A stretch of 64,000 nt of DNA, from contig CBDCXM010000008.1 of assembly GCA_965223855.1 (NCBI GenBank), positions 256,001 to 320,000 of the forward strand, given 5' to 3'. Origin of the DNA: Candidatus Multivoradales bacterium (GTDB taxonomy: Bacteria; Acidobacteriota; Thermoanaerobaculia; Multivoradales; JAHEKO01). Below, one piece after another: positions 1-64,000 of the stretch. The notes below the pieces were generated by a model. The model was not told the DNA's origin, did no database searches, and worked only from the letters and a program-made list of their open reading frames with translations. Position 1 is the stretch's first letter. Every line of letters begins with the position of its first letter. The position numbers and the translations under genes are program-made.

Positions 1-1887
1 CTTCGGATAGAAGGGGTCTCCTTCGAGCGCAGCCGCGAAGTGGCTGCGAGCCTCTTCCGTCCGCCCGGCCATCGCGTGCTGGATGGCCAGATCCACTCGC
101 GCCTCGACATGCAACGGATCCGCTTCGACCGCGGCCTCGAGGGCCTCGAGGGTCGCGGCGACGTCTCCGATGGCCCGGTGGGCCGAGGCGAGGTGGTATC
201 TGGCACCCGCAGACCCGTCGAGCTCCACCGCCTTCTCCAGGAACTCCATCGCCTCCTCCGGACGTCCCGTGGCCACGAGTCTCCCTCCCACCGCCAGAAG
301 AACCCCGACCGACGCTTCGCGGCCGCGCGGAGCCTCGACGAGCTGCCGCAGCTCGGCGACCGCCTCGTCGAGATCGCCGGCGAGCATCGCCGCCTGCACG
401 AGGAGCTCGCGATAGAAGGCGTTCCCGGGATCGCGCTCCAGCAGTTCGATCGCGACCTGCCTTGCGGCGCCCCCCCGACCTGCCGTCAGCAGGTTGCGCG
501 CTTCACTCGACAGGTTGATGTCGACCACCCGGTCCTGAGGGGCGATCCCACCCTCCAGAAGCGTCTCTACGATCGGCTCGCTGTCGCCGCTGCCGCTCAG
601 GTAGCCGAGCGCCATCAACTTGGCGCGCGTTTCGTCGTCGATCGGCTGTGTCGAGGCCGCCGTCGCCGCAGCCGTCTCCTCGATCAGCCTCTCCAGCGCC
701 TGCCGCATCTCGGAGGCGTCCGCCTGGCGAGCGGCATTGAGGTCGTCGAGTTCGTTCGGGTCGGCACCCAGGTCGTAGAGCTCCGGCCGTGGTCCGTAGA
801 CGTACTTGAGGTCACCCTGGTAGAGCGAGCGCAGCTCCCCCCAACCGTGCGAGAGCCGAGGCGACAGCGTCTCGGCGTAGAACTGCCGATTGGCGGGCAC
901 CCCCGGCCCGCCCGAGAGATACCCAGCAAGGCTGTGACCGTGCAGCGACTCGGGAACCTCGAGCCCGAGTGCGTCGAGCACCGTCGGCGTAACGTCGACC
1001 CCGGCGACGAGGTCGGCCGTGCGGAGCGGTTCCATCCCGCCGGGAGGCCGGATCACCATCGGTACCCGCAGAGTGGTCTCGTAGTTGAGAAGCGAGTGGG
1101 TCGATTCGTTGTGCTCGCCCAGCCCCTCCCCGTGGTCCGCAGTCATGACGACGAGGGTGTCGTCGTAGACGCCCAGCTCGCGCAGCTTGTCGAGTAGCTG
1201 GCCGAGCGCTTCGTCCGTGTAGGCGATCTCCGCCAGGTACGGGTCGTCCGCGTAGAGCTCATCGTACGGAGCGGGGGCGTTCCAGGGTCGGTGGGGGTCG
1301 TAGTAGTGGACCCAGGCGAAGAACGGCTGCGATGCATGTTCCGCAAGCCAGGGGAGGATCGCCTCGTTCGTGCGCCCGGCCTGGCGCTCCTCGAAATAGA
1401 GGCTCGGTCGGCGCGGGCGGCGACCGAGGAAGTCCTCGTCCTGGCGGCGCAGATCGTCGTCGTAGAAGTCGAATCCCTGATCGAGGTTGAAGCGCTCGAC
1501 CAACGGGAAGCCGCTGATCGAGGCAGCGGTGGCGTACCCCACCTCCTTCAAACGTTCGGCGAGGGTCACGACCTCGTCCGAGAGGATGAACAGGCCGTTG
1601 TCGCGGATCCCGTGCCCCGTCGGGTAGAGCCCGGTCAGGATCGTCGTGTGTGACGGCAGGGTGAGCGGGATCGAGGCGTGCGCGTTCGTGAACGCGACCC
1701 CTTCGGCCGCCAGGCCATCGACCGCCGGCGTCGCGACCCGGTCGTTGCCGAACACCCCGATGTGATCGGCCCGCGTCGTATCGAACGTGACGATCAGGAC
1801 GTTGGCACGCCGCTCCTGTCCGCAGCCGACGAGGACCGTCAGCGCGAACAGGAGGGCGACCGGCAGTCTGCGCCGCCGGCCCGGCAT
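1..1887 (-). CDS. Sulfatase-like (alkaline phosphatase superfamily) lipoprotein with C-terminal TPRs; 3' end runs off the window
   Basis: Read by hand from ATG at 1887 (not in the ORF track because the stop lies outside the window): [22 protein letters not shown]...NVLIVTFDTTRADH...PLTLPSH...HYYDPH...ADHGE...LMALGYL, then helical TPR-like repeats. Confidence 0.85.
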   Translation of the reverse strand, partial: MPGRRRRLPVALLFALTVLVGCGQERRANVLIVTFDTTRADHIGVFGNDRVATPAVDGLAAEGVAFTNAHASIPLTLPSHTTILTGLYPTGHGIRDNGLFILSDEVVTLAERLKEVGYATAASISGFPLVERFNLDQGFDFYDDDLRRQDEDFLGRRPRRPSLYFEERQAGRTNEAILPWLAEHASQPFFAWVHYYDPHRPWNAPAPYDELYADDPYLAEIAYTDEALGQLLDKLRELGVYDDTLVVMTADHGEGLGEHNESTHSLLNYETTLRVPMVIRPPGGMEPLRTADLVAGVDVTPTVLDALGLEVPESLHGHSLAGYLSGGPGVPANRQFYAETLSPRLSHGWGELRSLYQGDLKYVYGPRPELYDLGADPNELDDLNAARQADASEMRQALERLIEETAAATAASTQPIDDETRAKLMALGYLSGSGDSEPIVETLLEGGIAPQDRVVDINLSSEARNLLTAGRGGAARQVAIELLERDPGNAFYRELLVQAAMLAGDLDEAVAELRQLVEAPRGREASVGVLLAVGGRLVATGRPEEAMEFLEKAVELDGSAGARYHLASAHRAIGDVAATLEALEAAVEADPLHVEARVDLAIQHAMAGRTEEARSHFAAALEGDPFYPK

Positions 1888-1893
1888 CTCGAC

Positions 1894-6075
<4,182 letters not shown>

Positions 6076-6086
6076 CACGACCCCCT

Positions 6087-10334
<4,248 letters not shown>

Positions 10335-10366
10335 AGACCCATCCTGTGGCTGGTACTCGAGAAGAT

Positions 10367-10416
10367 AAAAGGGCAAACGACGCCCCGACGGCGCAATTCA
10401 CGCCGTCCGCAGGGCG
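10367..10416 (-). terminator. Possible attenuator hairpin between rplL and rpoB
   Basis: GACGGCG/CGCCGTC stem with outer CGCCC/GGGCG pair, followed on the minus strand by TTTGCCCTTTT. Confidence 0.35.
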
Positions 10417-10455
10417 CCCCTGCCGACTCTCCGAAACCGCTGGAAAGAGTCAGGG

Positions 10456-10842
10456 CTACTTGAGCTCCACCTGAGCTCCGGCCTCTTCGAACTTCTTCTT
10501 GATCTCCTCGGCCTCGTCCTTGGAGACGCCTTCCTTGACCGCGACGGGCGCCGACTCGACCATGTCCTTGGCGTCCTTCAGACCGAGGCTCGTGACCTCG
10601 CGGACCGCCTTGATGACGTTGATCTTCTTGTCGCCGACGGCGGTGAGCATGACGTTGAACTCGTCCTTCTCCTCCGCTGCCGCCTCACCACCCCCGGCAG
10701 CCGCTCCGGCCGCCGCGACGGGCACCGCAGCCGCAGCCGCGGAAACGCCGTAGTGATCCTCGAGCGCCTTGACGAGGTCGTTGAGCTCGAGCACCGACAG
10801 CTCGTCGATCTGCTTGATGAAATCTTCGGTCGCAATTGCCAT
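10456..10842 (-). CDS. rplL: 50S ribosomal protein L7/L12
   Basis: [13 protein letters not shown], Ala-rich hinge, [10 protein letters not shown], synteny. Confidence 0.99.
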
Positions 10843-10907
10843 TTTGCTCTCCTTCGACTCCGTCAGGCCACCTGCCGGAGTCTGTGTTCAAACATCCAAC
10901 CCGGCAC

Positions 10908-11438
10908 TCAGGCCGAGGCGTTTTCCTTCTGCTGACGAATCTGCTCGAGAACGAGCACGAAATCCCGCGGCAGCGCCGCCAGGGTGCGCACGAAGCGCGT
11001 CACCGGCGACTGCAGCAGGAAGAGGAGCTTGGCGATCAGCTCATCGCGGCTCGGCAGGTCGGCGATGGCGCTCACCTGCTCCGCACTGATCGGCTGACCG
11101 TCGACCAGCCCCCCCTTGAACTCGAAGGTCGGAACGTCCTTCGAGAATTCAGTGAGTGTCTTGGCGATCGACACCGGGTCGTCGCCGAACGCGATCGCGG
11201 TGGGCCCGACGAACTGATCCTGCAGTCCCTCCAGAGCCGCCCCCTCGATCGCACGGCGGGCGATCCGGTTCTTGACCACCACATACGTGCCACCCGATTC
11301 GCGCACCTTGTCGCGAAGCGCGGTGATCTGAGGCACGGTGATCCCCTGAGCGTTGATCAGGAAGGCATGCGGCGCGGCCGCCACCCCTTCCTTGTAGAGC
11401 TCGAGGAGCTCCTCTTTCTTCTCGCGTGTCAGTGCCAT
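10908..11438 (-). CDS. rplJ: 50S ribosomal protein L10
   Basis: VVKNRI, GPTAIAF, LPSRDELIAKLL, synteny. Confidence 0.98.
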   Translation of the reverse strand: MALTREKKEELLELYKEGVAAAPHAFLINAQGITVPQITALRDKVRESGGTYVVVKNRIARRAIEGAALEGLQDQFVGPTAIAFGDDPVSIAKTLTEFSKDVPTFEFKGGLVDGQPISAEQVSAIADLPSRDELIAKLLFLLQSPVTRFVRTLAALPRDFVLVLEQIRQQKENASA

Positions 11439-11473
11439 CTTCCGTCTCTCCGCTGACTCGTTTCGCTACCGTC

Positions 11474-12176
11474 TCAGGCGTCGCCGACGACCATCGCCGC
11501 GTCGTCGAGGCGGATGCCCGGGCCCATCGTGCTCGAGATCACCGCCGACTTGACGTACTTGCCCTTCGACGCGGCGGGCTTCGCCTTGAGGATCGCTCCG
11601 ATGAGTGCGCGGGCGTTCTCGAGCAGCTGCTCGGCGCTGAACGAAGCCTTGCCGAACGGCGCATGGATGATGCCGGCCTTCTCGACCCGGAACTCGATCT
11701 TTCCCGCCTTGATCTGACCGATCGCCTCGGCGAGATCGAAGGTCACGGTGCCCGTCTTCGGATTGGGCATCATCCCTCGCGGACCCAGTACCCGACCGAG
11801 CTTGCCGGCGACACCCATCATGTCGGGTGTCGAGACGACGGTGTCGAAATCGACCCAGCCGCCCTCGATCTTCTTCGCCAGCTCCTCGCCACCGACATAG
11901 TCGGCTCCGGCGTCCTCCGCCTCCTTGACCTTCTCGCCCTGCGCGAACACGAGCACCTTCGATGCCTTGCCGGTGCCGTGCGGCAGCACGAGAGTGCCCT
12001 CGCACCATCTGGTCCGCGTGCCGGGGATCGACCCCCAGACGCAGCGCCATCTCGAGCGTTTCATCGAACTTGGCGGTCGCGTTGCCTTTCGCCAGCTCGA
12101 CAGCCTCCTGGAGCTCGTAGACGCGGTCTTCGACCTTCTCGGCCGCCGCGTTGTACTTCTTTCCGTGCTTCGCCAT
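11474..12176 (-). CDS. rplA: 50S ribosomal protein L1; +1 indel near 11998, probably a sequencing error
   Basis: N-terminal half (MAKHGKKY...[14 protein letters not shown]) and C-terminal half ([10 protein letters not shown]...[10 protein letters not shown]...STMGPG) lie in different frames, joined at a G run. Confidence 0.95.
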
Positions 12177-12190
12177 CAGATCTCTCCCGC

Positions 12191-12613
12191 TCAGCGGACC
12201 TCGATCCCCATCGAACGCGCCGTGCCCTCGATGATGCGCACGGCGGCGTCGAGAGAGGCCGCGTTGAGGTCTTCCATCTTGGTCTGGGCGATCTCCTCGA
12301 GCTGCGCCCGATCGACCTTCGCCACCTTCTCGCGATTCGGTTCCCCGGAGCCCTTGTCGATACCCGCCGCCTTCTTGAGCAGCACCGCCGCCGGCGGAGT
12401 CTTCGTGATGAAGGTGTAGCTGCGGTCGGCGTAGACCGTGATCACGACGGGGATGATCATCCCCGGCTGGTTCTGCGTACGGGCGTTGAACGCCTTGCAG
12501 AAGTCCATGATGTTGAGACCGGCCTGACCCAGCGCGGGACCGACCGGCGGTGCCGGACTCGCCTGTCCCGCGGGAATCTGCAGCTTGACCTGCCCGATGA
12601 CTTTCTTTGCCAT
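12191..12613 (-). CDS. rplK: 50S ribosomal protein L11
   Basis: [24 protein letters not shown]. Confidence 0.99.
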
Positions 12614-12671
12614 TGCGATGCTTCCTTACGCTGTACGTCTCGTGATCTCTTCGCCGACCCGGGGTCGCGCC

Positions 12672-13349
12672 CTAGAGCTTCTGCACCTGACTGAAGTCGA
12701 GTTCGACCGGCGTCGCGCGACCGAAGATCGTCACCATGACCTTCAGCGTGTTGCGATCCAGATTCACTTCTTCCACCACACCGGTGAAGTTGTTGAACGG
12801 CCCGTCGATGATCTTGACCGGCTCCGCCTTGTCGAAGATGTACTTCGGCTTCGGCTTCTCCTTGGCGCTGACCACCTGCTCGAGAATCTGATTGACCTCG
12901 TCCTGGGACATCGGCGTCGGCTTCTTGCCGCTGCCGACGAAGCCGGTGACCTTGGGCGTGTTCTTCACCACGTGCCAGGTGTCGTCGGACATCGCCATCT
13001 GAACGAGGATGTAGCCGGGGAAAAACTTCCGCTGCAGTTCGCGCTTCTTGCCGCCCCGGTACTCGACGATCGTCTCGGTCGGGATCCGGATGTCACCGAA
13101 GGCCTCGGCCTGATTGAGCGCCTCGGCACGCTGCCGCAGCGTCTCCTTCACCCGATCCTCGAACCCGGAATAGGTATGAACGATGTACCACTGCATCCCC
13201 GGCCGGTCCTCCGCCGGCTGCGGCGAGGGATCGACCTCGTCGGCACCTGGGCGCAGGGTGTCCGGCACCTCGGCCACGACGTCCTGCGACGGGCGCGCCA
13301 ACGGATCCGCGGTCGGATCGAGCCGAGAACCTGTCCGGTCGCTGCTCAT
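12672..13349 (-). CDS. nusG: Transcription termination/antitermination factor NusG, with about 50 aa N-terminal extension if the first ATG is used
   Basis: [21 protein letters not shown] motif GPFNNFTG; ATG overlaps the secE stop. Confidence 0.97.
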
Positions 13350-13552
13350 CCGGTCACCACCTTCACGATGAACTCATAGCCCCTCGCGATCACGAAGTCG
13401 GCCGCGAAGAGAAAGAAGGCGAACACGAAGCTCGTCACGAGCACGACGGCAGTCGTGGCGACCACCTCCTCGCGCGAAGGAAAGGTGACCTTCTTGATCT
13501 CGGAACGCACTTCCGACAGGAAGGTCCGGAACTGTGAAATCTTGCTGAGCAT
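13346..13552 (-). CDS. secE: Preprotein translocase subunit SecE
   Basis: EIKKVTFPSREE plus one TM helix; lies between tRNA-Trp and nusG. Confidence 0.95.
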   Translation of the reverse strand: MLSKISQFRTFLSEVRSEIKKVTFPSREEVVATTAVVLVTSFVFAFFLFAADFVIARGYEFIVKVVTG

Positions 13553-13608
13553 CGTCGTCGCCTCGACTCGTCACTCGGAAGGACGGCAGGAACACCGTCG
13601 GAAATCGC

Positions 13609-13685
13609 TGGCAGGCCAGGAGGGATTCGAACCCCCAACCCTCGGTTTTGGAGACCGATGCTCTACCAGTTCGAGCTACTGGCCT
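13609..13685 (-). tRNA. tRNA-Trp (CCA)
   Basis: AGGCCAGTAGCTC...CTCCAAA...GGTTCGAATCC...CCTGCCA cloverleaf with encoded CCA. Confidence 0.97.
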
Positions 13686-13698
13686 GTGTTGAAACTCC

Positions 13699-14889
<1,191 letters not shown>

Positions 14890-15061
14890 GGCGTCCTGCT
14901 TCCTCCTGAAATCCCATCGCCCGCAGGGTAGTCGAGGCGGGCCCCGATCGACGCCGGTCCGGAGACCGGTGCCGTGATCCGAGTCGCCGGTCGCGACTCG
15001 AGATCGAGATGGCTGTTATCGATGCTGGTTGAGAGTTGTCGCTTCCAGGCTGCTGTTCCGG

Positions 15062-15136
15062 TGGAGCCCACGACCGGATTTGAACCGGTGACCCCTTCCT
15101 TACCAAGGAAGTGCTCTACCCCTGAGCCACGTGGGC
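15062..15136 (-). tRNA. tRNA-Thr (GGT)
   Basis: GCCCACGTGGCTCAG...CTTGGTAAG...GGTTCAAATCC...GGCTCCA. Confidence 0.97.
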
Positions 15137-15196
15137 AAATCTACCGGCAGCCCTCCTCTGTCGGCCAGAGAGAGGGTCGACCGGCGAAACCCGCCG

Positions 15197-15225
15197 ATTG
15201 TACAGCGGTAGGTCTGTGCTGTAAA
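15197..15225 (-). promoter_or_regulatory. Sigma70-type promoter for tRNA-Thr(GGT)-tuf
   Basis: TTTACA-N17-TACAAT on the minus strand, 60 bp upstream of the tRNA. Confidence 0.7.
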
Positions 15226-15438
15226 CCCCCGAAACCGGGTACAGCCAGCGGTTCCAGAGAGCATGCCACACCCGGCCTCTCCCGTCCAGATCCCGGGGGC
15301 AGAACCGGCCGTGTGCAACATTTCGGTCGTCTCGCGCGCCCATCTGGACGGGGGCGATTCCGCGCACGGGACTGTGACGCGGTACACTCGCTCTCTCCGT
15401 TCTATCGCTGACCTGAGAATTCGAGCCCGGAGCCGCCG

Positions 15439-17838
15439 ATGGCAGTGCCTGAGCTACAGCGCATCGAGGGCAAGTTCGAGATCCTCGACAAGATCCGTGA
15501 AGGGGGCATGGGGGCGATCTACAAGGTTCGCCACCGCCTGCTGGACGAAGTCCGCGTCATCAAGGTGATCCGGCCTCAACTCGGAGAAGACGAGAGCCTG
15601 CGCGAGCGCTTCCTCGCCGAGGCGAAGTCCACCGTCCGGCTGCGCCATCCCAACATCGCCACCATCTTCGACTTCACGGTCGACGAAGACGGCGTCGCCT
15701 TCATGGTGATGGAGTACATCGAGGGGGAGGATCTCGCTCGCAAACTCGCGCGGATGGGACGGCTTCAGATCGCGCAGACGATGACAGTCTCGGTGCAGGC
15801 GCTCAAGGCGCTTCACTATCTCCACCGCAGCAACTTCGTCCACCGCGACGTCTCGCCCGACAACATCATGGTCACCAAGGACGTCGACGACGACGACCTC
15901 GTGAAGCTCATCGATCTCGGCATCGCCAAGCAGCTCGAGAGCGACGCGACCAACCTGACCCAGGAAGGCTTCTTCCTCGGCAAGATCAAGTACGCCTCAC
16001 CCGAGCAGTTCGGCGGCCGCGGCGAGCTCGACGGGCGCAGCGATCTCTATTCTTTCGGGGTGATGCTCTACGAGCTGCTGACCGGCATGCACCCCTTCCC
16101 CGCCGACTCGCAGGAGGCGATGCTCGCCGGGCATCTCTTCCATCCGCCGCGGGAGTTCACCGAGAGCGACCCCGACGCCAGGATTCCCGAGGAGCTCAGG
16201 CAGATCGTCCTCAGGGCGCTCGCCAAAGAGCGGGACGATCGCTTTCAGACCGCCAAGGACATGGCACAGGCGATCCAGAAGATTCGCCGCAACTGGGTCG
16301 ACCCCGAGCCGGTCGACGAGGGCAGCAACGACGCCACGATCCTCGAACCGATGCCGTCGCCACTGCCGCCCGGATCGACGCAGCGCCGTCTCGATCGTCA
16401 GTTCGCTCCCGCGACGACTCCGCCGCCGATCCAGGCCGTCGAGGATCCTCCCGGCACACCAGCCGGAACCTCGGCCGCGAGCCCGGGAACGGCGGACGAC
16501 GCCACGCGGCTGGGAGCCCCCCCGTCCGCCGGCCGGAGTGCGCCGGCGCCCGATCCGACCCGGATGGCTCCGTCGCCCGGGACCGCGACTCCTGGGGCGA
16601 CCCCACCGGCGGACGCCACGCGCCTCTCGCCCGGCGGCGCTCCGCCGATCGACGCGACACGGATGGCCGCGCCACCGGCAGCGGACGCCACGCAACTTGC
16701 CGATGCACGCCTCGCCCCGGCGCCGCGCCACGTTCCCGCACCGGAAACCGCTCCGGCCGCCGAAACGCGCCGCGGCCTTCCGTGGTGGATTCCGGTTGCG
16801 GCGCTTTTCGTCGTCGGCCTGGGAGCCGGTCTCTTCTTCTTCGGCCGAGGTGGCGGCGAGACGACGGCAACCGACTCGATGCTCGAGGCTCTCGAAGATC
16901 CGACGCTGGCCACCGCAGGCGCGGGAGACCTCGCTGCCGGCCTCGCCGGCGCCCAGGCGGCCCTCGACGGCGACAGGTACCGTGCAGCACTGCAGCAACT
17001 CACGGCGCTCGAGGCGAACCATCCCGACGAACCGGGGATCGATTCGATTCTCACGGCGCTCGACGGCAAGGTCCGGGCGCGTCACCAGTCGATTCTGGAG
17101 CGCGCGACCACTCTCGAATCGCAGCGGCGCGCCTCGCGCGTCTTCGGTCGCGCCGACGCCGCCGCGAAGAAGGGCGACGCCGCGCTGGCCCAGGGCGATC
17201 TCGCCGCTTCGGTCGGCGCCGTGCTGGACGCTACTTCGCTCCTCGAGGAGGCCAACGAAGTCGCCGAGCAGGTGGCCGCCGACGAGGCGGCGGCACAGCA
17301 GCGCCAGGAAGAGCAGGCCCGTCAGGAGCGCGAGCGTCTGGCACAGATCGAGCGGGAGCGACGCCGGACCGCCTCGCAGCCGGCGCCGGTGACGCAGACA
17401 CCGCAGCGGGCCACCGAGACCGCACCCCAGGAGGCAGCACCTCAGCCGGCCCCGTCGCAACAGGTACCGTCGCAGCGGACCGCGACCCCGCCCCCGACGA
17501 CCCCAGCACCTCAGAAGGACGAGACTCCGGCCGTCGCCGCGGCCATCCAGCGACTCGCGGCGGCCCACACGGCGCTCGACATCAACGCCGTCAAGGCGGT
17601 GTGGCCGTCGCTCGGCGGCTCCCGGCTCCAGGCGATCGAGAACTCCTTCCAGGGGGCGCGGTCGATCGTCATGAGCCTCGACGGCTGCAACATCACAGTG
17701 AACGGCGAGCGTGCAACCGCATCCTGCAAGATGCGCCAGGCGTACCGACCGAAGCGCGGGACCCGGCAGTCGATCGAGCGCGACGTCACCATCCGGCTGC
17801 GCAAGACGGGCAGCAGCTGGGTGGTGGAAGACTACTGA
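15439..17838 (+). CDS. Hanks-type Ser/Thr protein kinase with one TM helix and an extracytoplasmic helical plus NTF2-like C-terminal domain
   Basis: GGMGAIY, HRDVSPDN, DLGIAK, YASPEQ, DLYSFG; Pro/Ala-rich linker; TM segment WWIPVAALFVVGLGAGLFFF. Confidence 0.93.
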   Translation: MAVPELQRIEGKFEILDKIREGGMGAIYKVRHRLLDEVRVIKVIRPQLGEDESLRERFLAEAKSTVRLRHPNIATIFDFTVDEDGVAFMVMEYIEGEDLARKLARMGRLQIAQTMTVSVQALKALHYLHRSNFVHRDVSPDNIMVTKDVDDDDLVKLIDLGIAKQLESDATNLTQEGFFLGKIKYASPEQFGGRGELDGRSDLYSFGVMLYELLTGMHPFPADSQEAMLAGHLFHPPREFTESDPDARIPEELRQIVLRALAKERDDRFQTAKDMAQAIQKIRRNWVDPEPVDEGSNDATILEPMPSPLPPGSTQRRLDRQFAPATTPPPIQAVEDPPGTPAGTSAASPGTADDATRLGAPPSAGRSAPAPDPTRMAPSPGTATPGATPPADATRLSPGGAPPIDATRMAAPPAADATQLADARLAPAPRHVPAPETAPAAETRRGLPWWIPVAALFVVGLGAGLFFFGRGGGETTATDSMLEALEDPTLATAGAGDLAAGLAGAQAALDGDRYRAALQQLTALEANHPDEPGIDSILTALDGKVRARHQSILERATTLESQRRASRVFGRADAAAKKGDAALAQGDLAASVGAVLDATSLLEEANEVAEQVAADEAAAQQRQEEQARQERERLAQIERERRRTASQPAPVTQTPQRATETAPQEAAPQPAPSQQVPSQRTATPPPTTPAPQKDETPAVAAAIQRLAAAHTALDINAVKAVWPSLGGSRLQAIENSFQGARSIVMSLDGCNITVNGERATASCKMRQAYRPKRGTRQSIERDVTIRLRKTGSSWVVEDY

Positions 17839-17896
17839 GCAGCAACCCTCGCAGCCGCCCTGCGCAACCCGACGCCAACCTGGTCGGAGCGAGCCC

Positions 17897-18640
17897 GTGA
17901 CGGAGCCAGACATCGTCGAAAGAGGGGAGCCTCATCGACGCTTCCCCCAACGCCCTCACTTCTCGGTCGGCATCCCCGTCTACAACGAAGAGGAGCTGCT
18001 GGAGGTGCATACCGACCGGCTGCTGCGGTTTCTGGAGTCGCTCGAGCGACCGTTCGAGGTCCTCCTCGGCAGCAACGGCTCGACCGACCGCACCGTTGAG
18101 ATCGCGCAGCGCCTCGCGGTCGGAGATCCCCGCATCGACGCGTTCTCGATCGACCATCGAGCGCCCGGAGCCGCCTTCCGCGGCTTCATCCACCGCGCAA
18201 GCTCGCCGCTGCTGATCTCGCTCGACATGGATCTGTCGATCGACCTCGACTTCGTGCCGCGTGCCCTCGAACTACTCGAGCACTGCGACCTCGTCGTCGG
18301 AGCGAAGCAGACGGGGGAGCAGAAGCGCTCGTGGCTGCGGAGAACGGGAAGCGGCACGTTCATCGCCGTCGCCAGGCGATGCGGTCTGCCGTTCCAGGAT
18401 TACTCGATGGCCGCCAAGGGCTATCGGATCGCAGCCCTCGAGCCCCACCTCGAGACGCTGGTCGACGGCACCGCCTACGTGCTCTACGCGATCGCCGCAG
18501 TCCAGGCCGCCGGCGGCGAGGTGGTCGAGATCCCCGTCGACTGCGACGACCGGCGCCGCAGCCGTTTCAGCCTGCCTCGAGAAGCGTTGCACAAGTTCTT
18601 CCACCTCGCGCGGTGGATGTGGAGCCGGCCGCGCTCGTGA
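17897..18640 (+). CDS. Family 2 glycosyltransferase (polyprenyl-phosphate glycosyltransferase-like)
   Basis: SVGIPVYNEE, NGSTDRT, DxD motif DMD, VVEIPV; GTG start inferred. Confidence 0.85.
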   Translation: MTEPDIVERGEPHRRFPQRPHFSVGIPVYNEEELLEVHTDRLLRFLESLERPFEVLLGSNGSTDRTVEIAQRLAVGDPRIDAFSIDHRAPGAAFRGFIHRASSPLLISLDMDLSIDLDFVPRALELLEHCDLVVGAKQTGEQKRSWLRRTGSGTFIAVARRCGLPFQDYSMAAKGYRIAALEPHLETLVDGTAYVLYAIAAVQAAGGEVVEIPVDCDDRRRSRFSLPREALHKFFHLARWMWSRPRS

Positions 18641-20119
18641 GCTCGTGGACCGTCGTGACCAACAGCGCGCGGCCGTTCCTGCGGCGGCGCTGGCCCGAAA
18701 CGGTGCTCGCCCTCGCCATCGCCGGCTACGTGACGCTCTTCGCCTGGAAGCAGTACCTGAAGCTCTACGCCCTCCACTACCCCGACTTCGATCTGGCGAT
18801 CTTCTACCAGGGAGTCTGGCTGCTGAGCCGCGGGGAGACTCCCTTCGTCACGGTTCGAGGCCTGCATCTGTTCGCCGACCACGCGACCTTCGTCAACCTG
18901 CTCCTCGCGTTGCCGATGCGGCTGGTCGCCCATCCCCTCGTGCTGTTGTGGGCGAAGACGGCGGCGCTCGGGTTGGCTGCGCTGCCGCTCTACTCGATCG
19001 CGCGACGCGAGCTCGAGTCGCGCCGGCAGGCTCTCGCCGTAGCCGCCTGCTACCTCCTCCACCCAGCCGTCCATCACCTCAACCTCGACAGCTACCACAC
19101 GAGCGCCTTCGCGGTGCCCCTCGGGCTGCTCGTCTGGCTCGCCGCGGCCGGCGGCAGACCTCGCCTCCTGATCGCCTCCGCGCTCGCACTCGTCCTGGTC
19201 AAGGAGAACATGGGACTGGTGCTGGCGAGCCTCGGCCTCCTGATGTGGGTCCGGGGCGACCGGCGGGGTCGCTGGGTCGCCGCAGGCGGCATCGCCGCTA
19301 CCCTGCTGATCGTGACGGTCGTCATTCCCGCCATCGCCGCCGACCACGACTACATCTACGGTGGACGGATGACCACGGCGAGGGCGGTACTGTCCGGGGA
19401 GCTCGGGATCGCCGAGTTCGTCGGCGATCACCTCGTCACCCCGGCCAACCTCGTCTTCCTCCGCGACCTGACGGTGTCGCTCGGCTTCCTGCCGTGGGCC
19501 TCACCCGTGCCGCTCGTCCTCAATCCGATGCTCGGGCTGTCGCTGGCCTCCGACTGGCCCTACGCCAAGGAGATCCTGTACCACTACACGAGCGGGCTTC
19601 TCCCCTCCCTCTTTCTCGCCTTCGTCTTCGGTTGGGGTCGCGTTCGTGACTGGCTGCGTCGCCGGAAAGTCCGCTGGCGCCTCGCGGCTACCTGCGTCGC
19701 TGTGCTGACGATGAGTCGCAGGCCTCGCCTACGGTCATCTCGCGCGCGGGCCTCGGATCGTGAGGTGGGACCAGGCGCTTCGACCGGTGCCGGAGATCGA
19801 CCCGCAGGTTCACATCGACCTCGAACAGGTCCGATCGCGGGTCGGCGACGATGCCGTCAGCGCGAGCTACGACCTGCTGCCGTTTCTCGCCGAGCGCAAG
19901 CAGCTCTTCATGTGGCCCAACCCGTTCGAGCCTCGGTACTTCGGTCCCGACGGCGAGACCCGCACCACCTCGCGCCCCGAATGGCTCGTCTTCTCCGCCC
20001 GCCTTCACGGCGACGAGATGCCTGCCATGGCCGAGCGCGCCGTCGCCGTCGGCTTCGAGGAGTGGGCGGTACTGCCGACGATCCGCCTGTTCCGCCGGCA
20101 GAGTCGGGAAGACGCCTGA
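18637..20119 (+). CDS. DUF2079-like multi-TM protein (GT-C-fold glycosyltransferase-like); indel near 19714
   Basis: FDLAIFYQGVW, LFADHA, LVKEN, YHYT; C-terminal part (VSASYDLLPFLAERKQLF) continues in another frame; GTG start overlaps the GT2 stop. Confidence 0.75.
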
Positions 20120-20155
20120 CGCCCGACACCGCTTCGTGTCAGTCGACTGAGAACG

Positions 20156-20340
20156 CTAGCTAGTTCTTCTCACGCCGCTCCGGCCTGGTGGGTCGTAGGT
20201 TGCCGAAGATCCGAGGCCTACGGTCGCGAGCACCACAGGCGTAGCCGTAGCTACGTCGAGGAGCACAGCGACCGGAGAACGAAGTAGATTCAGTGACATA
20301 CGGCCTACCGAGGTGAGGCGGCGGGAGAAGGACGGGCTAG
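20156..20340. mobile_element. 185-bp MITE-like element, copy 1
   Basis: Reverse-complement match to 46503-46687; imperfect terminal inverted repeats of about 22 bp that begin and end in CTAG. Confidence 0.85.
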
Positions 20341-22920
20341 AAGCAGATCGATGTCATCGAGCCAGTCGCTCTCGGGGTGTCGATCTCGCAGCTCCCGGAA
20401 GGTCGCCGAGGCTGCCTCGACGTCGCCCAGCCGGTAGAGGCTCTCACCCCAGCGGAACCAAGCTTCGGCTACGTACGGATGGCGGGGGTAGTCGATCGCG
20501 AAGCGGCGCGACCATTCCCGCGCCGACCTCCAGTTGCCGTCCGAGGCGTCGCAACGGGCCAGATGGATGACCCCTTCGAGGGCATGCCTCGACGCCGGGA
20601 AGTCCTCCACGATCGAAGCGAACTTCGGCCAGGCCGGCGCGCAACCCTCCTCGCGGTAGAGACTCATCGCCTCATCGAGCCGCCGATCCTCGGTAGGGAC
20701 CTCCCACGGGGCGCACGCCAAGATCATCGCCAGGCCATAGCTCCCCAGAAGGCAACCGCGCAGAACACTCTCGACCGACGCCGCCACCCACCGGGAGTGC
20801 CCCTCCCGCCCGCCACCCCGCCGGCGCCGGAGGATGAGGCCGACCACCAGGACCGACACGACGGAGATCGAGAGTCCGGCGATCTCGACTCCCGTCCGCT
20901 CGAATCGCAGCTCGAGCTGCCGGGATCGAGGAACGACCAGCATCAGACTCGGCGCCGCCAGATGCACGGCACTGCCGTCCGACGCCCGCCAACGCGGGTG
21001 ATAGGAGACCTTCACCAGAAGCGGATGACCCGGCGTTTCGGTTTCGAGCCGGATCGACCGGCGCCCGAGGCGGGCGCTCGCCCGCGGCGGCGACGGGAAA
21101 GGGACGCCGTCCCAGAAGTCGGGCAGCTCCCTGACCTTGCGACCGAGCTCGGACGCGCCCGGAGTGCCGCTCCAGACCAGAGGCCTCGAAGTCCAACCAT
21201 CACGCCGGAACCAGCGGTAGCTCGCCCCCTTCCAGTCGGCCAGCGGCGCGTCGATCACCAGCGGCCTCTGCTCCAGCGGCTCCACGTAGCGGGGAGGCTC
21301 CCCTTTCAGGCGGTAGACCGAGTACGGGGGGACCCGGGAGACGAGCTCGTAGCTCGACGAACTCTCGTAGGCGTCGATCGCACGATCGCTGCGCACGATC
21401 ACCTCGCCCGCCGCGAAGGTTCGCAGTCGTGGTGCCGCACCGTCCGGGTCGAGCCAGGAACAGCCGAAGTTGGGGAACGGGCACGACTGGAGGCTCGAAA
21501 TCTGACTCTGCAACAGGAAGAGGAACGGCGAGCTCAGAGAGGACTGGCCGTACAGGCCCTCGAGTGTGGCCCTGCCGGAGAAACGCGGCACACTCTCGAA
21601 GGCCCGGATCGTGCCGACGGTGTCGTAGAGCGGTGAGTGCTCCCAGGCGACTCGCGAGTCTCCGAGGTCACCCCTGACCTCCTCCATCACGCGCGAGAAC
21701 TCCGCCCATCCCGGAGCCCCCTCGAACCCGCGGTAGTTCCAGTCGGCCCAGCCGGGGATCCGCGAGGGCGCCATCACTTGGCCGACCGCCACGGCGAGGA
21801 AGGCGATCCAGGTCAGGAGCAGCGGCGCCCGGCTCGCCTCCGCGATCCTCCCGAGGGCACACGCCCCGAGCAGGACCAGCGCAAGCTGGCCGAAGGGCGG
21901 GAACCTGATGTCGACCAGCCCGAGAAACCAGGCGGCGCGAAAGAGCACGAAGGACACCAGCGGCGTCACGAGAAGCGGCAACAACCATCCATCCTGCTTC
22001 CGGATTCTTCCCCACCCGCACAGGGCGACGACTCCCCAACCGACGGCGAGCAGCATCCACGGGACGAGGGAGGGCGGCAGCACCGAACCCCAGCCGGTCG
22101 AGCCCCACTCGTCACCGTACGCCGTGCCGTACGGAGCATAGGCGAGCGAGGGCACGAGCCAGAACGCGGTGAGCCCGAGCCCGAGAACGACGGTGCCCGC
22201 AGCCCGTACCGCGCCTCGCGGCACCACCAGCAGGAAGGCGGGGGCCACCGCCATCGCCACCACGAAGGGGTAACCGTGAGAGAGGGCCAGTCCGGCGAGC
22301 GCCGACGCCGGCCAGACGACGGACTCCCGTTCACGGAGACAGCGGCCGAGGAGCCCGAGGAAGAGCAGAAACCAGACGACTCCGTGGGAGTAGGCGAACT
22401 CGCCGGCCAGCACACTGAGGAGATTGCCGCCCCACACCACGTGACTCTCGTGCAGCAGAAAGGCGACCGCTCCGACCGCGCCGCACAGCGCCACGATCCG
22501 GGACTGCCCGAGCCACCTGAGGCAGCACCAGGCAGCTGGTGGGAGAGCGAAAACACCGACGAGCGAACCCAGGTTGAACGCCGTCTCCGGCCCCAGGACC
22601 GGCGCCGCCGCCGCCATGAGCAGGAACGGCAGCGGGAAGTACGGCTGGAAGAGCGGGAAGCCTGCCAACGCTTCCGGCATCCAATCGAGCAGCCGCCCCT
22701 CCGGCAGCGACTCCAGAAGATGCAGCAGCGTCTGGTAGTGAGAGGCGAGGTCCCCTCCGGTCGCCGCACGGCCGCTGAAGATGGCACCGCCCACGACCGC
22801 CAGCAGCAGCAGCTCGAGCGCTGCCAGCAGGGCGAGGTGGGGCGTCATCCCTTGGGCGAGCCTCTGCCCCGGGACCGGCTTTCCGGGCGTGGGCTTGCCC
22901 AGACTAGGCTTGCCCGGCAT
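20305..22920 (-). CDS. PTPS-related (6-pyruvoyl-tetrahydropterin synthase-related) multi-TM protein, GT-C/YfhO-like, with C-terminal TPR
   Basis: GGDLASH, WMPEALAGFPLFQPYFPLP, GEFAYS, LTAFWLVP, KVSYHPRW, terminal TPR helices; start uncertain (22920 or 22848). Confidence 0.75.
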   Translation of the reverse strand: MPGKPSLGKPTPGKPVPGQRLAQGMTPHLALLAALELLLLAVVGGAIFSGRAATGGDLASHYQTLLHLLESLPEGRLLDWMPEALAGFPLFQPYFPLPFLLMAAAAPVLGPETAFNLGSLVGVFALPPAAWCCLRWLGQSRIVALCGAVGAVAFLLHESHVVWGGNLLSVLAGEFAYSHGVVWFLLFLGLLGRCLRERESVVWPASALAGLALSHGYPFVVAMAVAPAFLLVVPRGAVRAAGTVVLGLGLTAFWLVPSLAYAPYGTAYGDEWGSTGWGSVLPPSLVPWMLLAVGWGVVALCGWGRIRKQDGWLLPLLVTPLVSFVLFRAAWFLGLVDIRFPPFGQLALVLLGACALGRIAEASRAPLLLTWIAFLAVAVGQVMAPSRIPGWADWNYRGFEGAPGWAEFSRVMEEVRGDLGDSRVAWEHSPLYDTVGTIRAFESVPRFSGRATLEGLYGQSSLSSPFLFLLQSQISSLQSCPFPNFGCSWLDPDGAAPRLRTFAAGEVIVRSDRAIDAYESSSSYELVSRVPPYSVYRLKGEPPRYVEPLEQRPLVIDAPLADWKGASYRWFRRDGWTSRPLVWSGTPGASELGRKVRELPDFWDGVPFPSPPRASARLGRRSIRLETETPGHPLLVKVSYHPRWRASDGSAVHLAAPSLMLVVPRSRQLELRFERTGVEIAGLSISVVSVLVVGLILRRRRGGGREGHSRWVAASVESVLRGCLLGSYGLAMILACAPWEVPTEDRRLDEAMSLYREEGCAPAWPKFASIVEDFPASRHALEGVIHLARCDASDGNWRSAREWSRRFAIDYPRHPYVAEAWFRWGESLYRLGDVEAASATFRELRDRHPESDWLDDIDLLLARPSPAASPR

Positions 22921-22969
22921 TGGCGTCGAAGGGGTGACTCCCTGGCTCAAGGCGACCCCGTGCCGCCGC

Positions 22970-23758
22970 TCAGCGCCGACGGAACTGAAGGAGGGCGAAG
23001 GCCGCGACACTCCCCGCCAGCGCCGCCAGCAGTGCCCAGGTGAGCCACGGCCGTTGCGGTGGAGCGACAATCGTCAACGTCGTCCCGACGACCCGGGTGA
23101 TCGAGCGGCCCTCTGCCTTCGTCTCGACGAGCGCAAAGATCGGATAGCTGCTGCCGGCAAGACCGCTGCGATTGCGAATCGAAACCGCTATGTCGGCCGA
23201 TCGAAGGGGGCCCAGCTCCACCCGCGAAGGCTCGCCGAACTCGAGCTCGTCGGGAGCCCACCACGAGATCGTCGCCGAACGCGCCTCGTCGACCCGGCTC
23301 ACGAGGTTGGCGACCGCGCGCCCCCGAGTCGCGAGAGGTGAGGCCTCGAACGTGCCGGCGACCGGCGGCTCGACGCTCCCGTCGATCACTGCCTCCAGCG
23401 CCGACACCGCGCTGAGGGCATAGTCGTTGGCGTCGCGATATCGCACCCTCAAGAGCACGGCGACCCGAGCCGCCGCAGGGAGCGCCTCCTCGAAGGAGCG
23501 CACCTCCTCCGCACCGGGAGAGAGGTCGGTCGCCTCCCAGGAGTGAGTCGCGTCGCCGATGCGAAGCTCGAGGCGCGGCGCGACCGCAGCCTCCTCACCG
23601 CTGTTGCGAACGCTGGCGAGGCACTCGAACATCGCCTCCGACGGCGTACAGCTCAGCGCGAGATCGAGGGAGATCCGCCCGGCGCTCGCGGTGGCGGGCA
23701 ACGTCGCCGCGACGGCGACGAGCCATCCCGCCACTCGCCCGGCGCGACGGGCGTCCAT
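22970..23758 (-). CDS. Secreted protein with Ig-like beta domains and a C-terminal membrane anchor
   Basis: Signal peptide ending TASA, beta-rich VRNSG/IRNRSG modules, C-terminal TM helix plus RRR. Confidence 0.65.
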   Translation of the reverse strand: MDARRAGRVAGWLVAVAATLPATASAGRISLDLALSCTPSEAMFECLASVRNSGEEAAVAPRLELRIGDATHSWEATDLSPGAEEVRSFEEALPAAARVAVLLRVRYRDANDYALSAVSALEAVIDGSVEPPVAGTFEASPLATRGRAVANLVSRVDEARSATISWWAPDELEFGEPSRVELGPLRSADIAVSIRNRSGLAGSSYPIFALVETKAEGRSITRVVGTTLTIVAPPQRPWLTWALLAALAGSVAAFALLQFRRR

Positions 23759-23783
23759 TGAACGGCGTCCCTCCACCCGGCCG

Positions 23784-24596
23784 TCAGGGGCAGACGGCGC
23801 CGTCGTTGCACCAGTCGAGCACGGTCTGACAGTCCGAACCGCTACAGCCGGTTCCGGAAATGTCGAACTGGTTGTGCTCCAGGCCGCCGTGCGCACAGCC
23901 ATTCGTCGCGGGCTTGCAGACGATCTCGCTGACCATCATGTTGCACGAACCGGTGTCGAGACGGCTCAGGATGTTGTTGCAGGCCGCCGAGGGCGTGGTG
24001 TCGAGCAGCAGATTGCCCGACGGACTCCCACCGGTGTGGCAATCGATGCACTGATTCTCACCGGTCGGGAGCGGAGGCCGGCCTTCCGACCACAGTGGAT
24101 GCACGTCCAGGGTGTAGTCCGTTCCCATGGTCGTGGTCGTAGTGGTCGTGGTGGTGGTCGTCGTTGTGGTCGTCGTCGTGGTGGTCGTAGTGGTTGTGGT
24201 CGTGCTCGTCGTGCTCGTCGAAGACGTCGAGCTGGTGCTCGATGAGGTGGTCGACGAGGTGCTCGAGGTCGTGCCGGTGGTGGACGTCGTCGCTGTGGTC
24301 GACGTGGTCCCGGTCGTGGAAGTCGTCGCCGTCGTGGTGGTCGTCGTGGACGTGGTCGACGTAGTGCTCGTCGAGGTCGACGAAGTCGACGTGGAGGTCG
24401 AGGCCGTCGTCGTCGTGGTCGTGGTGGTCGTCGTCGTGGTGGTGGTCGTCGTCGTGGTCGTGCTGGTCACGTTCGGATCACCGGCCGGGGTCGGGTCCGT
24501 CGGCGATCGACGCTTGCTGTTGCAGCCCGGCCCCGCAAGGGCGACGACGAGGACGCACAAGACGAGCGTCCAGAGTGGGAGATGCGATCTTTCCAA
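23784..24596 (-). CDS. Lipoprotein with about 110-residue Thr/Ser stalk and C-terminal Cys-rich monoheme cytochrome c-like domain
   Basis: Hydrophobic stretch plus LAGPGC; poly-Thr; CIDCH; KP...HGG...W..DGA pattern of planctomycete-type cytochrome c domains; TTG start chosen downstream of an extended -10. Confidence 0.75.
   Translation of the reverse strand: MERSHLPLWTLVLCVLVVALAGPGCNSKRRSPTDPTPAGDPNVTSTTTTTTTTTTTTTTTTTTTASTSTSTSSTSTSTTSTTSTTTTTTATTSTTGTTSTTATTSTTGTTSSTSSTTSSSTSSTSSTSTTSTTTTTTTTTTTTTTTTTTTTTTTTTMGTDYTLDVHPLWSEGRPPLPTGENQCIDCHTGGSPSGNLLLDTTPSAACNNILSRLDTGSCNMMVSEIVCKPATNGCAHGGLEHNQFDISGTGCSGSDCQTVLDWCNDGAVCP
24129..24468 (-). repeat. Low-complexity Thr/Ser codon tract
   Basis: Mixed ACC/ACG/ACA/ACT and Ser codons, not a perfect microsatellite. 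Confidence 0.9.
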
Positions 24597-24637
24597 GAGT
24601 TCGATCTTTCGTTGACGGACTTCCGGGGCCTCGACTA

Positions 24638-24646
24638 TTGTAACAA
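24638..24646 (-). promoter_or_regulatory. Extended -10 element (TGtTACAAT) for the poly-Thr lipoprotein operon
   Basis: ATTGTAACA on the plus strand in the divergent intergenic region. Confidence 0.5.
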
Positions 24647-24730
24647 CCAAGCCGTTGCCAGCAACTATCCTGCACGTAGGCCCCGATCGCCGGAGCCTCG
24701 ACGAAGAATCGACATGAGTAGGGGGCTCCC

Positions 24731-26059
24731 GTGAGACGAACCATCCAAGTTGCCGTGATTCTGGGCCTGCTGGGCACGGCGGGCATCGCGCACGGCCAGC
24801 AGTCCGAGCTGGCCTTCGTCATCCAGAACCTGTTCGGCACCATCGAACTCGACAACGACTTTCACGAGGCCCACTTCTCGGGCGAACAGCAGCTCGAGCT
24901 GATCAACGACACCTTCGTCGCCGCCTTCGCACCGGCGCTGACAACGCTCCCGGTCGGTTCGCCCGGCGGCGGCTTCGCCTACAACTACGACCCGGACACC
25001 GGCGTCTTCACGCGGGCCAGTGAGTCCTTCGGCTCGCTCTTCTCGGAGCGTGCTCTGACGATCGGCCGCGGCAAGTGGAACATCGGTCTCTCGGCCCAGT
25101 CGGTCGAGTTCGACGACTACGGCTCGATCGAGCTGTCGCGGCGCGGCGTCAACTTCCAGCTCCTCCATCTCGACACCGGCGAGAACGGCCGGCTCAATCC
25201 GTTCTTCGAGGGCGATGTCATCTCGACTCAGATGCAGGTCGATCTCGCGACCGACTCGACGGTGCTGGTCGTGACCTACGGCGTCACCGACAAGTTCGAC
25301 GTCTCGTTCGCCGTGCCGCAGGTCGAGACGCAGCTCGACGTCGAAGCTCGCCTCGACATCCTGCGGCTCTCCAGTGACGAGCTCGGGTCGGCGATCCACG
25401 GCTTCAATCTCAACGACCCGAACCTTCAGGTACTCAACGAAGACTCGGCCATCGCACGCAGCTCCGCCAGCGCATCCGGAATCGGAGACGTCCTCGTGCG
25501 TGGCAAGTACCGCTTCCGCGACGCCCCCGGCGGCGGCATGGCCGCAGGAGTCGATCTGCGGCTGGCGACCGGCGACGAGCGCAAGCTCCTCGGCACCGGC
25601 GGCACCCAGGTCAAGATGTTCCTGATCGGCAGCCGCGAGTTCGGCAGGTTCGCCCCCTTGTTCAACCTCGGCTACACCTTCTCCGGCGTCGGCGGCCAGG
25701 TGCTCGACACCCTGCCGGACGAGATCAACTACTCGGTCGGTTTCGCGATCGCCGCCGGCCAGCGCTTCACCATCAACGGCGACCTCGTCGGCCGCCGCCT
25801 GCTCGACGCCCCCGGCCTTCGGCAGTCGAGCGACGACTTCTTCTTCGCCATGAGCAACGGCGGCGAGGTGTTCGACACCCGGCTGCCGACCGTCGATCGC
25901 ACCATCGACGACCAGGACATCTCCTTCGGCTCCATCGGCTTCCGCCTCAACCCGAAGGGCTCGCTGCTGATCTCCGCCAACGCGATCTTCTCGCTCTCCG
26001 ACGACGGCCTGATCGACCAGGACGTCATCCCGGTCTTCTCGATCGACTACAGCTTCTAG
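24731..26059 (+). CDS. Outer-membrane beta-barrel protein (MetA-pathway/'transporter'-like)
   Basis: Signal peptide (AHG-Q), amphipathic strands, SGIGDVLVRGKYRF, LATGD...LGTG, C-terminal Phe (IDYSF). Confidence 0.8.
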   Translation: MRRTIQVAVILGLLGTAGIAHGQQSELAFVIQNLFGTIELDNDFHEAHFSGEQQLELINDTFVAAFAPALTTLPVGSPGGGFAYNYDPDTGVFTRASESFGSLFSERALTIGRGKWNIGLSAQSVEFDDYGSIELSRRGVNFQLLHLDTGENGRLNPFFEGDVISTQMQVDLATDSTVLVVTYGVTDKFDVSFAVPQVETQLDVEARLDILRLSSDELGSAIHGFNLNDPNLQVLNEDSAIARSSASASGIGDVLVRGKYRFRDAPGGGMAAGVDLRLATGDERKLLGTGGTQVKMFLIGSREFGRFAPLFNLGYTFSGVGGQVLDTLPDEINYSVGFAIAAGQRFTINGDLVGRRLLDAPGLRQSSDDFFFAMSNGGEVFDTRLPTVDRTIDDQDISFGSIGFRLNPKGSLLISANAIFSLSDDGLIDQDVIPVFSIDYSF

Positions 26060-26083
26060 GAGGGCGTCAGCCCCGAAGAACCC

Positions 26084-26109
26084 AGGCGGCCCCGCGGGGC
26101 CGCCTTTTT
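26084..26109 (+). terminator. Rho-independent terminator
   Basis: AGGCGGCCC-loop-GGGCCGCC followed by TTTTT. Confidence 0.85.
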
Positions 26110-26159
26110 CCTGTAGCCGAGGCCGGGTGCCGCGAGAGCAGAACCGGCGACTAAGCCAG

Positions 26160-26391
26160 CGTCGAACCTCCGCCTCACGAGCGAAGCGAGTGAGCCACCG
26201 AGGGAATCGCTCCTGAGCACGCACCTGCGCGTGCGACGACCGATCCCCGTCTCCCGCTCCATGAGCGGCAGCGGCTCGTTGAACTCCGTCTCACGAGCGA
26301 AGCGAGTGAACCACCAAGGGAATCGCTCCTGAGCACGCGCCTGCGCGTGCGACGACCGATTCCCGTCTCTCGCTCCATGAGCGGCAGCGAA
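26160..26391. repeat. Two tandem 116-bp units, each containing an inverted copy of the tRNA-Gly 3' end
   Basis: TCACGAGCGAAGCGAGTGA at 26175 and 26291; tRNA-complementary segments at 26241-26262 and 26357-26378. Confidence 0.92.
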
Positions 26392-26466
26392 TGGAGCGGG
26401 AGACGGGAATCGAACCCGCGACCAACGGCTTGGAAGGCCGAGACTCTACCACTGAGTTACTCCCGC
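26392..26466 (-). tRNA. tRNA-Gly (TCC)
   Basis: GCGGGAGTAACTCAG...CTTCCAAG...GGTTCGATTCCC...CGCTCCA. Confidence 0.97.
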
Positions 26467-26582
26467 GATCGGCGACCGCCATGGTGGGCGGCGACCGCCG
26501 CCGAGCGGACTTTACCACCCCGCGAAGGAACCGAGCGGCGACCGCCCGGCAAGGACGGGGCCCTTGCTAGGTTAAGCCTCCG

Positions 26583-28235
26583 ATGCCTCGAAGCCTTACC
26601 AGCACGGCCGCCATCCTCGGCGCCCTCGCCCTGTCGACGAGCTTGTCGAACGCAACCGATGAGGCAGGCTCCTCGGTGTCGGACGACCTGCGCTGCCACG
26701 TCCTCGCGCCCCTCGTGGCCGGCGATGGCCTACCCGAAGTCGAAGCTTCGAAGCCCACCGCTGAACCGGGCCCCGAAGACCTGCTGCGCACCGTACGCAG
26801 CCGGCTCGTCGACTACGAGCTCGCCGAGGAAGCCAGGCGATCGGGCTTCGACGCGACGCCGGAGGTGGCCGAACTCCTTTCCCGTGTGAGAAGACGACAC
26901 CTCGTAGAATCAGCGGAAGCCTCCTTCGTCTCCGAGCGGACGATCGGCGACGACGAGATCCAGACCTACTTCGCCGCCCATCCGCAACGCTTCTCGATCG
27001 ACGAGCGCATCGCCACGCGCTTCCTGATGCTCAAGCTGCCGCCCGAGGCGTCGGCCGAGGCCGTCGACGCGACGCGGCGTCGTCTGGAGGACCTGAGGGA
27101 GAGAATCGTCGCCGGAGAGAGATTCACCGACCTCGCCCGGGAGCACAGCGAGGCCGAGAACGCACGGCGCGGCGGGGCGGTTCAGGCGAGCCCTCGCGGC
27201 ACCCTGCTCGAAGAGTACGAGGCGGCCGCCTGGGAGCTCCAGCCGGGTGAGGTGAGCGACATCGTCGAGCTTCCCGGAGGGCTGGCGTTGATCCTGCTCG
27301 ACGCTCGATTCCCGGCGCGCACCCTCGAGCTCGACGCGGCTCGGCCGCGGATCGAAGCGGAGCTGCGCGATCTGGAGCGGGAGCGACGCCGAAGCGAAGC
27401 GCTCGCGGAGGCCGAACGTCGCTGGCCCCTCCGACGGGACGACGAGGCGAAGACGGTCACCCTCGGAGAGCGCACGCTGACCTTCGAGGAGCTCGGCGTC
27501 GGCGGCCGGCCGCCGCGCTTCGAGGAACGGCTTCAGGCGGCGATCGACGAGCAGCGCCTCGCCCGCTGGGCGCTCGAGTCGGGGGTTGCGGACACGCCGG
27601 AGACCAAAGCACGCTGGAGCAGCGTCGCCGACCGCCTGCTGGCGGGCGAGCTCCTGCGCGCCTCCGCGCGACGCTCGGAGCTCGCTGCAGAGCCGGCCGA
27701 CGAGGCGCGGCTGCGGGCGATGTACGAGCGCCGCGGCGCGAGCCTCGCCGGTCCCGAGCTGCGGGAGTTCGAGGTCGCCTTCGTCGCGGCCGCGAGCGGT
27801 CGGCTGCGCCCCGCTCATGCCGAGGCGACGCGAATCGCCACCGCCTGGCGGGAAGGCTTCCCTCCTCCGCCAGAGACCCTCGAGCGCTGGGGTCCGCTGC
27901 CGAGGAAGCTCCTCGGCAACCGCGTCTCACCCGCCGTCGCCGCTGCCGCCTTCGGGCTGTCAGAGGGCGAAATCAGCCCCGTGCTCCGCATGGAGCGCTA
28001 CGTCCCCGAGCGGGCCCGCTTCGAGCCCGAGGGGTTCATCGTCCTGCGGCTCGTGGCGAAGACGAGTCCCCACCCCCCGACCTACGAGGAGGCGCGACCG
28101 GGGCTCGAGGACGAGCTGCTCGCCGGGCGGATCGACGACAGGGTGCGGCGGCTGCGCGACGAGCGCGGGGCCGCGATCGCGGTGGAAGCGATCCTCGCCG
28201 GTTGCGGGATCACCCTTCCGGCCGGGTTGCGGTAG
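26583..28235 (+). CDS. Secreted PpiC/parvulin-type peptidyl-prolyl isomerase (SurA/PrsA-like chaperone)
   Basis: Signal peptide; FTDLAREHSE...RRGG; AAWELQPGEVSDIV; degenerate second rotamase domain. Confidence 0.8.
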   Translation: MPRSLTSTAAILGALALSTSLSNATDEAGSSVSDDLRCHVLAPLVAGDGLPEVEASKPTAEPGPEDLLRTVRSRLVDYELAEEARRSGFDATPEVAELLSRVRRRHLVESAEASFVSERTIGDDEIQTYFAAHPQRFSIDERIATRFLMLKLPPEASAEAVDATRRRLEDLRERIVAGERFTDLAREHSEAENARRGGAVQASPRGTLLEEYEAAAWELQPGEVSDIVELPGGLALILLDARFPARTLELDAARPRIEAELRDLERERRRSEALAEAERRWPLRRDDEAKTVTLGERTLTFEELGVGGRPPRFEERLQAAIDEQRLARWALESGVADTPETKARWSSVADRLLAGELLRASARRSELAAEPADEARLRAMYERRGASLAGPELREFEVAFVAAASGRLRPAHAEATRIATAWREGFPPPPETLERWGPLPRKLLGNRVSPAVAAAAFGLSEGEISPVLRMERYVPERARFEPEGFIVLRLVAKTSPHPPTYEEARPGLEDELLAGRIDDRVRRLRDERGAAIAVEAILAGCGITLPAGLR

Positions 28236-30360
28236 ACGACGCCTCGAGCTCGGCGAGCAGACGCTTCGCCTCGGCGATCGCCGACTCCCGCCGCGCCTCG
28301 CCCGCCAGTCGGGTGAGCAGTTCCTTCGCCCTCGCCGTCTCGCCGAGTTCAATCCACGCGGAGGCGAGCCCGAGCGTGGCCGCCGGATACGGCTGCTGGT
28401 AGCGCAGGGCGCGCTCGAAAGCGTCGGCCGCCGGCGACGGCCTGCCGGAGCGCATCTCGAGCAGGCCGAGGTTGTAGTGCGCCCGAGCCGAGAAGGGGGC
28501 CACCTCGAGAGAACGCACGAGGGCCTCGCGAGCCTCGTCGAGTCGATCGAGACGGCCGAGAGCGATGCCGAGGCCGATCCAGCTGTCGCGGTGGCTCGGG
28601 TCGATCTCCAGCGTCCGGCGGTAGGCCTCGACGGCGGTCTCCTGGCGCCCCTCCCGGGACTCGAGATCGGCGGTGAGGAACGCCGCCGTCAGGTGAGAGG
28701 GGGCCACCTGCCGCGCCGCGGAGAGCAGGTCGCGTGCCGAGTCGGCCTCACCGCGGTCATACTCGAGCTGGGCGAGCGCCACGAGAGTCTCGGGATCTTC
28801 CGGATCCGCAGCCTGGGCCTGCCGGAAGAGCGAAAACGCGGCTTCGGAGCGGCCCAGCTTGCGCTCGAGATTGGCGAGGCTGCCGAGGAAGGTCGGGTTG
28901 GAGGGATCGAGCGGCACAAGGACGTTCGAGTAGATCTCGGCCGCCTCCCGCAGTTGCCCCCGGCCGGCGAGCGCGTTGGCGAGGTAGTAGTCAGCGAGGA
29001 AGGTGATCCCCTCGTTGGGGCTCCTGAGTCCGGTCGGTTCGCGGGGAGTGAGCTCGGCGTCGCTCGCCGAGCCGCCCGTCAGGTAGCCGAGCGCCTCGAG
29101 CCGGCGGCGCACGTCGTCGGACATCTCTCCCGCGGCCTCGGAGCTGTCGGTCGCCTCCTCCTCGACCCAGCGGAAGAGCAGCCCCTCCATCGCCGCGGCC
29201 CGTTCCGGCTCGCGATCGACGAGGTTGTACAGCTCGTCAGGATCCGACTGGAGGTCGTAGAGCTCCGGTCTCGGCGCGCGGATGTACTTCCAGCCGTCGG
29301 CCCGCACTCCGAAGAGCGACTCCCAGCCGAACGAGAATCTCGGCAGCGCGCACTCGAAGTAGGCGGGACGGCTGCCGAAGCGCCCGCTCGCGGCCTGGAG
29401 GAGGTCGCGTCCGCGAAGGTCGGACCCGCTGTCGAGGCCGCCGAGGGCGGCGAAGGTCGTGAAGATGTCGAGATGGGAGACCGGCTCCTCGATTCTCGCG
29501 GGCGCCGGTCTGCCGCCCGGTGGCTTCACCATCATCGGCACCCGCAGCGTCGCGTCGTAGGCGAGCACCCCGTGCGTGGCCTCGCCGTGCTGACCGAAGC
29601 CCTCGCCGTGATCGGCCGTCACGAGGATCGCGGTGCGCTCCCACTCGCCCCGCTCCCGGATTCGCTCGAAGAGCCGGGCGATCTGCGAGTCCATGAAGGC
29701 GATCTCACCGTCGTAGGGGCTCTGCGGAAAGCGTTGATCGAAGGGTCGCGGTGGGGCGTAGCGCTGGTGCGGATCGTAGTAGTGCACCCAGAGGAAGTAG
29801 GGCTCGCGGCGATCCCCGTCGAGCCACTCGAGCGCCCGATCGGTCGTCTGGTCGGCCGGACGGTCGGTCACCATCTGGTTGTAGATCCTCGCGTCCCGAA
29901 GCTTGCTCTCGCTCCACCGGTCGGTGAAGGCGTCGTCGTAGAGGTCGAATCCGCGATCGAGGCCGAATCGGGAGTCGAGAACGAAGCCGCTGACGAACGC
30001 CGCGGTCTCGAAGCCGCGCTCGCTCAGGAGAACCGGAAGCGTCTCCAGATCGTCCGGCACGACGAATCTGCCGTTGTCCCTCACCCCATGAGCGAGCGGC
30101 GCGAGACCCGAGAGCATCGAAGTGTGCGCCGGGAGCGTGACGGGCACCATCGAGAAGGCGTTGTCGAAGACGAGGCTCTCGGCGCCCAGAGCATCGAGGG
30201 TCGGCGACGTGCCTTCGGGGTAGCCGTAAAGACCGAGGCGATCCGCGCGGGTCGTGTCGAGCGTGACGAGGACGAGGTTGGGCGGCGCTTCCGAGCCGCA
30301 GCCGACGAGCGCAGAGACGCCCAGCGCAACGAGCGCCGCCCGGCGAGTGAGAGCGCTCAT
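28210..30360 (-). CDS. Sulfatase-like lipoprotein with C-terminal TPRs
   Basis: LVGC lipobox, NLVLVTLDTTRAD, PVTLPAH, HYYDPH, ADHGE, LEALGYL, several TPRs; ATG at 30360 overlaps the upstream stop. Confidence 0.88.
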   Translation of the reverse strand: MSALTRRAALVALGVSALVGCGSEAPPNLVLVTLDTTRADRLGLYGYPEGTSPTLDALGAESLVFDNAFSMVPVTLPAHTSMLSGLAPLAHGVRDNGRFVVPDDLETLPVLLSERGFETAAFVSGFVLDSRFGLDRGFDLYDDAFTDRWSESKLRDARIYNQMVTDRPADQTTDRALEWLDGDRREPYFLWVHYYDPHQRYAPPRPFDQRFPQSPYDGEIAFMDSQIARLFERIRERGEWERTAILVTADHGEGFGQHGEATHGVLAYDATLRVPMMVKPPGGRPAPARIEEPVSHLDIFTTFAALGGLDSGSDLRGRDLLQAASGRFGSRPAYFECALPRFSFGWESLFGVRADGWKYIRAPRPELYDLQSDPDELYNLVDREPERAAAMEGLLFRWVEEEATDSSEAAGEMSDDVRRRLEALGYLTGGSASDAELTPREPTGLRSPNEGITFLADYYLANALAGRGQLREAAEIYSNVLVPLDPSNPTFLGSLANLERKLGRSEAAFSLFRQAQAADPEDPETLVALAQLEYDRGEADSARDLLSAARQVAPSHLTAAFLTADLESREGRQETAVEAYRRTLEIDPSHRDSWIGLGIALGRLDRLDEAREALVRSLEVAPFSARAHYNLGLLEMRSGRPSPAADAFERALRYQQPYPAATLGLASAWIELGETARAKELLTRLAGEARRESAIAEAKRLLAELEASSTATRPEG

Positions 30361-32057
30361 CGCGCGTCGAGCTCGCGGACGTAGGAGTCGATGGCGCCGG
30401 TGTGAAGTTCGAACTCCTCCTCCTCCAGCAGCCGCGCAGCGACTTCCCGATCGAGGCGTCGCACCTCTTCCGCGGCCAGCGTCGAGATGACGTCGTCCCG
30501 CGCGTCGATCCAGGAGCGGGCCTGCGGCTCTGTCCGGCCGAAGAGCTTCACCAGGGCGTAGCGAGGGTGGGGCCCATCCTGGAAGAGCATCGGCTCGGAA
30601 ACCTCGTCGAGTTCCAGCCCGAGGGCGGCCGTCGTCGCTCGCGTGCCGACGAGCGTCCGGACCCTCGGCAGTGGAAGCATGCCGAGCCTGCCGCCGTCGT
30701 CGGCGCTGCGGTGGTCCGACAACGTCTGCGCCAGCGTCTCGAACGACTCGCCCGACAACAGGCGAGCACGGGCCTGTCTCGCCCGCTCGAGAGCGGCCCG
30801 GCGCCCAGGCCGGCCTTCGCCGTCGACGAGCAGCAGGCCGAGATCGAGTTCGAGCTCGGACCGGAAGCGGTCGCGATGCTCCTCGAAGTAGGCCTTCAGC
30901 TCCCCTTCGGGCCGGGTCTCGACCGACCGTCTCCGCTCCGCACGCCACTGCCGGTCGATGAGGAGGCGTTCGAGCGCTGCCTGCTGCAACTTCCCGAACG
31001 GCTCGGCCAGGGTCGGGTCGGCGTCGAGCGCCTCGCGGGTGAGGAGCACCGCCTCGCCGAACTGCCGCAGCAGCTCACCGGGCTGCGGCAGCCAGAGCAG
31101 CGGCTCGCCGTCCGGAGACAGCCCCTCGAGTTCCGGTGCCGTGAAGCTCTCCTCGCCGACGATGAGAGAGGGCCGACCGGCTGCGGTGGGGTCGAGAAGC
31201 GCCTCACGATCGACGAGGATGGGCGAGACCTCTGCCAGTCCGGCCAGCACCTCTCGGCCGCACTGCTCGAAGGCGGCGAGCCGAAGCGCCTGCTCGAGCT
31301 CCTGGCGTACCTCCTCGAGGGCCGGCCGCACGGTGGTGCCCGACGCCTCTCGCAGAAGCAGGTGCATTCCGTTGCCGGTCTCGACGACGCCGCTCACTTC
31401 TCCGTCGCCGAGCGCCCACGCCGCTTCGAGGACCGTCTCGTCCACCGGTGCGGACCTCGACAGACGCCCGATCAGTCCGCCCTCCTTCGCCGTTTCCGAC
31501 TCGGAATGAAGGCGAGCCAGCTCGAGGAAGCTCGCACCGGCTTCGATCTCCCGGTCGAGATCTTCGAGCCGCTCGCGAGCCGCGGCTCGCTCTTGCGGAT
31601 CGGCACCGGCGCGCCTGTAGATATGCCGCAGGAGGATCCACTCCTGTCGGGGCTCGGGATGGCGCTTGCGCCACGCCGCCTCGATCTGCTCCTCGGGCAC
31701 CTCGACGTCGCCGCACCTCCGCGCCATGTACCCTCTGCCGATCTCGCGACTGGCCCCGAAGCGGGTTCTCAGGCGATCCGCCGCGGTCACGCTCTGGGAC
31801 TGTTCCGCCCGGCGGCTGACGATCTCCTCCACCGCGAGCTCGCGCACCCGCTCGGAGACCCAGTCCGTCAGCGAGGAGGCCTCGGCAGCTTGACGCTCTG
31901 GGGCGCTCGCCGCACGCACGCCGGCGTCGAGAGCCTCGACGGTGATCCGGCCTCCCCGCCACGAAGCGAGGGCGCCGGTCTCGTCAGGCGGCTCGCAGCC
32001 GCTCGCCGCCACACCGACCAGCAGCACGACCGTCCGAACTGCGCTCCACCGTGTCAT
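30357..32057 (-). CDS. PpiC/parvulin-type peptidyl-prolyl isomerase lipoprotein with two rotamase domains
   Basis: AASGC lipobox; SFLELARLHSE..AKEGG; SFETLAQTLSD..ADDGG. Confidence 0.82.
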   Translation of the reverse strand: MTRWSAVRTVVLLVGVAASGCEPPDETGALASWRGGRITVEALDAGVRAASAPERQAAEASSLTDWVSERVRELAVEEIVSRRAEQSQSVTAADRLRTRFGASREIGRGYMARRCGDVEVPEEQIEAAWRKRHPEPRQEWILLRHIYRRAGADPQERAAARERLEDLDREIEAGASFLELARLHSESETAKEGGLIGRLSRSAPVDETVLEAAWALGDGEVSGVVETGNGMHLLLREASGTTVRPALEEVRQELEQALRLAAFEQCGREVLAGLAEVSPILVDREALLDPTAAGRPSLIVGEESFTAPELEGLSPDGEPLLWLPQPGELLRQFGEAVLLTREALDADPTLAEPFGKLQQAALERLLIDRQWRAERRRSVETRPEGELKAYFEEHRDRFRSELELDLGLLLVDGEGRPGRRAALERARQARARLLSGESFETLAQTLSDHRSADDGGRLGMLPLPRVRTLVGTRATTAALGLELDEVSEPMLFQDGPHPRYALVKLFGRTEPQARSWIDARDDVISTLAAEEVRRLDREVAARLLEEEEFELHTGAIDSYVRELDAR

Positions 32058-32162
32058 CCCTCGTTCCCCCGACGCAGCAAGGCCGCGATCCCCTTCTTCC
32101 GACCGAAAACCCGACGGAAGGGGCACCGCGGCCACGCAGTGCTGCGACGCTCGGCAGCGGCC

Positions 32163-32867
32163 TCAGTCGATCGAGACGCGCTCCAGCTCGACCGGCACGT
32201 TGCCGTCGACGACCAGCCGGACGAAGTAGTTGCCCGAGAAACCGAAGTTGCCGAGCGTGCCCGGGCCGAGGCTCAGCACCAGCGTGTTGTTCGAGGACTC
32301 GCCCGCGAACTCACGGTCGTTGTTCGGACCGTTGGTGTCGCGATCGATGAACCAGCTCGTCGTCCCCAACCCGCCGAGACCGACGAGCACGCTGCCGTTG
32401 GGGGTGTTGACGACGGGGCCGCCGCTGATCGACACCTGCTGAGTCACGCCGGTGCTCGCTCCGGCCGGCTCCTGCACCAACGGAGAGCCTCCGGTCGGGA
32501 ACCCGCTGGCAGTGAGTGGATGCCAGAAGTTGACGTTGGCCGCCGTGATTCCTGGCGCGCCGGACCGCACCCGGACGTAGGCTCCCCGCAGCACGAAGGG
32601 CACCAGCCCCGTCGTCGCGGCCGCACCGCCAAAACGCATCGCGAACTGTCCGTCGTAGTGGCCGCCCGTCGGGCCGAGGCCGTTCTCGAAGGAACCGTCG
32701 TCCCACATCAGAGTCGTCTGTCCCAACGTACCCGCCGGCGGCGGAGCAGGCCTCGCAGTACCGGCATCGGCAGGCTCGGCCAGATTCGGCTGCGCCTGAA
32801 CCCCGGCCGCCACCAGAAGCCCGACCAACCCGGCGATCAAGAAAACGCTTCGATTCCCTCTCGTCAT
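32163..32867 (-). CDS. Secreted beta-rich protein ending in VPVELERVSID
   Basis: Signal peptide (VQA-Q), Pro/Ala-rich segment, WDDG motif, good RBS (GGAGGAAAG) upstream. Confidence 0.75.
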   Translation of the reverse strand: MTRGNRSVFLIAGLVGLLVAAGVQAQPNLAEPADAGTARPAPPPAGTLGQTTLMWDDGSFENGLGPTGGHYDGQFAMRFGGAAATTGLVPFVLRGAYVRVRSGAPGITAANVNFWHPLTASGFPTGGSPLVQEPAGASTGVTQQVSISGGPVVNTPNGSVLVGLGGLGTTSWFIDRDTNGPNNDREFAGESSNNTLVLSLGPGTLGNFGFSGNYFVRLVVDGNVPVELERVSID

Positions 32868-33028
32868 GCCTGCTTTCCTCCCTGTGCTGGTGGATTCTGC
32901 ACCACCACCGCACCGCCTACCGGTGCAGCCAATCCTTGCACCCTAGCACGCCGGAATTGCGGTCTCTACCCCCATCGTCCTCGCGGACGGCGACGAGAAG
33001 CGGCTTCTTCGCCAGGGGGCGGACCCCC

Positions 33029-34147
33029 TCACTCCCCGGGCGAGAGACCGACCAGCCGCCTTCCGATCCGAGGACCGTCGGCGGCGGAGCCGGCGAACGC
33101 ATCCGCACCGATCCGCTCGCACAACTGCGGGCGCTGCTCCAGGCTTCGGCCGCCGAGCAGGATCCCGAGGCCGGGAGTCCGGGCCCGTATCCTCTCGACC
33201 AGATCGATGGTCTCACTCAGTTGCGTCGACAGCGACATCGAAAGTGCCAGCAGATCCGGCTCGAACGCAGCCAGGCCGAGCACCAGGTCGTCGCTCGACA
33301 TCGGCTCGGCGAGATGGACGGTGCGCCACCCATCCATCTCGAAGTGCGCAGCGACCATCCTCGTGCCGATGTCGTGAAAGTTGCCGGGCGCGAGGGCGAC
33401 GACGACGGACTTGCCGTTGGGCTCGTCTCCACCGGTGGAGAGCTCGGCCGCCCGCTGTCGGAGGAGGGTCAGGACGAAACGGGTGGTGTCGGTTACGAAG
33501 TGCTCCTGCGCCACTCCGACCTCGTGGGCATGCCACATCTCACCCACTCGCCGCTGGGCGACGCCCAACACCTCGAACCCCTCCACCACCGCCAGGCCAT
33601 CCTCGACCGCTCCCATCACCGCATCGACAGCCCGCTGATGGTCGCCTTCGAGAGCCGCCTCCAGGTAGCCGAGGGCGACCCTCTCCGTCTCACGATCCGC
33701 GGGCGCGACCGGCTGCGGAGCGACTGCCTCGGCATCGGGCGCCTCGGTATCGGACACCTCGGCATCGAGAGCCCCCAGGGCCTCGTCGATGCAGGTCAGC
33801 GGCAACTCGCCTGCGCTCTCCGGAAGCTCGTCGACAAGCACCTCCCGCAAGCACTCGAGGCTCGCCCGAAGATCCGACTGAGGAACCTCTCGCGCCCGAA
33901 ACGCCTCCGCCGACCAAGCCACCTCGGCGGCGAACATCTCCGGCTCCTCCGCGAGGAGTGCCGCAGCCAGCTCCTCGATCCGCTGCCCGAGGTGAGCCTG
34001 CCAATCGGCGAACGCACCCGCCCCGAAGCGCCCGGCCGTATCCGGATGCTTCTCCAGCAGAAGGCGGGCGGCCTCCGCCGCATACCCCCTCGCACTGGCC
34101 GTCAACACCCGTGCCGCAAACTCGGAAGAAGTCGTCACGTCACCCAA
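33029..34147 (-). CDS. Stand-alone cobalamin-binding protein (CarH-like B12 module with N-terminal helical domain)
   Basis: W-x9-EH (WHAHEVGVAQEH), xxHxxG (NFHDIG), Rossmann LSMS and LLGG elements. Confidence 0.85.
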   Translation of the reverse strand: MGDVTTSSEFAARVLTASARGYAAEAARLLLEKHPDTAGRFGAGAFADWQAHLGQRIEELAAALLAEEPEMFAAEVAWSAEAFRAREVPQSDLRASLECLREVLVDELPESAGELPLTCIDEALGALDAEVSDTEAPDAEAVAPQPVAPADRETERVALGYLEAALEGDHQRAVDAVMGAVEDGLAVVEGFEVLGVAQRRVGEMWHAHEVGVAQEHFVTDTTRFVLTLLRQRAAELSTGGDEPNGKSVVVALAPGNFHDIGTRMVAAHFEMDGWRTVHLAEPMSSDDLVLGLAAFEPDLLALSMSLSTQLSETIDLVERIRARTPGLGILLGGRSLEQRPQLCERIGADAFAGSAADGPRIGRRLVGLSPGE

Positions 34148-34559
34148 GAGTAGCGCTCTTCACGCTCCCCGCGTGTGCGCGGCCCGGACGAGAAGGCCGG
34201 AATCGACCTGAAGCCCGATCACTCTTCAACGTTCGCTCGACCTGCACGATCGGATGCCCAAAGCCGCCCAATCCGGCCGCTAGTGAGCTAAGTGATGCCG
34301 AAGAGCCCGGAGCGAGTCGCGACGAGTCGCCCAAGGGCCGCAGGACTGCTGGTGCGTTTTCCGAGTTCTCTGCTCGCACCGTTGGCGGGGAAGGGCTACT
34401 CATGGCGAAGGCAGATAGAACCGAACCCTCGACGTGCGCAAGCACATCGACAACTTGCTCCTACGGGAGAGACTGAGTTGAGCCCGGCGTCATAGGCGCC
34501 CCGAAGCGCCATCCAACTCCGGACGCGTCCGGCGCAACTACCTCCGACCGACCCGGATC

Positions 34560-37500
34560 CTAATCGAAGAGGGTCCTCTCCGCTGGCCTGCGAAGGGGAG
34601 CCTTGCGCAAGACGCCGGGCACGGGCGACAGGTCTTCTGCCACGAAGCAGTCCCCGTTCACAATGACCTCCATGAGCGCAGCCTGCTCCTCGTAGCCCTC
34701 GACGGTGGCCTCCAGAACCCAGAGCAACTCAAGCAACTCACTGGTGAACCGACTCGTCCATCGAATCGGACGAATGTCGTCAAGAGGCGAAGACCTCTTG
34801 CCGGCCCCCGTCTTCATCCGGTACTTCAACCAGGACTGGACTACCTTGAGGCCCGAGACCTCGAACTCGAATACCTCGCTCAAGACCGGCCCGAACTCTC
34901 CTTCACCAACTCGCAGGGTCTGTGATCCCGCGAGGTAGCGGAAAGTCTCCGGGTAGCCCTCCAAATCGTCGGGCACGGCCTTCGAGCACCTAGCTCTGCC
35001 ACGGGGAAGCCTGCCACGCTGTTCACCCTTGGGGACGAAGCGCTCCCCGAACGTGTGTAGCCAGATCAGTCGTGCCCCGACGGCACGCATCTTGTCGAAG
35101 AGTTCAACATCCTTGGTGATGGGTACTCGAACCTCGCGGCTCTCCATCTCCTTTGCGTAGAGGGCGGTGAAGGCGGGCTGGGCCATCAGCCCATAGACGT
35201 ACGCTGTCAAGTCCTCAGCGCCCATTGACCGACCAAAACACTCGGAGAGAACATCAAGCAGGCCGGGATGCACGTTCGCATCGCTCCGGTCGGGAGACCG
35301 AAACAGCGGCATAACCGCCTTGGCCCCGTAGGAGCCGCGGAAGTGATCAAGATCCGGTATGTGGGCTGTACAGGTAAGGCCTGGCCCCTTGGCTAGCGGT
35401 TGTGAGAAGAGACTCACGAAGTAGATCTGATGACCGACAACGGGTTCACGCTGGCCTACGTGGAAGTCCTTCGCGACGAGCGCAAGGAGTCTGCGGTGGA
35501 CTTCCACGAAGTAGATCTGGTGCGCACCATGAATGCGCCAAAGTGCAGGGCGAAGATAGTCACCTACCCTGCTGTCAGCCAGAATCCATTGACGGTCGAG
35601 CGTCCTATAGCCATAGGGAACCCTGTCTGGTGGCGGGCTCTCCCTCACAAGACCTGCAAGCGGTTCCTCCCGCTCGCTGGCGTTCGCGAGTGACGGGTAG
35701 CTGTGGTCGATCTTCCGGTCGCGAGTTTCCTTGAACGCAGTCGAACGATTCGGAGCATGCAACAGAGCTCGCCATCTCGCTTCGAGAGTCTCCGGGTCAG
35801 GCCCGATAGGCCAAGTGCGCTTAACCTGAGCACCCGAGTGCTGCCAAGGGAGTACGTCGGTCAACAACGGCCACGAGAAGTAGTCACCCATGCCTGATGG
35901 GCGGAACGGAGACTGCCAGTCGTCGGGACAGACCTCCCAATTGATCGAACCAACGCCAGCTAAGCTATCCAGCGTGGCGAGCTTCTCCTTCTTCGTACCG
36001 CGAATACGAGCGTAGTGCACCACGGCGGGATCGTTGGAATCGCCCGTCCTCTCGCGAACTGCGAGAGCGATGGCAACCGGGGTCTGGATAGAGAAGACGT
36101 TGTCACTCCTGCGTGTTCCTCTGCCTTCACCTCCAAGATCGAGTATCCAAATCTGATCGCATTGCCTTCGCAGGTGTTCGCGCATGCCGCAAAAAGCGTC
36201 ACCATCGATGTAGCTCGAGGCGCTGATGAAACTGACGACACCCGGACCAAGCGAACTCGTGTGCTCTAGCACCTTCCATAGTGCCCATCGCCAGAAGTAA
36301 ACGTAGAGGTTGTAGAGGTTCTTGGCGTGTACACCGTGGCCGGCATCGATGGCCGGATCCAAGAACGACCGAAGGATCGAATCCGAACCATCAGCGCTAT
36401 CCCCCCACCGGACCCATCCGCCTGTGCGCCCCTTGTTCGAGCTGGTTGCGGCCTCGTGACGGTCATACGGGGGATTGCCCAAGCAGACGATAACCGGCAC
36501 GTCGCTCTTGACCCTTAGGGCTTTCGCGTGCTGTTCAGCGATCGGTTTCAAGAAGAGCGGCAATTGCGGCGGCTTCGCGTGCGGGCTCTCAAGTGTGTCC
36601 GTCAAGTAGACGTGGGGCCCGTCGTCGGGAAGGGATCCGCCCCGATCCCGAAAGGCCCGGCTCACTCTGAGCTCGGCAACAGCGTAAGGACCTACCAAGA
36701 GCTCGAACCCGTAGAGGTTCCTAGCTAGCGCGGTCGCTTGCCCAGCGACGGCTCCTGCGCCCTCTTCCTTCTCAACACGGCGCAGCGCATGCTCTATTAC
36801 GCCCAGAAGATACGTCCCAGTGCCTACTGCCGGATCGAGCGTGACAACGCCAGACTCAGCAAAGCCAAGAGGCCTGCCCAGTCGATTGACCAGCAAGTCG
36901 TCAATTAGGCGAACTTGGCAGTGCACGATCTCTACCGGGGTGTAGTAGGCACCGACCTCCTTCCGCAGCTTCGGGTCGTAGTCGGCCAAGAAGTCCTCGT
37001 AGAAGTACAGCCAAGGATCCTGGGCTGCGACGAAGGTAGAAGCCGGTACCTCCGCGATCACACGCAGCAGGAGGTCAAGTGACGAAGCCATCTCGGCCCG
37101 AGCGCCAGGATCCGTCAAGACCTGTAGGGCTCGAGAAAGAAGGTTGTGCTGTGTTGCGAGTGCTGCCTGAGCGCTGTGCAGAGTTAGCGGGTCCGCGCCC
37201 TCACTTCGTCCAAGGAGCAGGGCGAACGCTACCGTCTGCGCGTAGGCGTCTGCGAATTGCCTGTCCGTGGCTTCTGGAAACAAGAGCTGGCGCCAGTCCT
37301 TGGCCAACTCGTTTATTGGGGAGCTCTGATCCTGAAGGGCATCGCCAACATCCTCCCGGAGCAAACGACACAAGGGCGCGAGAATAGCTGCGAAAGCCCC
37401 AAGGTCGATCTTGCCTTCCCTGTTGGTAGGCAGAATCGGCTTCCACGAGAGGAAATCGCGCAGCAGCTTCTCTAGGGTCTTGGCGGTTTCACCGTCAGCT

Positions 37501-37940
37501 GCGTCAGCGCCGGCGACGGCCACGTCGCCTGGCAGACGAGCAACTGTGCCTACGAGCGTTCCACTTCGATACAGGGCCCACTCATTTCCATCCGTGTAGA
37601 GAATGTTCGGGATGGCTGAGAAACGCTTGAACTGCCTCTTGTTGTGCCCCTTGAAGCGCCTCCCCAAAGCACCCACACCAGGAGCCTTGAGTTCCACGTA
37701 GCCTGCCAGCGTCTTTCCGACGTGCACCGCGTAGTCGGGTCGTCCCAGGCGCCCTGGTAGGGGAGTTTCTCCGGTACACACTACGCTCGACGCGAGCGCC
37801 TCGGCCGCGGCGTGCATGAAGTTCTCAAACGGACCGCGGAGCTGGTCCTCCGGCTCGCCGCTCGTGAGTTGGTTCGACTTGGCGGTGACAGCCGCCGCAA
37901 ACTCTCGTAGGGGCTCGAGGACTGAACTAACTTGGAACAT
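34560..37940 (-). CDS. Fused restriction endonuclease / N6-adenine methyltransferase / target recognition protein (type IIG, type ISP-like C-terminus, no helicase)
   Basis: PD...ELK nuclease motif, GAYYTP, DPAVGTG, NPPY, YGYRTLDRQW; visibly more AT-rich codons than its neighbours. Confidence 0.88.
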   Translation of the reverse strand: MFQVSSVLEPLREFAAAVTAKSNQLTSGEPEDQLRGPFENFMHAAAEALASSVVCTGETPLPGRLGRPDYAVHVGKTLAGYVELKAPGVGALGRRFKGHNKRQFKRFSAIPNILYTDGNEWALYRSGTLVGTVARLPGDVAVAGADAADGETAKTLEKLLRDFLSWKPILPTNREGKIDLGAFAAILAPLCRLLREDVGDALQDQSSPINELAKDWRQLLFPEATDRQFADAYAQTVAFALLLGRSEGADPLTLHSAQAALATQHNLLSRALQVLTDPGARAEMASSLDLLLRVIAEVPASTFVAAQDPWLYFYEDFLADYDPKLRKEVGAYYTPVEIVHCQVRLIDDLLVNRLGRPLGFAESGVVTLDPAVGTGTYLLGVIEHALRRVEKEEGAGAVAGQATALARNLYGFELLVGPYAVAELRVSRAFRDRGGSLPDDGPHVYLTDTLESPHAKPPQLPLFLKPIAEQHAKALRVKSDVPVIVCLGNPPYDRHEAATSSNKGRTGGWVRWGDSADGSDSILRSFLDPAIDAGHGVHAKNLYNLYVYFWRWALWKVLEHTSSLGPGVVSFISASSYIDGDAFCGMREHLRRQCDQIWILDLGGEGRGTRRSDNVFSIQTPVAIALAVRERTGDSNDPAVVHYARIRGTKKEKLATLDSLAGVGSINWEVCPDDWQSPFRPSGMGDYFSWPLLTDVLPWQHSGAQVKRTWPIGPDPETLEARWRALLHAPNRSTAFKETRDRKIDHSYPSLANASEREEPLAGLVRESPPPDRVPYGYRTLDRQWILADSRVGDYLRPALWRIHGAHQIYFVEVHRRLLALVAKDFHVGQREPVVGHQIYFVSLFSQPLAKGPGLTCTAHIPDLDHFRGSYGAKAVMPLFRSPDRSDANVHPGLLDVLSECFGRSMGAEDLTAYVYGLMAQPAFTALYAKEMESREVRVPITKDVELFDKMRAVGARLIWLHTFGERFVPKGEQRGRLPRGRARCSKAVPDDLEGYPETFRYLAGSQTLRVGEGEFGPVLSEVFEFEVSGLKVVQSWLKYRMKTGAGKRSSPLDDIRPIRWTSRFTSELLELLWVLEATVEGYEEQAALMEVIVNGDCFVAEDLSPVPGVLRKAPLRRPAERTLFD
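35415..35519 (+). other. 75-bp IS481-transposase-like insert bounded by a 15-bp direct repeat inside the RM gene
   Basis: CACGAAGTAGATCTG at 35415 and 35505; the insert reads MTDNG-FTLAYVEVLRDERKESAVDF on the plus strand. Confidence 0.7.
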
Positions 37941-38236
37941 CTGGAACCGATCGCAGGGCGACTTAGGCCCTAGACACGAGACCGCTCCGGCTCACTGACT
38001 GCAGAGCGCCCGCAACTGTCCACGTTCGAACCGCATAGTCCTGATCAGCCGCAAGTCTAGATCATCATGGCCAGAGAATTGCGTTGGCCCAGACTAGGCC
38101 CAAGCGAACCACAGAGTCGGGCTATTGTTGCACCAGACCGGAGAAGAGGCATCTGGCGATGCTATGCGTCGCGAGCGGTGCCGCCGCGGAATCACCTCGG
38201 AGGGGTCCGTCTCGGGAACCGACTCCGGGCACATTC

Positions 38237-38412
38237 CATCTCAGGCCCGAGGGCCTCTGGCACGCCCTACTAGTCCATCCACCTGCACCAACCACAAGCG
38301 AAGCGAACGATCGTGCCCGGATGGATTCGCTACGAGTCACCTGGGGCCGCAAGGCCCCTGGTGCGAACTCCGAATCCATCCGCCTGCACCAGCAGTGAGC
38401 AAAGCGAACGGA
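38237..38412. repeat. Two degenerate units of about 101 bp containing inverted and direct copies of the tRNA-Tyr 3' end
   Basis: CGAATCCATCCGCCTGCACCA at 38371-38391, degenerate copy at 38270-38290, direct remnant CGGATGGATTCG ending at 38329. Confidence 0.85.
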
Positions 38413-38498
38413 TGGTGGAGGCGGATGGATTCGAACCACCGTAGGCTTACGCCGGCAGATTTACAGTCTGCTGCCTTTGTCCACTCGGCCACACCTCC
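38413..38498 (-). tRNA. tRNA-Tyr (GTA)
   Basis: GGAGGTGTGGCCGAG...CTGTAAA, long variable arm, GGTTCGAATCC...CACCA. Confidence 0.97.
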
Positions 38499-38559
38499 GT
38501 ACCCGCTACTTCTCAACTGAACCTCGCCCCTCGCGGTGCGCCCAACTGCGTCGGAACTG

Positions 38560-38635
38560 TGGAGCCGGCACTCGGATTCGAACCGAGGACCTGCTGATTA
38601 CAAGTCAGCTGCTCTAGCCCCTGAGCTATGCCGGC
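38560..38635 (-). tRNA. tRNA-Thr (TGT)
   Basis: GCCGGCATAGCTCAG...CTTGTAAT...GGTTCGAATCC...GGCTCCA. Confidence 0.97.
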
Positions 38636-38657
38636 CTTCCCGGCGGAGCGGACGCGA

Positions 38658-38687
38658 AGTGTAGCCGAGGCGAGCCGGCGACTTCAA
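38658..38687 (-). promoter_or_regulatory. Putative sigma70 promoter for tRNA-Thr/Tyr
   Basis: TTGAAG-N18-TACACT. Confidence 0.5.
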
Positions 38688-38727
38688 CCGGGCCGTAGGG
38701 CCCCGACGCCGTGCTCGATCGCGGCAC

Positions 38728-39426
38728 TCAGTCGCGGCGCTGGCGAAGGCACTCGAAGAGCAGCGCCGAGGCCGCGGCAGCGACGTTGAGGGAGTCGACT
38801 CGCCCTTGCATCGGCAGGGCGACGAGGCGGTCGCATTCCCTGCGGGTACGGGCTCTGAGGCCCCTCTCTTCGCCGCCGAGGCACAGCATCACCTTGCCGG
38901 TCAGATCGACGTCCCACACCGGATCGCCCTCGGCGTCGGCGCCGTAGACCCAGAAGCCGTTCCGGCGATGCGCGTCGATGGCTGCGGCGCTGTTGGGCAC
39001 CCGATCGAGAGTCACCCACTCCGCTGCCCCTGCGGAGGTCTTGACGACCGTCGAGTTGACCGGGGCCGTGCCGCGATCCCGCACGATCACCCTGCCGACG
39101 CCCGCCCCTTCGCAGACCCGCAACAACGCGCCGAGATTGCGGGGGTCCTGGACGTCTTCGAGGAGCACGACGAGTTCGGAGTCGCCGCCGCCCGTGGCCG
39201 CGGCGGAGCCTGCGAGCTCCGCGGCAAAGCCGTTATGGACCCCGGAGACCCGCTTCGACAGCTCGGCCGCCGTGAGCCGCTCGACCAGGACGTTGCCCCG
39301 CTGGCACAGCCGCTCCACCTCCTCGACCCGGCGCCCGCCCTTCCTTTCCGCCAGCAGCACCCTGCGGATCTCATGCGGGCGATGGCGCAGCGCCTCGCGA
39401 ACCGGGTGGAAGCCGTAGACGATCAC
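38728..39426 (-). CDS. rlmB: 23S rRNA Gm2251 methyltransferase (SpoU/TrmH family)
   Basis: YGFHPVREAL, QDPRNLGALLR, GGEERGL, SLNVAAA. Confidence 0.9.
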   Translation of the reverse strand: MIVYGFHPVREALRHRPHEIRRVLLAERKGGRRVEEVERLCQRGNVLVERLTAAELSKRVSGVHNGFAAELAGSAAATGGGDSELVVLLEDVQDPRNLGALLRVCEGAGVGRVIVRDRGTAPVNSTVVKTSAGAAEWVTLDRVPNSAAAIDAHRRNGFWVYGADAEGDPVWDVDLTGKVMLCLGGEERGLRARTRRECDRLVALPMQGRVDSLNVAAAASALLFECLRQRRD

Positions 39427-39908
39427 GAGGCGGCCGACTCGAGGAGCGCGACCGCGAGGGCGGCCATCCCCTCGTCGCGGCCGACGAAACCGAGTCGCTC
39501 GTTGGTGGTCGCCTTGAGCGCCACTGCGGAGCGATCGACGCCGAGAATCTCCGCCACCCGGCCGCAGATAGACTCGCGGTACGGGGCGATCTTCGGGCCT
39601 TCGGCGATGAGGGTCATGTCGCAGTTGACGACCCGGAAGCCCGCCGCCGCCACCTCCCCGACGATGCGCCGCAGCAGATCGGTACTGGCGGCGCCGCGCC
39701 ACTGTTCGACGCCGGGGGGGAAGTACGTGCCGAGGTCCCCCAGACCGGCCGCACCCAGGAGGGCGTCTCCCAGTGCATGGAGCAGTACGTCGGCGTCGCT
39801 GAAGCCGTCGAGCCCTCGCGGCGACGGGATCGTCTCTCCCCCGAGGACGAGGGGCCTCCCCTCGACCAGCGGGTGGACGTCGTAGCCCTGACCGATGCGG
39901 TAGCTCAT
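39423..39908 (-). CDS. ispF: 2-C-methyl-D-erythritol 2,4-cyclodiphosphate synthase
   Basis: RIGQGYDVH, SDADVLLHA, KATTNE. Confidence 0.97.
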   Translation of the reverse strand: MSYRIGQGYDVHPLVEGRPLVLGGETIPSPRGLDGFSDADVLLHALGDALLGAAGLGDLGTYFPPGVEQWRGAASTDLLRRIVGEVAAAGFRVVNCDMTLIAEGPKIAPYRESICGRVAEILGVDRSAVALKATTNERLGFVGRDEGMAALAVALLESAAS

Positions 39909-39920
39909 GGCGGCCAGATG

Positions 39921-40589
39921 CTATCGCTCGAGCAGCGCTTCGACGATTCGAAGGTCCGCCGGCGTCGTCAGCTTCGGGTTGGGGTGCGCGGCGGCGACGG
40001 CGGTGAGATCGGTGCCGGCGATGCGTTCGACGAGACTCGCTTCATCCGTACCGACAAAGCCGTCCGCCCGAGCCTCGGCGAGGGCGCGCTCGAGAAGCTC
40101 CCGCTGGAACACCTGAGGGGTCTCCGCGCGGAAGAGGAAACTGCGATCGACGGTCGATTCGATCCGCCCGGAGGCGACCAGCTTGAGGGTGTCCGACACC
40201 GGCCGCCCCAGCACCGCCCCGTCGCCGGCGGCGGCTGCTTCGAGGCACGCTCGCAGATCGTCACGATGAAGCGCCGGACGGGCGCCGTCGTGCACCAGCA
40301 CCCACTCTTCCGGGTCGGCCGGACAGCCGGCGAGGCACAACTCCACCGAGTCCTGACGGTTGCCGCCGCCCGCAATCACGAGGACGCGGTCGTCACTCGA
40401 CAGTTGGCGAGCTCGCTCGATGTCAGCGACGGGCACGGCGACCGTGACCGACGCCGCTCCCGCCCGGAGCAGCCGATCGAGGGTCCATTCGAGGAGCGCC
40501 CGGCCCGCCACCTCGACGAACTGCTTCGGCACCTCGGCACCGAAGCGCTCGCCGCTGCCGGCCGCCGGCACGAGGGCATGGAACACCAT
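39921..40589 (-). CDS. ispD: 2-C-methyl-D-erythritol 4-phosphate cytidylyltransferase
   Basis: PAAGSGER, PKQF, VHDGARP, TPQVF, KLTTPAD. Confidence 0.96.
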   Translation of the reverse strand: MVFHALVPAAGSGERFGAEVPKQFVEVAGRALLEWTLDRLLRAGAASVTVAVPVADIERARQLSSDDRVLVIAGGGNRQDSVELCLAGCPADPEEWVLVHDGARPALHRDDLRACLEAAAAGDGAVLGRPVSDTLKLVASGRIESTVDRSFLFRAETPQVFQRELLERALAEARADGFVGTDEASLVERIAGTDLTAVAAAHPNPKLTTPADLRIVEALLER

Positions 40590-40635
40590 CGCCGGGGTGC
40601 GGAGAAGATCCCTCAGGAAGACGCCACGATGCGTC

Positions 40636-41190
40636 TCAGACCGTCAGGATGTCCTTCTCTTTGTTCTCGAGCGTCTTGTTGGTTTCGCCGATGTAGTGGT
40701 CGTGGAGCTTCTGGATCTCGTCCATGCCACGGTGCTCGTCGTCCTGGCCGATTTCCTTGTCGCGCTCCATACGCTTGAGCTCTTCGTTGCCGTCGCGACG
40801 GGCGCCGCGGACCGAGTTGCGGGTCGCCTCGGCGATGTCGTGCGCCTTCTTCACCATCTCCTTGCGCCGCTCCTCGGTGAGAGGCGGGATGGGGATGCGC
40901 ACCAGCTTGCCGTCGTTCGACGGATTGAGCCCGAGGTCGGCGGTCTGGATCGCGCGCTCGAGATCGGCGATCACCGACGGGTCATACGGCTGAGCGACGA
41001 TCAGCGTCGGGTCGGGTACCGAGAGGTTGGCGACCTGATTGATCGGCGTCGGCGTGCCGTAGTAGTCGACGTGGACGTGCTCGAGGATCGCGAGCGAAGC
41101 CCTGCCGGTGCGGAGCTGCTTGAGCTCTTCGTGCAGGTGATCGACCGCCTGCTTCATCTTCTGTTCGACTTCGAGAAACAACTCCTGCAT
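40636..41190 (-). CDS. frr: Ribosome recycling factor
   Basis: RTGRA, DYYGTPTP, PPLTEERR. Confidence 0.98.
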   Translation of the reverse strand: MQELFLEVEQKMKQAVDHLHEELKQLRTGRASLAILEHVHVDYYGTPTPINQVANLSVPDPTLIVAQPYDPSVIADLERAIQTADLGLNPSNDGKLVRIPIPPLTEERRKEMVKKAHDIAEATRNSVRGARRDGNEELKRMERDKEIGQDDEHRGMDEIQKLHDHYIGETNKTLENKEKDILTV

Positions 41191-41199
41191 GGGGCCTCC

Positions 41200-41921
41200 T
41201 CAGCTCACGATGGAGCCGATCTTCTCACCACAGACGGCTCGACGCACGTTGCCGCTTTTCATCAGGTCGAAGACGACGATCGGAATGTGATTGTCCCGGC
41301 AGAGGCTGATCGCCGCCGCGTCCATCACCTTGAGGTTCTGCTCGAGGACCTGCTGGTAGCTCACATCCTCCATCTTCTCGGCCGCTTCGTCGGTCCGCGG
41401 GTCGGCGGTATAGACCCCATCGACGTTGGTCGCCTTGAAGAGCACCTCGGCGTGGATCTCGTTGGCGCGCAGGGCGGCGGCGCTGTCGGTCGTGAAGAAC
41501 GGATTGCCGGTGCCCGCGGCGAAGATCACCGTGCGACCCTTCTCGAGATGGCGAATCGCCCGACGCCGGATAAACGGCTCCGCCACCTCGCGAATGTCGA
41601 TCGCCGTCTGCACCCTCGTCGGCACGTCGCGCTTCTCGAGAGCATCCTGCAGAGCGAGGGCATTGATGACCGTCGAGAGCATCCCCATGTAGTCGCCCGT
41701 CACCCGCTCGATGCCCCGGTGGCTCGCCGCCAGACCACGGATGATGTTGCCGCCCCCGATGACGATCGCCAGTTCGACGTCGAGCTCGTTGACGACCTCG
41801 ATCTCGTCGGCGATCCGTGCCACGACCTGCTCGTCGATGCCGAACGGCTTCTCGCCCATCAGGGCTTCGCCCGAGAGCTTGAGCAGGATCCGCTCGGTAG
41901 GCGGCTTCGGACGATCGGTCT

Positions 41922-41929
<8 letters not shown>
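41200..41929 (-). CDS. pyrH: UMP kinase; indel near 41893 at the 5' end
   Basis: [29 protein letters not shown]; start approximate. Confidence 0.93.
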
Positions 41930-42586
<657 letters not shown>

Positions 42587-42768
42587 CTTCCAGCTCTCCT
42601 CTTCCGCCGCGCCGAGCGCGCGAAAGTCAGTTGTTCAAATCAGAACCTCGTGCCCGATTCGTAGGTGGGTGAAACGAAGCGATGTGGTGCTAAAGAAACG
42701 GCCAGCGATCGAGGCTGGCCGTGGGTACTCGTCCTGGGGACCGCAGTCACGGCCCTGAAACCGGCCCG

Positions 42769-43797
42769 TCAGTTGGGCACTTCCTCCCCGTCCTCGGCCG
42801 CTGACTCTTCCGCCGGCGACTCTTCGACAGCCGCTTCCTCCGCGGCCGGCTCCTCGGCCGCCGCTTCGGCCTGGGAAGACTCGTCGCCGTCCGCCGCCGC
42901 CTCTGCAGCCGGCTCGGCGTCGTCCGAGTCGGACTCCTCCGCTGGCTCCTGCGCCGAAGCTTCCTCGCTCGCGGCCTCGGCCGGCTCGTCGGCAGCGGCG
43001 TCTTCCGAAGCCACCTCGACCTCCTCGCCCGCCTCGGCAGCGGCCTCGGCGATCGCGGCCACCGCGGCGGCGCCGGCCTCGCCGGCGTCCTTCTCGGTCT
43101 GTGCGATCGCATCCTGCAGGTTCTTGCTGCCCGCCTGATAGGCATCCGACACCGCCGCCGTGAAGAGACGGATCGTGCGAATCGCGTCGTCGTTGCCGGG
43201 GATGACGAAATCGACCTCTTCGGGGTCGCAGTTGGTGTCGACGATCGCGATCACCGGGATGCCGAGACTGTTCGCCTCGGCAATCGCGATGTGCTCGCGC
43301 TTCGGATCGACGACGAAGATGGCGTCGGGAAGATCGCCCATCTTGCGGATGCCGACGAGGTTGCGATTGATCTTCGCGTGCTCGCGCTCGAGGCGAATCT
43401 TCTCCTTCTTCGTCAGCGGGCTGTCGACGTCGGCCAGACGCTCCTCGATGTCCTCGAGCCGGTCGATCGAATTCCGGATGGTGACGAAGTTGGTGAGCAT
43501 GCCGCCCAGCCACCGATGGGTGACGTAGAACTGACCGCAACGGGTCGCCTCCTGAGAGACGACCTCCTGAGCCTGTCTCTTGGTGCCGACGAAGAGGAGC
43601 TTCTGCCCCGCCGCCCCCATCGCCTCAACGTAGGCGAGCGCCTCGTCGAGCATCTCGGCGGTCTTCTGGAGATCGATGATGTAGATGCCGTTGCGCTTGC
43701 CGAAGATGTAGCGCTTCATCTTCGGGTTCCAGCGCCGCGTCTGGTGCCCGAAGTGGACTCCCGCTTCGAGCATTTCGCGCATGGTGACCTGAGCCAA
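42769..43797 (-). CDS. rpsB: 30S ribosomal protein S2 with long acidic Ala/Glu tail
   Basis: EAGVHFGHQTRRWNPKM, PGNDDAIR. Confidence 0.98.
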   Translation of the reverse strand: MAQVTMREMLEAGVHFGHQTRRWNPKMKRYIFGKRNGIYIIDLQKTAEMLDEALAYVEAMGAAGQKLLFVGTKRQAQEVVSQEATRCGQFYVTHRWLGGMLTNFVTIRNSIDRLEDIEERLADVDSPLTKKEKIRLEREHAKINRNLVGIRKMGDLPDAIFVVDPKREHIAIAEANSLGIPVIAIVDTNCDPEEVDFVIPGNDDAIRTIRLFTAAVSDAYQAGSKNLQDAIAQTEKDAGEAGAAAVAAIAEAAAEAGEEVEVASEDAAADEPAEAASEEASAQEPAEESDSDDAEPAAEAAADGDESSQAEAAAEEPAAEEAAVEESPAEESAAEDGEEVPN

Positions 43798-43808
43798 GAT
43801 CGTTCTCC

Positions 43809-44201
43809 TTACCGCTTGCTGAACTGGAAGCGCGCGCGTGCGCCCTTCTGACCGTACTTCTTGCGCTCCTTGACGCGGGAGTCCCGTGTCAGGAGACCTG
43901 CCGTCTTGAGCGGCTCGCGCAGCTCCTCGTCGTAATCGAGCAGGGCGCGGGAGATCCCGTGGCGAACAGCGCCGGCCTGGCCGGTCGCACCGCCACCCTT
44001 GACCGTCACCGCGACGTCGAACCTACCGGTCGTCTCCGTGATCTCGAGCGGACGGCTCACCACCATCCGGAGCACGTTGTTGGGAAAATAGTCTTCGAGA
44101 GTGCGGCCGTTGACCGTCACCTCACCGCTGCCGGGGCGAAGGTAGACGCGCGCGGTCGCCGCCTTCCTTCTCCCCGTTCCGTAGTGCTGTACTTCGCTCA
44201 A
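43809..44201 (-). CDS. rpsI: 30S ribosomal protein S9
   Basis: [17 protein letters not shown]. Confidence 0.99.
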
Positions 44202-44215
44202 CTCGTTCTCCTCGC

Positions 44216-44650
44216 TCAGCCGACCGCCAGCTGCCGGGGCTGCTGTGCCTGATGCGGATGCTCGGGGCCGGCGTACACCTTGAGCTTGCGGATCTGCCGC
44301 CGCCCGAGCTTGTTCTTGGGAAGCATGCCCCAGACAGCCTTCTCGACCATGCGAGTCGGCTTCTTCTTCCGCATCTCCGCGGCCGTCTCCTGCTTGAGGC
44401 CGCCGGGATGGGTGCTGTGCCGGTAGTAGACCTTCCGGGTCTCCTTGCCGCCGGTCAGTACCGCCTGTTCGGCGTTGACGACGATCACGAAATCACCGGT
44501 GTCGATATGCGGCGCGTACTGCGGCTTGTGCTTGCCGGTCAGCACTCGCGCCACCTCGGTCGACAGGCGCCCGAGCGTCTTGCCGGCCGCGTCGACGACG
44601 TACCAGCTACGCTCGATCTCACCCGCCTTGGGGCTGTAAGTCCTGCTCAT
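44216..44650 (-). CDS. rplM: 50S ribosomal protein L13
   Basis: [29 protein letters not shown]. Confidence 0.99.
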
Positions 44651-44731
44651 CTTGTCGTTCCTGAATTCCGATGAAGGGCCGTCTGCAGCGCGCACTTCTC
44701 AGGCGCACGCCTCGCGGCGCAAAGGACGGCG

Positions 44732-44761
44732 ATCTTACGAACGCCCGTCGGGCGGTGTCAA
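44732..44761 (-). promoter_or_regulatory. Sigma70 promoter of the rplM-rpsI-rpsB operon
   Basis: TTGACA-N18-TAAGAT. Confidence 0.7.
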
Positions 44762-44832
44762 GACACCTGATGGAATCGTGAACGTCCCCTCCTCGCCCTC
44801 GCGGCACGACCTGCCGGTACACTACGCGCCCG

Positions 44833-45591
44833 ATGGGAGAGGCGACCGGAGAGCTCGACAAGCGAGGAGCGACCATCCGCGACATGTTCGCCGGCGTCGC
44901 GCCGCGCTACGACCTGCTGAATCGGCTGATGTCGGGCCGGCTCGATGTCCGCTGGCGGCGGACCTCGGCACGGGCGCTGGCCCTTCCCGAGGGGAGCCGT
45001 GTCCTCGACCTGTGCTGCGGCACCGGCGACCAGGCACTCGCGGTCGCCGCCGAGGGGTATCGCGTCGTCGCCGCCGATTTCTGCGTTCCCATGCTGGCGC
45101 TGGCGCAGCCGAAGTACGGGCGCCGCAACGGCGACGCGCCTGCCGGCCTGGCGGGCGACACCCTGCGGCTGCCGTTCCCCGATGCGAGCTTCGACGGCGC
45201 TACCGCCTCGTTCGGGCTGCGCAACCTCGAGCAGCTCGACGCCGGGCTGCGCGAGATCGCGCGGGTCCTGAGGCCCGGCGGGCGCGTCTCCTTCCTCGAG
45301 ACCGCGATCCCGGACAACCTGCTGCGTCGACCCCATCGCTTCTACTACGGCCACGTCCTGCCGCGCCTCGGGCGGCTGCTCTCGCCGCGCGGCTCGGCCT
45401 ACGACTACCTTCGCGACTCGGTGCTGGTGTTCCCCGACCGGGAGGAGTTCGTCGACCACCTCGACCGGGCCGGTCTCGCCCACGGCCGTTGGAAGAACCT
45501 CGGCGGCGGGGCCGTGTGCCTCTACACCGCGCACAAGCGACTCCCGAGCGCGCCACCGGACGCCGATCCGCAAGGAGCCTTCACGACATGA
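44833..45591 (+). CDS. menG: Demethylmenaquinone methyltransferase (UbiE/MenG)
   Basis: YDLLNRLMS, LDLCCGTGD, FGLRN, AYDYL. Confidence 0.9.
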   Translation: MGEATGELDKRGATIRDMFAGVAPRYDLLNRLMSGRLDVRWRRTSARALALPEGSRVLDLCCGTGDQALAVAAEGYRVVAADFCVPMLALAQPKYGRRNGDAPAGLAGDTLRLPFPDASFDGATASFGLRNLEQLDAGLREIARVLRPGGRVSFLETAIPDNLLRRPHRFYYGHVLPRLGRLLSPRGSAYDYLRDSVLVFPDREEFVDHLDRAGLAHGRWKNLGGGAVCLYTAHKRLPSAPPDADPQGAFTT

Positions 45592-46538
45592 CGACGATTC
45601 TCGACGGACGCCGGATCGGAGCTGAGATCCGGGCCGAACTGGCGGAGCAGGTCGCAGAGTGGGCTGCCGCTCAGCGCCGACCGCCCGGCCTCGCGGTCGT
45701 GCTGGTGGGCGACGACCCCGCCTCCCAGGTGTACGTCGCCAGCAAGGGGAAGGCGGCGCGCGAGGCCGGCCTCTCGGAGCAGACGATCCGTCTACCGGGG
45801 GACGCGTCCGAGCAGCAGATACGCGAAACCCTCGAAGAGCTCAACGCGGACCCGAACGTCGACGGCATCCTGGTGCAGCTCCCCCTGCCGGACGGCCTGC
45901 CCGAACGGGATCTGCTGCTGGTGATCGACCCCGACAAGGACGTCGACGGTCTCCATCCGATGAACGCCGGGCGACTGTGGTCCGGGGAAGAGGGATTCGT
46001 CCCCTGCACCCCGTTCGGCATCGTCGAGATGCTCGAGCGCAGCGCCATCGAGCTCTCGGGGCGCCACGCGGTGATCGTCGGCCGCAGCCGCCTCGTCGGC
46101 AAGCCGATGGCGGGCCTGCTGCTCGATCGCAACTGCACCGTGACGATCTGTCATTCGCGCACCGCCGACCTTGCCGCCGAATGCCGACGCGCGGACATCC
46201 TGGTGGCCGCCATCGGCCGCCCCGCCTTCTTCGGGCGCGACCACGTTCGCGAGGGAGCGGTGGTGATCGACGTCGGCATCAACCGGGTCGAGGATCGCGC
46301 GACCGTCGAACGGCTCTTCCCGGGCTCGCCGCGCAAGCTGGCCGCGTTCGACAAACGCGGTTCCGTCCTCGTGGGCGACGTCGACTACGAGCAGGTGGCG
46401 CCGGTGGCCTCCGCGATCACTCCCGTGCCGGGCGGTGTCGGGCCGCTCACGGTCACCATGCTCCTCGCCAACACCGTCCTCGCCTACCGGCGGCGTGAAG
46501 GGCTAGCCCGTCCTTCTCGCGCCGCTTCACCCTGGTAG
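45588..46538 (+). CDS. folD: Bifunctional methylenetetrahydrofolate dehydrogenase/cyclohydrolase; last residues encoded by the MITE
   Basis: GILVQLPLP, KDVDG, PCTP, TPVPGGVGP. Confidence 0.97.
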   Translation: MTTILDGRRIGAEIRAELAEQVAEWAAAQRRPPGLAVVLVGDDPASQVYVASKGKAAREAGLSEQTIRLPGDASEQQIRETLEELNADPNVDGILVQLPLPDGLPERDLLLVIDPDKDVDGLHPMNAGRLWSGEEGFVPCTPFGIVEMLERSAIELSGRHAVIVGRSRLVGKPMAGLLLDRNCTVTICHSRTADLAAECRRADILVAAIGRPAFFGRDHVREGAVVIDVGINRVEDRATVERLFPGSPRKLAAFDKRGSVLVGDVDYEQVAPVASAITPVPGGVGPLTVTMLLANTVLAYRRREGLARPSRAASPW

Positions 46539-46687
46539 GCCGTATGTCACTGAATCTACTTCGTTATCCGGTCGCTCCGCTCCTCGACGTAGCTACGGCT
46601 ATGCCTGCGGTGCTCGCGACCGGAAGCCTTGAATCTCCAGCAACCTACGACCTACCAGGCCGAAACGGCGCGAGAGGGACGGGCTAG
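46503..46687. mobile_element. 185-bp MITE-like element, copy 2
   Basis: CTAGCCCGTCCTTCTCGCGCCG...CGGCGCGAGAGGGACGGGCTAG terminal inverted repeats; reverse-complement match to 20156-20340. Confidence 0.88.
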
Positions 46688-46688
46688 G

Positions 46689-47318
46689 GTGACGCCGCCC
46701 CTGATCGTCGGCCTGACCGGCGGCATCGCCAGCGGAAAGTCGACGGTCGGCCGCATGCTCGCCGAGCGCGGCTGCGAGGTGGTCGATGCCGACGAGTTGG
46801 TGGCCGCGCTCTACGCCCCCGGCGGCGAAGGGACGCGAGCCATCGCAGCGATTGCCGGTGAGGAGGCTCTCGACGCCGACGGCGGCGTCGATCACGCCGC
46901 ACTCGCCTCCCGCTTCTTCGCCGACACGGCGCTACGGCGGGAGATCGAAGCCGCGGTGCACCCGCTCGTGCGCAAAGCGTTCGAACGCATCGTCGCTGCA
47001 AGCGAGGCAGAGATCGTCGTGCTCGAGGCGACGCTCCTCGTCGAGGCGGGCTACGACGAAGTGCTCGACTCGATCGTCACCGTGGAGGCCGACGAAGAAC
47101 TGCGACTGCGCCGGGCGGTGGCGCGCGGGCTCAGCGAGGAGCAGGCGCGAGCGCGTCTCGAAGCGCAGGGCGACGGCAAGGTTAGGCGCGCCGGCGCCGA
47201 CCACCGGATCGACAACGACAGCACGCTCGACGACCTGGAAGCGGCGGTCGATGCGCTGCTCCTCGAATGGCGCGAGCTGCTCCCTCCGACCCCGATGGGA
47301 GACCCGAGCCAGGGATGA
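46689..47318 (+). CDS. coaE: Dephospho-CoA kinase
   Basis: VGLTGGIASGKST, DAD, HPLV, IDND. Confidence 0.95.
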   Translation: MTPPLIVGLTGGIASGKSTVGRMLAERGCEVVDADELVAALYAPGGEGTRAIAAIAGEEALDADGGVDHAALASRFFADTALRREIEAAVHPLVRKAFERIVAASEAEIVVLEATLLVEAGYDEVLDSIVTVEADEELRLRRAVARGLSEEQARARLEAQGDGKVRRAGADHRIDNDSTLDDLEAAVDALLLEWRELLPPTPMGDPSQG

Positions 47319-47875
47319 GCGTCTCCGGGCCATCCAGGCTCGCCTTCGTGACCGGCAATCCCGGCAAGCTTCGGGAGGCCGAGCGGCTGGCCGAGCGGCC
47401 GCTCGAGGCGGTCGCAGTCGATCTCCCGGAAATCCAGTCGCTCGACATCGCAGAGGTGCTGGCCGCCAAGGCCGACGAAGCCTCGCGGCACGTCGACACC
47501 GCGTTCGTCGTCGAGGAGACCGGTCTCGAGCTCGAGGCGCTCAACGGCTTCCCGGGCGCGCTCGTCAAGTGGATGCTCGACGCCATCGGGCCCGAGGGCA
47601 TCGCCCAGGTCGCCATCGATCGCGGCAACGCATCCGTCCGTGCCCGCTGCCGACTGCTCTACCGCGACGAGCACGGCGAGATCGAGGCCGAGGGAGTCAA
47701 CGAGGGCACCCTGGTACTGCCGGCGCGGGGTGAGCGGGGCTTCGGATGGGACCCTGTCTTCCAGCCGGACGGAAAGAACGAGACCTACGGCGAACTCTCC
47801 GACGACGACAAGGACCGCATCGGCCATCGCGGCCGCGCGTGGCGCTCGCTACTGGCGCAGCTGGCCTCCCGCTAG
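47315..47875 (+). CDS. Non-canonical purine NTP pyrophosphatase (Ham1/ITPase family)
   Basis: FVTGNPGK, PEIQ, ALNGFPG, FGWDPVF, HRGRA. Confidence 0.9.
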   Translation: MSVSGPSRLAFVTGNPGKLREAERLAERPLEAVAVDLPEIQSLDIAEVLAAKADEASRHVDTAFVVEETGLELEALNGFPGALVKWMLDAIGPEGIAQVAIDRGNASVRARCRLLYRDEHGEIEAEGVNEGTLVLPARGERGFGWDPVFQPDGKNETYGELSDDDKDRIGHRGRAWRSLLAQLASR

Positions 47876-47893
47876 CTTCGGGGGCCAGGTCCC

Positions 47894-48430
47894 TCAGTCG
47901 AAGAGCCGGGCCAGCAGGTCGGCCGGCTCGGCGGCGATCGCCAGACGTCGGCCGGTTCCGGCCTTCACGAAGCCGTCGCTCACCGCACGATCGACGAACG
48001 CGGCCATCGTGTCGTAGTAGCCGTCGACGTTGAGGAGGCCGCAGGGGCGGTCGTGAAGGCCGAGCCCCTGCCAGGTGATCGCCTCGAACAGCTCGTCGAG
48101 CGTCCCGACGCCGCCCGGGAGGGCGACGAAGGCATGCGAGAGGTCGATCATCTTCGCCTTGCGCTCGTGCATGTCGGCGACGACGTGGAGTTCGCTCAGC
48201 TCCTGATGGGCCAGCTCGCGATCGACCATGAATCCCGGGATCACCCCGATCGCCTCGCCGCCGGCGGCCAGGATCTCGTCCGCCATCACCCCCATCAGCC
48301 CGACGCTGCCGCCGCCGTTCACCAACGCCAGTCCGCGCGCCGCCATCTCGCGGGCGAGCAGACGCGCCGCATCGGCGTAGATCGGACGGGCGCCGACGTG
48401 GCTGCCGCAGTAGACGCAGACTCGCTTCAA
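47894..48430 (-). CDS. LOG family nucleotide phosphoribohydrolase
   Basis: VCVYCGS, GGGSVGLMG, MHERK, PGGVGTLDE. Confidence 0.92.
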   Translation of the reverse strand: MKRVCVYCGSHVGARPIYADAARLLAREMAARGLALVNGGGSVGLMGVMADEILAAGGEAIGVIPGFMVDRELAHQELSELHVVADMHERKAKMIDLSHAFVALPGGVGTLDELFEAITWQGLGLHDRPCGLLNVDGYYDTMAAFVDRAVSDGFVKAGTGRRLAIAAEPADLLARLFD

Positions 48431-48459
48431 GAGTCGCCCTTCACAGAGTCGGCTTCCAC

Positions 48460-49407
48460 TTATCGGCTCGAGGCGGAGAGATCCAGGCCCCCCATCAGCC
48501 ACAACATGATCGCCTTCTGGGCGTGGAGCCGGTTCTCCGCCTCGTCGAAGATGCGGCTCTGCGCTCCGTCGGCGACCTCGGCCGAGACTTCTTCACCGCG
48601 GTGGGCGGGCAGGCAGTGGAGGAAGATCGCATCGTCCGCAGCGCGCTCCATCAGCGCTCGATCCACCTGGAACCCGGCGAAGGCACGCAGCCGCTGGGCC
48701 GACTCGTCCTCCTGCCCCATCGACGCCCAGACGTCGGTGTAGACGCAGCTCGCACCCTCCGCAGCTTGGGCGGGATCGTGCGTCAGTGTGACCGTCGCTC
48801 CCGTCGCGGCGGCGTCTTCACGTGCGAGCGCGGCGTAGCGCTCGTCGACCTGATACCCCTCCGGTGCCGCGATCGCGACGTCCATCCCCGCCTTGGCGGC
48901 GCCGAAGAGCAGGGAGTGCGCCATGTTGTTGCCGTCGCCGACGTAGGCGAGCTTGCGGCCCGCCAGGTCGTCGCCGAATTCCTCCACCAGAGTGAGGAAG
49001 TCGGCCATCACCTGGCAGGGATGCAGGTCGTCGGTGAGGCCGTTGATCACCGGGATCGAGCCGTAGCGGGCGAGATCGAGCACGTCCTGATGGGCGAAGG
49101 TGCGCGCCATGATGCCGTCGAGATAGCGCGACAGCACCTGTGCCGTGTCGGAGATGGTCTCTCCCCGACCGAGCTGAATGTCGCGGCTCGACAGGAAGAG
49201 CGCATGACCGCCGAGCTGCAGCGTGCCGACCTCGAAGCTCACCCGGGTGCGGGTCGAGGACTTCTGGAAGATCATCCCGAGCGTCCGGCCGGCGAGTGCC
49301 GTGGACCAGGCACCGGGGTCGGCTTTCACCCGCCGCCCGAGGTCGAGCAGGCCGCGGAACTCGTCGCCGGTCAGGTCGTGAATCGAGAGAAAGTCGCGCT
49401 TCGACAT
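48460..49407 (-). CDS. argF: Ornithine carbamoyltransferase
   Basis: SSTRTR, HPCQ, DVWASMG, HCLP. Confidence 0.95.
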   Translation of the reverse strand: MSKRDFLSIHDLTGDEFRGLLDLGRRVKADPGAWSTALAGRTLGMIFQKSSTRTRVSFEVGTLQLGGHALFLSSRDIQLGRGETISDTAQVLSRYLDGIMARTFAHQDVLDLARYGSIPVINGLTDDLHPCQVMADFLTLVEEFGDDLAGRKLAYVGDGNNMAHSLLFGAAKAGMDVAIAAPEGYQVDERYAALAREDAAATGATVTLTHDPAQAAEGASCVYTDVWASMGQEDESAQRLRAFAGFQVDRALMERAADDAIFLHCLPAHRGEEVSAEVADGAQSRIFDEAENRLHAQKAIMLWLMGGLDLSASSR

Positions 49408-49465
49408 CGAGAGGGCTCCTGGGGAATCGGATCAGGCGAAACGAGCACTCAAGCTCGAGGAGGGG

Positions 49466-50734
49466 CTAGAGCGGCTCGCGCTCGAGAGGCATCGTCATGC
49501 AACGCGGCCCGCCGCGGGCACGCGACAACTCGTGACCGAGAAACGTGACGACCGTCCGGCCCTGGTCGACGATCGGCTCGCCGGCGAGCACGTCGTGCTC
49601 GGTGAGCACCCGCCAACCGCGTCGCCTGAGCTCGGCGACCGTCTGCCGATTCCTCTGATAGAGGATCACCACCCCCGGCTCGAGCGCGAAAGCGTTGGCG
49701 CCATCGGTCCACTGCTCGCGCTCCTGGTCGATCCGGTCGTCGCCGCCACACGGGATGATCTCGACCTCGATGCCGACCTCGGCCAGCGCCGCCACCACCG
49801 ACTCACAGATCCGGAACGACAGCTTCTCGGCGTTGAGATCGATGATCGAGGCATGAGCCGACTGCGCCCGGCCCGGCTGGGTCACCGGCAGATGCGCCAG
49901 GCAGGTGCCGTGGTCGGCGAAGGTGAAGACGGTGTCGAGATGCATGTACGAGCGCTTGCTCGGCAGCTCGACGACGATCAGGTTCTCGAAGGTGCTCTGC
50001 TCTCCCGACAGCTTCGCCGCCAACGCCTCGATGCCGCGCCGGTTGGTGCGCTCGGAGAGCCCTACCATCAGCACCCGTTCGCTCGGCACCAGCACATCTC
50101 CCCCCTCGACCGTCGGCAGCATCGCCTCCGGGTCGTGGTCGGGGCCGCCGAACACCGGGCGCTCGAGCATCGCCGGCGGGCGGGCGCCGGCGAGTGCCGG
50201 ATGGTTGTGGAAGATCAGCCGCGCGAGCATCGGCTCGCGTTCGCGCGCCTCGGTCGCCATCGACGAGATCACCACGCGGTCTCCCAGCACGAACTGCGGG
50301 TCACGCTGGAAGAAGTAGTTCGGCAGCGGCTGCATGAAGAAGAAGTGCCGCTGCTTCTCCTCCGTCGTGCTGGCGGTGCGCAGGCCGACGATGAGATGGG
50401 CCGCGAGTTCGGCCGGAGAGGCATCCGAGAGCTTGCGGACCATGTCCGCCGGCAGCCGATAGCGGCGTTCGAGCCGGTCGATCGAATCGCGAGCGAGATC
50501 CCGGTCCTCCAGCACCTCGACGAGGAGATCCTCAGCCTCCAGCACCTCCACGCCGGCGCGTTCGATGACATTGCGGAACATGTCGTGCTCCGAGCGCGCT
50601 CCGCGCCCGTAGAGGATGTCGTCGAAGAGCAGCGTCTCCATCAGGTCCGGGATCATCGAATCGATCTCTGGACCGGGGTGATGCAGGAGCACCCGTTTGA
50701 GGCGGCCGATCTCGGAGTTCACCTGGAGGGTCAT
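49466..50734 (-). CDS. arcA: Arginine deiminase
   Basis: SEIGRLKRV, PNYFFQRD, EGGD, MHLDTVF, RGGPRCMTMP. Confidence 0.92.
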   Translation of the reverse strand: MTLQVNSEIGRLKRVLLHHPGPEIDSMIPDLMETLLFDDILYGRGARSEHDMFRNVIERAGVEVLEAEDLLVEVLEDRDLARDSIDRLERRYRLPADMVRKLSDASPAELAAHLIVGLRTASTTEEKQRHFFFMQPLPNYFFQRDPQFVLGDRVVISSMATEAREREPMLARLIFHNHPALAGARPPAMLERPVFGGPDHDPEAMLPTVEGGDVLVPSERVLMVGLSERTNRRGIEALAAKLSGEQSTFENLIVVELPSKRSYMHLDTVFTFADHGTCLAHLPVTQPGRAQSAHASIIDLNAEKLSFRICESVVAALAEVGIEVEIIPCGGDDRIDQEREQWTDGANAFALEPGVVILYQRNRQTVAELRRRGWRVLTEHDVLAGEPIVDQGRTVVTFLGHELSRARGGPRCMTMPLEREPL

Positions 50735-51128
50735 CGAGGCAGGACACTATCCGATCCAAAGGGGGTACTGCGACCGTACCGCCGGGTTCCACCGAGGCGT
50801 CGGCCGGGGGCCATCCCGGAAACAGGCAACGAGGCCTCGAGGCAGCCCGTGGCGGAGTTCGTGCGTCCACGACGACCAGACCGGGGCCGAGCCGCCCATC
50901 GTCGAAGCGAACGGCTTCCGGTACGGCAACCACAGCCGTGAGCGAACTTCCCGGGCACGAACCACCTCCGCTTCCTGCGAAAGCACGATGGCCCGCCCTC
51001 GGAGCGAAGATGGGCCTTCCCCGTCCCACCTGGAAGAGCGATGGTCCGGTCTTCCGCACCGACTCGCCCTTCGCTCGGTAGGCGTCCTCGCCTGCGTCCG
51101 CGGAACCCCCGTCCGTATACTCCACACC

Positions 51129-52559
51129 ATGGCGACCGCGCGACCCGAGCCTTACAACGCTCTCTACGACCGCTATGCCTCGGCCGAGATGGCCGGGGTG
51201 TTTTCGCAGCAGCATCGTTACCGCCTCTGGAGGACGGTGTGGATTCATCTCGCCGCGGCGCAGCAGGAGCTGGGGCTGCCGATCAGCGACGACCAGATCG
51301 CGGCGCTCGAAGGGGCGGCGGACACGATCGACTTCGAGCGGGTGGCGGCGATCGAGGCACAGACGCGGCACGACGTCGTCGCCCATCTGCGCCACTTCGC
51401 CGAGCTCGCGGGAGACGCCGGCAGCATTCTCCACCTCGGGGCGACGAGTTCGTTCGTTACCGACAACACCGACGCGCTGCTGCTCAAGGAGGGCTTGGAG
51501 CTGCTGGAACGGCGGCTCGGCGCGGCGGTGCGGGCGCTGGCCGACTTCGCCGTCGAGCACCGCGCGCTGCCGGCGCTCGCCTACACCCACTTTCAGCCCG
51601 CTCAGCTGACGACGGTCGGCAAGCGCGCCTGTCTGTGGGCGCAGGACTTCCTCGAAGACCTGTCGGCGCTGCGACACCGGTTGGACGTGCTGCGCTGCCG
51701 CGGCGCCAAGGGGACGACCGGCACGCAGGCGAGCTACCTGACACTGTTCGACGGCGACCACGCGAAGGTCCGCGAGCTGGATCGTCGGATCGCGACGCGC
51801 CTCGGCTTTACCGCCAGCTACCCGATCACCGGTCAGACCTACCCGCGCAAGCAGGACTCCCAGGTGCTGGCGCTCCTCTCCGACATCGCCGCGTCGTGCC
51901 ACAAGTTCGGCACCGACCTGCGCCTGCTGCAGGGGGTCGGCGAGCTGTCCGAGCCGTTCGGCTCGAAGCAGGTCGGTTCGTCGGCGATGGCCTACAAGCG
52001 CAATCCGATCCGCGCCGAGCGGATGTGCGCGCTGGCGCGCCGGCTGATGACCGACGCCGTCAACGGGCCGCTGACCGCCTCCGTGCAGTGGCTCGAGCGT
52101 TCGCTCGACGACTCGGCGAACCGGCGATTGGTAGTCGGCGACGCCTTCCTGGTGGCCGACGCCATCCTCGGACTGGCGGCAGGCATCGGCGACGGCCTCG
52201 TGGTGCGCCCCGAGGCGATCGCCGCGCGGGTCGATCGCGAACTGCCGTTCATGGCGACCGAAACGCTGCTGATGGAGGGGACGGTGCGCGGCGGCGACCG
52301 CCAGGAGCTGCACGAGCGGATCCGCGAATACTCGATGGACGCCTACGCCGCGGTCTCGCGCGGCGAGGCGAACCCGTTGCTCGACGCGATCGTCGGCGAC
52401 GAAGCGTTCCGTCTGGGCCGCGACGAGGTCGAGGCGCTGGTCTCTCCGCAGGCGTTCGTCGGCCGCTCGGCGGAGCAGGTCGACGAGTTCGTCGCTGAGG
52501 AGGTCGAGCCGGCGCTCGCCGGCCTCGAACTCGCCGGCGTCGAGGAGCCTCGGGTCTGA
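51129..52559 (+). CDS. purB: Adenylosuccinate lyase
   Basis: [31 protein letters not shown]; TATACT -10 just upstream. Confidence 0.95.
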
Positions 52560-52575
52560 GAGCGGGCGGCCGCTG

Positions 52576-53193
52576 ATGCGACTGGGCACCCTTGCCGCCC
52601 CCGGCCTCGTTGTGTTGCTGATCGTCACCGCGTCGGCCTGCGGCCCGCGACCGCCGCGCTCGGGCGGCGCATGGTCCGAGCGCGGCGTCGCCTCGTGGTA
52701 CGGCCCCGGCTTTCACGGCCGCCAGACCGCCAACGGCGAGCGCTACGACATGGAAGCGATGACGGCGGCGCACAAGACGCTGCCATTCGGCACGATGGTC
52801 GAGGTTCGCAACCTCGACAACGGCCGCACGGCGCGGGTTCGGATCAACGACCGGGGTCCGTTCGTGCGCGGACGGATCATCGACCTCTCGCGTGCCGCCG
52901 CGCGCGCGATCGAGATGCTCGGTCCAGGTACCGCCCGCGTCGAGATTCGCGCCGAGCTGCCGGCCCGCACCGACCCGAGCGTCGCCTACACGGTGCAGGT
53001 CGGCGCCTTTCGCGATCGCTCGCGCGCCGTCGAGCTGGCGGCACGACTGCAACGCCACTACGACGCGCGGATCGTCACCGAGGGTCGCCTCCACCGGGTG
53101 CGGGTCGGCGGCGACCTCAGTGCTCGCAAGGCGCGCGAGTTGGCGGCGCGGCTCCGACGCGACGGCTACGAAGCGGTCGTCGTCGGACGCTAG
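52576..53193 (+). CDS. rlpA: Septal ring lytic transglycosylase RlpA (DPBB plus SPOR)
   Basis: Lipobox [29 protein letters not shown]. Confidence 0.92.
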
Positions 53194-54278
53194 GATCTCT
53201 GCAGCCGCCGCATCCAGGCGCGGATGCCGTCGTTGAGGCGGCGCCGATCGTTGTGGCGCCGGCGGGCGATCTCGACCAGCCGGTCGACGAGCCGGTCGAT
53301 CGGAACGCCGCCGAGCTCCCACAGTCGCGGGTACATCGAGATCGACGTGAATCCGGGGAGGGTGTTGATCTCGTTGACGTAGATGTCTCCTTCCCCACCC
53401 AGGAGGAAGTCCACTCTCGCCATGCCGTTGCCGCCGATGGCGGCGAACGCCCGAAGCGCGATACCGCGCAGGGTGTCCGAAGTCGCCTCGTCCAGTGCCG
53501 CGGGCGCCTCGAGCTTCGCCGAGTCGCTCAGGTACTTGTCCTCGTAGTCGTAGAAGTCCTTCCCCGGAACGATCTCGCCGACCGGGGAGGCCTCGAGCTT
53601 GCGGTAGCCGAGCACCGCCACCTCGAGTTCGCGGCCGACGATGCCGCGCTCGACGAGGATCCGATCGCAGAAGCCGAACGCGAACTCGATCGCCTCCGAA
53701 AGCTCGCCCGGCTGAACGACCTTGCGCACGCCGACGCTCGAACCGCCGATCGCCGGTTTGACGAACAGAGGCCGACCCATCTGGACGATGTCGACGATGC
53801 ACGCCTCGGAATCGGCGTCCCAGCGCCGTCGGTCGAGCGCCACCGATTCGACCGTCCGCACGCCGACCGCCTCGAGGAGCCGCTTGCACTGGATCTTGTC
53901 CATCGCGATCGCGCTCGCCGCGACGTCGGCGCCGACATACGGCAGGTCGACCATCTCGAACAGCCCCTGCATCGTGCCGTCCTCTCCCCAGGTGCCGTGC
54001 ACCAGCGGGAAGACGGCGTCTAGCCTCGCCTCGAGCAGATGACGCAGCGTCGGCTGGATCGGGCTGTCGACGGCGGCGATCGTCTCGGTGTTCGACGTCA
54101 GCACGCCAGTCGACGTCGATTCGTCGATCCAGCAACCGTCGACCGAAATGCCGAGCGGCACGACGATGTGGCCTGCGCGCGCGAGCGCCGCCGCGACGGT
54201 GCGCGCCGACCGGATCGACACCTGGTGCTCGGTGCTGCGGCCGCCGAAGACGAGCCCTACCCTCAGCGGCAGCGTCAC
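53190..54278 (-). CDS. ddl: D-alanine--D-alanine ligase
   Basis: [36 protein letters not shown]. Confidence 0.96.
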
Positions 54279-54303
54279 GATCGACTCCGGTCTCGCATCA
54301 CGG

Positions 54304-55884
54304 TCACCCTTCCCCGAGATCGACCAGCCGCACCTCGCTCACCTCGTCGAAGGCGCGAATCGCCTCGAGCACGTCGGGAGGCGGTTCCTGGTCGAGCCGC
54401 ACCACTGCGACCGCCTCTTCTCCGCCCCCCTCGCGCGCGAGGTGGATCTCGGCGATGTTGACGTCGGCGCCGCCCAGGGTCGCGCCGAGCCGGCCGACCA
54501 CTCCGGGGACGTCGCGGTTGTGCATCACCAGCAGCTTCCCGGCCGGGCGAAACTCGAGCCGGTAGCCCTCGAAGCCGACCACGCGGGCATCTTCGTCGCC
54601 AAAGAGAGTCCCGTCGAGGCGCACCTCGCCGCCGCCGCTCTTCACCGTCACGCCGACGAGATGGGAGTAGGTATTGGGCCGCTGGTGAGAGGTGCGCACG
54701 ATGTCGATTCCTCGCCCCTCCGCCAGCCGTGCCGCGTTGACGAAGTTGACCGCCGGACCGAGGGCCGGCGTGAGCGCCCCCTTGACCGCCGCGACCGCGA
54801 TCGGGGTGTGGAGCTCGTCGGGAACGCCCCACAGATCGACCTTCACTTCCGTCAGGCCGCCGCCGAGGAGCGAGCTCGCGAGCCGGCCGAGCTGCTGACC
54901 GAGCTGGAGGAAGCGCTCGCCGGCCCTGCCGGTGGAACCGAACGGCAGGTTGACGGCGGTGACCGCCAACGAGCCGTCGAGAGCGCCGAGCACCATCTTC
55001 ACCGTGTCGGTGGCGACCCGCTCCTGCGCCTCGCGCGTCTGGGCGCCGATGTGAGGCGTGACGACCGCCCCCGGATGCTGCGCCAACGCCCAGTCGGTCG
55101 GCGGTTCCTGGCCGAAAACGTCGAGCGCGACTCCGGCCAACCGGCCGTCCTCGAGCGCCGCCAGCAGCGCAGCCTCGTCCACGACTCCGCCGCGCCCACA
55201 GTTGACGAGCCGCGCTCCCGGTTTCATCTGCGCCACCCGATCGGCGTCGATCAGGTTGCGCGTCTCGTCGGTGAGCGGGGTGTGGAGGGTGACGAAATCG
55301 GCTCGCGGCAGCAACTCGTCCAGCTCGAGGAGCTCGACATCGAGGCTGCGGGCGACCGCCGAATCGAGAAACGGGTCGTAGGCGAGGATCTGCATGTCGA
55401 AGGCGCGAGCGCGCGCCGCCACCGCCTGGCCGATACGACCAAAGCCGACGACGCCGAGCGTCTTGCCCTGGAGCTCCGTGCCGAGGAAGTCCTTGCGCCG
55501 CCACTCCTCGTTCTTGACCGAGCTGTTGGCGGCGGCGACGTTGCGCGCCATGGCCAGCATCAGGGCGAAGGTGTGCTCGGTCGCCGAGATCATGTTGGCG
55601 GTCGGAGCGTTGACGACCAGGATTCCCGCCTCGGTCGCGGCACGGATGTCGACGTTGTCGACGCCGATGCCGGCGCGACCGACGACCCGCAACCTGCCCC
55701 CCGCCTGCAGCAGGTCGGCGGTGACCTTGGTCCGACTCCGGACCACGAGGGCGTCGAAGTCGGCGAGCATGTCGCCTAGGCGCTCGCGCTCCTCGTCGGT
55801 GAGCTGATGCACCTCGGCACCGGCCTCCTCGAACATCCGCCAACCGCTCTCCTCGATCGGATCGGCAAGCAGTACCCGGTACAT
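54304..55884 (-). CDS. serA: D-3-phosphoglycerate dehydrogenase, long form with ACT domain
   Basis: RAGIGVDN, GFGRIG, TPHIGA, C-terminal DVPGVVG...NIA. Confidence 0.95.
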   Translation of the reverse strand: MYRVLLADPIEESGWRMFEEAGAEVHQLTDEERERLGDMLADFDALVVRSRTKVTADLLQAGGRLRVVGRAGIGVDNVDIRAATEAGILVVNAPTANMISATEHTFALMLAMARNVAAANSSVKNEEWRRKDFLGTELQGKTLGVVGFGRIGQAVAARARAFDMQILAYDPFLDSAVARSLDVELLELDELLPRADFVTLHTPLTDETRNLIDADRVAQMKPGARLVNCGRGGVVDEAALLAALEDGRLAGVALDVFGQEPPTDWALAQHPGAVVTPHIGAQTREAQERVATDTVKMVLGALDGSLAVTAVNLPFGSTGRAGERFLQLGQQLGRLASSLLGGGLTEVKVDLWGVPDELHTPIAVAAVKGALTPALGPAVNFVNAARLAEGRGIDIVRTSHQRPNTYSHLVGVTVKSGGGEVRLDGTLFGDEDARVVGFEGYRLEFRPAGKLLVMHNRDVPGVVGRLGATLGGADVNIAEIHLAREGGGEEAVAVVRLDQEPPPDVLEAIRAFDEVSEVRLVDLGEG

Positions 55885-55894
55885 CGGCCCGCCC

Positions 55895-56995
55895 CTAGCT
55901 CGTCAGAACCGGCGCCGCGGCGAGGTCCGTCACGACTGTGGCGATGTCGTCGAAGAGGGCATCGAGATCATCGACCCGTACTTCGCCCATGTGCCCGATG
56001 CGAAAGGTCTCCGGCTTCCACTTCCCGTAGCCACCCCCGACCGTCACCCCGCGCGCCGCGAGGCCGGCGACCAGCTCCGGAGCGGCCACACCCTCGGGCG
56101 GCCGCAGACAGCTGACGGTGGGCGAGCTGTGCTCGGGCGTCGAGGCGTAGCGATAGCCGTTGGCCTCGGCCCAGGCGGCGGTATGCGCCCGCAGGTCGTG
56201 ATGGCGCTGCCAGCGAGCCTCGATCCCTTCGGCATCGATCACTTCGAGCTGCTTCTCCAGCGCCCACAGAATCGGGATCGGCGGCGTCGTGATGGTGCCG
56301 TCCTTCTCGTGGTTCGCCACATAGCGCAGCAGATCGGTATAGAAGCCGCGCAACGGCTTGGCGGCGGCCTTCTCCCGCGCCCGCTCGGAGAGCGTGAAGG
56401 CGACGATGCCGGGCGGCACCGCCATCGCCTTCTGGGTGCCGGCGAGAGCGAGGTCGATCCCCCAGGCGTCGTTCTCCATCCGGGCGCCGCCGAGGCCGGA
56501 GACGCAGTCGACGAAGACCAGGGCGTCGCTCTCTTCCCTCACCGCCGCAGCGAGCTGCTCGAGAGGATTCAGCACTCCGGTCGACGTCTCGTTGTGGGTG
56601 ATGGTGACGGCGTCGTAGCGCTTGCGGCGCAGCGCCTCCCGCAACAGGTCGGGGTCGATCGCCTCACCCCACGGCGCCGTCAGCTCATCCGCGTCGAACC
56701 CGTGGCTGCGCGAGATCGCCAGCCAGCGCTCGGCGAACGAGCCACAGGTGCAGTGGAGCACCGACCCGGTGACGGTCGAGACCACCGCGCTCTCCATCAC
56801 CAGCGTCGCGCTCGACGAGGCGAGCAACACGTCTCCCTCGGTGCGCAGCAGGCGCTGAAGCGGGGGCTGCAGGCGTCGGTAGAGCTCCTTGAAGGGAGCC
56901 CCGCGGTGGCCGATCGCCTCGGCGGTCATGGCCTCACGGACCGGTTCGGAGACGTAGGTCGGGCCGGGCAGAAAGAAGCGGATGCGCTCGCTCAT
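55895..56995 (-). CDS. Class V PLP aminotransferase (AGT/SPT-like; candidate phosphoserine aminotransferase)
   Basis: LPGPT, HNETSTG, DCVS, QKA..PPG, FRIGHMG. Confidence 0.9.
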   Translation of the reverse strand: MSERIRFFLPGPTYVSEPVREAMTAEAIGHRGAPFKELYRRLQPPLQRLLRTEGDVLLASSSATLVMESAVVSTVTGSVLHCTCGSFAERWLAISRSHGFDADELTAPWGEAIDPDLLREALRRKRYDAVTITHNETSTGVLNPLEQLAAAVREESDALVFVDCVSGLGGARMENDAWGIDLALAGTQKAMAVPPGIVAFTLSERAREKAAAKPLRGFYTDLLRYVANHEKDGTITTPPIPILWALEKQLEVIDAEGIEARWQRHHDLRAHTAAWAEANGYRYASTPEHSSPTVSCLRPPEGVAAPELVAGLAARGVTVGGGYGKWKPETFRIGHMGEVRVDDLDALFDDIATVVTDLAAAPVLTS

Positions 56996-57030
56996 CGTCG
57001 CTCGGATTGTCGCACCGCCTCCGGCGGGTT

Positions 57031-58203
57031 TCAATCGTAGAGCAGGATCGCGGCCGTCTCCTCGCGAAACGCCGTCTCGTCCGCTTCCCAGCTCGCGATC
57101 CAGTCGCCGACATCGGCGCCGGATTCGACGGCGACACGAAACTCGTCGTTCCCGGTCAGCAGGTCGATCGCCGGCTTCTCGGTCACGAACTCGTACGGCT
57201 CGTGACGCCACTCGAACGCATCCCCACCCTGTGCAGCGAGCAGAGCGATGAGCTCGACGCCGAGCTCGTACGCCGGAACCGCCCGCGGATCGACGACCTC
57301 GAGAGTCAGGCCAACGCAGGCGGCGCCCGCGTGCTTCTGGAACTGGGGTCGGAAGGAGTGCGGCGCGACGGCGACACCCGGATGCTGCTGCTCCGCCAGC
57401 GCGGAGGCGAGCCGGGGGCCGTCGAGGCCGGGAGCGCCGATCCACTGGAACGGCCTCGTCGTCCCACGCCCCTCGGAGATCGTCGTCGCCTCGACCAGGC
57501 AGAGCCCTGGGTAGAGGACGGCACCGGCGAACGTCGGCAGGTTGGGCGACGGCGGCACCCAGGGGCGTCCGGTGTCCGGCCACAGCATGTCGCGGTGCCA
57601 CCCCTCCATCGTCACGACCCGCCATTCGCCGGACCAGCGGCGGCGGCCGGCCTCGAGCGAGAGCAGCTCGCCGAGCGTCAAACTGTGGCGGGCCGGCAGG
57701 GCGAAGGCGCTGACGAACGACTCGAAGCCGGGGCGACGAAGGTTGCCCTCCACCGTCAGCCCTCCGAGGGGATTCGGTCGATCGAGCAGCCATACTTCGC
57801 ACCCGGCGCCGAGCGCCACCTCCGCTGCCCAGATCGCCGTTGCCGCATAGGTGTAGTAGCGGGCCCCGACGTCCTGGAGGTCGATCAGCAGCAGGTCGAG
57901 GTCGGAGAAGACGGCGGCCGACGGCACGAGGGAGCCCTCGTCGTCGCCGTAGAGCGACACGATCGGCAGACCGGTCCACGGGTCGGTCTCGTCGCCCGAA
58001 GCCACCATGTCCTGTTCGATGCCGTAGAAGCCGTGCTCCGGGCCGAGGAGGCGAGCGGGCCGCTCGGCGTCGCGCTCGTGGAGAGCGAGGTGCGCCGGCT
58101 GGAGGTCGGCATCGACCGCGGCGGTGTGCGAGAGGAGGGCGTAGCGGCGCCCCCGGAGTTCCGTCGGATCGGCGAGCAGACGATCGAGCCCGGTCCGGAT
58201 CAC
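57031..58203 (-). CDS. DUF1343 / exo-beta-N-acetylmuramidase NamZ family
   Basis: GPEHG, DLQDVGARYYTY, LDRPNP, PSPN, SEGRGT. Confidence 0.9.
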   Translation of the reverse strand: MIRTGLDRLLADPTELRGRRYALLSHTAAVDADLQPAHLALHERDAERPARLLGPEHGFYGIEQDMVASGDETDPWTGLPIVSLYGDDEGSLVPSAAVFSDLDLLLIDLQDVGARYYTYAATAIWAAEVALGAGCEVWLLDRPNPLGGLTVEGNLRRPGFESFVSAFALPARHSLTLGELLSLEAGRRRWSGEWRVVTMEGWHRDMLWPDTGRPWVPPSPNLPTFAGAVLYPGLCLVEATTISEGRGTTRPFQWIGAPGLDGPRLASALAEQQHPGVAVAPHSFRPQFQKHAGAACVGLTLEVVDPRAVPAYELGVELIALLAAQGGDAFEWRHEPYEFVTEKPAIDLLTGNDEFRVAVESGADVGDWIASWEADETAFREETAAILLYD

Positions 58204-58736
58204 GGCCGCTCCTCCGGAGCGCGCCGGAAGTCGCCGTGCACCCCTCCACTCTTCGACTCGAGTCGGAGGTCGGTGACCTGCGCCCCCTTCTCCACCGCCT
58301 TGACCATGTCGTACAGCGTCAGGGCGGCGGCGGCACACGCGGTCAGCGCCTCCATCTCCGCTCCGGTGCGCGCGTGACAGGAGACGCGGCTGTCGATCCG
58401 CACACCGTCGTCGAGGAGCGAGAAGTCCACCGCGATCTCGTCCAGCGGAAGCGGATGCGCCAGAGGGATCCACTCGGGCGTCCGCTTGGCTGCCTGGATG
58501 CCCGCCACCCGGGCTACGGCGAGGGCGTCGCCCTTGGGAAGCTCCGACAGACGGGCGACGGTCTCACCGCTCATCAGGATGCGGCACGAGGCATGCGCCT
58601 CCCGCCGGCTCGTCGGCTTGCCGCCGACGTCGACCATACGCGCGCGCCCGCTCTCGTCGAGGTGAGAGAAACCACCGTCGTCGGCGGCGGCGTCCGGGTG
58701 GTCGGTGGAATCGGAGCGAGAGCTGTCGGAAGTCAT
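58200..58736 (-). CDS. moaC: Cyclic pyranopterin monophosphate synthase
   Basis: SHLD..G.ARMVDV, KGD, IPLAHP, EMEALT, YDMVKA. Confidence 0.95.
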   Translation of the reverse strand: MTSDSSRSDSTDHPDAAADDGGFSHLDESGRARMVDVGGKPTSRREAHASCRILMSGETVARLSELPKGDALAVARVAGIQAAKRTPEWIPLAHPLPLDEIAVDFSLLDDGVRIDSRVSCHARTGAEMEALTACAAAALTLYDMVKAVEKGAQVTDLRLESKSGGVHGDFRRAPEERP

Positions 58737-58768
58737 CGGCGGGCCGGTATGCTAGCAGCGGCCTCGCC

Positions 58769-59569
58769 GTGTCTCGCGCACCCTGCGAGGTCCCTTCTGC
58801 ACTGGTCCCCCAGGAACGGACTCCTCTCCTGACTACCGAAGCCCACTCCACCGAGCGTCCGTCGAGCCGCCGCCTCAGTATCGTCGTGCCGACGCTCGAC
58901 GAGGCCGAAGCGCTACGACCATGCCTGGAGAGCGCAATGCGCCTCGCCGACCAGGTGGTCGTTTCGGACGGTGGTTCGAAAGACGGCACGCCCGAGCTCG
59001 CCCGCAGTCTCGGTGCCGAGGTCGTCAACGGGGCTTCCGGTCGCGGCGCCCAGCTCAACCGGGGCGCCCGAGCCACAGATGGCGACGTGATCCTGTTCCT
59101 TCACGGCGACACGATCCTTCCGACGGACCTCCGCGGGCAGATCGAAGCGGCGCTCGACCGCGGCTGTATCGGCGGAGGAAGCCTCATCCGGTTCGACGTC
59201 GCAGGGCCTCTGCTGCGCTTCGGTGAGCGCTGGATCAACGGCCGGACCCGGCTGTTTCGCGTGCCGCTCGGCGACCAGGCGCAGTTCGTCACCCGCGAGG
59301 GCTTCGAGGCGGTCGGCGGCTTCCAGGAGTGGCCGATCCTCGAGGATCTCGATCTGATCCGCCGGCTGGGGCGCCACGGCAGGGTGGTCGTCCTGCCGGG
59401 GCCGGTCGTCACGTCGTCGCGCCGCTTCCGCAGCGGCGGGGTCCTCGCGACCCTGGCGAGAAACTGGACAATCTGGACACTCTTCCTGTTCGGCGTCTCT
59501 CCGCAGCGACTCGTCCGCCTCTATGCACCCCGCACACACCGACCCGACCTGCCCGAGCGAGAGCGATGA
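58769..59569 (+). CDS. Family 2 glycosyltransferase (TIGR04283-like)
   Basis: SIVVPTLDE, DGGS.D.T, GRGAQLN.GA, FLHGD, GDQAQF, LEDLDL, TSSRRF; start uncertain. Confidence 0.85.
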   Translation: MSRAPCEVPSALVPQERTPLLTTEAHSTERPSSRRLSIVVPTLDEAEALRPCLESAMRLADQVVVSDGGSKDGTPELARSLGAEVVNGASGRGAQLNRGARATDGDVILFLHGDTILPTDLRGQIEAALDRGCIGGGSLIRFDVAGPLLRFGERWINGRTRLFRVPLGDQAQFVTREGFEAVGGFQEWPILEDLDLIRRLGRHGRVVVLPGPVVTSSRRFRSGGVLATLARNWTIWTLFLFGVSPQRLVRLYAPRTHRPDLPERER

Positions 59570-60756
59570 AACTGATCTCCGACACCGATACCCTCCAGCG
59601 CCTCACCGGGAGGCTCGCCGCGGCACCCTACGTGGCGGTCGACACCGAGTTCCTGCGGGAACGCACCTACTGGGCTCAACTGTGCCTGGTGCAGGTCGCA
59701 CACGGTGACGAGGCCGCCGCAATCGATCCGCTCGCCCGCGGCATCGACCTGTCTCCGCTGTGGGAGCTCCTCGCCGACCCGAGGGTGGTGAAGGTGTTCC
59801 ACTCAGCCTCTCAGGACATGGAAGTTCTGCTGCGAGAGACGGGAGCTGTGCCGACGCCGGTCTTCGACACCCAGATCGCCGCCATGGTCGCCGGCTACGG
59901 CGACCAGGTCGGCTACGCGGCGCTCGCTTCCGAGATCGCCGGAGCGACCCTCGACAAGGCCTCGCAGCGCACCGACTGGTCGCGCCGGCCGCTGACCGAC
60001 CGCCAGATCGCCTATGCGATTTCCGACGTCACCCACCTGTGCACGATCTACGAGACCCTCGAGCGTCAATTGACGACCAGCGGCCGCTCCGAGTGGGTGA
60101 GAACGGAGATGGACCGACTCGCGGAGCCGTCGCTCTATCGGACCGAACCGGATGAGGCCTACCGCCGGCTCAAGGTCCGCCGTCCCAGCCGGCGCACGCT
60201 GCAGGTGCTGCGTGCGGTCGCCGCGTGGCGGGAGCGAACGGCGCAGCAGCGCGACAAACCGCGACCCTGGATCCTCAAGGACGACGCGGTGATCGAGATC
60301 GCTACGCACGCTCCCGGTTCGGCCGGTGAGCTCGAGAGGGTTCGCGGCCTGCGACGTGAGACGGCCCACGGTCGCGACGGCCGCGCCCTGCTGGAGGCGG
60401 TCAGGGAGGCGCTGGCGGTGCCGGAGAGCGAGTGGCCCGAGGTGCCGCCTCGCAAGCGGCCTTTGCGAGCCAACGACGACCTCGTCGCCCTCCTTCAGGC
60501 GCTCCTCAAGCTGCGATGCAAGGAACACGACGTCGCCCCGAAGCTCGTGGCCACTCGCGCCGAGCTCGATCGGATCTCCGCGACCGACGAGCCCGATCTG
60601 CGCCCGCTGACCGGCTGGCGCCGGGAGATCTTCGGCGCCGACGCTCTCGCTCTGAAAGCGGGCAGGCTGGCACTCACGGTCGATGGCGACCAGGTGCGCG
60701 TCGTGCGACTCGAGGACTCGGCGCCCCCCGCCGCCCCTCGAGAAGCCGGCCTGTGA
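59566..60756 (+). CDS. rnd: Ribonuclease D
   Basis: VDTEF.RERTY, FHSASQD, FDTQIAA, TDWS.RPL, HRDC-like region, GWRRE.FG. Confidence 0.93.
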   Translation: MKLISDTDTLQRLTGRLAAAPYVAVDTEFLRERTYWAQLCLVQVAHGDEAAAIDPLARGIDLSPLWELLADPRVVKVFHSASQDMEVLLRETGAVPTPVFDTQIAAMVAGYGDQVGYAALASEIAGATLDKASQRTDWSRRPLTDRQIAYAISDVTHLCTIYETLERQLTTSGRSEWVRTEMDRLAEPSLYRTEPDEAYRRLKVRRPSRRTLQVLRAVAAWRERTAQQRDKPRPWILKDDAVIEIATHAPGSAGELERVRGLRRETAHGRDGRALLEAVREALAVPESEWPEVPPRKRPLRANDDLVALLQALLKLRCKEHDVAPKLVATRAELDRISATDEPDLRPLTGWRREIFGADALALKAGRLALTVDGDQVRVVRLEDSAPPAAPREAGL

Positions 60757-63467
60757 GGGCCAGCGTACTCGGATTGCAGGCGTGGAGCGCCCTCGGGGCT
60801 CTGCTTCCGACGCTCCTCGGTTGCTCTTCGGACCAAGGCGAGCGGCGGACCCGATGGCGGCTGATCGACGCCGCCCGGACGCAGACGGTCGAGTCGCCCC
60901 TGCTCGCGCGAGAGCCGGTCTCCGAGCCTCGAGTGGTCGATCATCTGGTCCTCGACCGTGCGGCACTGGGCTCGATCCTCGACCGCAGCTCGAGCCAACC
61001 GAGGGGCTGCGAGGTTCCGCCCACAGGCGACAGTCTCCTGTCCTGTCGAGGCTCCTTCCTCGCTCAGCTCGATTTCCCCGTCGAACCGAGTTCCCGCTAC
61101 CGCTTCGCCGCGCTGGTCGCTCCGGAAGGCGGCGGTGGGAGCGGCTGCGCCGACTTCGTCCTGCAGGAGTTTCGGCAGGCGGGAGTGCCTCTCGCCCGAG
61201 GAAGCACCGACGGCGGCGTCGCCCTCGCCGCCGACTTCCTGACCGGATACTCCAGCCGCACCCTGCGCTTCGTCACCCGCTCCTCGAGAAGCGACTGCCA
61301 GATCCGCCTCGACCGTCTGGCGCTCGAACGGCTCGAAGTAGAGCGCTCCGACCTCGTGGCGCGGCTCCTCGCCGAGCCCGTAGAGCTCGACCCGGCGATG
61401 CCGGCGGCCAGGCGGGGTTTCTTCCTTCCGGTGGGCGAGGTGACGAAGGCGCGTCCTCCCTTCGAGGACAACTTCTCCGCGCGCGAGGTGCTCGTCGCGA
61501 TGCCGCCGACGAGATTCTCGGCCCGGCTGGTCGTCCCCGACGCAGGGAGGTTCGAGACGGCCTGGGGCTTCCACCGCTTCTCCACCCCCGGTGCGGCGGC
61601 CGACGTGCGCGTCGAGATCGCCGATTCGGAAGAGCGGATCACGCTCTTCGAGCGCACGCTCGAGGTGGCGCCGGCGACCTGGCACTGGCACGAGCTCACC
61701 CTCGACCTCACGCCATGGGCGGGACGATCGGTCACGCTCGATCTCGTGACCGAGGCGAGCGATCGCGGCGGCGCCGGTGAAGCGATCGTGCTCTGGTCCC
61801 AGCCAGCCGTGTCGGGCGCGGCCGAGGGTGACCGGCGACCCAACGTGGTGCTGGTCGCGATCGACACGCTGCGCGCCGACCGCCTCTCCCACACAGGGAC
61901 CGACCACGCGAAGACCGTCGCGATCGACGACCTCGCCGAACGGGCGATGACTTTCCGGCGCGCCTATTCGACGAGCAACTGGACGCTGCCGGCGTTCGCC
62001 TCGATCTTCACCGGCACCGTCGTCCAGAACCACGGAGTGCTCGAGTTCGGCGACCGTATCCCGCCGCGGCTGCCGACCCTCGCCGAGCGCTTCCGTGACG
62101 CCGGCTGGCGCACGGCCGCCGTGGTCATCAAGCCGACTCTCTACATGGGCAGCGGTATGGAGCGTGGCTTCGAGGACTACTTCAACCTGCCGCTCGGCTC
62201 GGTGGTCGGGACTCGCAACCTCTCGAAGGCGTCCGGATGGCTCGAGCGCCACCACGACGAGCGCTTCTTCCTGTTCGTGCACTTCAACGATCCGCACCAG
62301 CCGTTCACCCATCCGGACGACGCGGTCTCGGCCGACAGCCGCCGGCAGCTCGAGCACCTGGGGATCGAGCTGCCCGTCAACTTCGAACGCGCCTGGGAGG
62401 CCTGCCGCGAGTGCCGGGAGGACCCCGAGCTCGACCGGGCGTGGAAGCGACTCGGGCGCCAGCTCTACGACGAGGAGGTGGAGTTCGTCGACCGGCAGAT
62501 CGGGCGCTTGCTGGCGGAGATCGAGGCGCTCGGACTGGCGGACGACACCGTGATCGCGCTGGTGTCCGACCATGGGGAGACGCTGTGGGAGAACTACGAC
62601 ACCTACGGGCACGGCGGCCGGGGGCACCACGACAATCTCGTGAAGGTGCCGATGATGGTCTATCGACCCGGGGCCACCCCGCTGGCGGTCGAGCAGCCGG
62701 TGTCGGTGCTCGAACTCGCACCCACCCTGCTCGAGCTGGCGGGAATCGAGGGCGACCGCGATCGGTTCGACGGCACCTCCCTCACCCGCTTCGCGCGGGG
62801 CTCGACCGACGAAGAGACGACCGTCTTCACCTACGGCAGTGAGGGCGAATCGGCGCGCCGGGGCGAGTGGGTCTATCGGCGAGAGATCGTGCCGGGGCGC
62901 GACGCGCCGGAGGGGCTCTTCGCACTCGACGCCGCCGAGCCCGACCCCGAGGACAGACGAGCCGAACACCCGGAGATCTTCGAGTCTCTGCGCGCCGAGG
63001 CGGTCACGCGCAGCCTGACTTCCGGCGACTCCGGGATCGTCGTGCTGGCGACCACCGAGAAGGACTCAGACTGCGCCATCTCGCTCACGAGCGCGGGAGA
63101 GACCCGGTGGAACCTCATCGCGCCGTATGGGGTCCCTCTCCGGAGGGGTGACTCAGGAGCCCCTTCGACCTGGGAGTTCGCAGGTCGCACCGCGGGGCGG
63201 CTCGCGCTGGCGGTCAAGGGACGGATCGAAGGGGGGACCGTGCTCGACGTGGACGCCACCGGGTGTGGTCTCGGCGCCGAGAGCCTGGCCGTGAAACAGA
63301 TCGAGCGCGCGGATCCTCGCGCCGTGGTGGCGCGGCTTCTCGGAGACTCCAGAAACAGGCTGGCGGTGTTCCGGCACGAGACCGCCAGGGGCGACGACGC
63401 AGGCCTCAGGGGCGAACTCGACCCTCAGCAACTCGAAGCGCTGCGCGCCCTCGGCTATCTCGACTGA
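60753..63467 (+). CDS. Large sulfatase-like lipoprotein with N-terminal beta-sandwich domains
   Basis: LLGC lipobox, PNVVLVAIDTLRAD, WTLPAF, FNDPH, SDHGE, LRALGYLD. Confidence 0.85.
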   Translation: MRASVLGLQAWSALGALLPTLLGCSSDQGERRTRWRLIDAARTQTVESPLLAREPVSEPRVVDHLVLDRAALGSILDRSSSQPRGCEVPPTGDSLLSCRGSFLAQLDFPVEPSSRYRFAALVAPEGGGGSGCADFVLQEFRQAGVPLARGSTDGGVALAADFLTGYSSRTLRFVTRSSRSDCQIRLDRLALERLEVERSDLVARLLAEPVELDPAMPAARRGFFLPVGEVTKARPPFEDNFSAREVLVAMPPTRFSARLVVPDAGRFETAWGFHRFSTPGAAADVRVEIADSEERITLFERTLEVAPATWHWHELTLDLTPWAGRSVTLDLVTEASDRGGAGEAIVLWSQPAVSGAAEGDRRPNVVLVAIDTLRADRLSHTGTDHAKTVAIDDLAERAMTFRRAYSTSNWTLPAFASIFTGTVVQNHGVLEFGDRIPPRLPTLAERFRDAGWRTAAVVIKPTLYMGSGMERGFEDYFNLPLGSVVGTRNLSKASGWLERHHDERFFLFVHFNDPHQPFTHPDDAVSADSRRQLEHLGIELPVNFERAWEACRECREDPELDRAWKRLGRQLYDEEVEFVDRQIGRLLAEIEALGLADDTVIALVSDHGETLWENYDTYGHGGRGHHDNLVKVPMMVYRPGATPLAVEQPVSVLELAPTLLELAGIEGDRDRFDGTSLTRFARGSTDEETTVFTYGSEGESARRGEWVYRREIVPGRDAPEGLFALDAAEPDPEDRRAEHPEIFESLRAEAVTRSLTSGDSGIVVLATTEKDSDCAISLTSAGETRWNLIAPYGVPLRRGDSGAPSTWEFAGRTAGRLALAVKGRIEGGTVLDVDATGCGLGAESLAVKQIERADPRAVVARLLGDSRNRLAVFRHETARGDDAGLRGELDPQQLEALRALGYLD

Positions 63468-63494
63468 CGAGCGGGGGGACGGGAGAGATTCGCG

Positions 63495-64000
63495 TCACTC
63501 CTCGGAGTCGTCCGTCGACTCCGAGGGCCTGGCGGCCTCCACGGAGCGAGCGAACTCGGCGCCGGAGACCGGGCGACGGCCCGGCCGCTGCACCGTGCGG
63601 ACGGCGAGGACGGTCCCCCCACCGCAGGCCATCAGCAGCGACTTGCCCTCGATTCCGAGGACCGAGCCGGCCTCGCTGCTGCGCCCGCCCGACCCGGCCG
63701 GCGCCGGCACGACCTCGATCAGCTTCAACCTCTCCCCCTCCCACTCGACCGTCACACCGGGCCAAGGGGTATAGGCGCGCCAGCGGTCGTACAGCTCGTC
63801 GGCGGTGAGGGACCAGGCGACGACGCCGTCTTCACGACTCAGCCGGGGTGCGTAGCTCGCCGCCTCGTGGTCCTGTGGCTCCGGCGTGATGAGGTCGAAC
63901 TCGAGACGATCGACGGTCTCGACGAGAAGGTCCGCCCCGAGCTCGGCGAGGCGGAAGGACAGCTCCTCCGCCGTCTCCCTGCGACCGATCCTCGTCTCCT
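63495..64000 (-). CDS. fmt: Methionyl-tRNA formyltransferase, 3' part only
   Basis: LAELGADLL, QDHEAASYAPRL, RAYTPWPG, ACGGG, VQRPGRR. Confidence 0.9.
   Translation of the reverse strand, partial: ETRIGRRETAEELSFRLAELGADLLVETVDRLEFDLITPEPQDHEAASYAPRLSREDGVVAWSLTADELYDRWRAYTPWPGVTVEWEGERLKLIEVVPAPAGSGGRSSEAGSVLGIEGKSLLMACGGGTVLAVRTVQRPGRRPVSGAEFARSVEAARPSESTDDSEE

Follow-up and report, generated by a model that had tools for sequence, protein, structure and literature searches.

tRNA-linked repeats (TLRs) of E. coli, which lie directly 3' of tRNA or rRNA genes on the same strand, have been known since 1978. Examples are the 178-bp repeats of tyrT/tyrV, and RtT RNA is represented in Rfam by family RF00391, with a gathering threshold of 45 bits. 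Integron attC sites and CTX-phi attP(+) are recombination sites folded from single-stranded DNA, and the attC boxes, with the consensus RYYYAAC / GTTRRRY, close an imperfect hairpin. The 3' end of a TLR is a direct copy of 18-19 nt of the 3' end of the upstream gene, and the function of the repeats is given as unknown in PMC8144298. No origin or function has been accepted for TLRs since their description. The RtT consensus has a basal helix, GgGaaGGAU / AUCCuuCcC, followed by the tail ccaCCACCA. Our literature search returned only papers on E. coli TLRs, and no account of the inverted type described below was found among them.

In this study, we analysed a 64,000-nt stretch of the genome of a Candidatus Multivoradales bacterium (the window; the genome holding it is called G000). 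A gene for tRNA-Gly(UCC) lies on the minus strand at 26392..26466. It encodes CCA, was recognized by both ARAGORN and Rfam RF00005 (68.4 bits), and was called by ARAGORN only once in the genome. Because the gene is on the minus strand, its trailer (downstream) runs toward lower coordinates. A 14-nt spacer (26378..26391, minus strand; TGAGCGGCAGCGAA on the plus strand) separates CCA from a proximal inverted copy of tRNA positions 56-76 (26357..26377, minus strand; CGATTCCCGTCTCTCGCTCCA on the plus strand), which matches at 20/21 positions. The end bases of the spacer pair and leave a 12-nt loop. The repeat search accordingly gave inverted arms at 26357-26378 and 26391-26412 that are 22 nt long, 95% complementary and 12 nt apart, which is the 22-bp stem with one mismatch and a 12-nt gap reported in the initial annotation. 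The second antisense copy, which that annotation placed 116 bp further on, is found at 26241-26261 (CGATCCCCGTCTCCCGCTCCA). Each inverted copy differs at one position from the reverse complement of the tRNA's 3'-terminal 21 nt (C56-A76). The copies belong to two tandem units on the minus strand, the tRNA-proximal unit 1 (26276..26391, 116 bp) and the distal unit 2 (26160..26275, 94% identical to it), and the repeat search aligned 26168-26273 with 26284-26389 at 94% identity and a period of 116.

The core of unit 1 is a hairpin at 26318..26364 (no strand assigned), composed of GGGAATCG (26318-26325), CTCCTGA, a stem-loop (26333-26350), GACGAC and CGATTCCC (26357-26364). On the tRNA strand it reads GGGAATCG-GTCGTC-hairpin-TCAGGAG-CGATTCCC. 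In unit 2 the stem-loop is at 26217-26234 and GGGAATCG at 26202-26209, so that each unit does carry the remnant of a direct copy that had been noticed at first sight. In both Gly units the acceptor part of this direct copy has decayed, leaving 8 nt (CGATTCCC) followed by a degenerate stretch. The core hairpin of unit 1 has a folding energy of -29.4 kcal/mol as RNA and a z of -4.05 as DNA. The 56-nt Gly hairpin folded as DNA gives -27.4/-24.8 kcal/mol (z = -8.7/-8.1), and none of 200 shuffles was as good. The motif TCACGAGCGAAGCGAGTGA lies on the plus strand at 26291..26309 in unit 1 and at 26175-26193 in the second copy, and GAGCGAAGCGAG also occurs in the Rfam RtT consensus. These are the sites at which a TCAC...GTGA hairpin had been proposed for each unit; the motif is present at both, but the nearest-neighbour energy of this small hairpin is no better than that of shuffled sequences (z -0.6 to -1.0; 27-54/200 as good). 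By BLAST, the 232-bp unit pair occurs once in G000 and gave short partial matches only, in 5 of 60 relatives. Beyond the element, the first terminator-like site past the Gly units is a hairpin at 26084..26105 on the plus strand, which belongs to the convergent upstream gene (24731-26059). A genomic-island att remnant, which would call for an integrase beside the tRNA and a direct repeat of the tRNA 3' part at the far end of an island, was considered for this locus and rejected, as the Gly units adjoin the convergent gene and its terminator.

The units resemble TLRs in several respects. They lie directly 3' of the tRNA gene on the same strand, the Gly units starting 14 nt past CCA, and they occur singly or as several in tandem; two at tRNA-Gly falls within the one to five units per locus of TLRs. 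At the end of each unit stands a copy of the tRNA 3' end, running from within the T-loop through CCA. The complement of the T-loop and of the 3' side of the T-stem forms the outermost helix with the start of the direct copy, the same basal helix as in the RtT consensus. The motif GAGCG(A)AGCGAG is shared by RtT and the window units. The initial annotation had set the inverted copies apart from E. coli TLRs on the premise that the latter are only direct copies, but this premise needs correcting: the RtT consensus also pairs a 9-nt T-loop/T-stem complement with the start of the direct copy. Differences nevertheless exist. The complement in the window spans all 21 nt, including the acceptor strand and CCA, and stands as a full antisense 14 nt past CCA; the window has an inverted copy of 21 nt and a direct copy of only 8 nt (CGATTCCC) instead of a direct copy of 18-19 nt; and the phylum is Acidobacteriota. 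Full direct copies after the hairpin are found in sister loci, namely tRNA-Tyr of relative G036 (21/21), tRNA-Glu of G026 (21/21) and of G031 (20/21, its own tRNA) and tRNA-Lys of G017, and direct copies also occur in the tRNA-Ser arrays of G000, which share the TLR layout. A match to a catalogued repeat family, which the initial annotation named as grounds for refutation, is not supported for RtT: no similarity of sequence or covariance model was found, RF00391 being absent from the matches up to E=10 in positions 25000-28000 of the window and, for eight other arrays, up to E=1. E. coli controls scored 134-138 bits. In the Rfam scan of the window region, only tRNA attained a gathering score.

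Units of this kind are present behind other tRNA genes of the genome. For each of the 50 tRNAs called by ARAGORN in G000, the 400 nt downstream were scanned for the best ungapped match to the reverse complement of the tRNA's 3'-terminal 21 nt. Five of the 50 had 1, 1, 3, 3 and 3 mismatches and the other 45 had 4-11, whereas the same test upstream, used as a control, gave 6-11 mismatches for all 50. The five tRNAs with an inverted copy of their own 3' end (1-3 mismatches) are Gly-UCC, Tyr-GUA, Glu-CUC, Glu-UUC and Leu-CAA, and the distance from CCA to the inverted copy is 14-22 nt in these five and 14-26 nt in most loci across genomes. The tRNA-Tyr(GUA) gene lies in the same window (38413..38498, minus strand) and has its own unit of the same kind (unit 1, 38322..38391, minus strand), in which an inverted copy of Tyr 66-86 with one mismatch is followed by GGAGTTC-hairpin-TCGTAG-CGAATCCA(TCC). 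A looser regular expression for the core, applied to the whole genome, matched only the Gly and Tyr trailers. There are 3.9 units behind Glu-UUC, 3.5 behind Ser-UGA and 2 behind Gly. Five further tRNAs of G000 were counted as bearing arrays of a direct-copy type: four tRNA-Ser genes are followed by arrays with an inverted T-arm and a direct copy of 56-76, and the Gln-CUG trailer has the inverted T-arm alone, without a direct copy. No significant similarity was detected in either orientation between the inverted-copy units and the tRNA-Ser units (z at most about 4, below 2 for most pairs), so that the two are grouped solely by architecture.

The units are also present in other genera of this Thermoanaerobaculia family. 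Of the tRNAs fetched, 37 per genome, seven in G017 and four in G033 are followed by the inverted type. Among 300 genomes of the order, three contained the pattern GGRWTCGGYCGYC..TCNGGAGCRAWYCC, with nine matches in all, and a reversed-pattern control had none; all nine lie just 3' of a tRNA on the same strand (Gly, Glu-CUC in two genomes, Glu-UUC and Gln). The exact pattern GGGAATCGCTCCYGA..CGATTCCCGT was found in one record among all GTDB representatives. Related units share the core GGTCGTC - hairpin - TCAGGAG, with arms that match the host tRNA. On the covariation of repeat and tRNA, which the initial annotation proposed to check, the arms track T-loop variants: Glu-CUC of G033 has the T-loop TTCGATT and the unit arms GGGAATCG/CGATTCCC, Glu-CUC of G000 has TTCGAAT and GGGATTC/CGAATCCC, and Tyr of G033 has TTCAAAT and GGATTTG/CAAATCC. 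The boundaries of the copies are constant, at TT^CGA (55|56) and at CCA. One core is found behind several tRNAs in G017 (Glu-UUC, Ser-UGA, Glu-CUC and Ala), the Glu-UUC core of G031 is similar to the Lys-UUU core of G017, and different core subfamilies are mixed behind one tRNA (Glu-CUC and Ala-CGC of G017). The linkers GGTCGTC and TCAGGAG are conserved, while the central hairpin is replaced completely yet stays paired. The conserved linkers suggest common descent for the cores found at different tRNAs.

The distribution is patchy even among close relatives. The 30 tRNA-Tyr loci of the family comprise 15 in which Tyr is followed by tRNA-Gly after a spacer of only 1-38 nt, six with a unit and nine with other flanks, and each of the five unit-bearing genera includes another genome without the unit. 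In genus g7 the Tyr-Gly spacer is 6 nt in G010, 132 nt with one unit in G025 and 230 nt with two units in G033. Among 25 tRNA-Glu-UUC loci, six have clear units, one a degenerate unit, five are on contigs ending at the tRNA and 13 have none. Tyr, Glu-UUC and Glu-CUC bear units in all three surveyed genera. The corresponding empty-site comparison for tRNA-Gly within its genus was prevented by flanks that cannot be aligned.

The reading that best explains these observations, to which we give about an even chance, is that the units are a small tRNA-linked repeat element without genes, a TLR variant with an inverted arm, in which the antisense copy is the inner arm. The element is about 95-170 bp long. 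On the tRNA strand its complete layout runs from tRNA 56-76 (A) over a short spacer to an inverted copy of A, then through a conserved linker, a perfect but variable hairpin and a second conserved linker to a direct copy of A. The insert thus has direct repeats of the tRNA's 3'-terminal 21 nt on both sides, as is also the case in E. coli TLRs and at tRNA att sites. The inverted copy and the direct copy that follows it close a long rod-like hairpin. The anatomy, the strict tRNA linkage, the shared core, the arms that follow the tRNA down to its T-loop variants, the mixed arrays and the gain or loss within genera are observed. The initial annotation had read the locus as the footprint of a non-autonomous tRNA-targeting element, and the confinement of units to tRNA trailers, the common core, the host-matched arms and the presence or absence among congeners agree with that part of its interpretation.

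Such an element would have arrived at the tRNA 3' boundary through an event at the level of DNA, be it recombination or template switching in replication that uses the tRNA's own 56-76 segment. It may then have multiplied locally by unequal exchange or slippage between direct copies, and may be lost by the same route. Conversion would hold the direct copy to the tRNA sequence and leave the inverted arm to drift. In 25 first units with 200 arm positions, one joint change of the inverted arm and direct copy away from the tRNA was counted against 25 drifts of the inverted arm only, and the inverted arm is the least conserved of the arms. The units would be passively co-transcribed with the tRNA and removed in processing. 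Among 27 cores the tRNA strand folds better in 13 and the opposite strand in 14, with G-U pairs at 13 vs 17, the lack of preference that a DNA-level palindrome should show. Neither an enzyme nor a circular form or excision junction was found for the element, so that its mobility is deduced only from the patchy distribution. Repeated precise loss of an ancestral element would give the same pattern, and the matching of arms to a new tRNA lacks an explanation under this reading. Conserved linkers together with a turned-over but still paired hairpin do not fit simple decay of selfish DNA; they could indicate a protein or RNA function. The same tRNA species bearing units in three of three genera could likewise reflect long retention and hence function.

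The enzymes that the initial annotation proposed as partners were not linked to the units. G000 has 16 Y1/HUH-like (Y1_Tnp-like) ORFs, none of which adjoins the units. The 155-nt repeats beside these genes are unlike the units (best local score 24; shuffle mean 19.5, maximum 28), and Y1_Tnp does not discriminate, since all five genomes tested have it, whether or not the three tRNAs examined carry units. The units and REP/BIME-RAYT systems are alike in that both are short, GC-rich, imperfect intergenic palindromes, here in a genome with Y1_Tnp-like ORFs; the units differ in being strictly tRNA-linked, in numbering about a dozen and not hundreds, in their tRNA-derived arms and in their dissimilarity to the Y1-side repeats. 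For GIY-YIG, a single 611-aa ORF was the sole match. No integrase is systematically adjacent to the units. The tRNA-targeting integrative elements of the T-loop sublocation class and CIMEs, their gene-less derivatives, differ from the units, which are about 100 bp long, have an internal inverted att copy, lack an integrase and form near-identical arrays.

It is also possible, although we consider it improbable, that the units are selected cis-acting RNA, in line with the cis antisense device of the initial annotation. The antisense 21-mer would compete with the acceptor and T stems, and either the downstream CGATTCCC as a decoy or a helicase or RNase would decide the release of the tRNA and so regulate its maturation or turnover. 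By thermodynamic folding, the trailer is predicted to mask the pre-tRNA 3' end: at 9/9 inverted-copy loci, the minimum free energy structure calculated for the tRNA with its first unit pairs 18-20 of the tRNA's 3'-terminal 21 nucleotides with the trailer, the masked fold gains 7.9-18.8 kcal/mol over separate folding of tRNA and trailer, and the whole Gly region has a z of -3.8. On a sole-copy tRNA gene, such predicted masking would be strange for a neutral passenger, and the narrow range of distances between CCA and the antisense copy fits it. In G033 the units must be transcribed through: they occupy the spacer between Tyr and Gly in a Thr-Tyr-Gly cluster, where the sole promoter-like site lies upstream of Thr and the spacer has no terminator-like site. 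This spacer is short in the 15 relatives described above. However, neither G-U pairs nor folding energy shows the strand asymmetry of an RNA, the single joint arm change is the only one of compensatory type, congeneric genomes lack a unit on the same sole-copy tRNA, and the folds leave out co-transcriptional folding, modification and fast RNase cleavage. The tRNA-Ser arrays, moreover, hold the acceptor-strand copy in direct and not inverted orientation, and full antisense masking of the 3' end is therefore not common to these arrays. The absent strand bias and the near-perfect stems also fit a quite unlikely alternative, in which template switching during replication, at small hairpins beside the tRNA end, made quasi-palindromes and later corrected them, so that there would be neither element nor function. 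It is consistent with palindromes centred on the spacer (A, spacer, reverse complement of A) and on the central hairpin, and with several spacers that are themselves perfect hairpins (Glu-UUC and Leu-CAA of G000, Ala of G033). On the other hand, the linkers are conserved but not complementary (GGTCGTC vs TCAGGAG), unlike the product of palindrome extension, one core recurs at different tRNAs and genera, and the 55|56 boundary is identical in all tRNAs.

That constant boundary, together with CCA, is also what would be expected of a folded single-strand attachment site, a reading we regard as doubtful. The unit would be a miniature integrative element or a derivative of one, its folded single strand making the 21-nt tRNA core double-stranded for exchange by a tyrosine recombinase at 55|56, and the arrays would be successive integrations with the newest beside the tRNA. 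Like attC and CTX-phi attP(+), the units are imperfect hairpins with a paired basal box, a conserved, partly unpaired spacer (6x7 nt) and a variable terminal stem; the hairpin would provide a double-stranded copy of the target, and tandem arrays lie beside a fixed site. The bracketing direct repeats, the mixed core subfamilies, the missing strand bias and an N-terminally truncated integrase ORF that abuts one array point in the same direction. The boxes of the units are, however, GGGAATCG / CGATTCCC and vary with the tRNA, and the R''/R' consensus of integrons is absent; the cassettes are gene-less, an IntI- or Xer-type partner would be hypothetical, and the target would be a tRNA T-loop. None of the five PF00589 matches in G000 is next to an inverted-copy array, and tblastn with the integrase of locus L117 returned ordinary island integrases only. 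Near-identical units within an array fit local duplication better than serial capture, as does the direct repeat of G031 and G022, which continues 12-20 nt past CCA into the flank, and the inverted arm is the one conserved least. A tRNA-primed retroelement is very unlikely. Its primer-binding site would be the 21-mer beginning with TGG, regenerated as the tRNA 3' end is copied as far as the T-loop. The antisense copy does begin with TGG (TGGAGCGAGAGACGGGAATCG on the tRNA strand, a complement of primer-binding type), it covers the 3'-terminal 21 nt and stops within the T-loop, and PMC8144298 gives 18-19 nt for the TLR copies of E. coli. The tRNA-primed or reverse transcriptase link put forward in the initial annotation is nevertheless not supported, as the single RVT_1 match in G000 (C9:609797-610348) is far from all arrays, and the units, of only about 100 bp, have neither LTR-like repeats nor coding capacity. 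Least probable of all, and scarcely to be entertained, is an assembly fold-back artefact or a displaced att fragment of a genomic island. Hairpins and tandem repeats assemble poorly, and the contigs of five relatives stop exactly at the 3' end of tRNA-Glu-UUC; but the same architecture in independent assemblies of at least nine other genomes (G017, G033, G010, G025, G036, G022, G031, G026 and G006) argues against fold-back. tRNA-Gly(UCC) is a real island target, with direct 49-nt copies of 27-75 elsewhere in G010, G029 and G033, but island att repeats are direct, long and kilobases away. Among seven stretches with island-borne partial tRNA-Gly copies, the exact 3'-end string was present in two, both in G010, and no unit followed.

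The gene-less repeat element, as read here, brings the ground plan of TLRs, a T-loop/T-stem complement paired to a copy of the tRNA end, to a distant phylum. It adds a variant whose complement covers the whole 3' end and which, by thermodynamics, should trap sole-copy essential tRNAs in a 22-bp duplex. Single genera contain natural filled and empty sites, and the cores are modular with arms re-matched to tRNAs, so that questions of origin and retargeting and of unmasking become testable. A bolder proposal, and one that we think has only a slim chance of being correct, is that an element of about 100 nt without genes uses a hairpin replica of the last 21 nt of one tRNA as a programmable attachment site; with the same slim chance, it would integrate, probably as single-stranded DNA at 55|56, regenerate the tRNA and push older copies outward. 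If this were true, E. coli TLRs and the Acidobacteriota units would be footprints of a single widespread and unrecognized class, miniature integrative elements that are targeted by their arms. Even if nothing special is involved, the units form a class of repeats that annotation has missed, one that interrupts assemblies at tRNA genes and gives rise to false pseudo-tRNA calls.

Some further observations were made in the course of the analysis. A true island case is present in G000 at tRNA-Arg-CCG, where a direct 54-nt copy lies 5.2 kb off together with an integrase. A weak sX4 match (35 bits vs a threshold of 70) extended over a tRNA-Ser gene and its trailer, and mascRNA was weak as well. Bacterial SRP RNA scored above its gathering threshold in one array (L072), where it was the sole non-tRNA family to do so.

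Five tRNA genes lie in the window, and the trailer of tRNA-Gly(UCC) (26392-26466; 68.4 bits against the Rfam tRNA model) extends to lower coordinates because this gene is on the minus strand. Repeat searching recovered two inverted arms of 22 nt (26357-26378 and 26391-26412; 95% complementary, 12 nt between them) and two direct units (26168-26273 and 26284-26389; period 116, 94% identity). The reverse complement of tRNA-Gly positions 56-76 recurs in both units (26357-26377 and 26241-26261) and departs from the gene at a single base each time. The initial annotation, which had described tandem units with antisense copies of the tRNA's own 3' end, was right in all elements of this locus. The 56-nt hairpin at the tRNA end has a z of about -8, and none of 200 shuffles was equally good. 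The small hairpin TCAC-GAGCGAAGCGA-GTGA is also present in the Gly units as described, but its nearest-neighbour energies are no better than those of shuffles.

The antisense pattern occurs genome-wide in the source genome, that of Candidatus Multivoradales bacterium (G000). For all 50 ARAGORN tRNA calls of this genome (4.52 Mb, nine contigs), the 21 nt that end the gene were sought as their reverse complement in the 400 nt downstream, a search of the kind proposed together with the original observation, and Gly proved not to be alone. Inverted copies were found behind five tRNAs: Gly-UCC (1 mismatch, offset 14), Tyr-GUA (1 mismatch, offset 21; the tRNA is in the window at 38413-38498), Glu-CUC (3 mismatches, offset 22), Glu-UUC (3, 17) and Leu-CAA (3, 15). 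The remaining 45 calls gave 4-11 mismatches downstream, and the upstream control gave 6-11 for all 50. Each inverted copy matches its own tRNA, and all five tRNAs are the sole genes for their anticodon. A looser regular expression for the unit core matched only in the Gly and Tyr trailers of the whole genome. Four tRNA-Ser genes proved by local alignment to be followed by another arrangement, in which a spacer, an inverted T-arm, hairpins and then 56-76 copied directly, CCA included, stand in tandem (period 172 nt at Ser-UGA); the Gln-CUG trailer holds the inverted T-arm only.

On the tRNA strand, a unit begins with the reverse complement of 64-76 and then of 56-63 (e.g. GGGAATCG), and continues through a first linker, a perfect stem-loop that is GC-rich and variable in sequence, and a second linker to a direct copy that spans at least 56-63 (CGATTCCC). 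Copies invariably break off at TT^CGA, within the T-loop. Folded, the core forms a rod with energies of -21 to -48 kcal/mol, and RNAalifold recovered a 7-bp basal helix from 25 units, three pairs of which are altered on both sides, tracking the tRNA's own T-loop too. The linkers recur at different tRNAs and in different genera, as GGTCGTC ... TCAGGAG in one subfamily of units and as TGGGACGTC ... CTCAGGTCR in another, and a single array can mix subfamilies, as at Glu-CUC and Ala-CGC of the relative G017. The central stem is different in every unit, and the arms track the local tRNA. T-loop variants are mirrored in the arms three ways: TTCGATT with GGGAATCG/CGATTCCC at tRNA-Glu-CUC of a second relative, G033, TTCGAAT with GGGATTC/CGAATCCC in G000, and TTCAAAT with GGATTTG/CAAATCC at tRNA-Tyr of G033. 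Past the hairpin, G036 and G026 carry a perfect 21-nt direct copy, and G031 one of 20/21 in which the repeat runs on 12-15 nt into the flank. From these copies the full layout follows as tRNA end, spacer, inverted copy, core and direct copy; a complete unit is an insert between bracketing direct repeats.

The pattern is not confined to the source genome. The inverted type is present at 7 of the 37 tRNAs surveyed in G017 (44 in total; Gly-UCC, Tyr, Glu-UUC, Glu-CUC, Leu-CAA, Ala-CGC and Ser-UGA), where Lys-UUU carries a unit of the direct-copy type, and at 4 of 37 in G033 (45 in total; Tyr, Glu-UUC, Glu-CUC and Ala-CGC). A search of 300 genomes of the order for the core pattern gave nine matches, spread over three genomes and all immediately 3' of a tRNA on the same strand, and the reversed control gave none. 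Among 29 tRNA-Gly(UCC) loci including that of G000, units are present in G000 and G017 only. An inverted 18/21 match to the tRNA-Gly 3' end in G029 (GAGCGGGAGACCGGAATCG, locus L050) lies 279 nt downstream, in apparently coding sequence, and lacks the core. Units occur at 6 of the 30 family loci of tRNA-Tyr (G000, G017, G022, G025, G033 and G036); in 15 loci, including that of G005 (flagged unpublished), tRNA-Gly lies 1-38 nt after Tyr, and nine have other flanks. All five unit-bearing genera also have a member without a unit at this tRNA, and within one genus (g7) Tyr is followed by a mere 6-nt spacer in G010, by a single unit in G025 and by two units in G033. The 25 tRNA-Glu-UUC loci comprise six with clear units, one degenerate, 13 with none and five in which the contig stops exactly at the tRNA 3' end (G028:C11, G032:C33, G013:C307, G015:C277 and G010:C126; L182, L188, L189, L194 and L201), which suggests unassembled repeat arrays beyond.

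The best-supported reading, to which we give an even chance, is that the units are a gene-less tRNA-linked repeat element, inserting or duplicating at the tRNA 3' boundary and carrying an internal inverted att-like 21-mer; the routes by which a unit would spread and be retargeted are inferred. A regulatory role, in which the unit masks the tRNA 3' end, is improbable. In predicted minimum free energy structures of tRNA plus first unit, 18-20 of the 21 nt that end the tRNA are paired with the trailer at all nine loci, by 7.9-18.8 kcal/mol, and this fold counts against an absence of selection for pairing. However, when 200 arm positions were compared over 25 first units, of which two or three are doubtful, the tRNA, the inverted arm and the direct copy all agreed at 170; the inverted arm differs singly at 25 and the direct copy at 4, and both arms agree against the tRNA at one only. 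This case is the tRNA-Glu(UUC) unit of G006 (L195), with arms of the GATT variant (GGGAATC/CGATTCCC) beside a GAAT tRNA. Since the direct copy is held to the tRNA while the inverted arm drifts, selection for pairing shows no sign; nor did folding both strands of 27 cores reveal a strand preference (13 vs 14; G-U pairs 13 vs 17). The G033 units sit within a Thr-Tyr-Gly cluster with a promoter-like site upstream of Thr only and no terminator-like site, a layout that makes their transcription very probable. Neither strand of the window showed a promoter-like site, and the terminator-like hairpin first met past the Gly units belongs to a convergent gene.

It is also unlikely that the units are a folded single-strand attachment site. 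The initial annotation had proposed looking for linked nuclease, HUH or RT genes; of the profile matches in G000 (16 Y1_Tnp-like ORFs, five Phage_integrase, one GIY-YIG and one RVT_1), none adjoins an inverted-copy array. The 155-nt tandem repeats of the Y1-like genes have no significant similarity to the units, and Y1-like genes occur in all five relatives tested, with or without units at the three tRNAs examined. One G033 array adjoins an integrase ORF truncated at the N-terminus, whose homologues elsewhere are ordinary island integrases. In contrast to the gene-less units, G000 has an ordinary island at tRNA-Arg(CCG), with a direct 54-nt copy of the tRNA 3' part 5.2 kb off and an integrase ORF adjoining the tRNA (contig C9:528420-528473 and C9:532309-533741).

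According to excerpts of PMC8144298, E. coli K-12 has 22 tRNA-linked repeats (TLRs) of unknown function at ten loci, each ending in 18-19 nt that repeat, without a mismatch, how the tRNA or rRNA gene upstream ends. Rfam finds three copies of RtT (RF00391) in the E. coli tyrT/tyrV region (134-138 bits). In the consensus closing helix of RtT, GgGaaGGAU is paired with AUCCuuCcC, with which the 3'-end copy begins, and ccaCCACCA is left unpaired; RtT and the present units share this ground plan, a basal helix with the start of the tRNA-end copy. cgAGCGaAGcgAGA, the GAGCGAAGCGAG motif of the initial annotation, is also within the RtT consensus. Behind Ser-UGA of G000 this motif is on the tRNA strand, and behind Gly on the opposite one; 8 of its 194 occurrences in the genome are within 700 nt 3' of tRNAs (1.5 expected). 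A match to an already catalogued family had been named as a possible objection; RF00391 matches neither the window nor the other arrays. Inverted-copy and direct-copy units have no detectable similarity. With the ground plan shared but no such match or similarity, we place the units among TLRs, as a variant, but outside RtT. No description of an inverted-arm form was found in the literature searched.

Several further observations were made in G000. The Y1-like family consists of multi-copy ORFs of ~300 aa (MSRKLRYLPEE...) that match Y1_Tnp (PF01797) weakly, at 24-37 bits, and lie at C9:525457-526684 and ~15 more places (e.g. C9:92629-93863, C9:3053046-3054035 and C4:7729-8964). Some copies share 90-94% DNA identity, and 155-nt tandem repeats of its own follow each copy (C9:525160-525614); the family resembles an active IS200/IS605- or RAYT-like element whose 3' region is structured. 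Copies adjoin both of two identical tRNA-Leu(UAA) genes (C9:3053046-3054035 and C9:3056710-3057408), which are separated by 2.6 kb and whose downstream flanks are near-identical (C9:3055281-3055367 and C9:3057867-3057953). A 90-nt ARAGORN call of tRNA-Val(aac) at C9:791116-791205, within the tRNA-Ser-GGA array and on the opposite strand, is one of the repeat units, with its inverted T-arm taken for a sense T-arm; the arrays thus yield false pseudo-tRNA calls. The direct-copy units of the tRNA-Ser-CGA trailer (C9:789930-790052, L072) can form mutually exclusive hairpins, GTTCGCAG..CTGCGAAC or GGTCCTGC..GCAGGACC, and these overlapping stems appear attenuator-like. A bacterial small SRP RNA (RF00169, 66.9 bits; L072:308-406, C9:789507-789605) lies ~450 nt downstream of this array.

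Follow-up and report, generated by a model that had tools for sequence, protein, structure and literature searches.

Tandem fold-back units with antisense copies of the tRNA 3' end behind tRNA-Tyr and other tRNA genes in an order of Acidobacteriota

The window analysed here is a stretch of 64,000 nt (positions 256001-320000 of contig C8) from the assembly of a soil or sediment bacterium, 4.52 Mb in size with 68% GC and 50 tRNA genes. It carries the assembly's sole tRNA-Tyr gene, tRNA-Tyr(GTA), which ends in the tRNA direction in ...CGAATCCATCCGCCTCCACCA. Directly behind it lie two units, each with an inverted copy of the tRNA's own 3' end (Table 1). A sister array follows tRNA-Gly(TCC) and has the Tyr layout in Gly's own sequence; on the tRNA strand, the units of both genes begin 0 nt past the CCA. 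Just downstream of this Tyr array comes a gene resembling Type ISP restriction enzymes.

Table 1. Coordinates of the tRNA-Tyr array and of the tRNA-Gly(TCC) array in the window
Feature	Position	Strand	Description
tRNA-Tyr(GTA)	38413-38498	minus	CCA encoded; ARAGORN; Rfam tRNA model, 58 bits
Sense arm 0	38413-38433	minus	Last 21 nt of tRNA-Tyr, C56 to A76; partner of arm 1
Loop 1	38392-38412	minus	21 nt; TCCGTTCGCTTTGCTCACTGC in tRNA sense
Antisense arm 1	38371-38391	minus	TGGTGCAGGCGGATGGATTCG in tRNA direction; 20/21 complementary to the tRNA 3' end
Core 1	38330-38370	minus	41 nt; starts G-AGTTCGC, ends CTCGTAG
GC hairpin of core 1	38343-38358	minus	GGGGCC-TTGC-GGCCCC
Short sense arm	38318-38329	minus	12 nt equal to tRNA C56-G67, CGAATCCATCCG; AG before it
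Loop or spacer 2	38291-38317	minus	27 nt; holds the TCGCTTCGCT motif (AAGCGAAGCGA on the plus strand)
Antisense arm 2	38270-38290	minus	17/21 to the tRNA, 18/21 to arm 1; 101 nt from arm 1
Hairpin of unit 2	38244-38255	minus	GGCCC-GA-GGGCC
tRNA-Gly(TCC)	26392-26466	minus	Bearer of the sister array
Gly array	26160-26391	minus	Two 116-nt units; GC hairpin; 8-nt sense arm
Gly antisense arms	26357-26377 and 26241-26261	minus	1 mismatch each

Read on the plus strand, antisense arm 1 is identical to the last 21 nt of tRNA-Tyr (C56 to A76) at 20 of 21 positions, the sole mismatch being C:C at tRNA position 71. The loop that separates this arm from the gene contains GAGCAAAGCGA. On the far side of the arm, the GC hairpin of the core is flanked on both sides by complementary words, GGATTCG from arm 1 and CGAATCC from the short sense arm (CGGATGGATTCG on the plus strand). 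The second unit has no recognisable sense arm after its hairpin. The arms, the loop motif, the direct-copy remnant and the GGCC hairpin had all been described in an initial annotation of this DNA and are present where it had placed them; its report that no arms follow tRNA-Thr(GGT), tRNA-Thr(TGT) or tRNA-Trp also holds. Contigs from two runs of the apparent source sample reproduce positions 37900-38455 and 38023-38455 without difference, so the Tyr array is no assembly artefact of the genome record. RNA runs matched this stretch in tRNA words only, and the runs that matched the array consist of contigs.

The arms of the Tyr array are genuine and far beyond chance. For each of the 44 tRNA genes that end in CCA, we searched the 21-nt antisense word across the whole genome at up to 4 mismatches. 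The 700 nt downstream of the cognate gene gave 10 matches at six of the 44 tRNAs, and the 700 nt upstream gave none. Non-cognate downstream regions gave 9 matches in 1892 pairs; six of the 9 come from Tyr arms that lie within reach of the adjoining Thr gene or from three Gly tRNAs whose arms are nearly identical. Among the six cognate loci, that of Leu-TAA is probably a chance match (4 mismatches, 288 nt downstream, in DNA that looks coding).

Five tRNA genes of this genome, Gly(TCC), Tyr, Glu(CTC), Glu(TTC) and Leu(CAA), carry an antisense arm 14-22 nt behind the CCA, and a sixth unit of the Tyr/Gly type follows a displaced 3' end of tRNA-Arg(CCG). There are two units at Tyr, two at Gly, four at Glu(TTC) (100 nt each) and a single one at Glu(CTC), Leu(CAA) and Arg(CCG). 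Four tRNA-Ser genes bear a second kind of array, with units of 140-172 nt that contain an antisense T arm and end in a direct copy of the last 21 nt of the tRNA, a layout of the E. coli type discussed below. Repeats of the own 3' end are thereby found at 10 of the 50 tRNA genes (six Tyr/Gly-type and four Ser arrays). Both Tyr and Gly(TCC) are single-copy tRNA genes in this assembly, and their arrays are therefore compatible with tRNA function.

The words that make up the loops, spacers and hairpins are confined to their own locus when searched in the whole genome at up to 1 mismatch. This sets the units apart from REP/BIME palindromes, an identity that had been named as one that would overturn the initial proposal. 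Both are GC-rich intergenic hairpins that sometimes stand in tandem, but REPs are dispersed, near-identical and multi-copy, whereas the loops and hairpins of the units are each restricted to a single locus. We therefore rejected REP/BIME identity. The loop motif that the Gly and Tyr arrays were said to share is a more qualified case: it recurs among arrays of the order, and to that extent the claim stands, but it is short and GC-rich and is barely enriched genome-wide. Genome-wide there are 5 exact copies of the word GAGCGAAGCGAG, two of which lie in the Gly array; by our own arithmetic ~1 would be expected. The word was dropped as a family signature, being too short to carry weight.

We next consider the distribution of the layout. 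A pattern in which the T loop, CCA, TGG and GGANTYG were fixed and 11 arm positions were left free was scanned over 300 genomes of the order, with 48 matches in 39 genomes. After removal of 2 non-complementary matches, in two genomes, 46 matches in 37 of the 300 genomes were left, belonging to four families. Among 401 genomes sampled across the phylum the pattern matched in 23; by our own reading we accept 17 of these as real and set aside six, four being convergent Met/Glu gene pairs and two lacking complementarity. The reversed pattern, run as a control, gave 0 matches both in the 300 genomes of the order and in the 401 of the phylum. The feature is real, non-random and widespread, and the view that the Tyr and Gly arrays reflect a general layout is borne out by six loci in this genome and 37 of the 300 genomes of the order.

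The design of the units is strikingly regular at its edges. The antisense arm always stops at the T-loop centre (between T55 and C56), which is also where the next sense arm starts, and the other end is the CCA. The common endpoints first seen for the Gly and Tyr arms extend in this way to every arm. The 26 distinct arm pairs of the order are complementary at 8 to 11 of the 11 free positions. Each arm matches its resident tRNA, and in an alignment of 20 loci 17 of the 24 predicted pairs have changes on both sides, in agreement with the initial proposal that each arm was templated from its own tRNA.

Among 32 distinct first units, which represent 12 different tRNA arms, a G follows the antisense arm in 32 of 32, TCG stands at core positions 5-7 in 21 of 32, and AG precedes the next sense arm in 20 of 26 units; these counts are not independent, since 15 of the 32 rows come from one tRNA-Gly of one genus, and with one row per arm the AG is found in 8 of 12. 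One core type, GAG.TCGC...CTCGTAG, occurs behind Tyr in this genome, behind Tyr in the relative L017 and behind tRNA-Ala in L048, which belongs to another family. A second, GTCGTCGC...CTC.G.AG, lies behind Gly, Ser, Gln and Glu. At loci of the order the loop either folds into a hairpin by itself or consists of a CTCGCTTCGCTCG-like stretch. Judged by sequence, the arms are tRNA-specific, and the loop and core appear as members of a family, since core types cross tRNA identities.

These regularities bear on a reading in which no common element exists and the arrays are local quasi-palindromes, formed by template switching at the T-loop palindrome TTCGAA and behind the CCA and then multiplied by tandem slippage. 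Every arm indeed ends at the centre of that palindrome, many loops are hairpins, which makes the whole stretch one long palindrome, the loop and core are private to each locus and no enzyme was found. Template switching nevertheless leaves unaccounted the core with conserved ends at 12 different tRNAs, the recurrence of CTCGCTTCGCTCG-like loops at unrelated tRNAs and the restriction to tRNA 3' ends, and we consider this origin improbable.

Presence at orthologous genes is sporadic. Relatives within Acidobacteriota, class Thermoanaerobaculia, were identified through homologues of the neighbouring SpoU gene. The tRNA-Tyr genes of 26 relatives (including G005, an unpublished genome) show no arm at up to 4 mismatches, and at SpoU-anchored loci arms follow 0 of 43 tRNA-Tyr and 1 of 33 tRNA-Gly genes. 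The relative L017 has a decayed Tyr unit with both arms, in which the CCA-ended sense arm differs from the tRNA at 3 of 21 positions. Two genomes of another family carry a Tyr unit whose loop is related to loop 1, as an insert of ~250 nt between Tyr and Gly in a gene cluster that is otherwise intact. In one genus, a Gly element with nearly perfect arms is present in ~23 of 42 species; it comprises 0 to 3 or more units with two alternating core types, and its loops vary and stay hairpins. Across species, the number of units ranges from 0 to 8. Most relatives lack the units, which on this distribution are dispensable for the tRNA.

The initial annotation had put the arrays forward as a candidate for an undescribed system. 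This is not supported, as their layout is that of the tRNA-linked repeats (TLRs) of E. coli, known since 1978 (PMC8144298). That review counts 22 TLRs at ten loci of E. coli K-12, one to five at each, places them right behind tRNA or rRNA genes and states that the final 18-19 bp of every TLR repeat the 3' end of the upstream gene exactly. It presents the TLRs of tRNA operons as being without known function or origin, reports that TLRs are transcribed and that three bind Hfq and CsrA, and cites as primary papers Egan and Landy 1978, Rudd 1999 and Bosl and Kersten 1991/1994. In the literature outside subscription journals we found only E. coli work and studies of Entamoeba tRNA-linked STRs, and none on Acidobacteriota.

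The likeness to TLRs, and to the 178-bp repeats behind tyrT-tyrV known as RtT (RF00391), is extensive. In both bacteria the units stand in tandem directly behind the tRNA, on its strand and at many tRNAs, and combine an antisense segment, a structured GC-rich interior and a sense copy of the 3' end that starts from the T loop; GAGCGAAGCGA-like motifs occur in units of E. coli and of the order. Here too the number of units at several tRNA loci falls within 1 to 5, and they lie immediately downstream and on the same strand. The tyrT-tyrV units of E. coli have 10 nt antisense to the 3' strand of the T-stem and acceptor, a GC-rich interior, hairpins and a sense 3' end. In the RtT model, the antisense segment and the sense copy form an outer stem that encloses hairpins, and the Tyr unit is alike.

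The proportions differ. E. coli TLRs have a long sense copy (18-19 nt with CCA) and an antisense segment of only 10 nt, 59 nt behind the CCA, whereas the Tyr and Gly units have an antisense arm of 21 nt that includes TGG and lies 14-23 nt behind the CCA, and sense copies of 8-15 nt with no CCA. Being full-length and near the CCA, this arm is able to form base pairs with the tRNA. The identical unit end of 18-19 bp is present at the four Ser loci of the genome and lacking at Tyr (12 nt) and Gly (8 nt), both without CCA. The RtT model scored four E. coli units at 133-137 bits, against a membership threshold of 45 bits, and had no match in 37900-38700 (E up to 10) or at six other array loci (E up to 5); a search of Rfam at gathering thresholds and at E up to 10 returned only tRNAs and noise. 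Given the missing 18-19-nt feature and the lack of a model match, we would class the Tyr and Gly units as a new variant of the tRNA-linked-repeat design, not as TLR members. Reading them as inverted E. coli-type units was rejected: L017 keeps both full arms in tRNA orientation, and the sequence in which motif and hairpin follow each other is at odds with a simple inversion.

A family outside the window's class has units after tRNA-Ser, Phe, His and Gln in a layout close to that of E. coli. Here the loop is a textbook bidirectional terminator, the antisense arm reaches into the T loop and the structured interior measures ~85-155 nt. At Phe, His and Gln the sense copy of the tRNA 3' end is long, in two of these complete to the CCA, and the Ser loci listed have only a short T-loop remnant in its place.

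Copies of tRNA 3' ends are also the usual footprint of integrative elements, which raises the question of whether the arrays are scars (attL/attR) of ordinary integrase-borne islands at tRNA genes. The Thr-Tyr-Gly-Thr-tufB cluster is split in the window exactly behind Tyr (by 12 kb) and behind Gly (by 11 kb), whereas the Tyr-Gly spacer of relatives is 1-60 nt; together with the Type ISP-like gene, this would suit an island. Integrative elements likewise leave extra tRNA 3' copies behind the gene, and serial events can place the newest nearest the tRNA, but their copies are direct repeats only, with an integrase by the tRNA and kilobases of cargo, while the units are inverted, ~100 nt long and devoid of genes. 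A genome-wide search at up to 3 mismatches found the Tyr 3' end as a direct copy nowhere else, and a few bases resembling that end just upstream of tRNA-Gly were too weak a likeness to convince us. Pfam found no integrase in the 13 large ORFs scanned between 12 and 40 kb of the window, among them large ORFs of the inserted DNA. The same Tyr element stands in the two genomes mentioned above as an insertion of ~250 nt without an island.

A genuine island in this genome looks different. The 5.2-kb island at tRNA-Arg(CCG) encodes a 440-aa tyrosine integrase next to the tRNA and is marked by a 51-nt direct repeat that runs from the anticodon stem to the CCA; behind the former 3' end, which the island displaced, lies a unit of the Tyr/Gly type. 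The unit was moved by the island, so the two footprints are separate and the unit came first. Remnants of known integrative elements had been listed among the outcomes that would count against the initial proposal; with neither a direct copy nor an integrase found, the island-scar reading is largely refuted, and we give it very little credence.

The arrays also come without a visible enzyme, as the initial annotation had remarked for the window. None of 69 flanking ORFs at 32 loci (taken from 100 listed, shorter or overlapping ones having been dropped) has an integrase, transposase or reverse transcriptase (RT) domain. In a small test, RT genes were absent from two of five array-bearing genomes, as were Y1_Tnp genes, the kind of the RAYT transposases of REPs, from two of five. 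An RT or a Y1 transposase as an obligatory partner was accordingly rejected, with the proviso that old arrays need no present enzyme. The genome's multi-copy Y1-like IS family has termini of its own that are unrelated to the arms.

Could the arrays act as RNA? In the RNA minimum-energy fold the tRNA 3' end pairs with arm 1 (-125.6 kcal/mol, z = -3.2 against shuffles). If the array is transcribed, the antisense arm and the 3' half of the tRNA can, by this prediction, form a 21-bp hairpin. With the tRNA 3' half captured in this way, a structural stop is plausible, and strong termination or insulation behind the gene would be the likeliest side effect. The units might instead be functional cis-RNA devices, transcribed with the tRNA and serving as a stop or insulator, as a guide for 3' processing, or as an anti-tRNA regulator or sponge, in which the short sense arm would act as an "anti-antisense" that frees the tRNA. 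The predicted fold speaks for such a device, as do several observations. We found no canonical intrinsic terminator (GC hairpin plus T run) in 37900-38800, hence none behind Thr-Tyr, and a gene on the same strand starts ~300 nt downstream. The Gly arm is nearly perfect in ~23 of 42 species of its genus, with loops that vary yet stay hairpins, and inner units retain full antisense arms despite truncated sense arms. In the family of another class the loop is a bidirectional terminator, and the E. coli TLRs are transcribed, three of them binding Hfq and CsrA according to PMC8144298.

Against such a device stand the absence of the arm from the tRNA-Tyr of relatives (0 of 26 and 0 of 43) and the nature of the mismatches. 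In the arm pairs of the order these are mostly pyrimidine:pyrimidine, with hardly any G:U. The conserved Gly cores of one genus, where intermediates of the G:U versus A:C kind go one way in 2 cases and the other in 1, favour neither strand as the target of selection. Correction at the DNA level also keeps palindromes perfect, so that compensatory changes are no proof of an RNA function. On balance we regard a dedicated RNA role as rather unlikely.

The reading we favour, tentatively and at somewhat below even odds, is that the units are non-coding fold-back modules of ~100 nt of the tRNA-linked-repeat kind, an insertion family of common origin at tRNA 3' ends. In a module, a short loop would be followed by the antisense of tRNA positions 56-76 (21 nt), a core with a GC hairpin and a partial sense copy from C56, with conserved core ends (G at the start, usually AG at the end). 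Modules may colonise the 3' ends of different tRNA genes, where they would sit directly behind the CCA, and their arms may derive from, or be corrected against, the resident tRNA. Tandem duplication and deletion would then raise and lower the number of units locally, and the unit closest to the tRNA would tend to remain the best match.

Several lines of evidence point in this direction: own-tRNA arms with fixed ends at five tRNAs and at the displaced Arg(CCG) 3' end; core ends common to 12 arms, with the Tyr core type recurring behind tRNA-Ala; sporadic presence at orthologous genes, with 0 to 8 units; and the lack of coding capacity in the units, together with 69 flanking ORFs free of integrase, transposase and RT domains. 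The RNA minimum-energy fold, which joins the tRNA 3' end with arm 1, is consistent with a fold-back module, and mismatches that are pyrimidine:pyrimidine and not G:U give no sign of selection on RNA pairing. Other observations sit less easily with an insertion family. Within this genome every locus has loop and core sequences of its own, so there is no sign of recent transposition. The Gly element of ~23 of 42 species looks vertical and constrained, which is compatible with a function. Of 36 mismatches at free positions (in rows that are related), 29 fall at tRNA positions 69-73, a cluster that is unexpected under neutral decay. The movement of modules between tRNA genes, the copying of arms and an effect at the RNA level are all inferred; mobility in particular rests on the distribution and the shared core ends, as no enzyme or free form is known.

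The primer-binding site (PBS) of retroviruses and LTR elements starts with TGG, is complementary to the 3'-terminal ~18 nt of a tRNA, ends in the T loop and is recopied in each cycle. The antisense arms resemble it as TGG-starting stretches complementary to a tRNA 3' end, but a PBS lies within a mobile retroelement and not behind the cognate tRNA gene. On a bolder reading, a dedicated copying or recombination activity templated on the tRNA 3' end would make the TLR-like units and add them proximally. In one version, a polymerase or RT would switch to the mature tRNA at its CCA end and copy it as far as the T loop, as at a PBS. In another, a recombinase would act on a folded single strand, the arm-loop-arm hairpin mimicking the 3' duplex of the tRNA gene; this would resemble the attP of the CTX phage or the attC of integrons, with the mismatches at 69-73 as a central bubble. 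We hold a dedicated activity of this sort to be a long shot.

Proximal addition had first been suggested by an apparent increase of decay with distance from the tRNA. The first and last arms were compared in 16 arrays with at least two antisense arms. The proximal arm is the better match to the tRNA in 9 of these arrays, the two match equally well in 6, and the most distal arm matches better in 1. An array of eight units shows mismatches of 0, 2, 2, 2, 3, 3, 3 and 6, while the Gly array of the window has 1 and 1. Polarity thus survives as a tendency (9 of 16 arrays), tempered by the equal arrays and the one reversed case. It fits proximal addition and better correction of the proximal arm equally well, the correctable arm being the one able to fold onto the selected tRNA.

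The arms described here can be mistaken in annotation for att sites, tRNA pseudogenes or antisense RNAs. More broadly, the occurrence of the same design in a distant phylum, with a dozen arms, fixed ends and shared core ends, turns what was an oddity of E. coli into a comparative problem. If a copying activity templated on the tRNA 3' end were at work, one general bacterial system would lie behind the repeats of both E. coli and the Acidobacteriota.

Tandem units of 140-172 nt follow all four of the tRNA-Ser genes tabulated below for the source genome of the window (G000, with contigs C8 and C9). These units contain an antisense T arm and close with a direct copy of the final 21 nt of the tRNA, which is the layout of the tRNA-linked repeats of E. 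coli, and the three units at Ser(TGA) are spaced by exactly 172 nt. In genomes of another family of the phylum (loci L074-L081), a perfect bidirectional terminator lies behind tRNA-Ser, Phe, His and Gln, with the tRNA 3' end on one side of it and the antisense copy of that end on the other. A conserved structured interior of ~85-155 nt comes next, after which the Phe, His and Gln loci have a long copy, in sense orientation, of the tRNA 3' end; in two of them this copy runs all the way to CCA.

Integration was seen at tRNA-Arg(CCG), where an island encoding a tyrosine integrase has a 51-nt direct repeat at its borders; behind the displaced 3' end of the tRNA lies an older fold-back unit, the ~100-nt non-coding module with an antisense copy of tRNA positions 56-76. 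In the window, the usual cluster Thr(TGT)-Tyr-Gly(TCC)-Thr(GGT)-tufB-Trp-secE-nusG is broken by ~12 kb behind Tyr and ~11 kb behind Gly, whereas the four tRNAs are contiguous in relatives. The inserted DNA carries genes for a Ser/Thr kinase, a DUF2079 protein, a PTPS-related membrane protein, a SurA-like PPIase and a sulfatase-TPR protein, and Pfam identified no integrase among the ORFs scanned there. A long imperfect GTC/GTG-rich tandem repeat with periods of 9-30 (window 24128-24468) is probably low-complexity coding sequence. The 1126-aa Type ISP ORF, a defence gene of restriction-modification-like type, lies on the same strand as the array of fold-back units behind tRNA-Tyr and begins ~300 nt downstream of it.

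The genome also holds a multi-copy family of ~300-aa ORFs beginning M(S/G)RKLRYLP, found in ~14 places. The family has a weak match to Y1_Tnp (IS200-like), terminal repeats of its own, and short tandem repeats at its ends. Of the 16 Y1_Tnp matches, four are located no more than 4 kb from a tRNA gene. Separately, two identical tRNA-Leu(TAA) genes lie 2.6 kb apart (C9:3055281 and 3057867), with the same gene behind each of them; several small deletions in the first copy point to a duplication with one copy decaying or to an assembly problem.

Coordinates of the features in the window and in G000
Feature	Sequence	Position	Strand	Locus
Island in tRNA-Arg(CCG), 5.2 kb, tyrosine integrase	G000	C9:528420-533741		L174
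ORF of 1126 aa, N6 DNA methylase domain and Type ISP C-terminal specificity domain	window	34560-37940	-	
DNA inserted in tRNA cluster	window	15137-26391 and 26467-38236		
M(S/G)RKLRYLP ORF family, example places	G000	C9:526261, C9:3053612, C9:93439, C8:737614		
tRNA-Ser genes with tandem units	G000	C9:294282, 308573, 790053, 791259		L003-L005

Behind tRNA-Tyr genes of other organisms from the same sample or study (compare window 38412/38413), we found loops of the GAGCGAAGCGA type or of the type seen in L017, a relative whose decayed Tyr unit has both arms. The Tyr element is therefore present in several co-occurring relatives.
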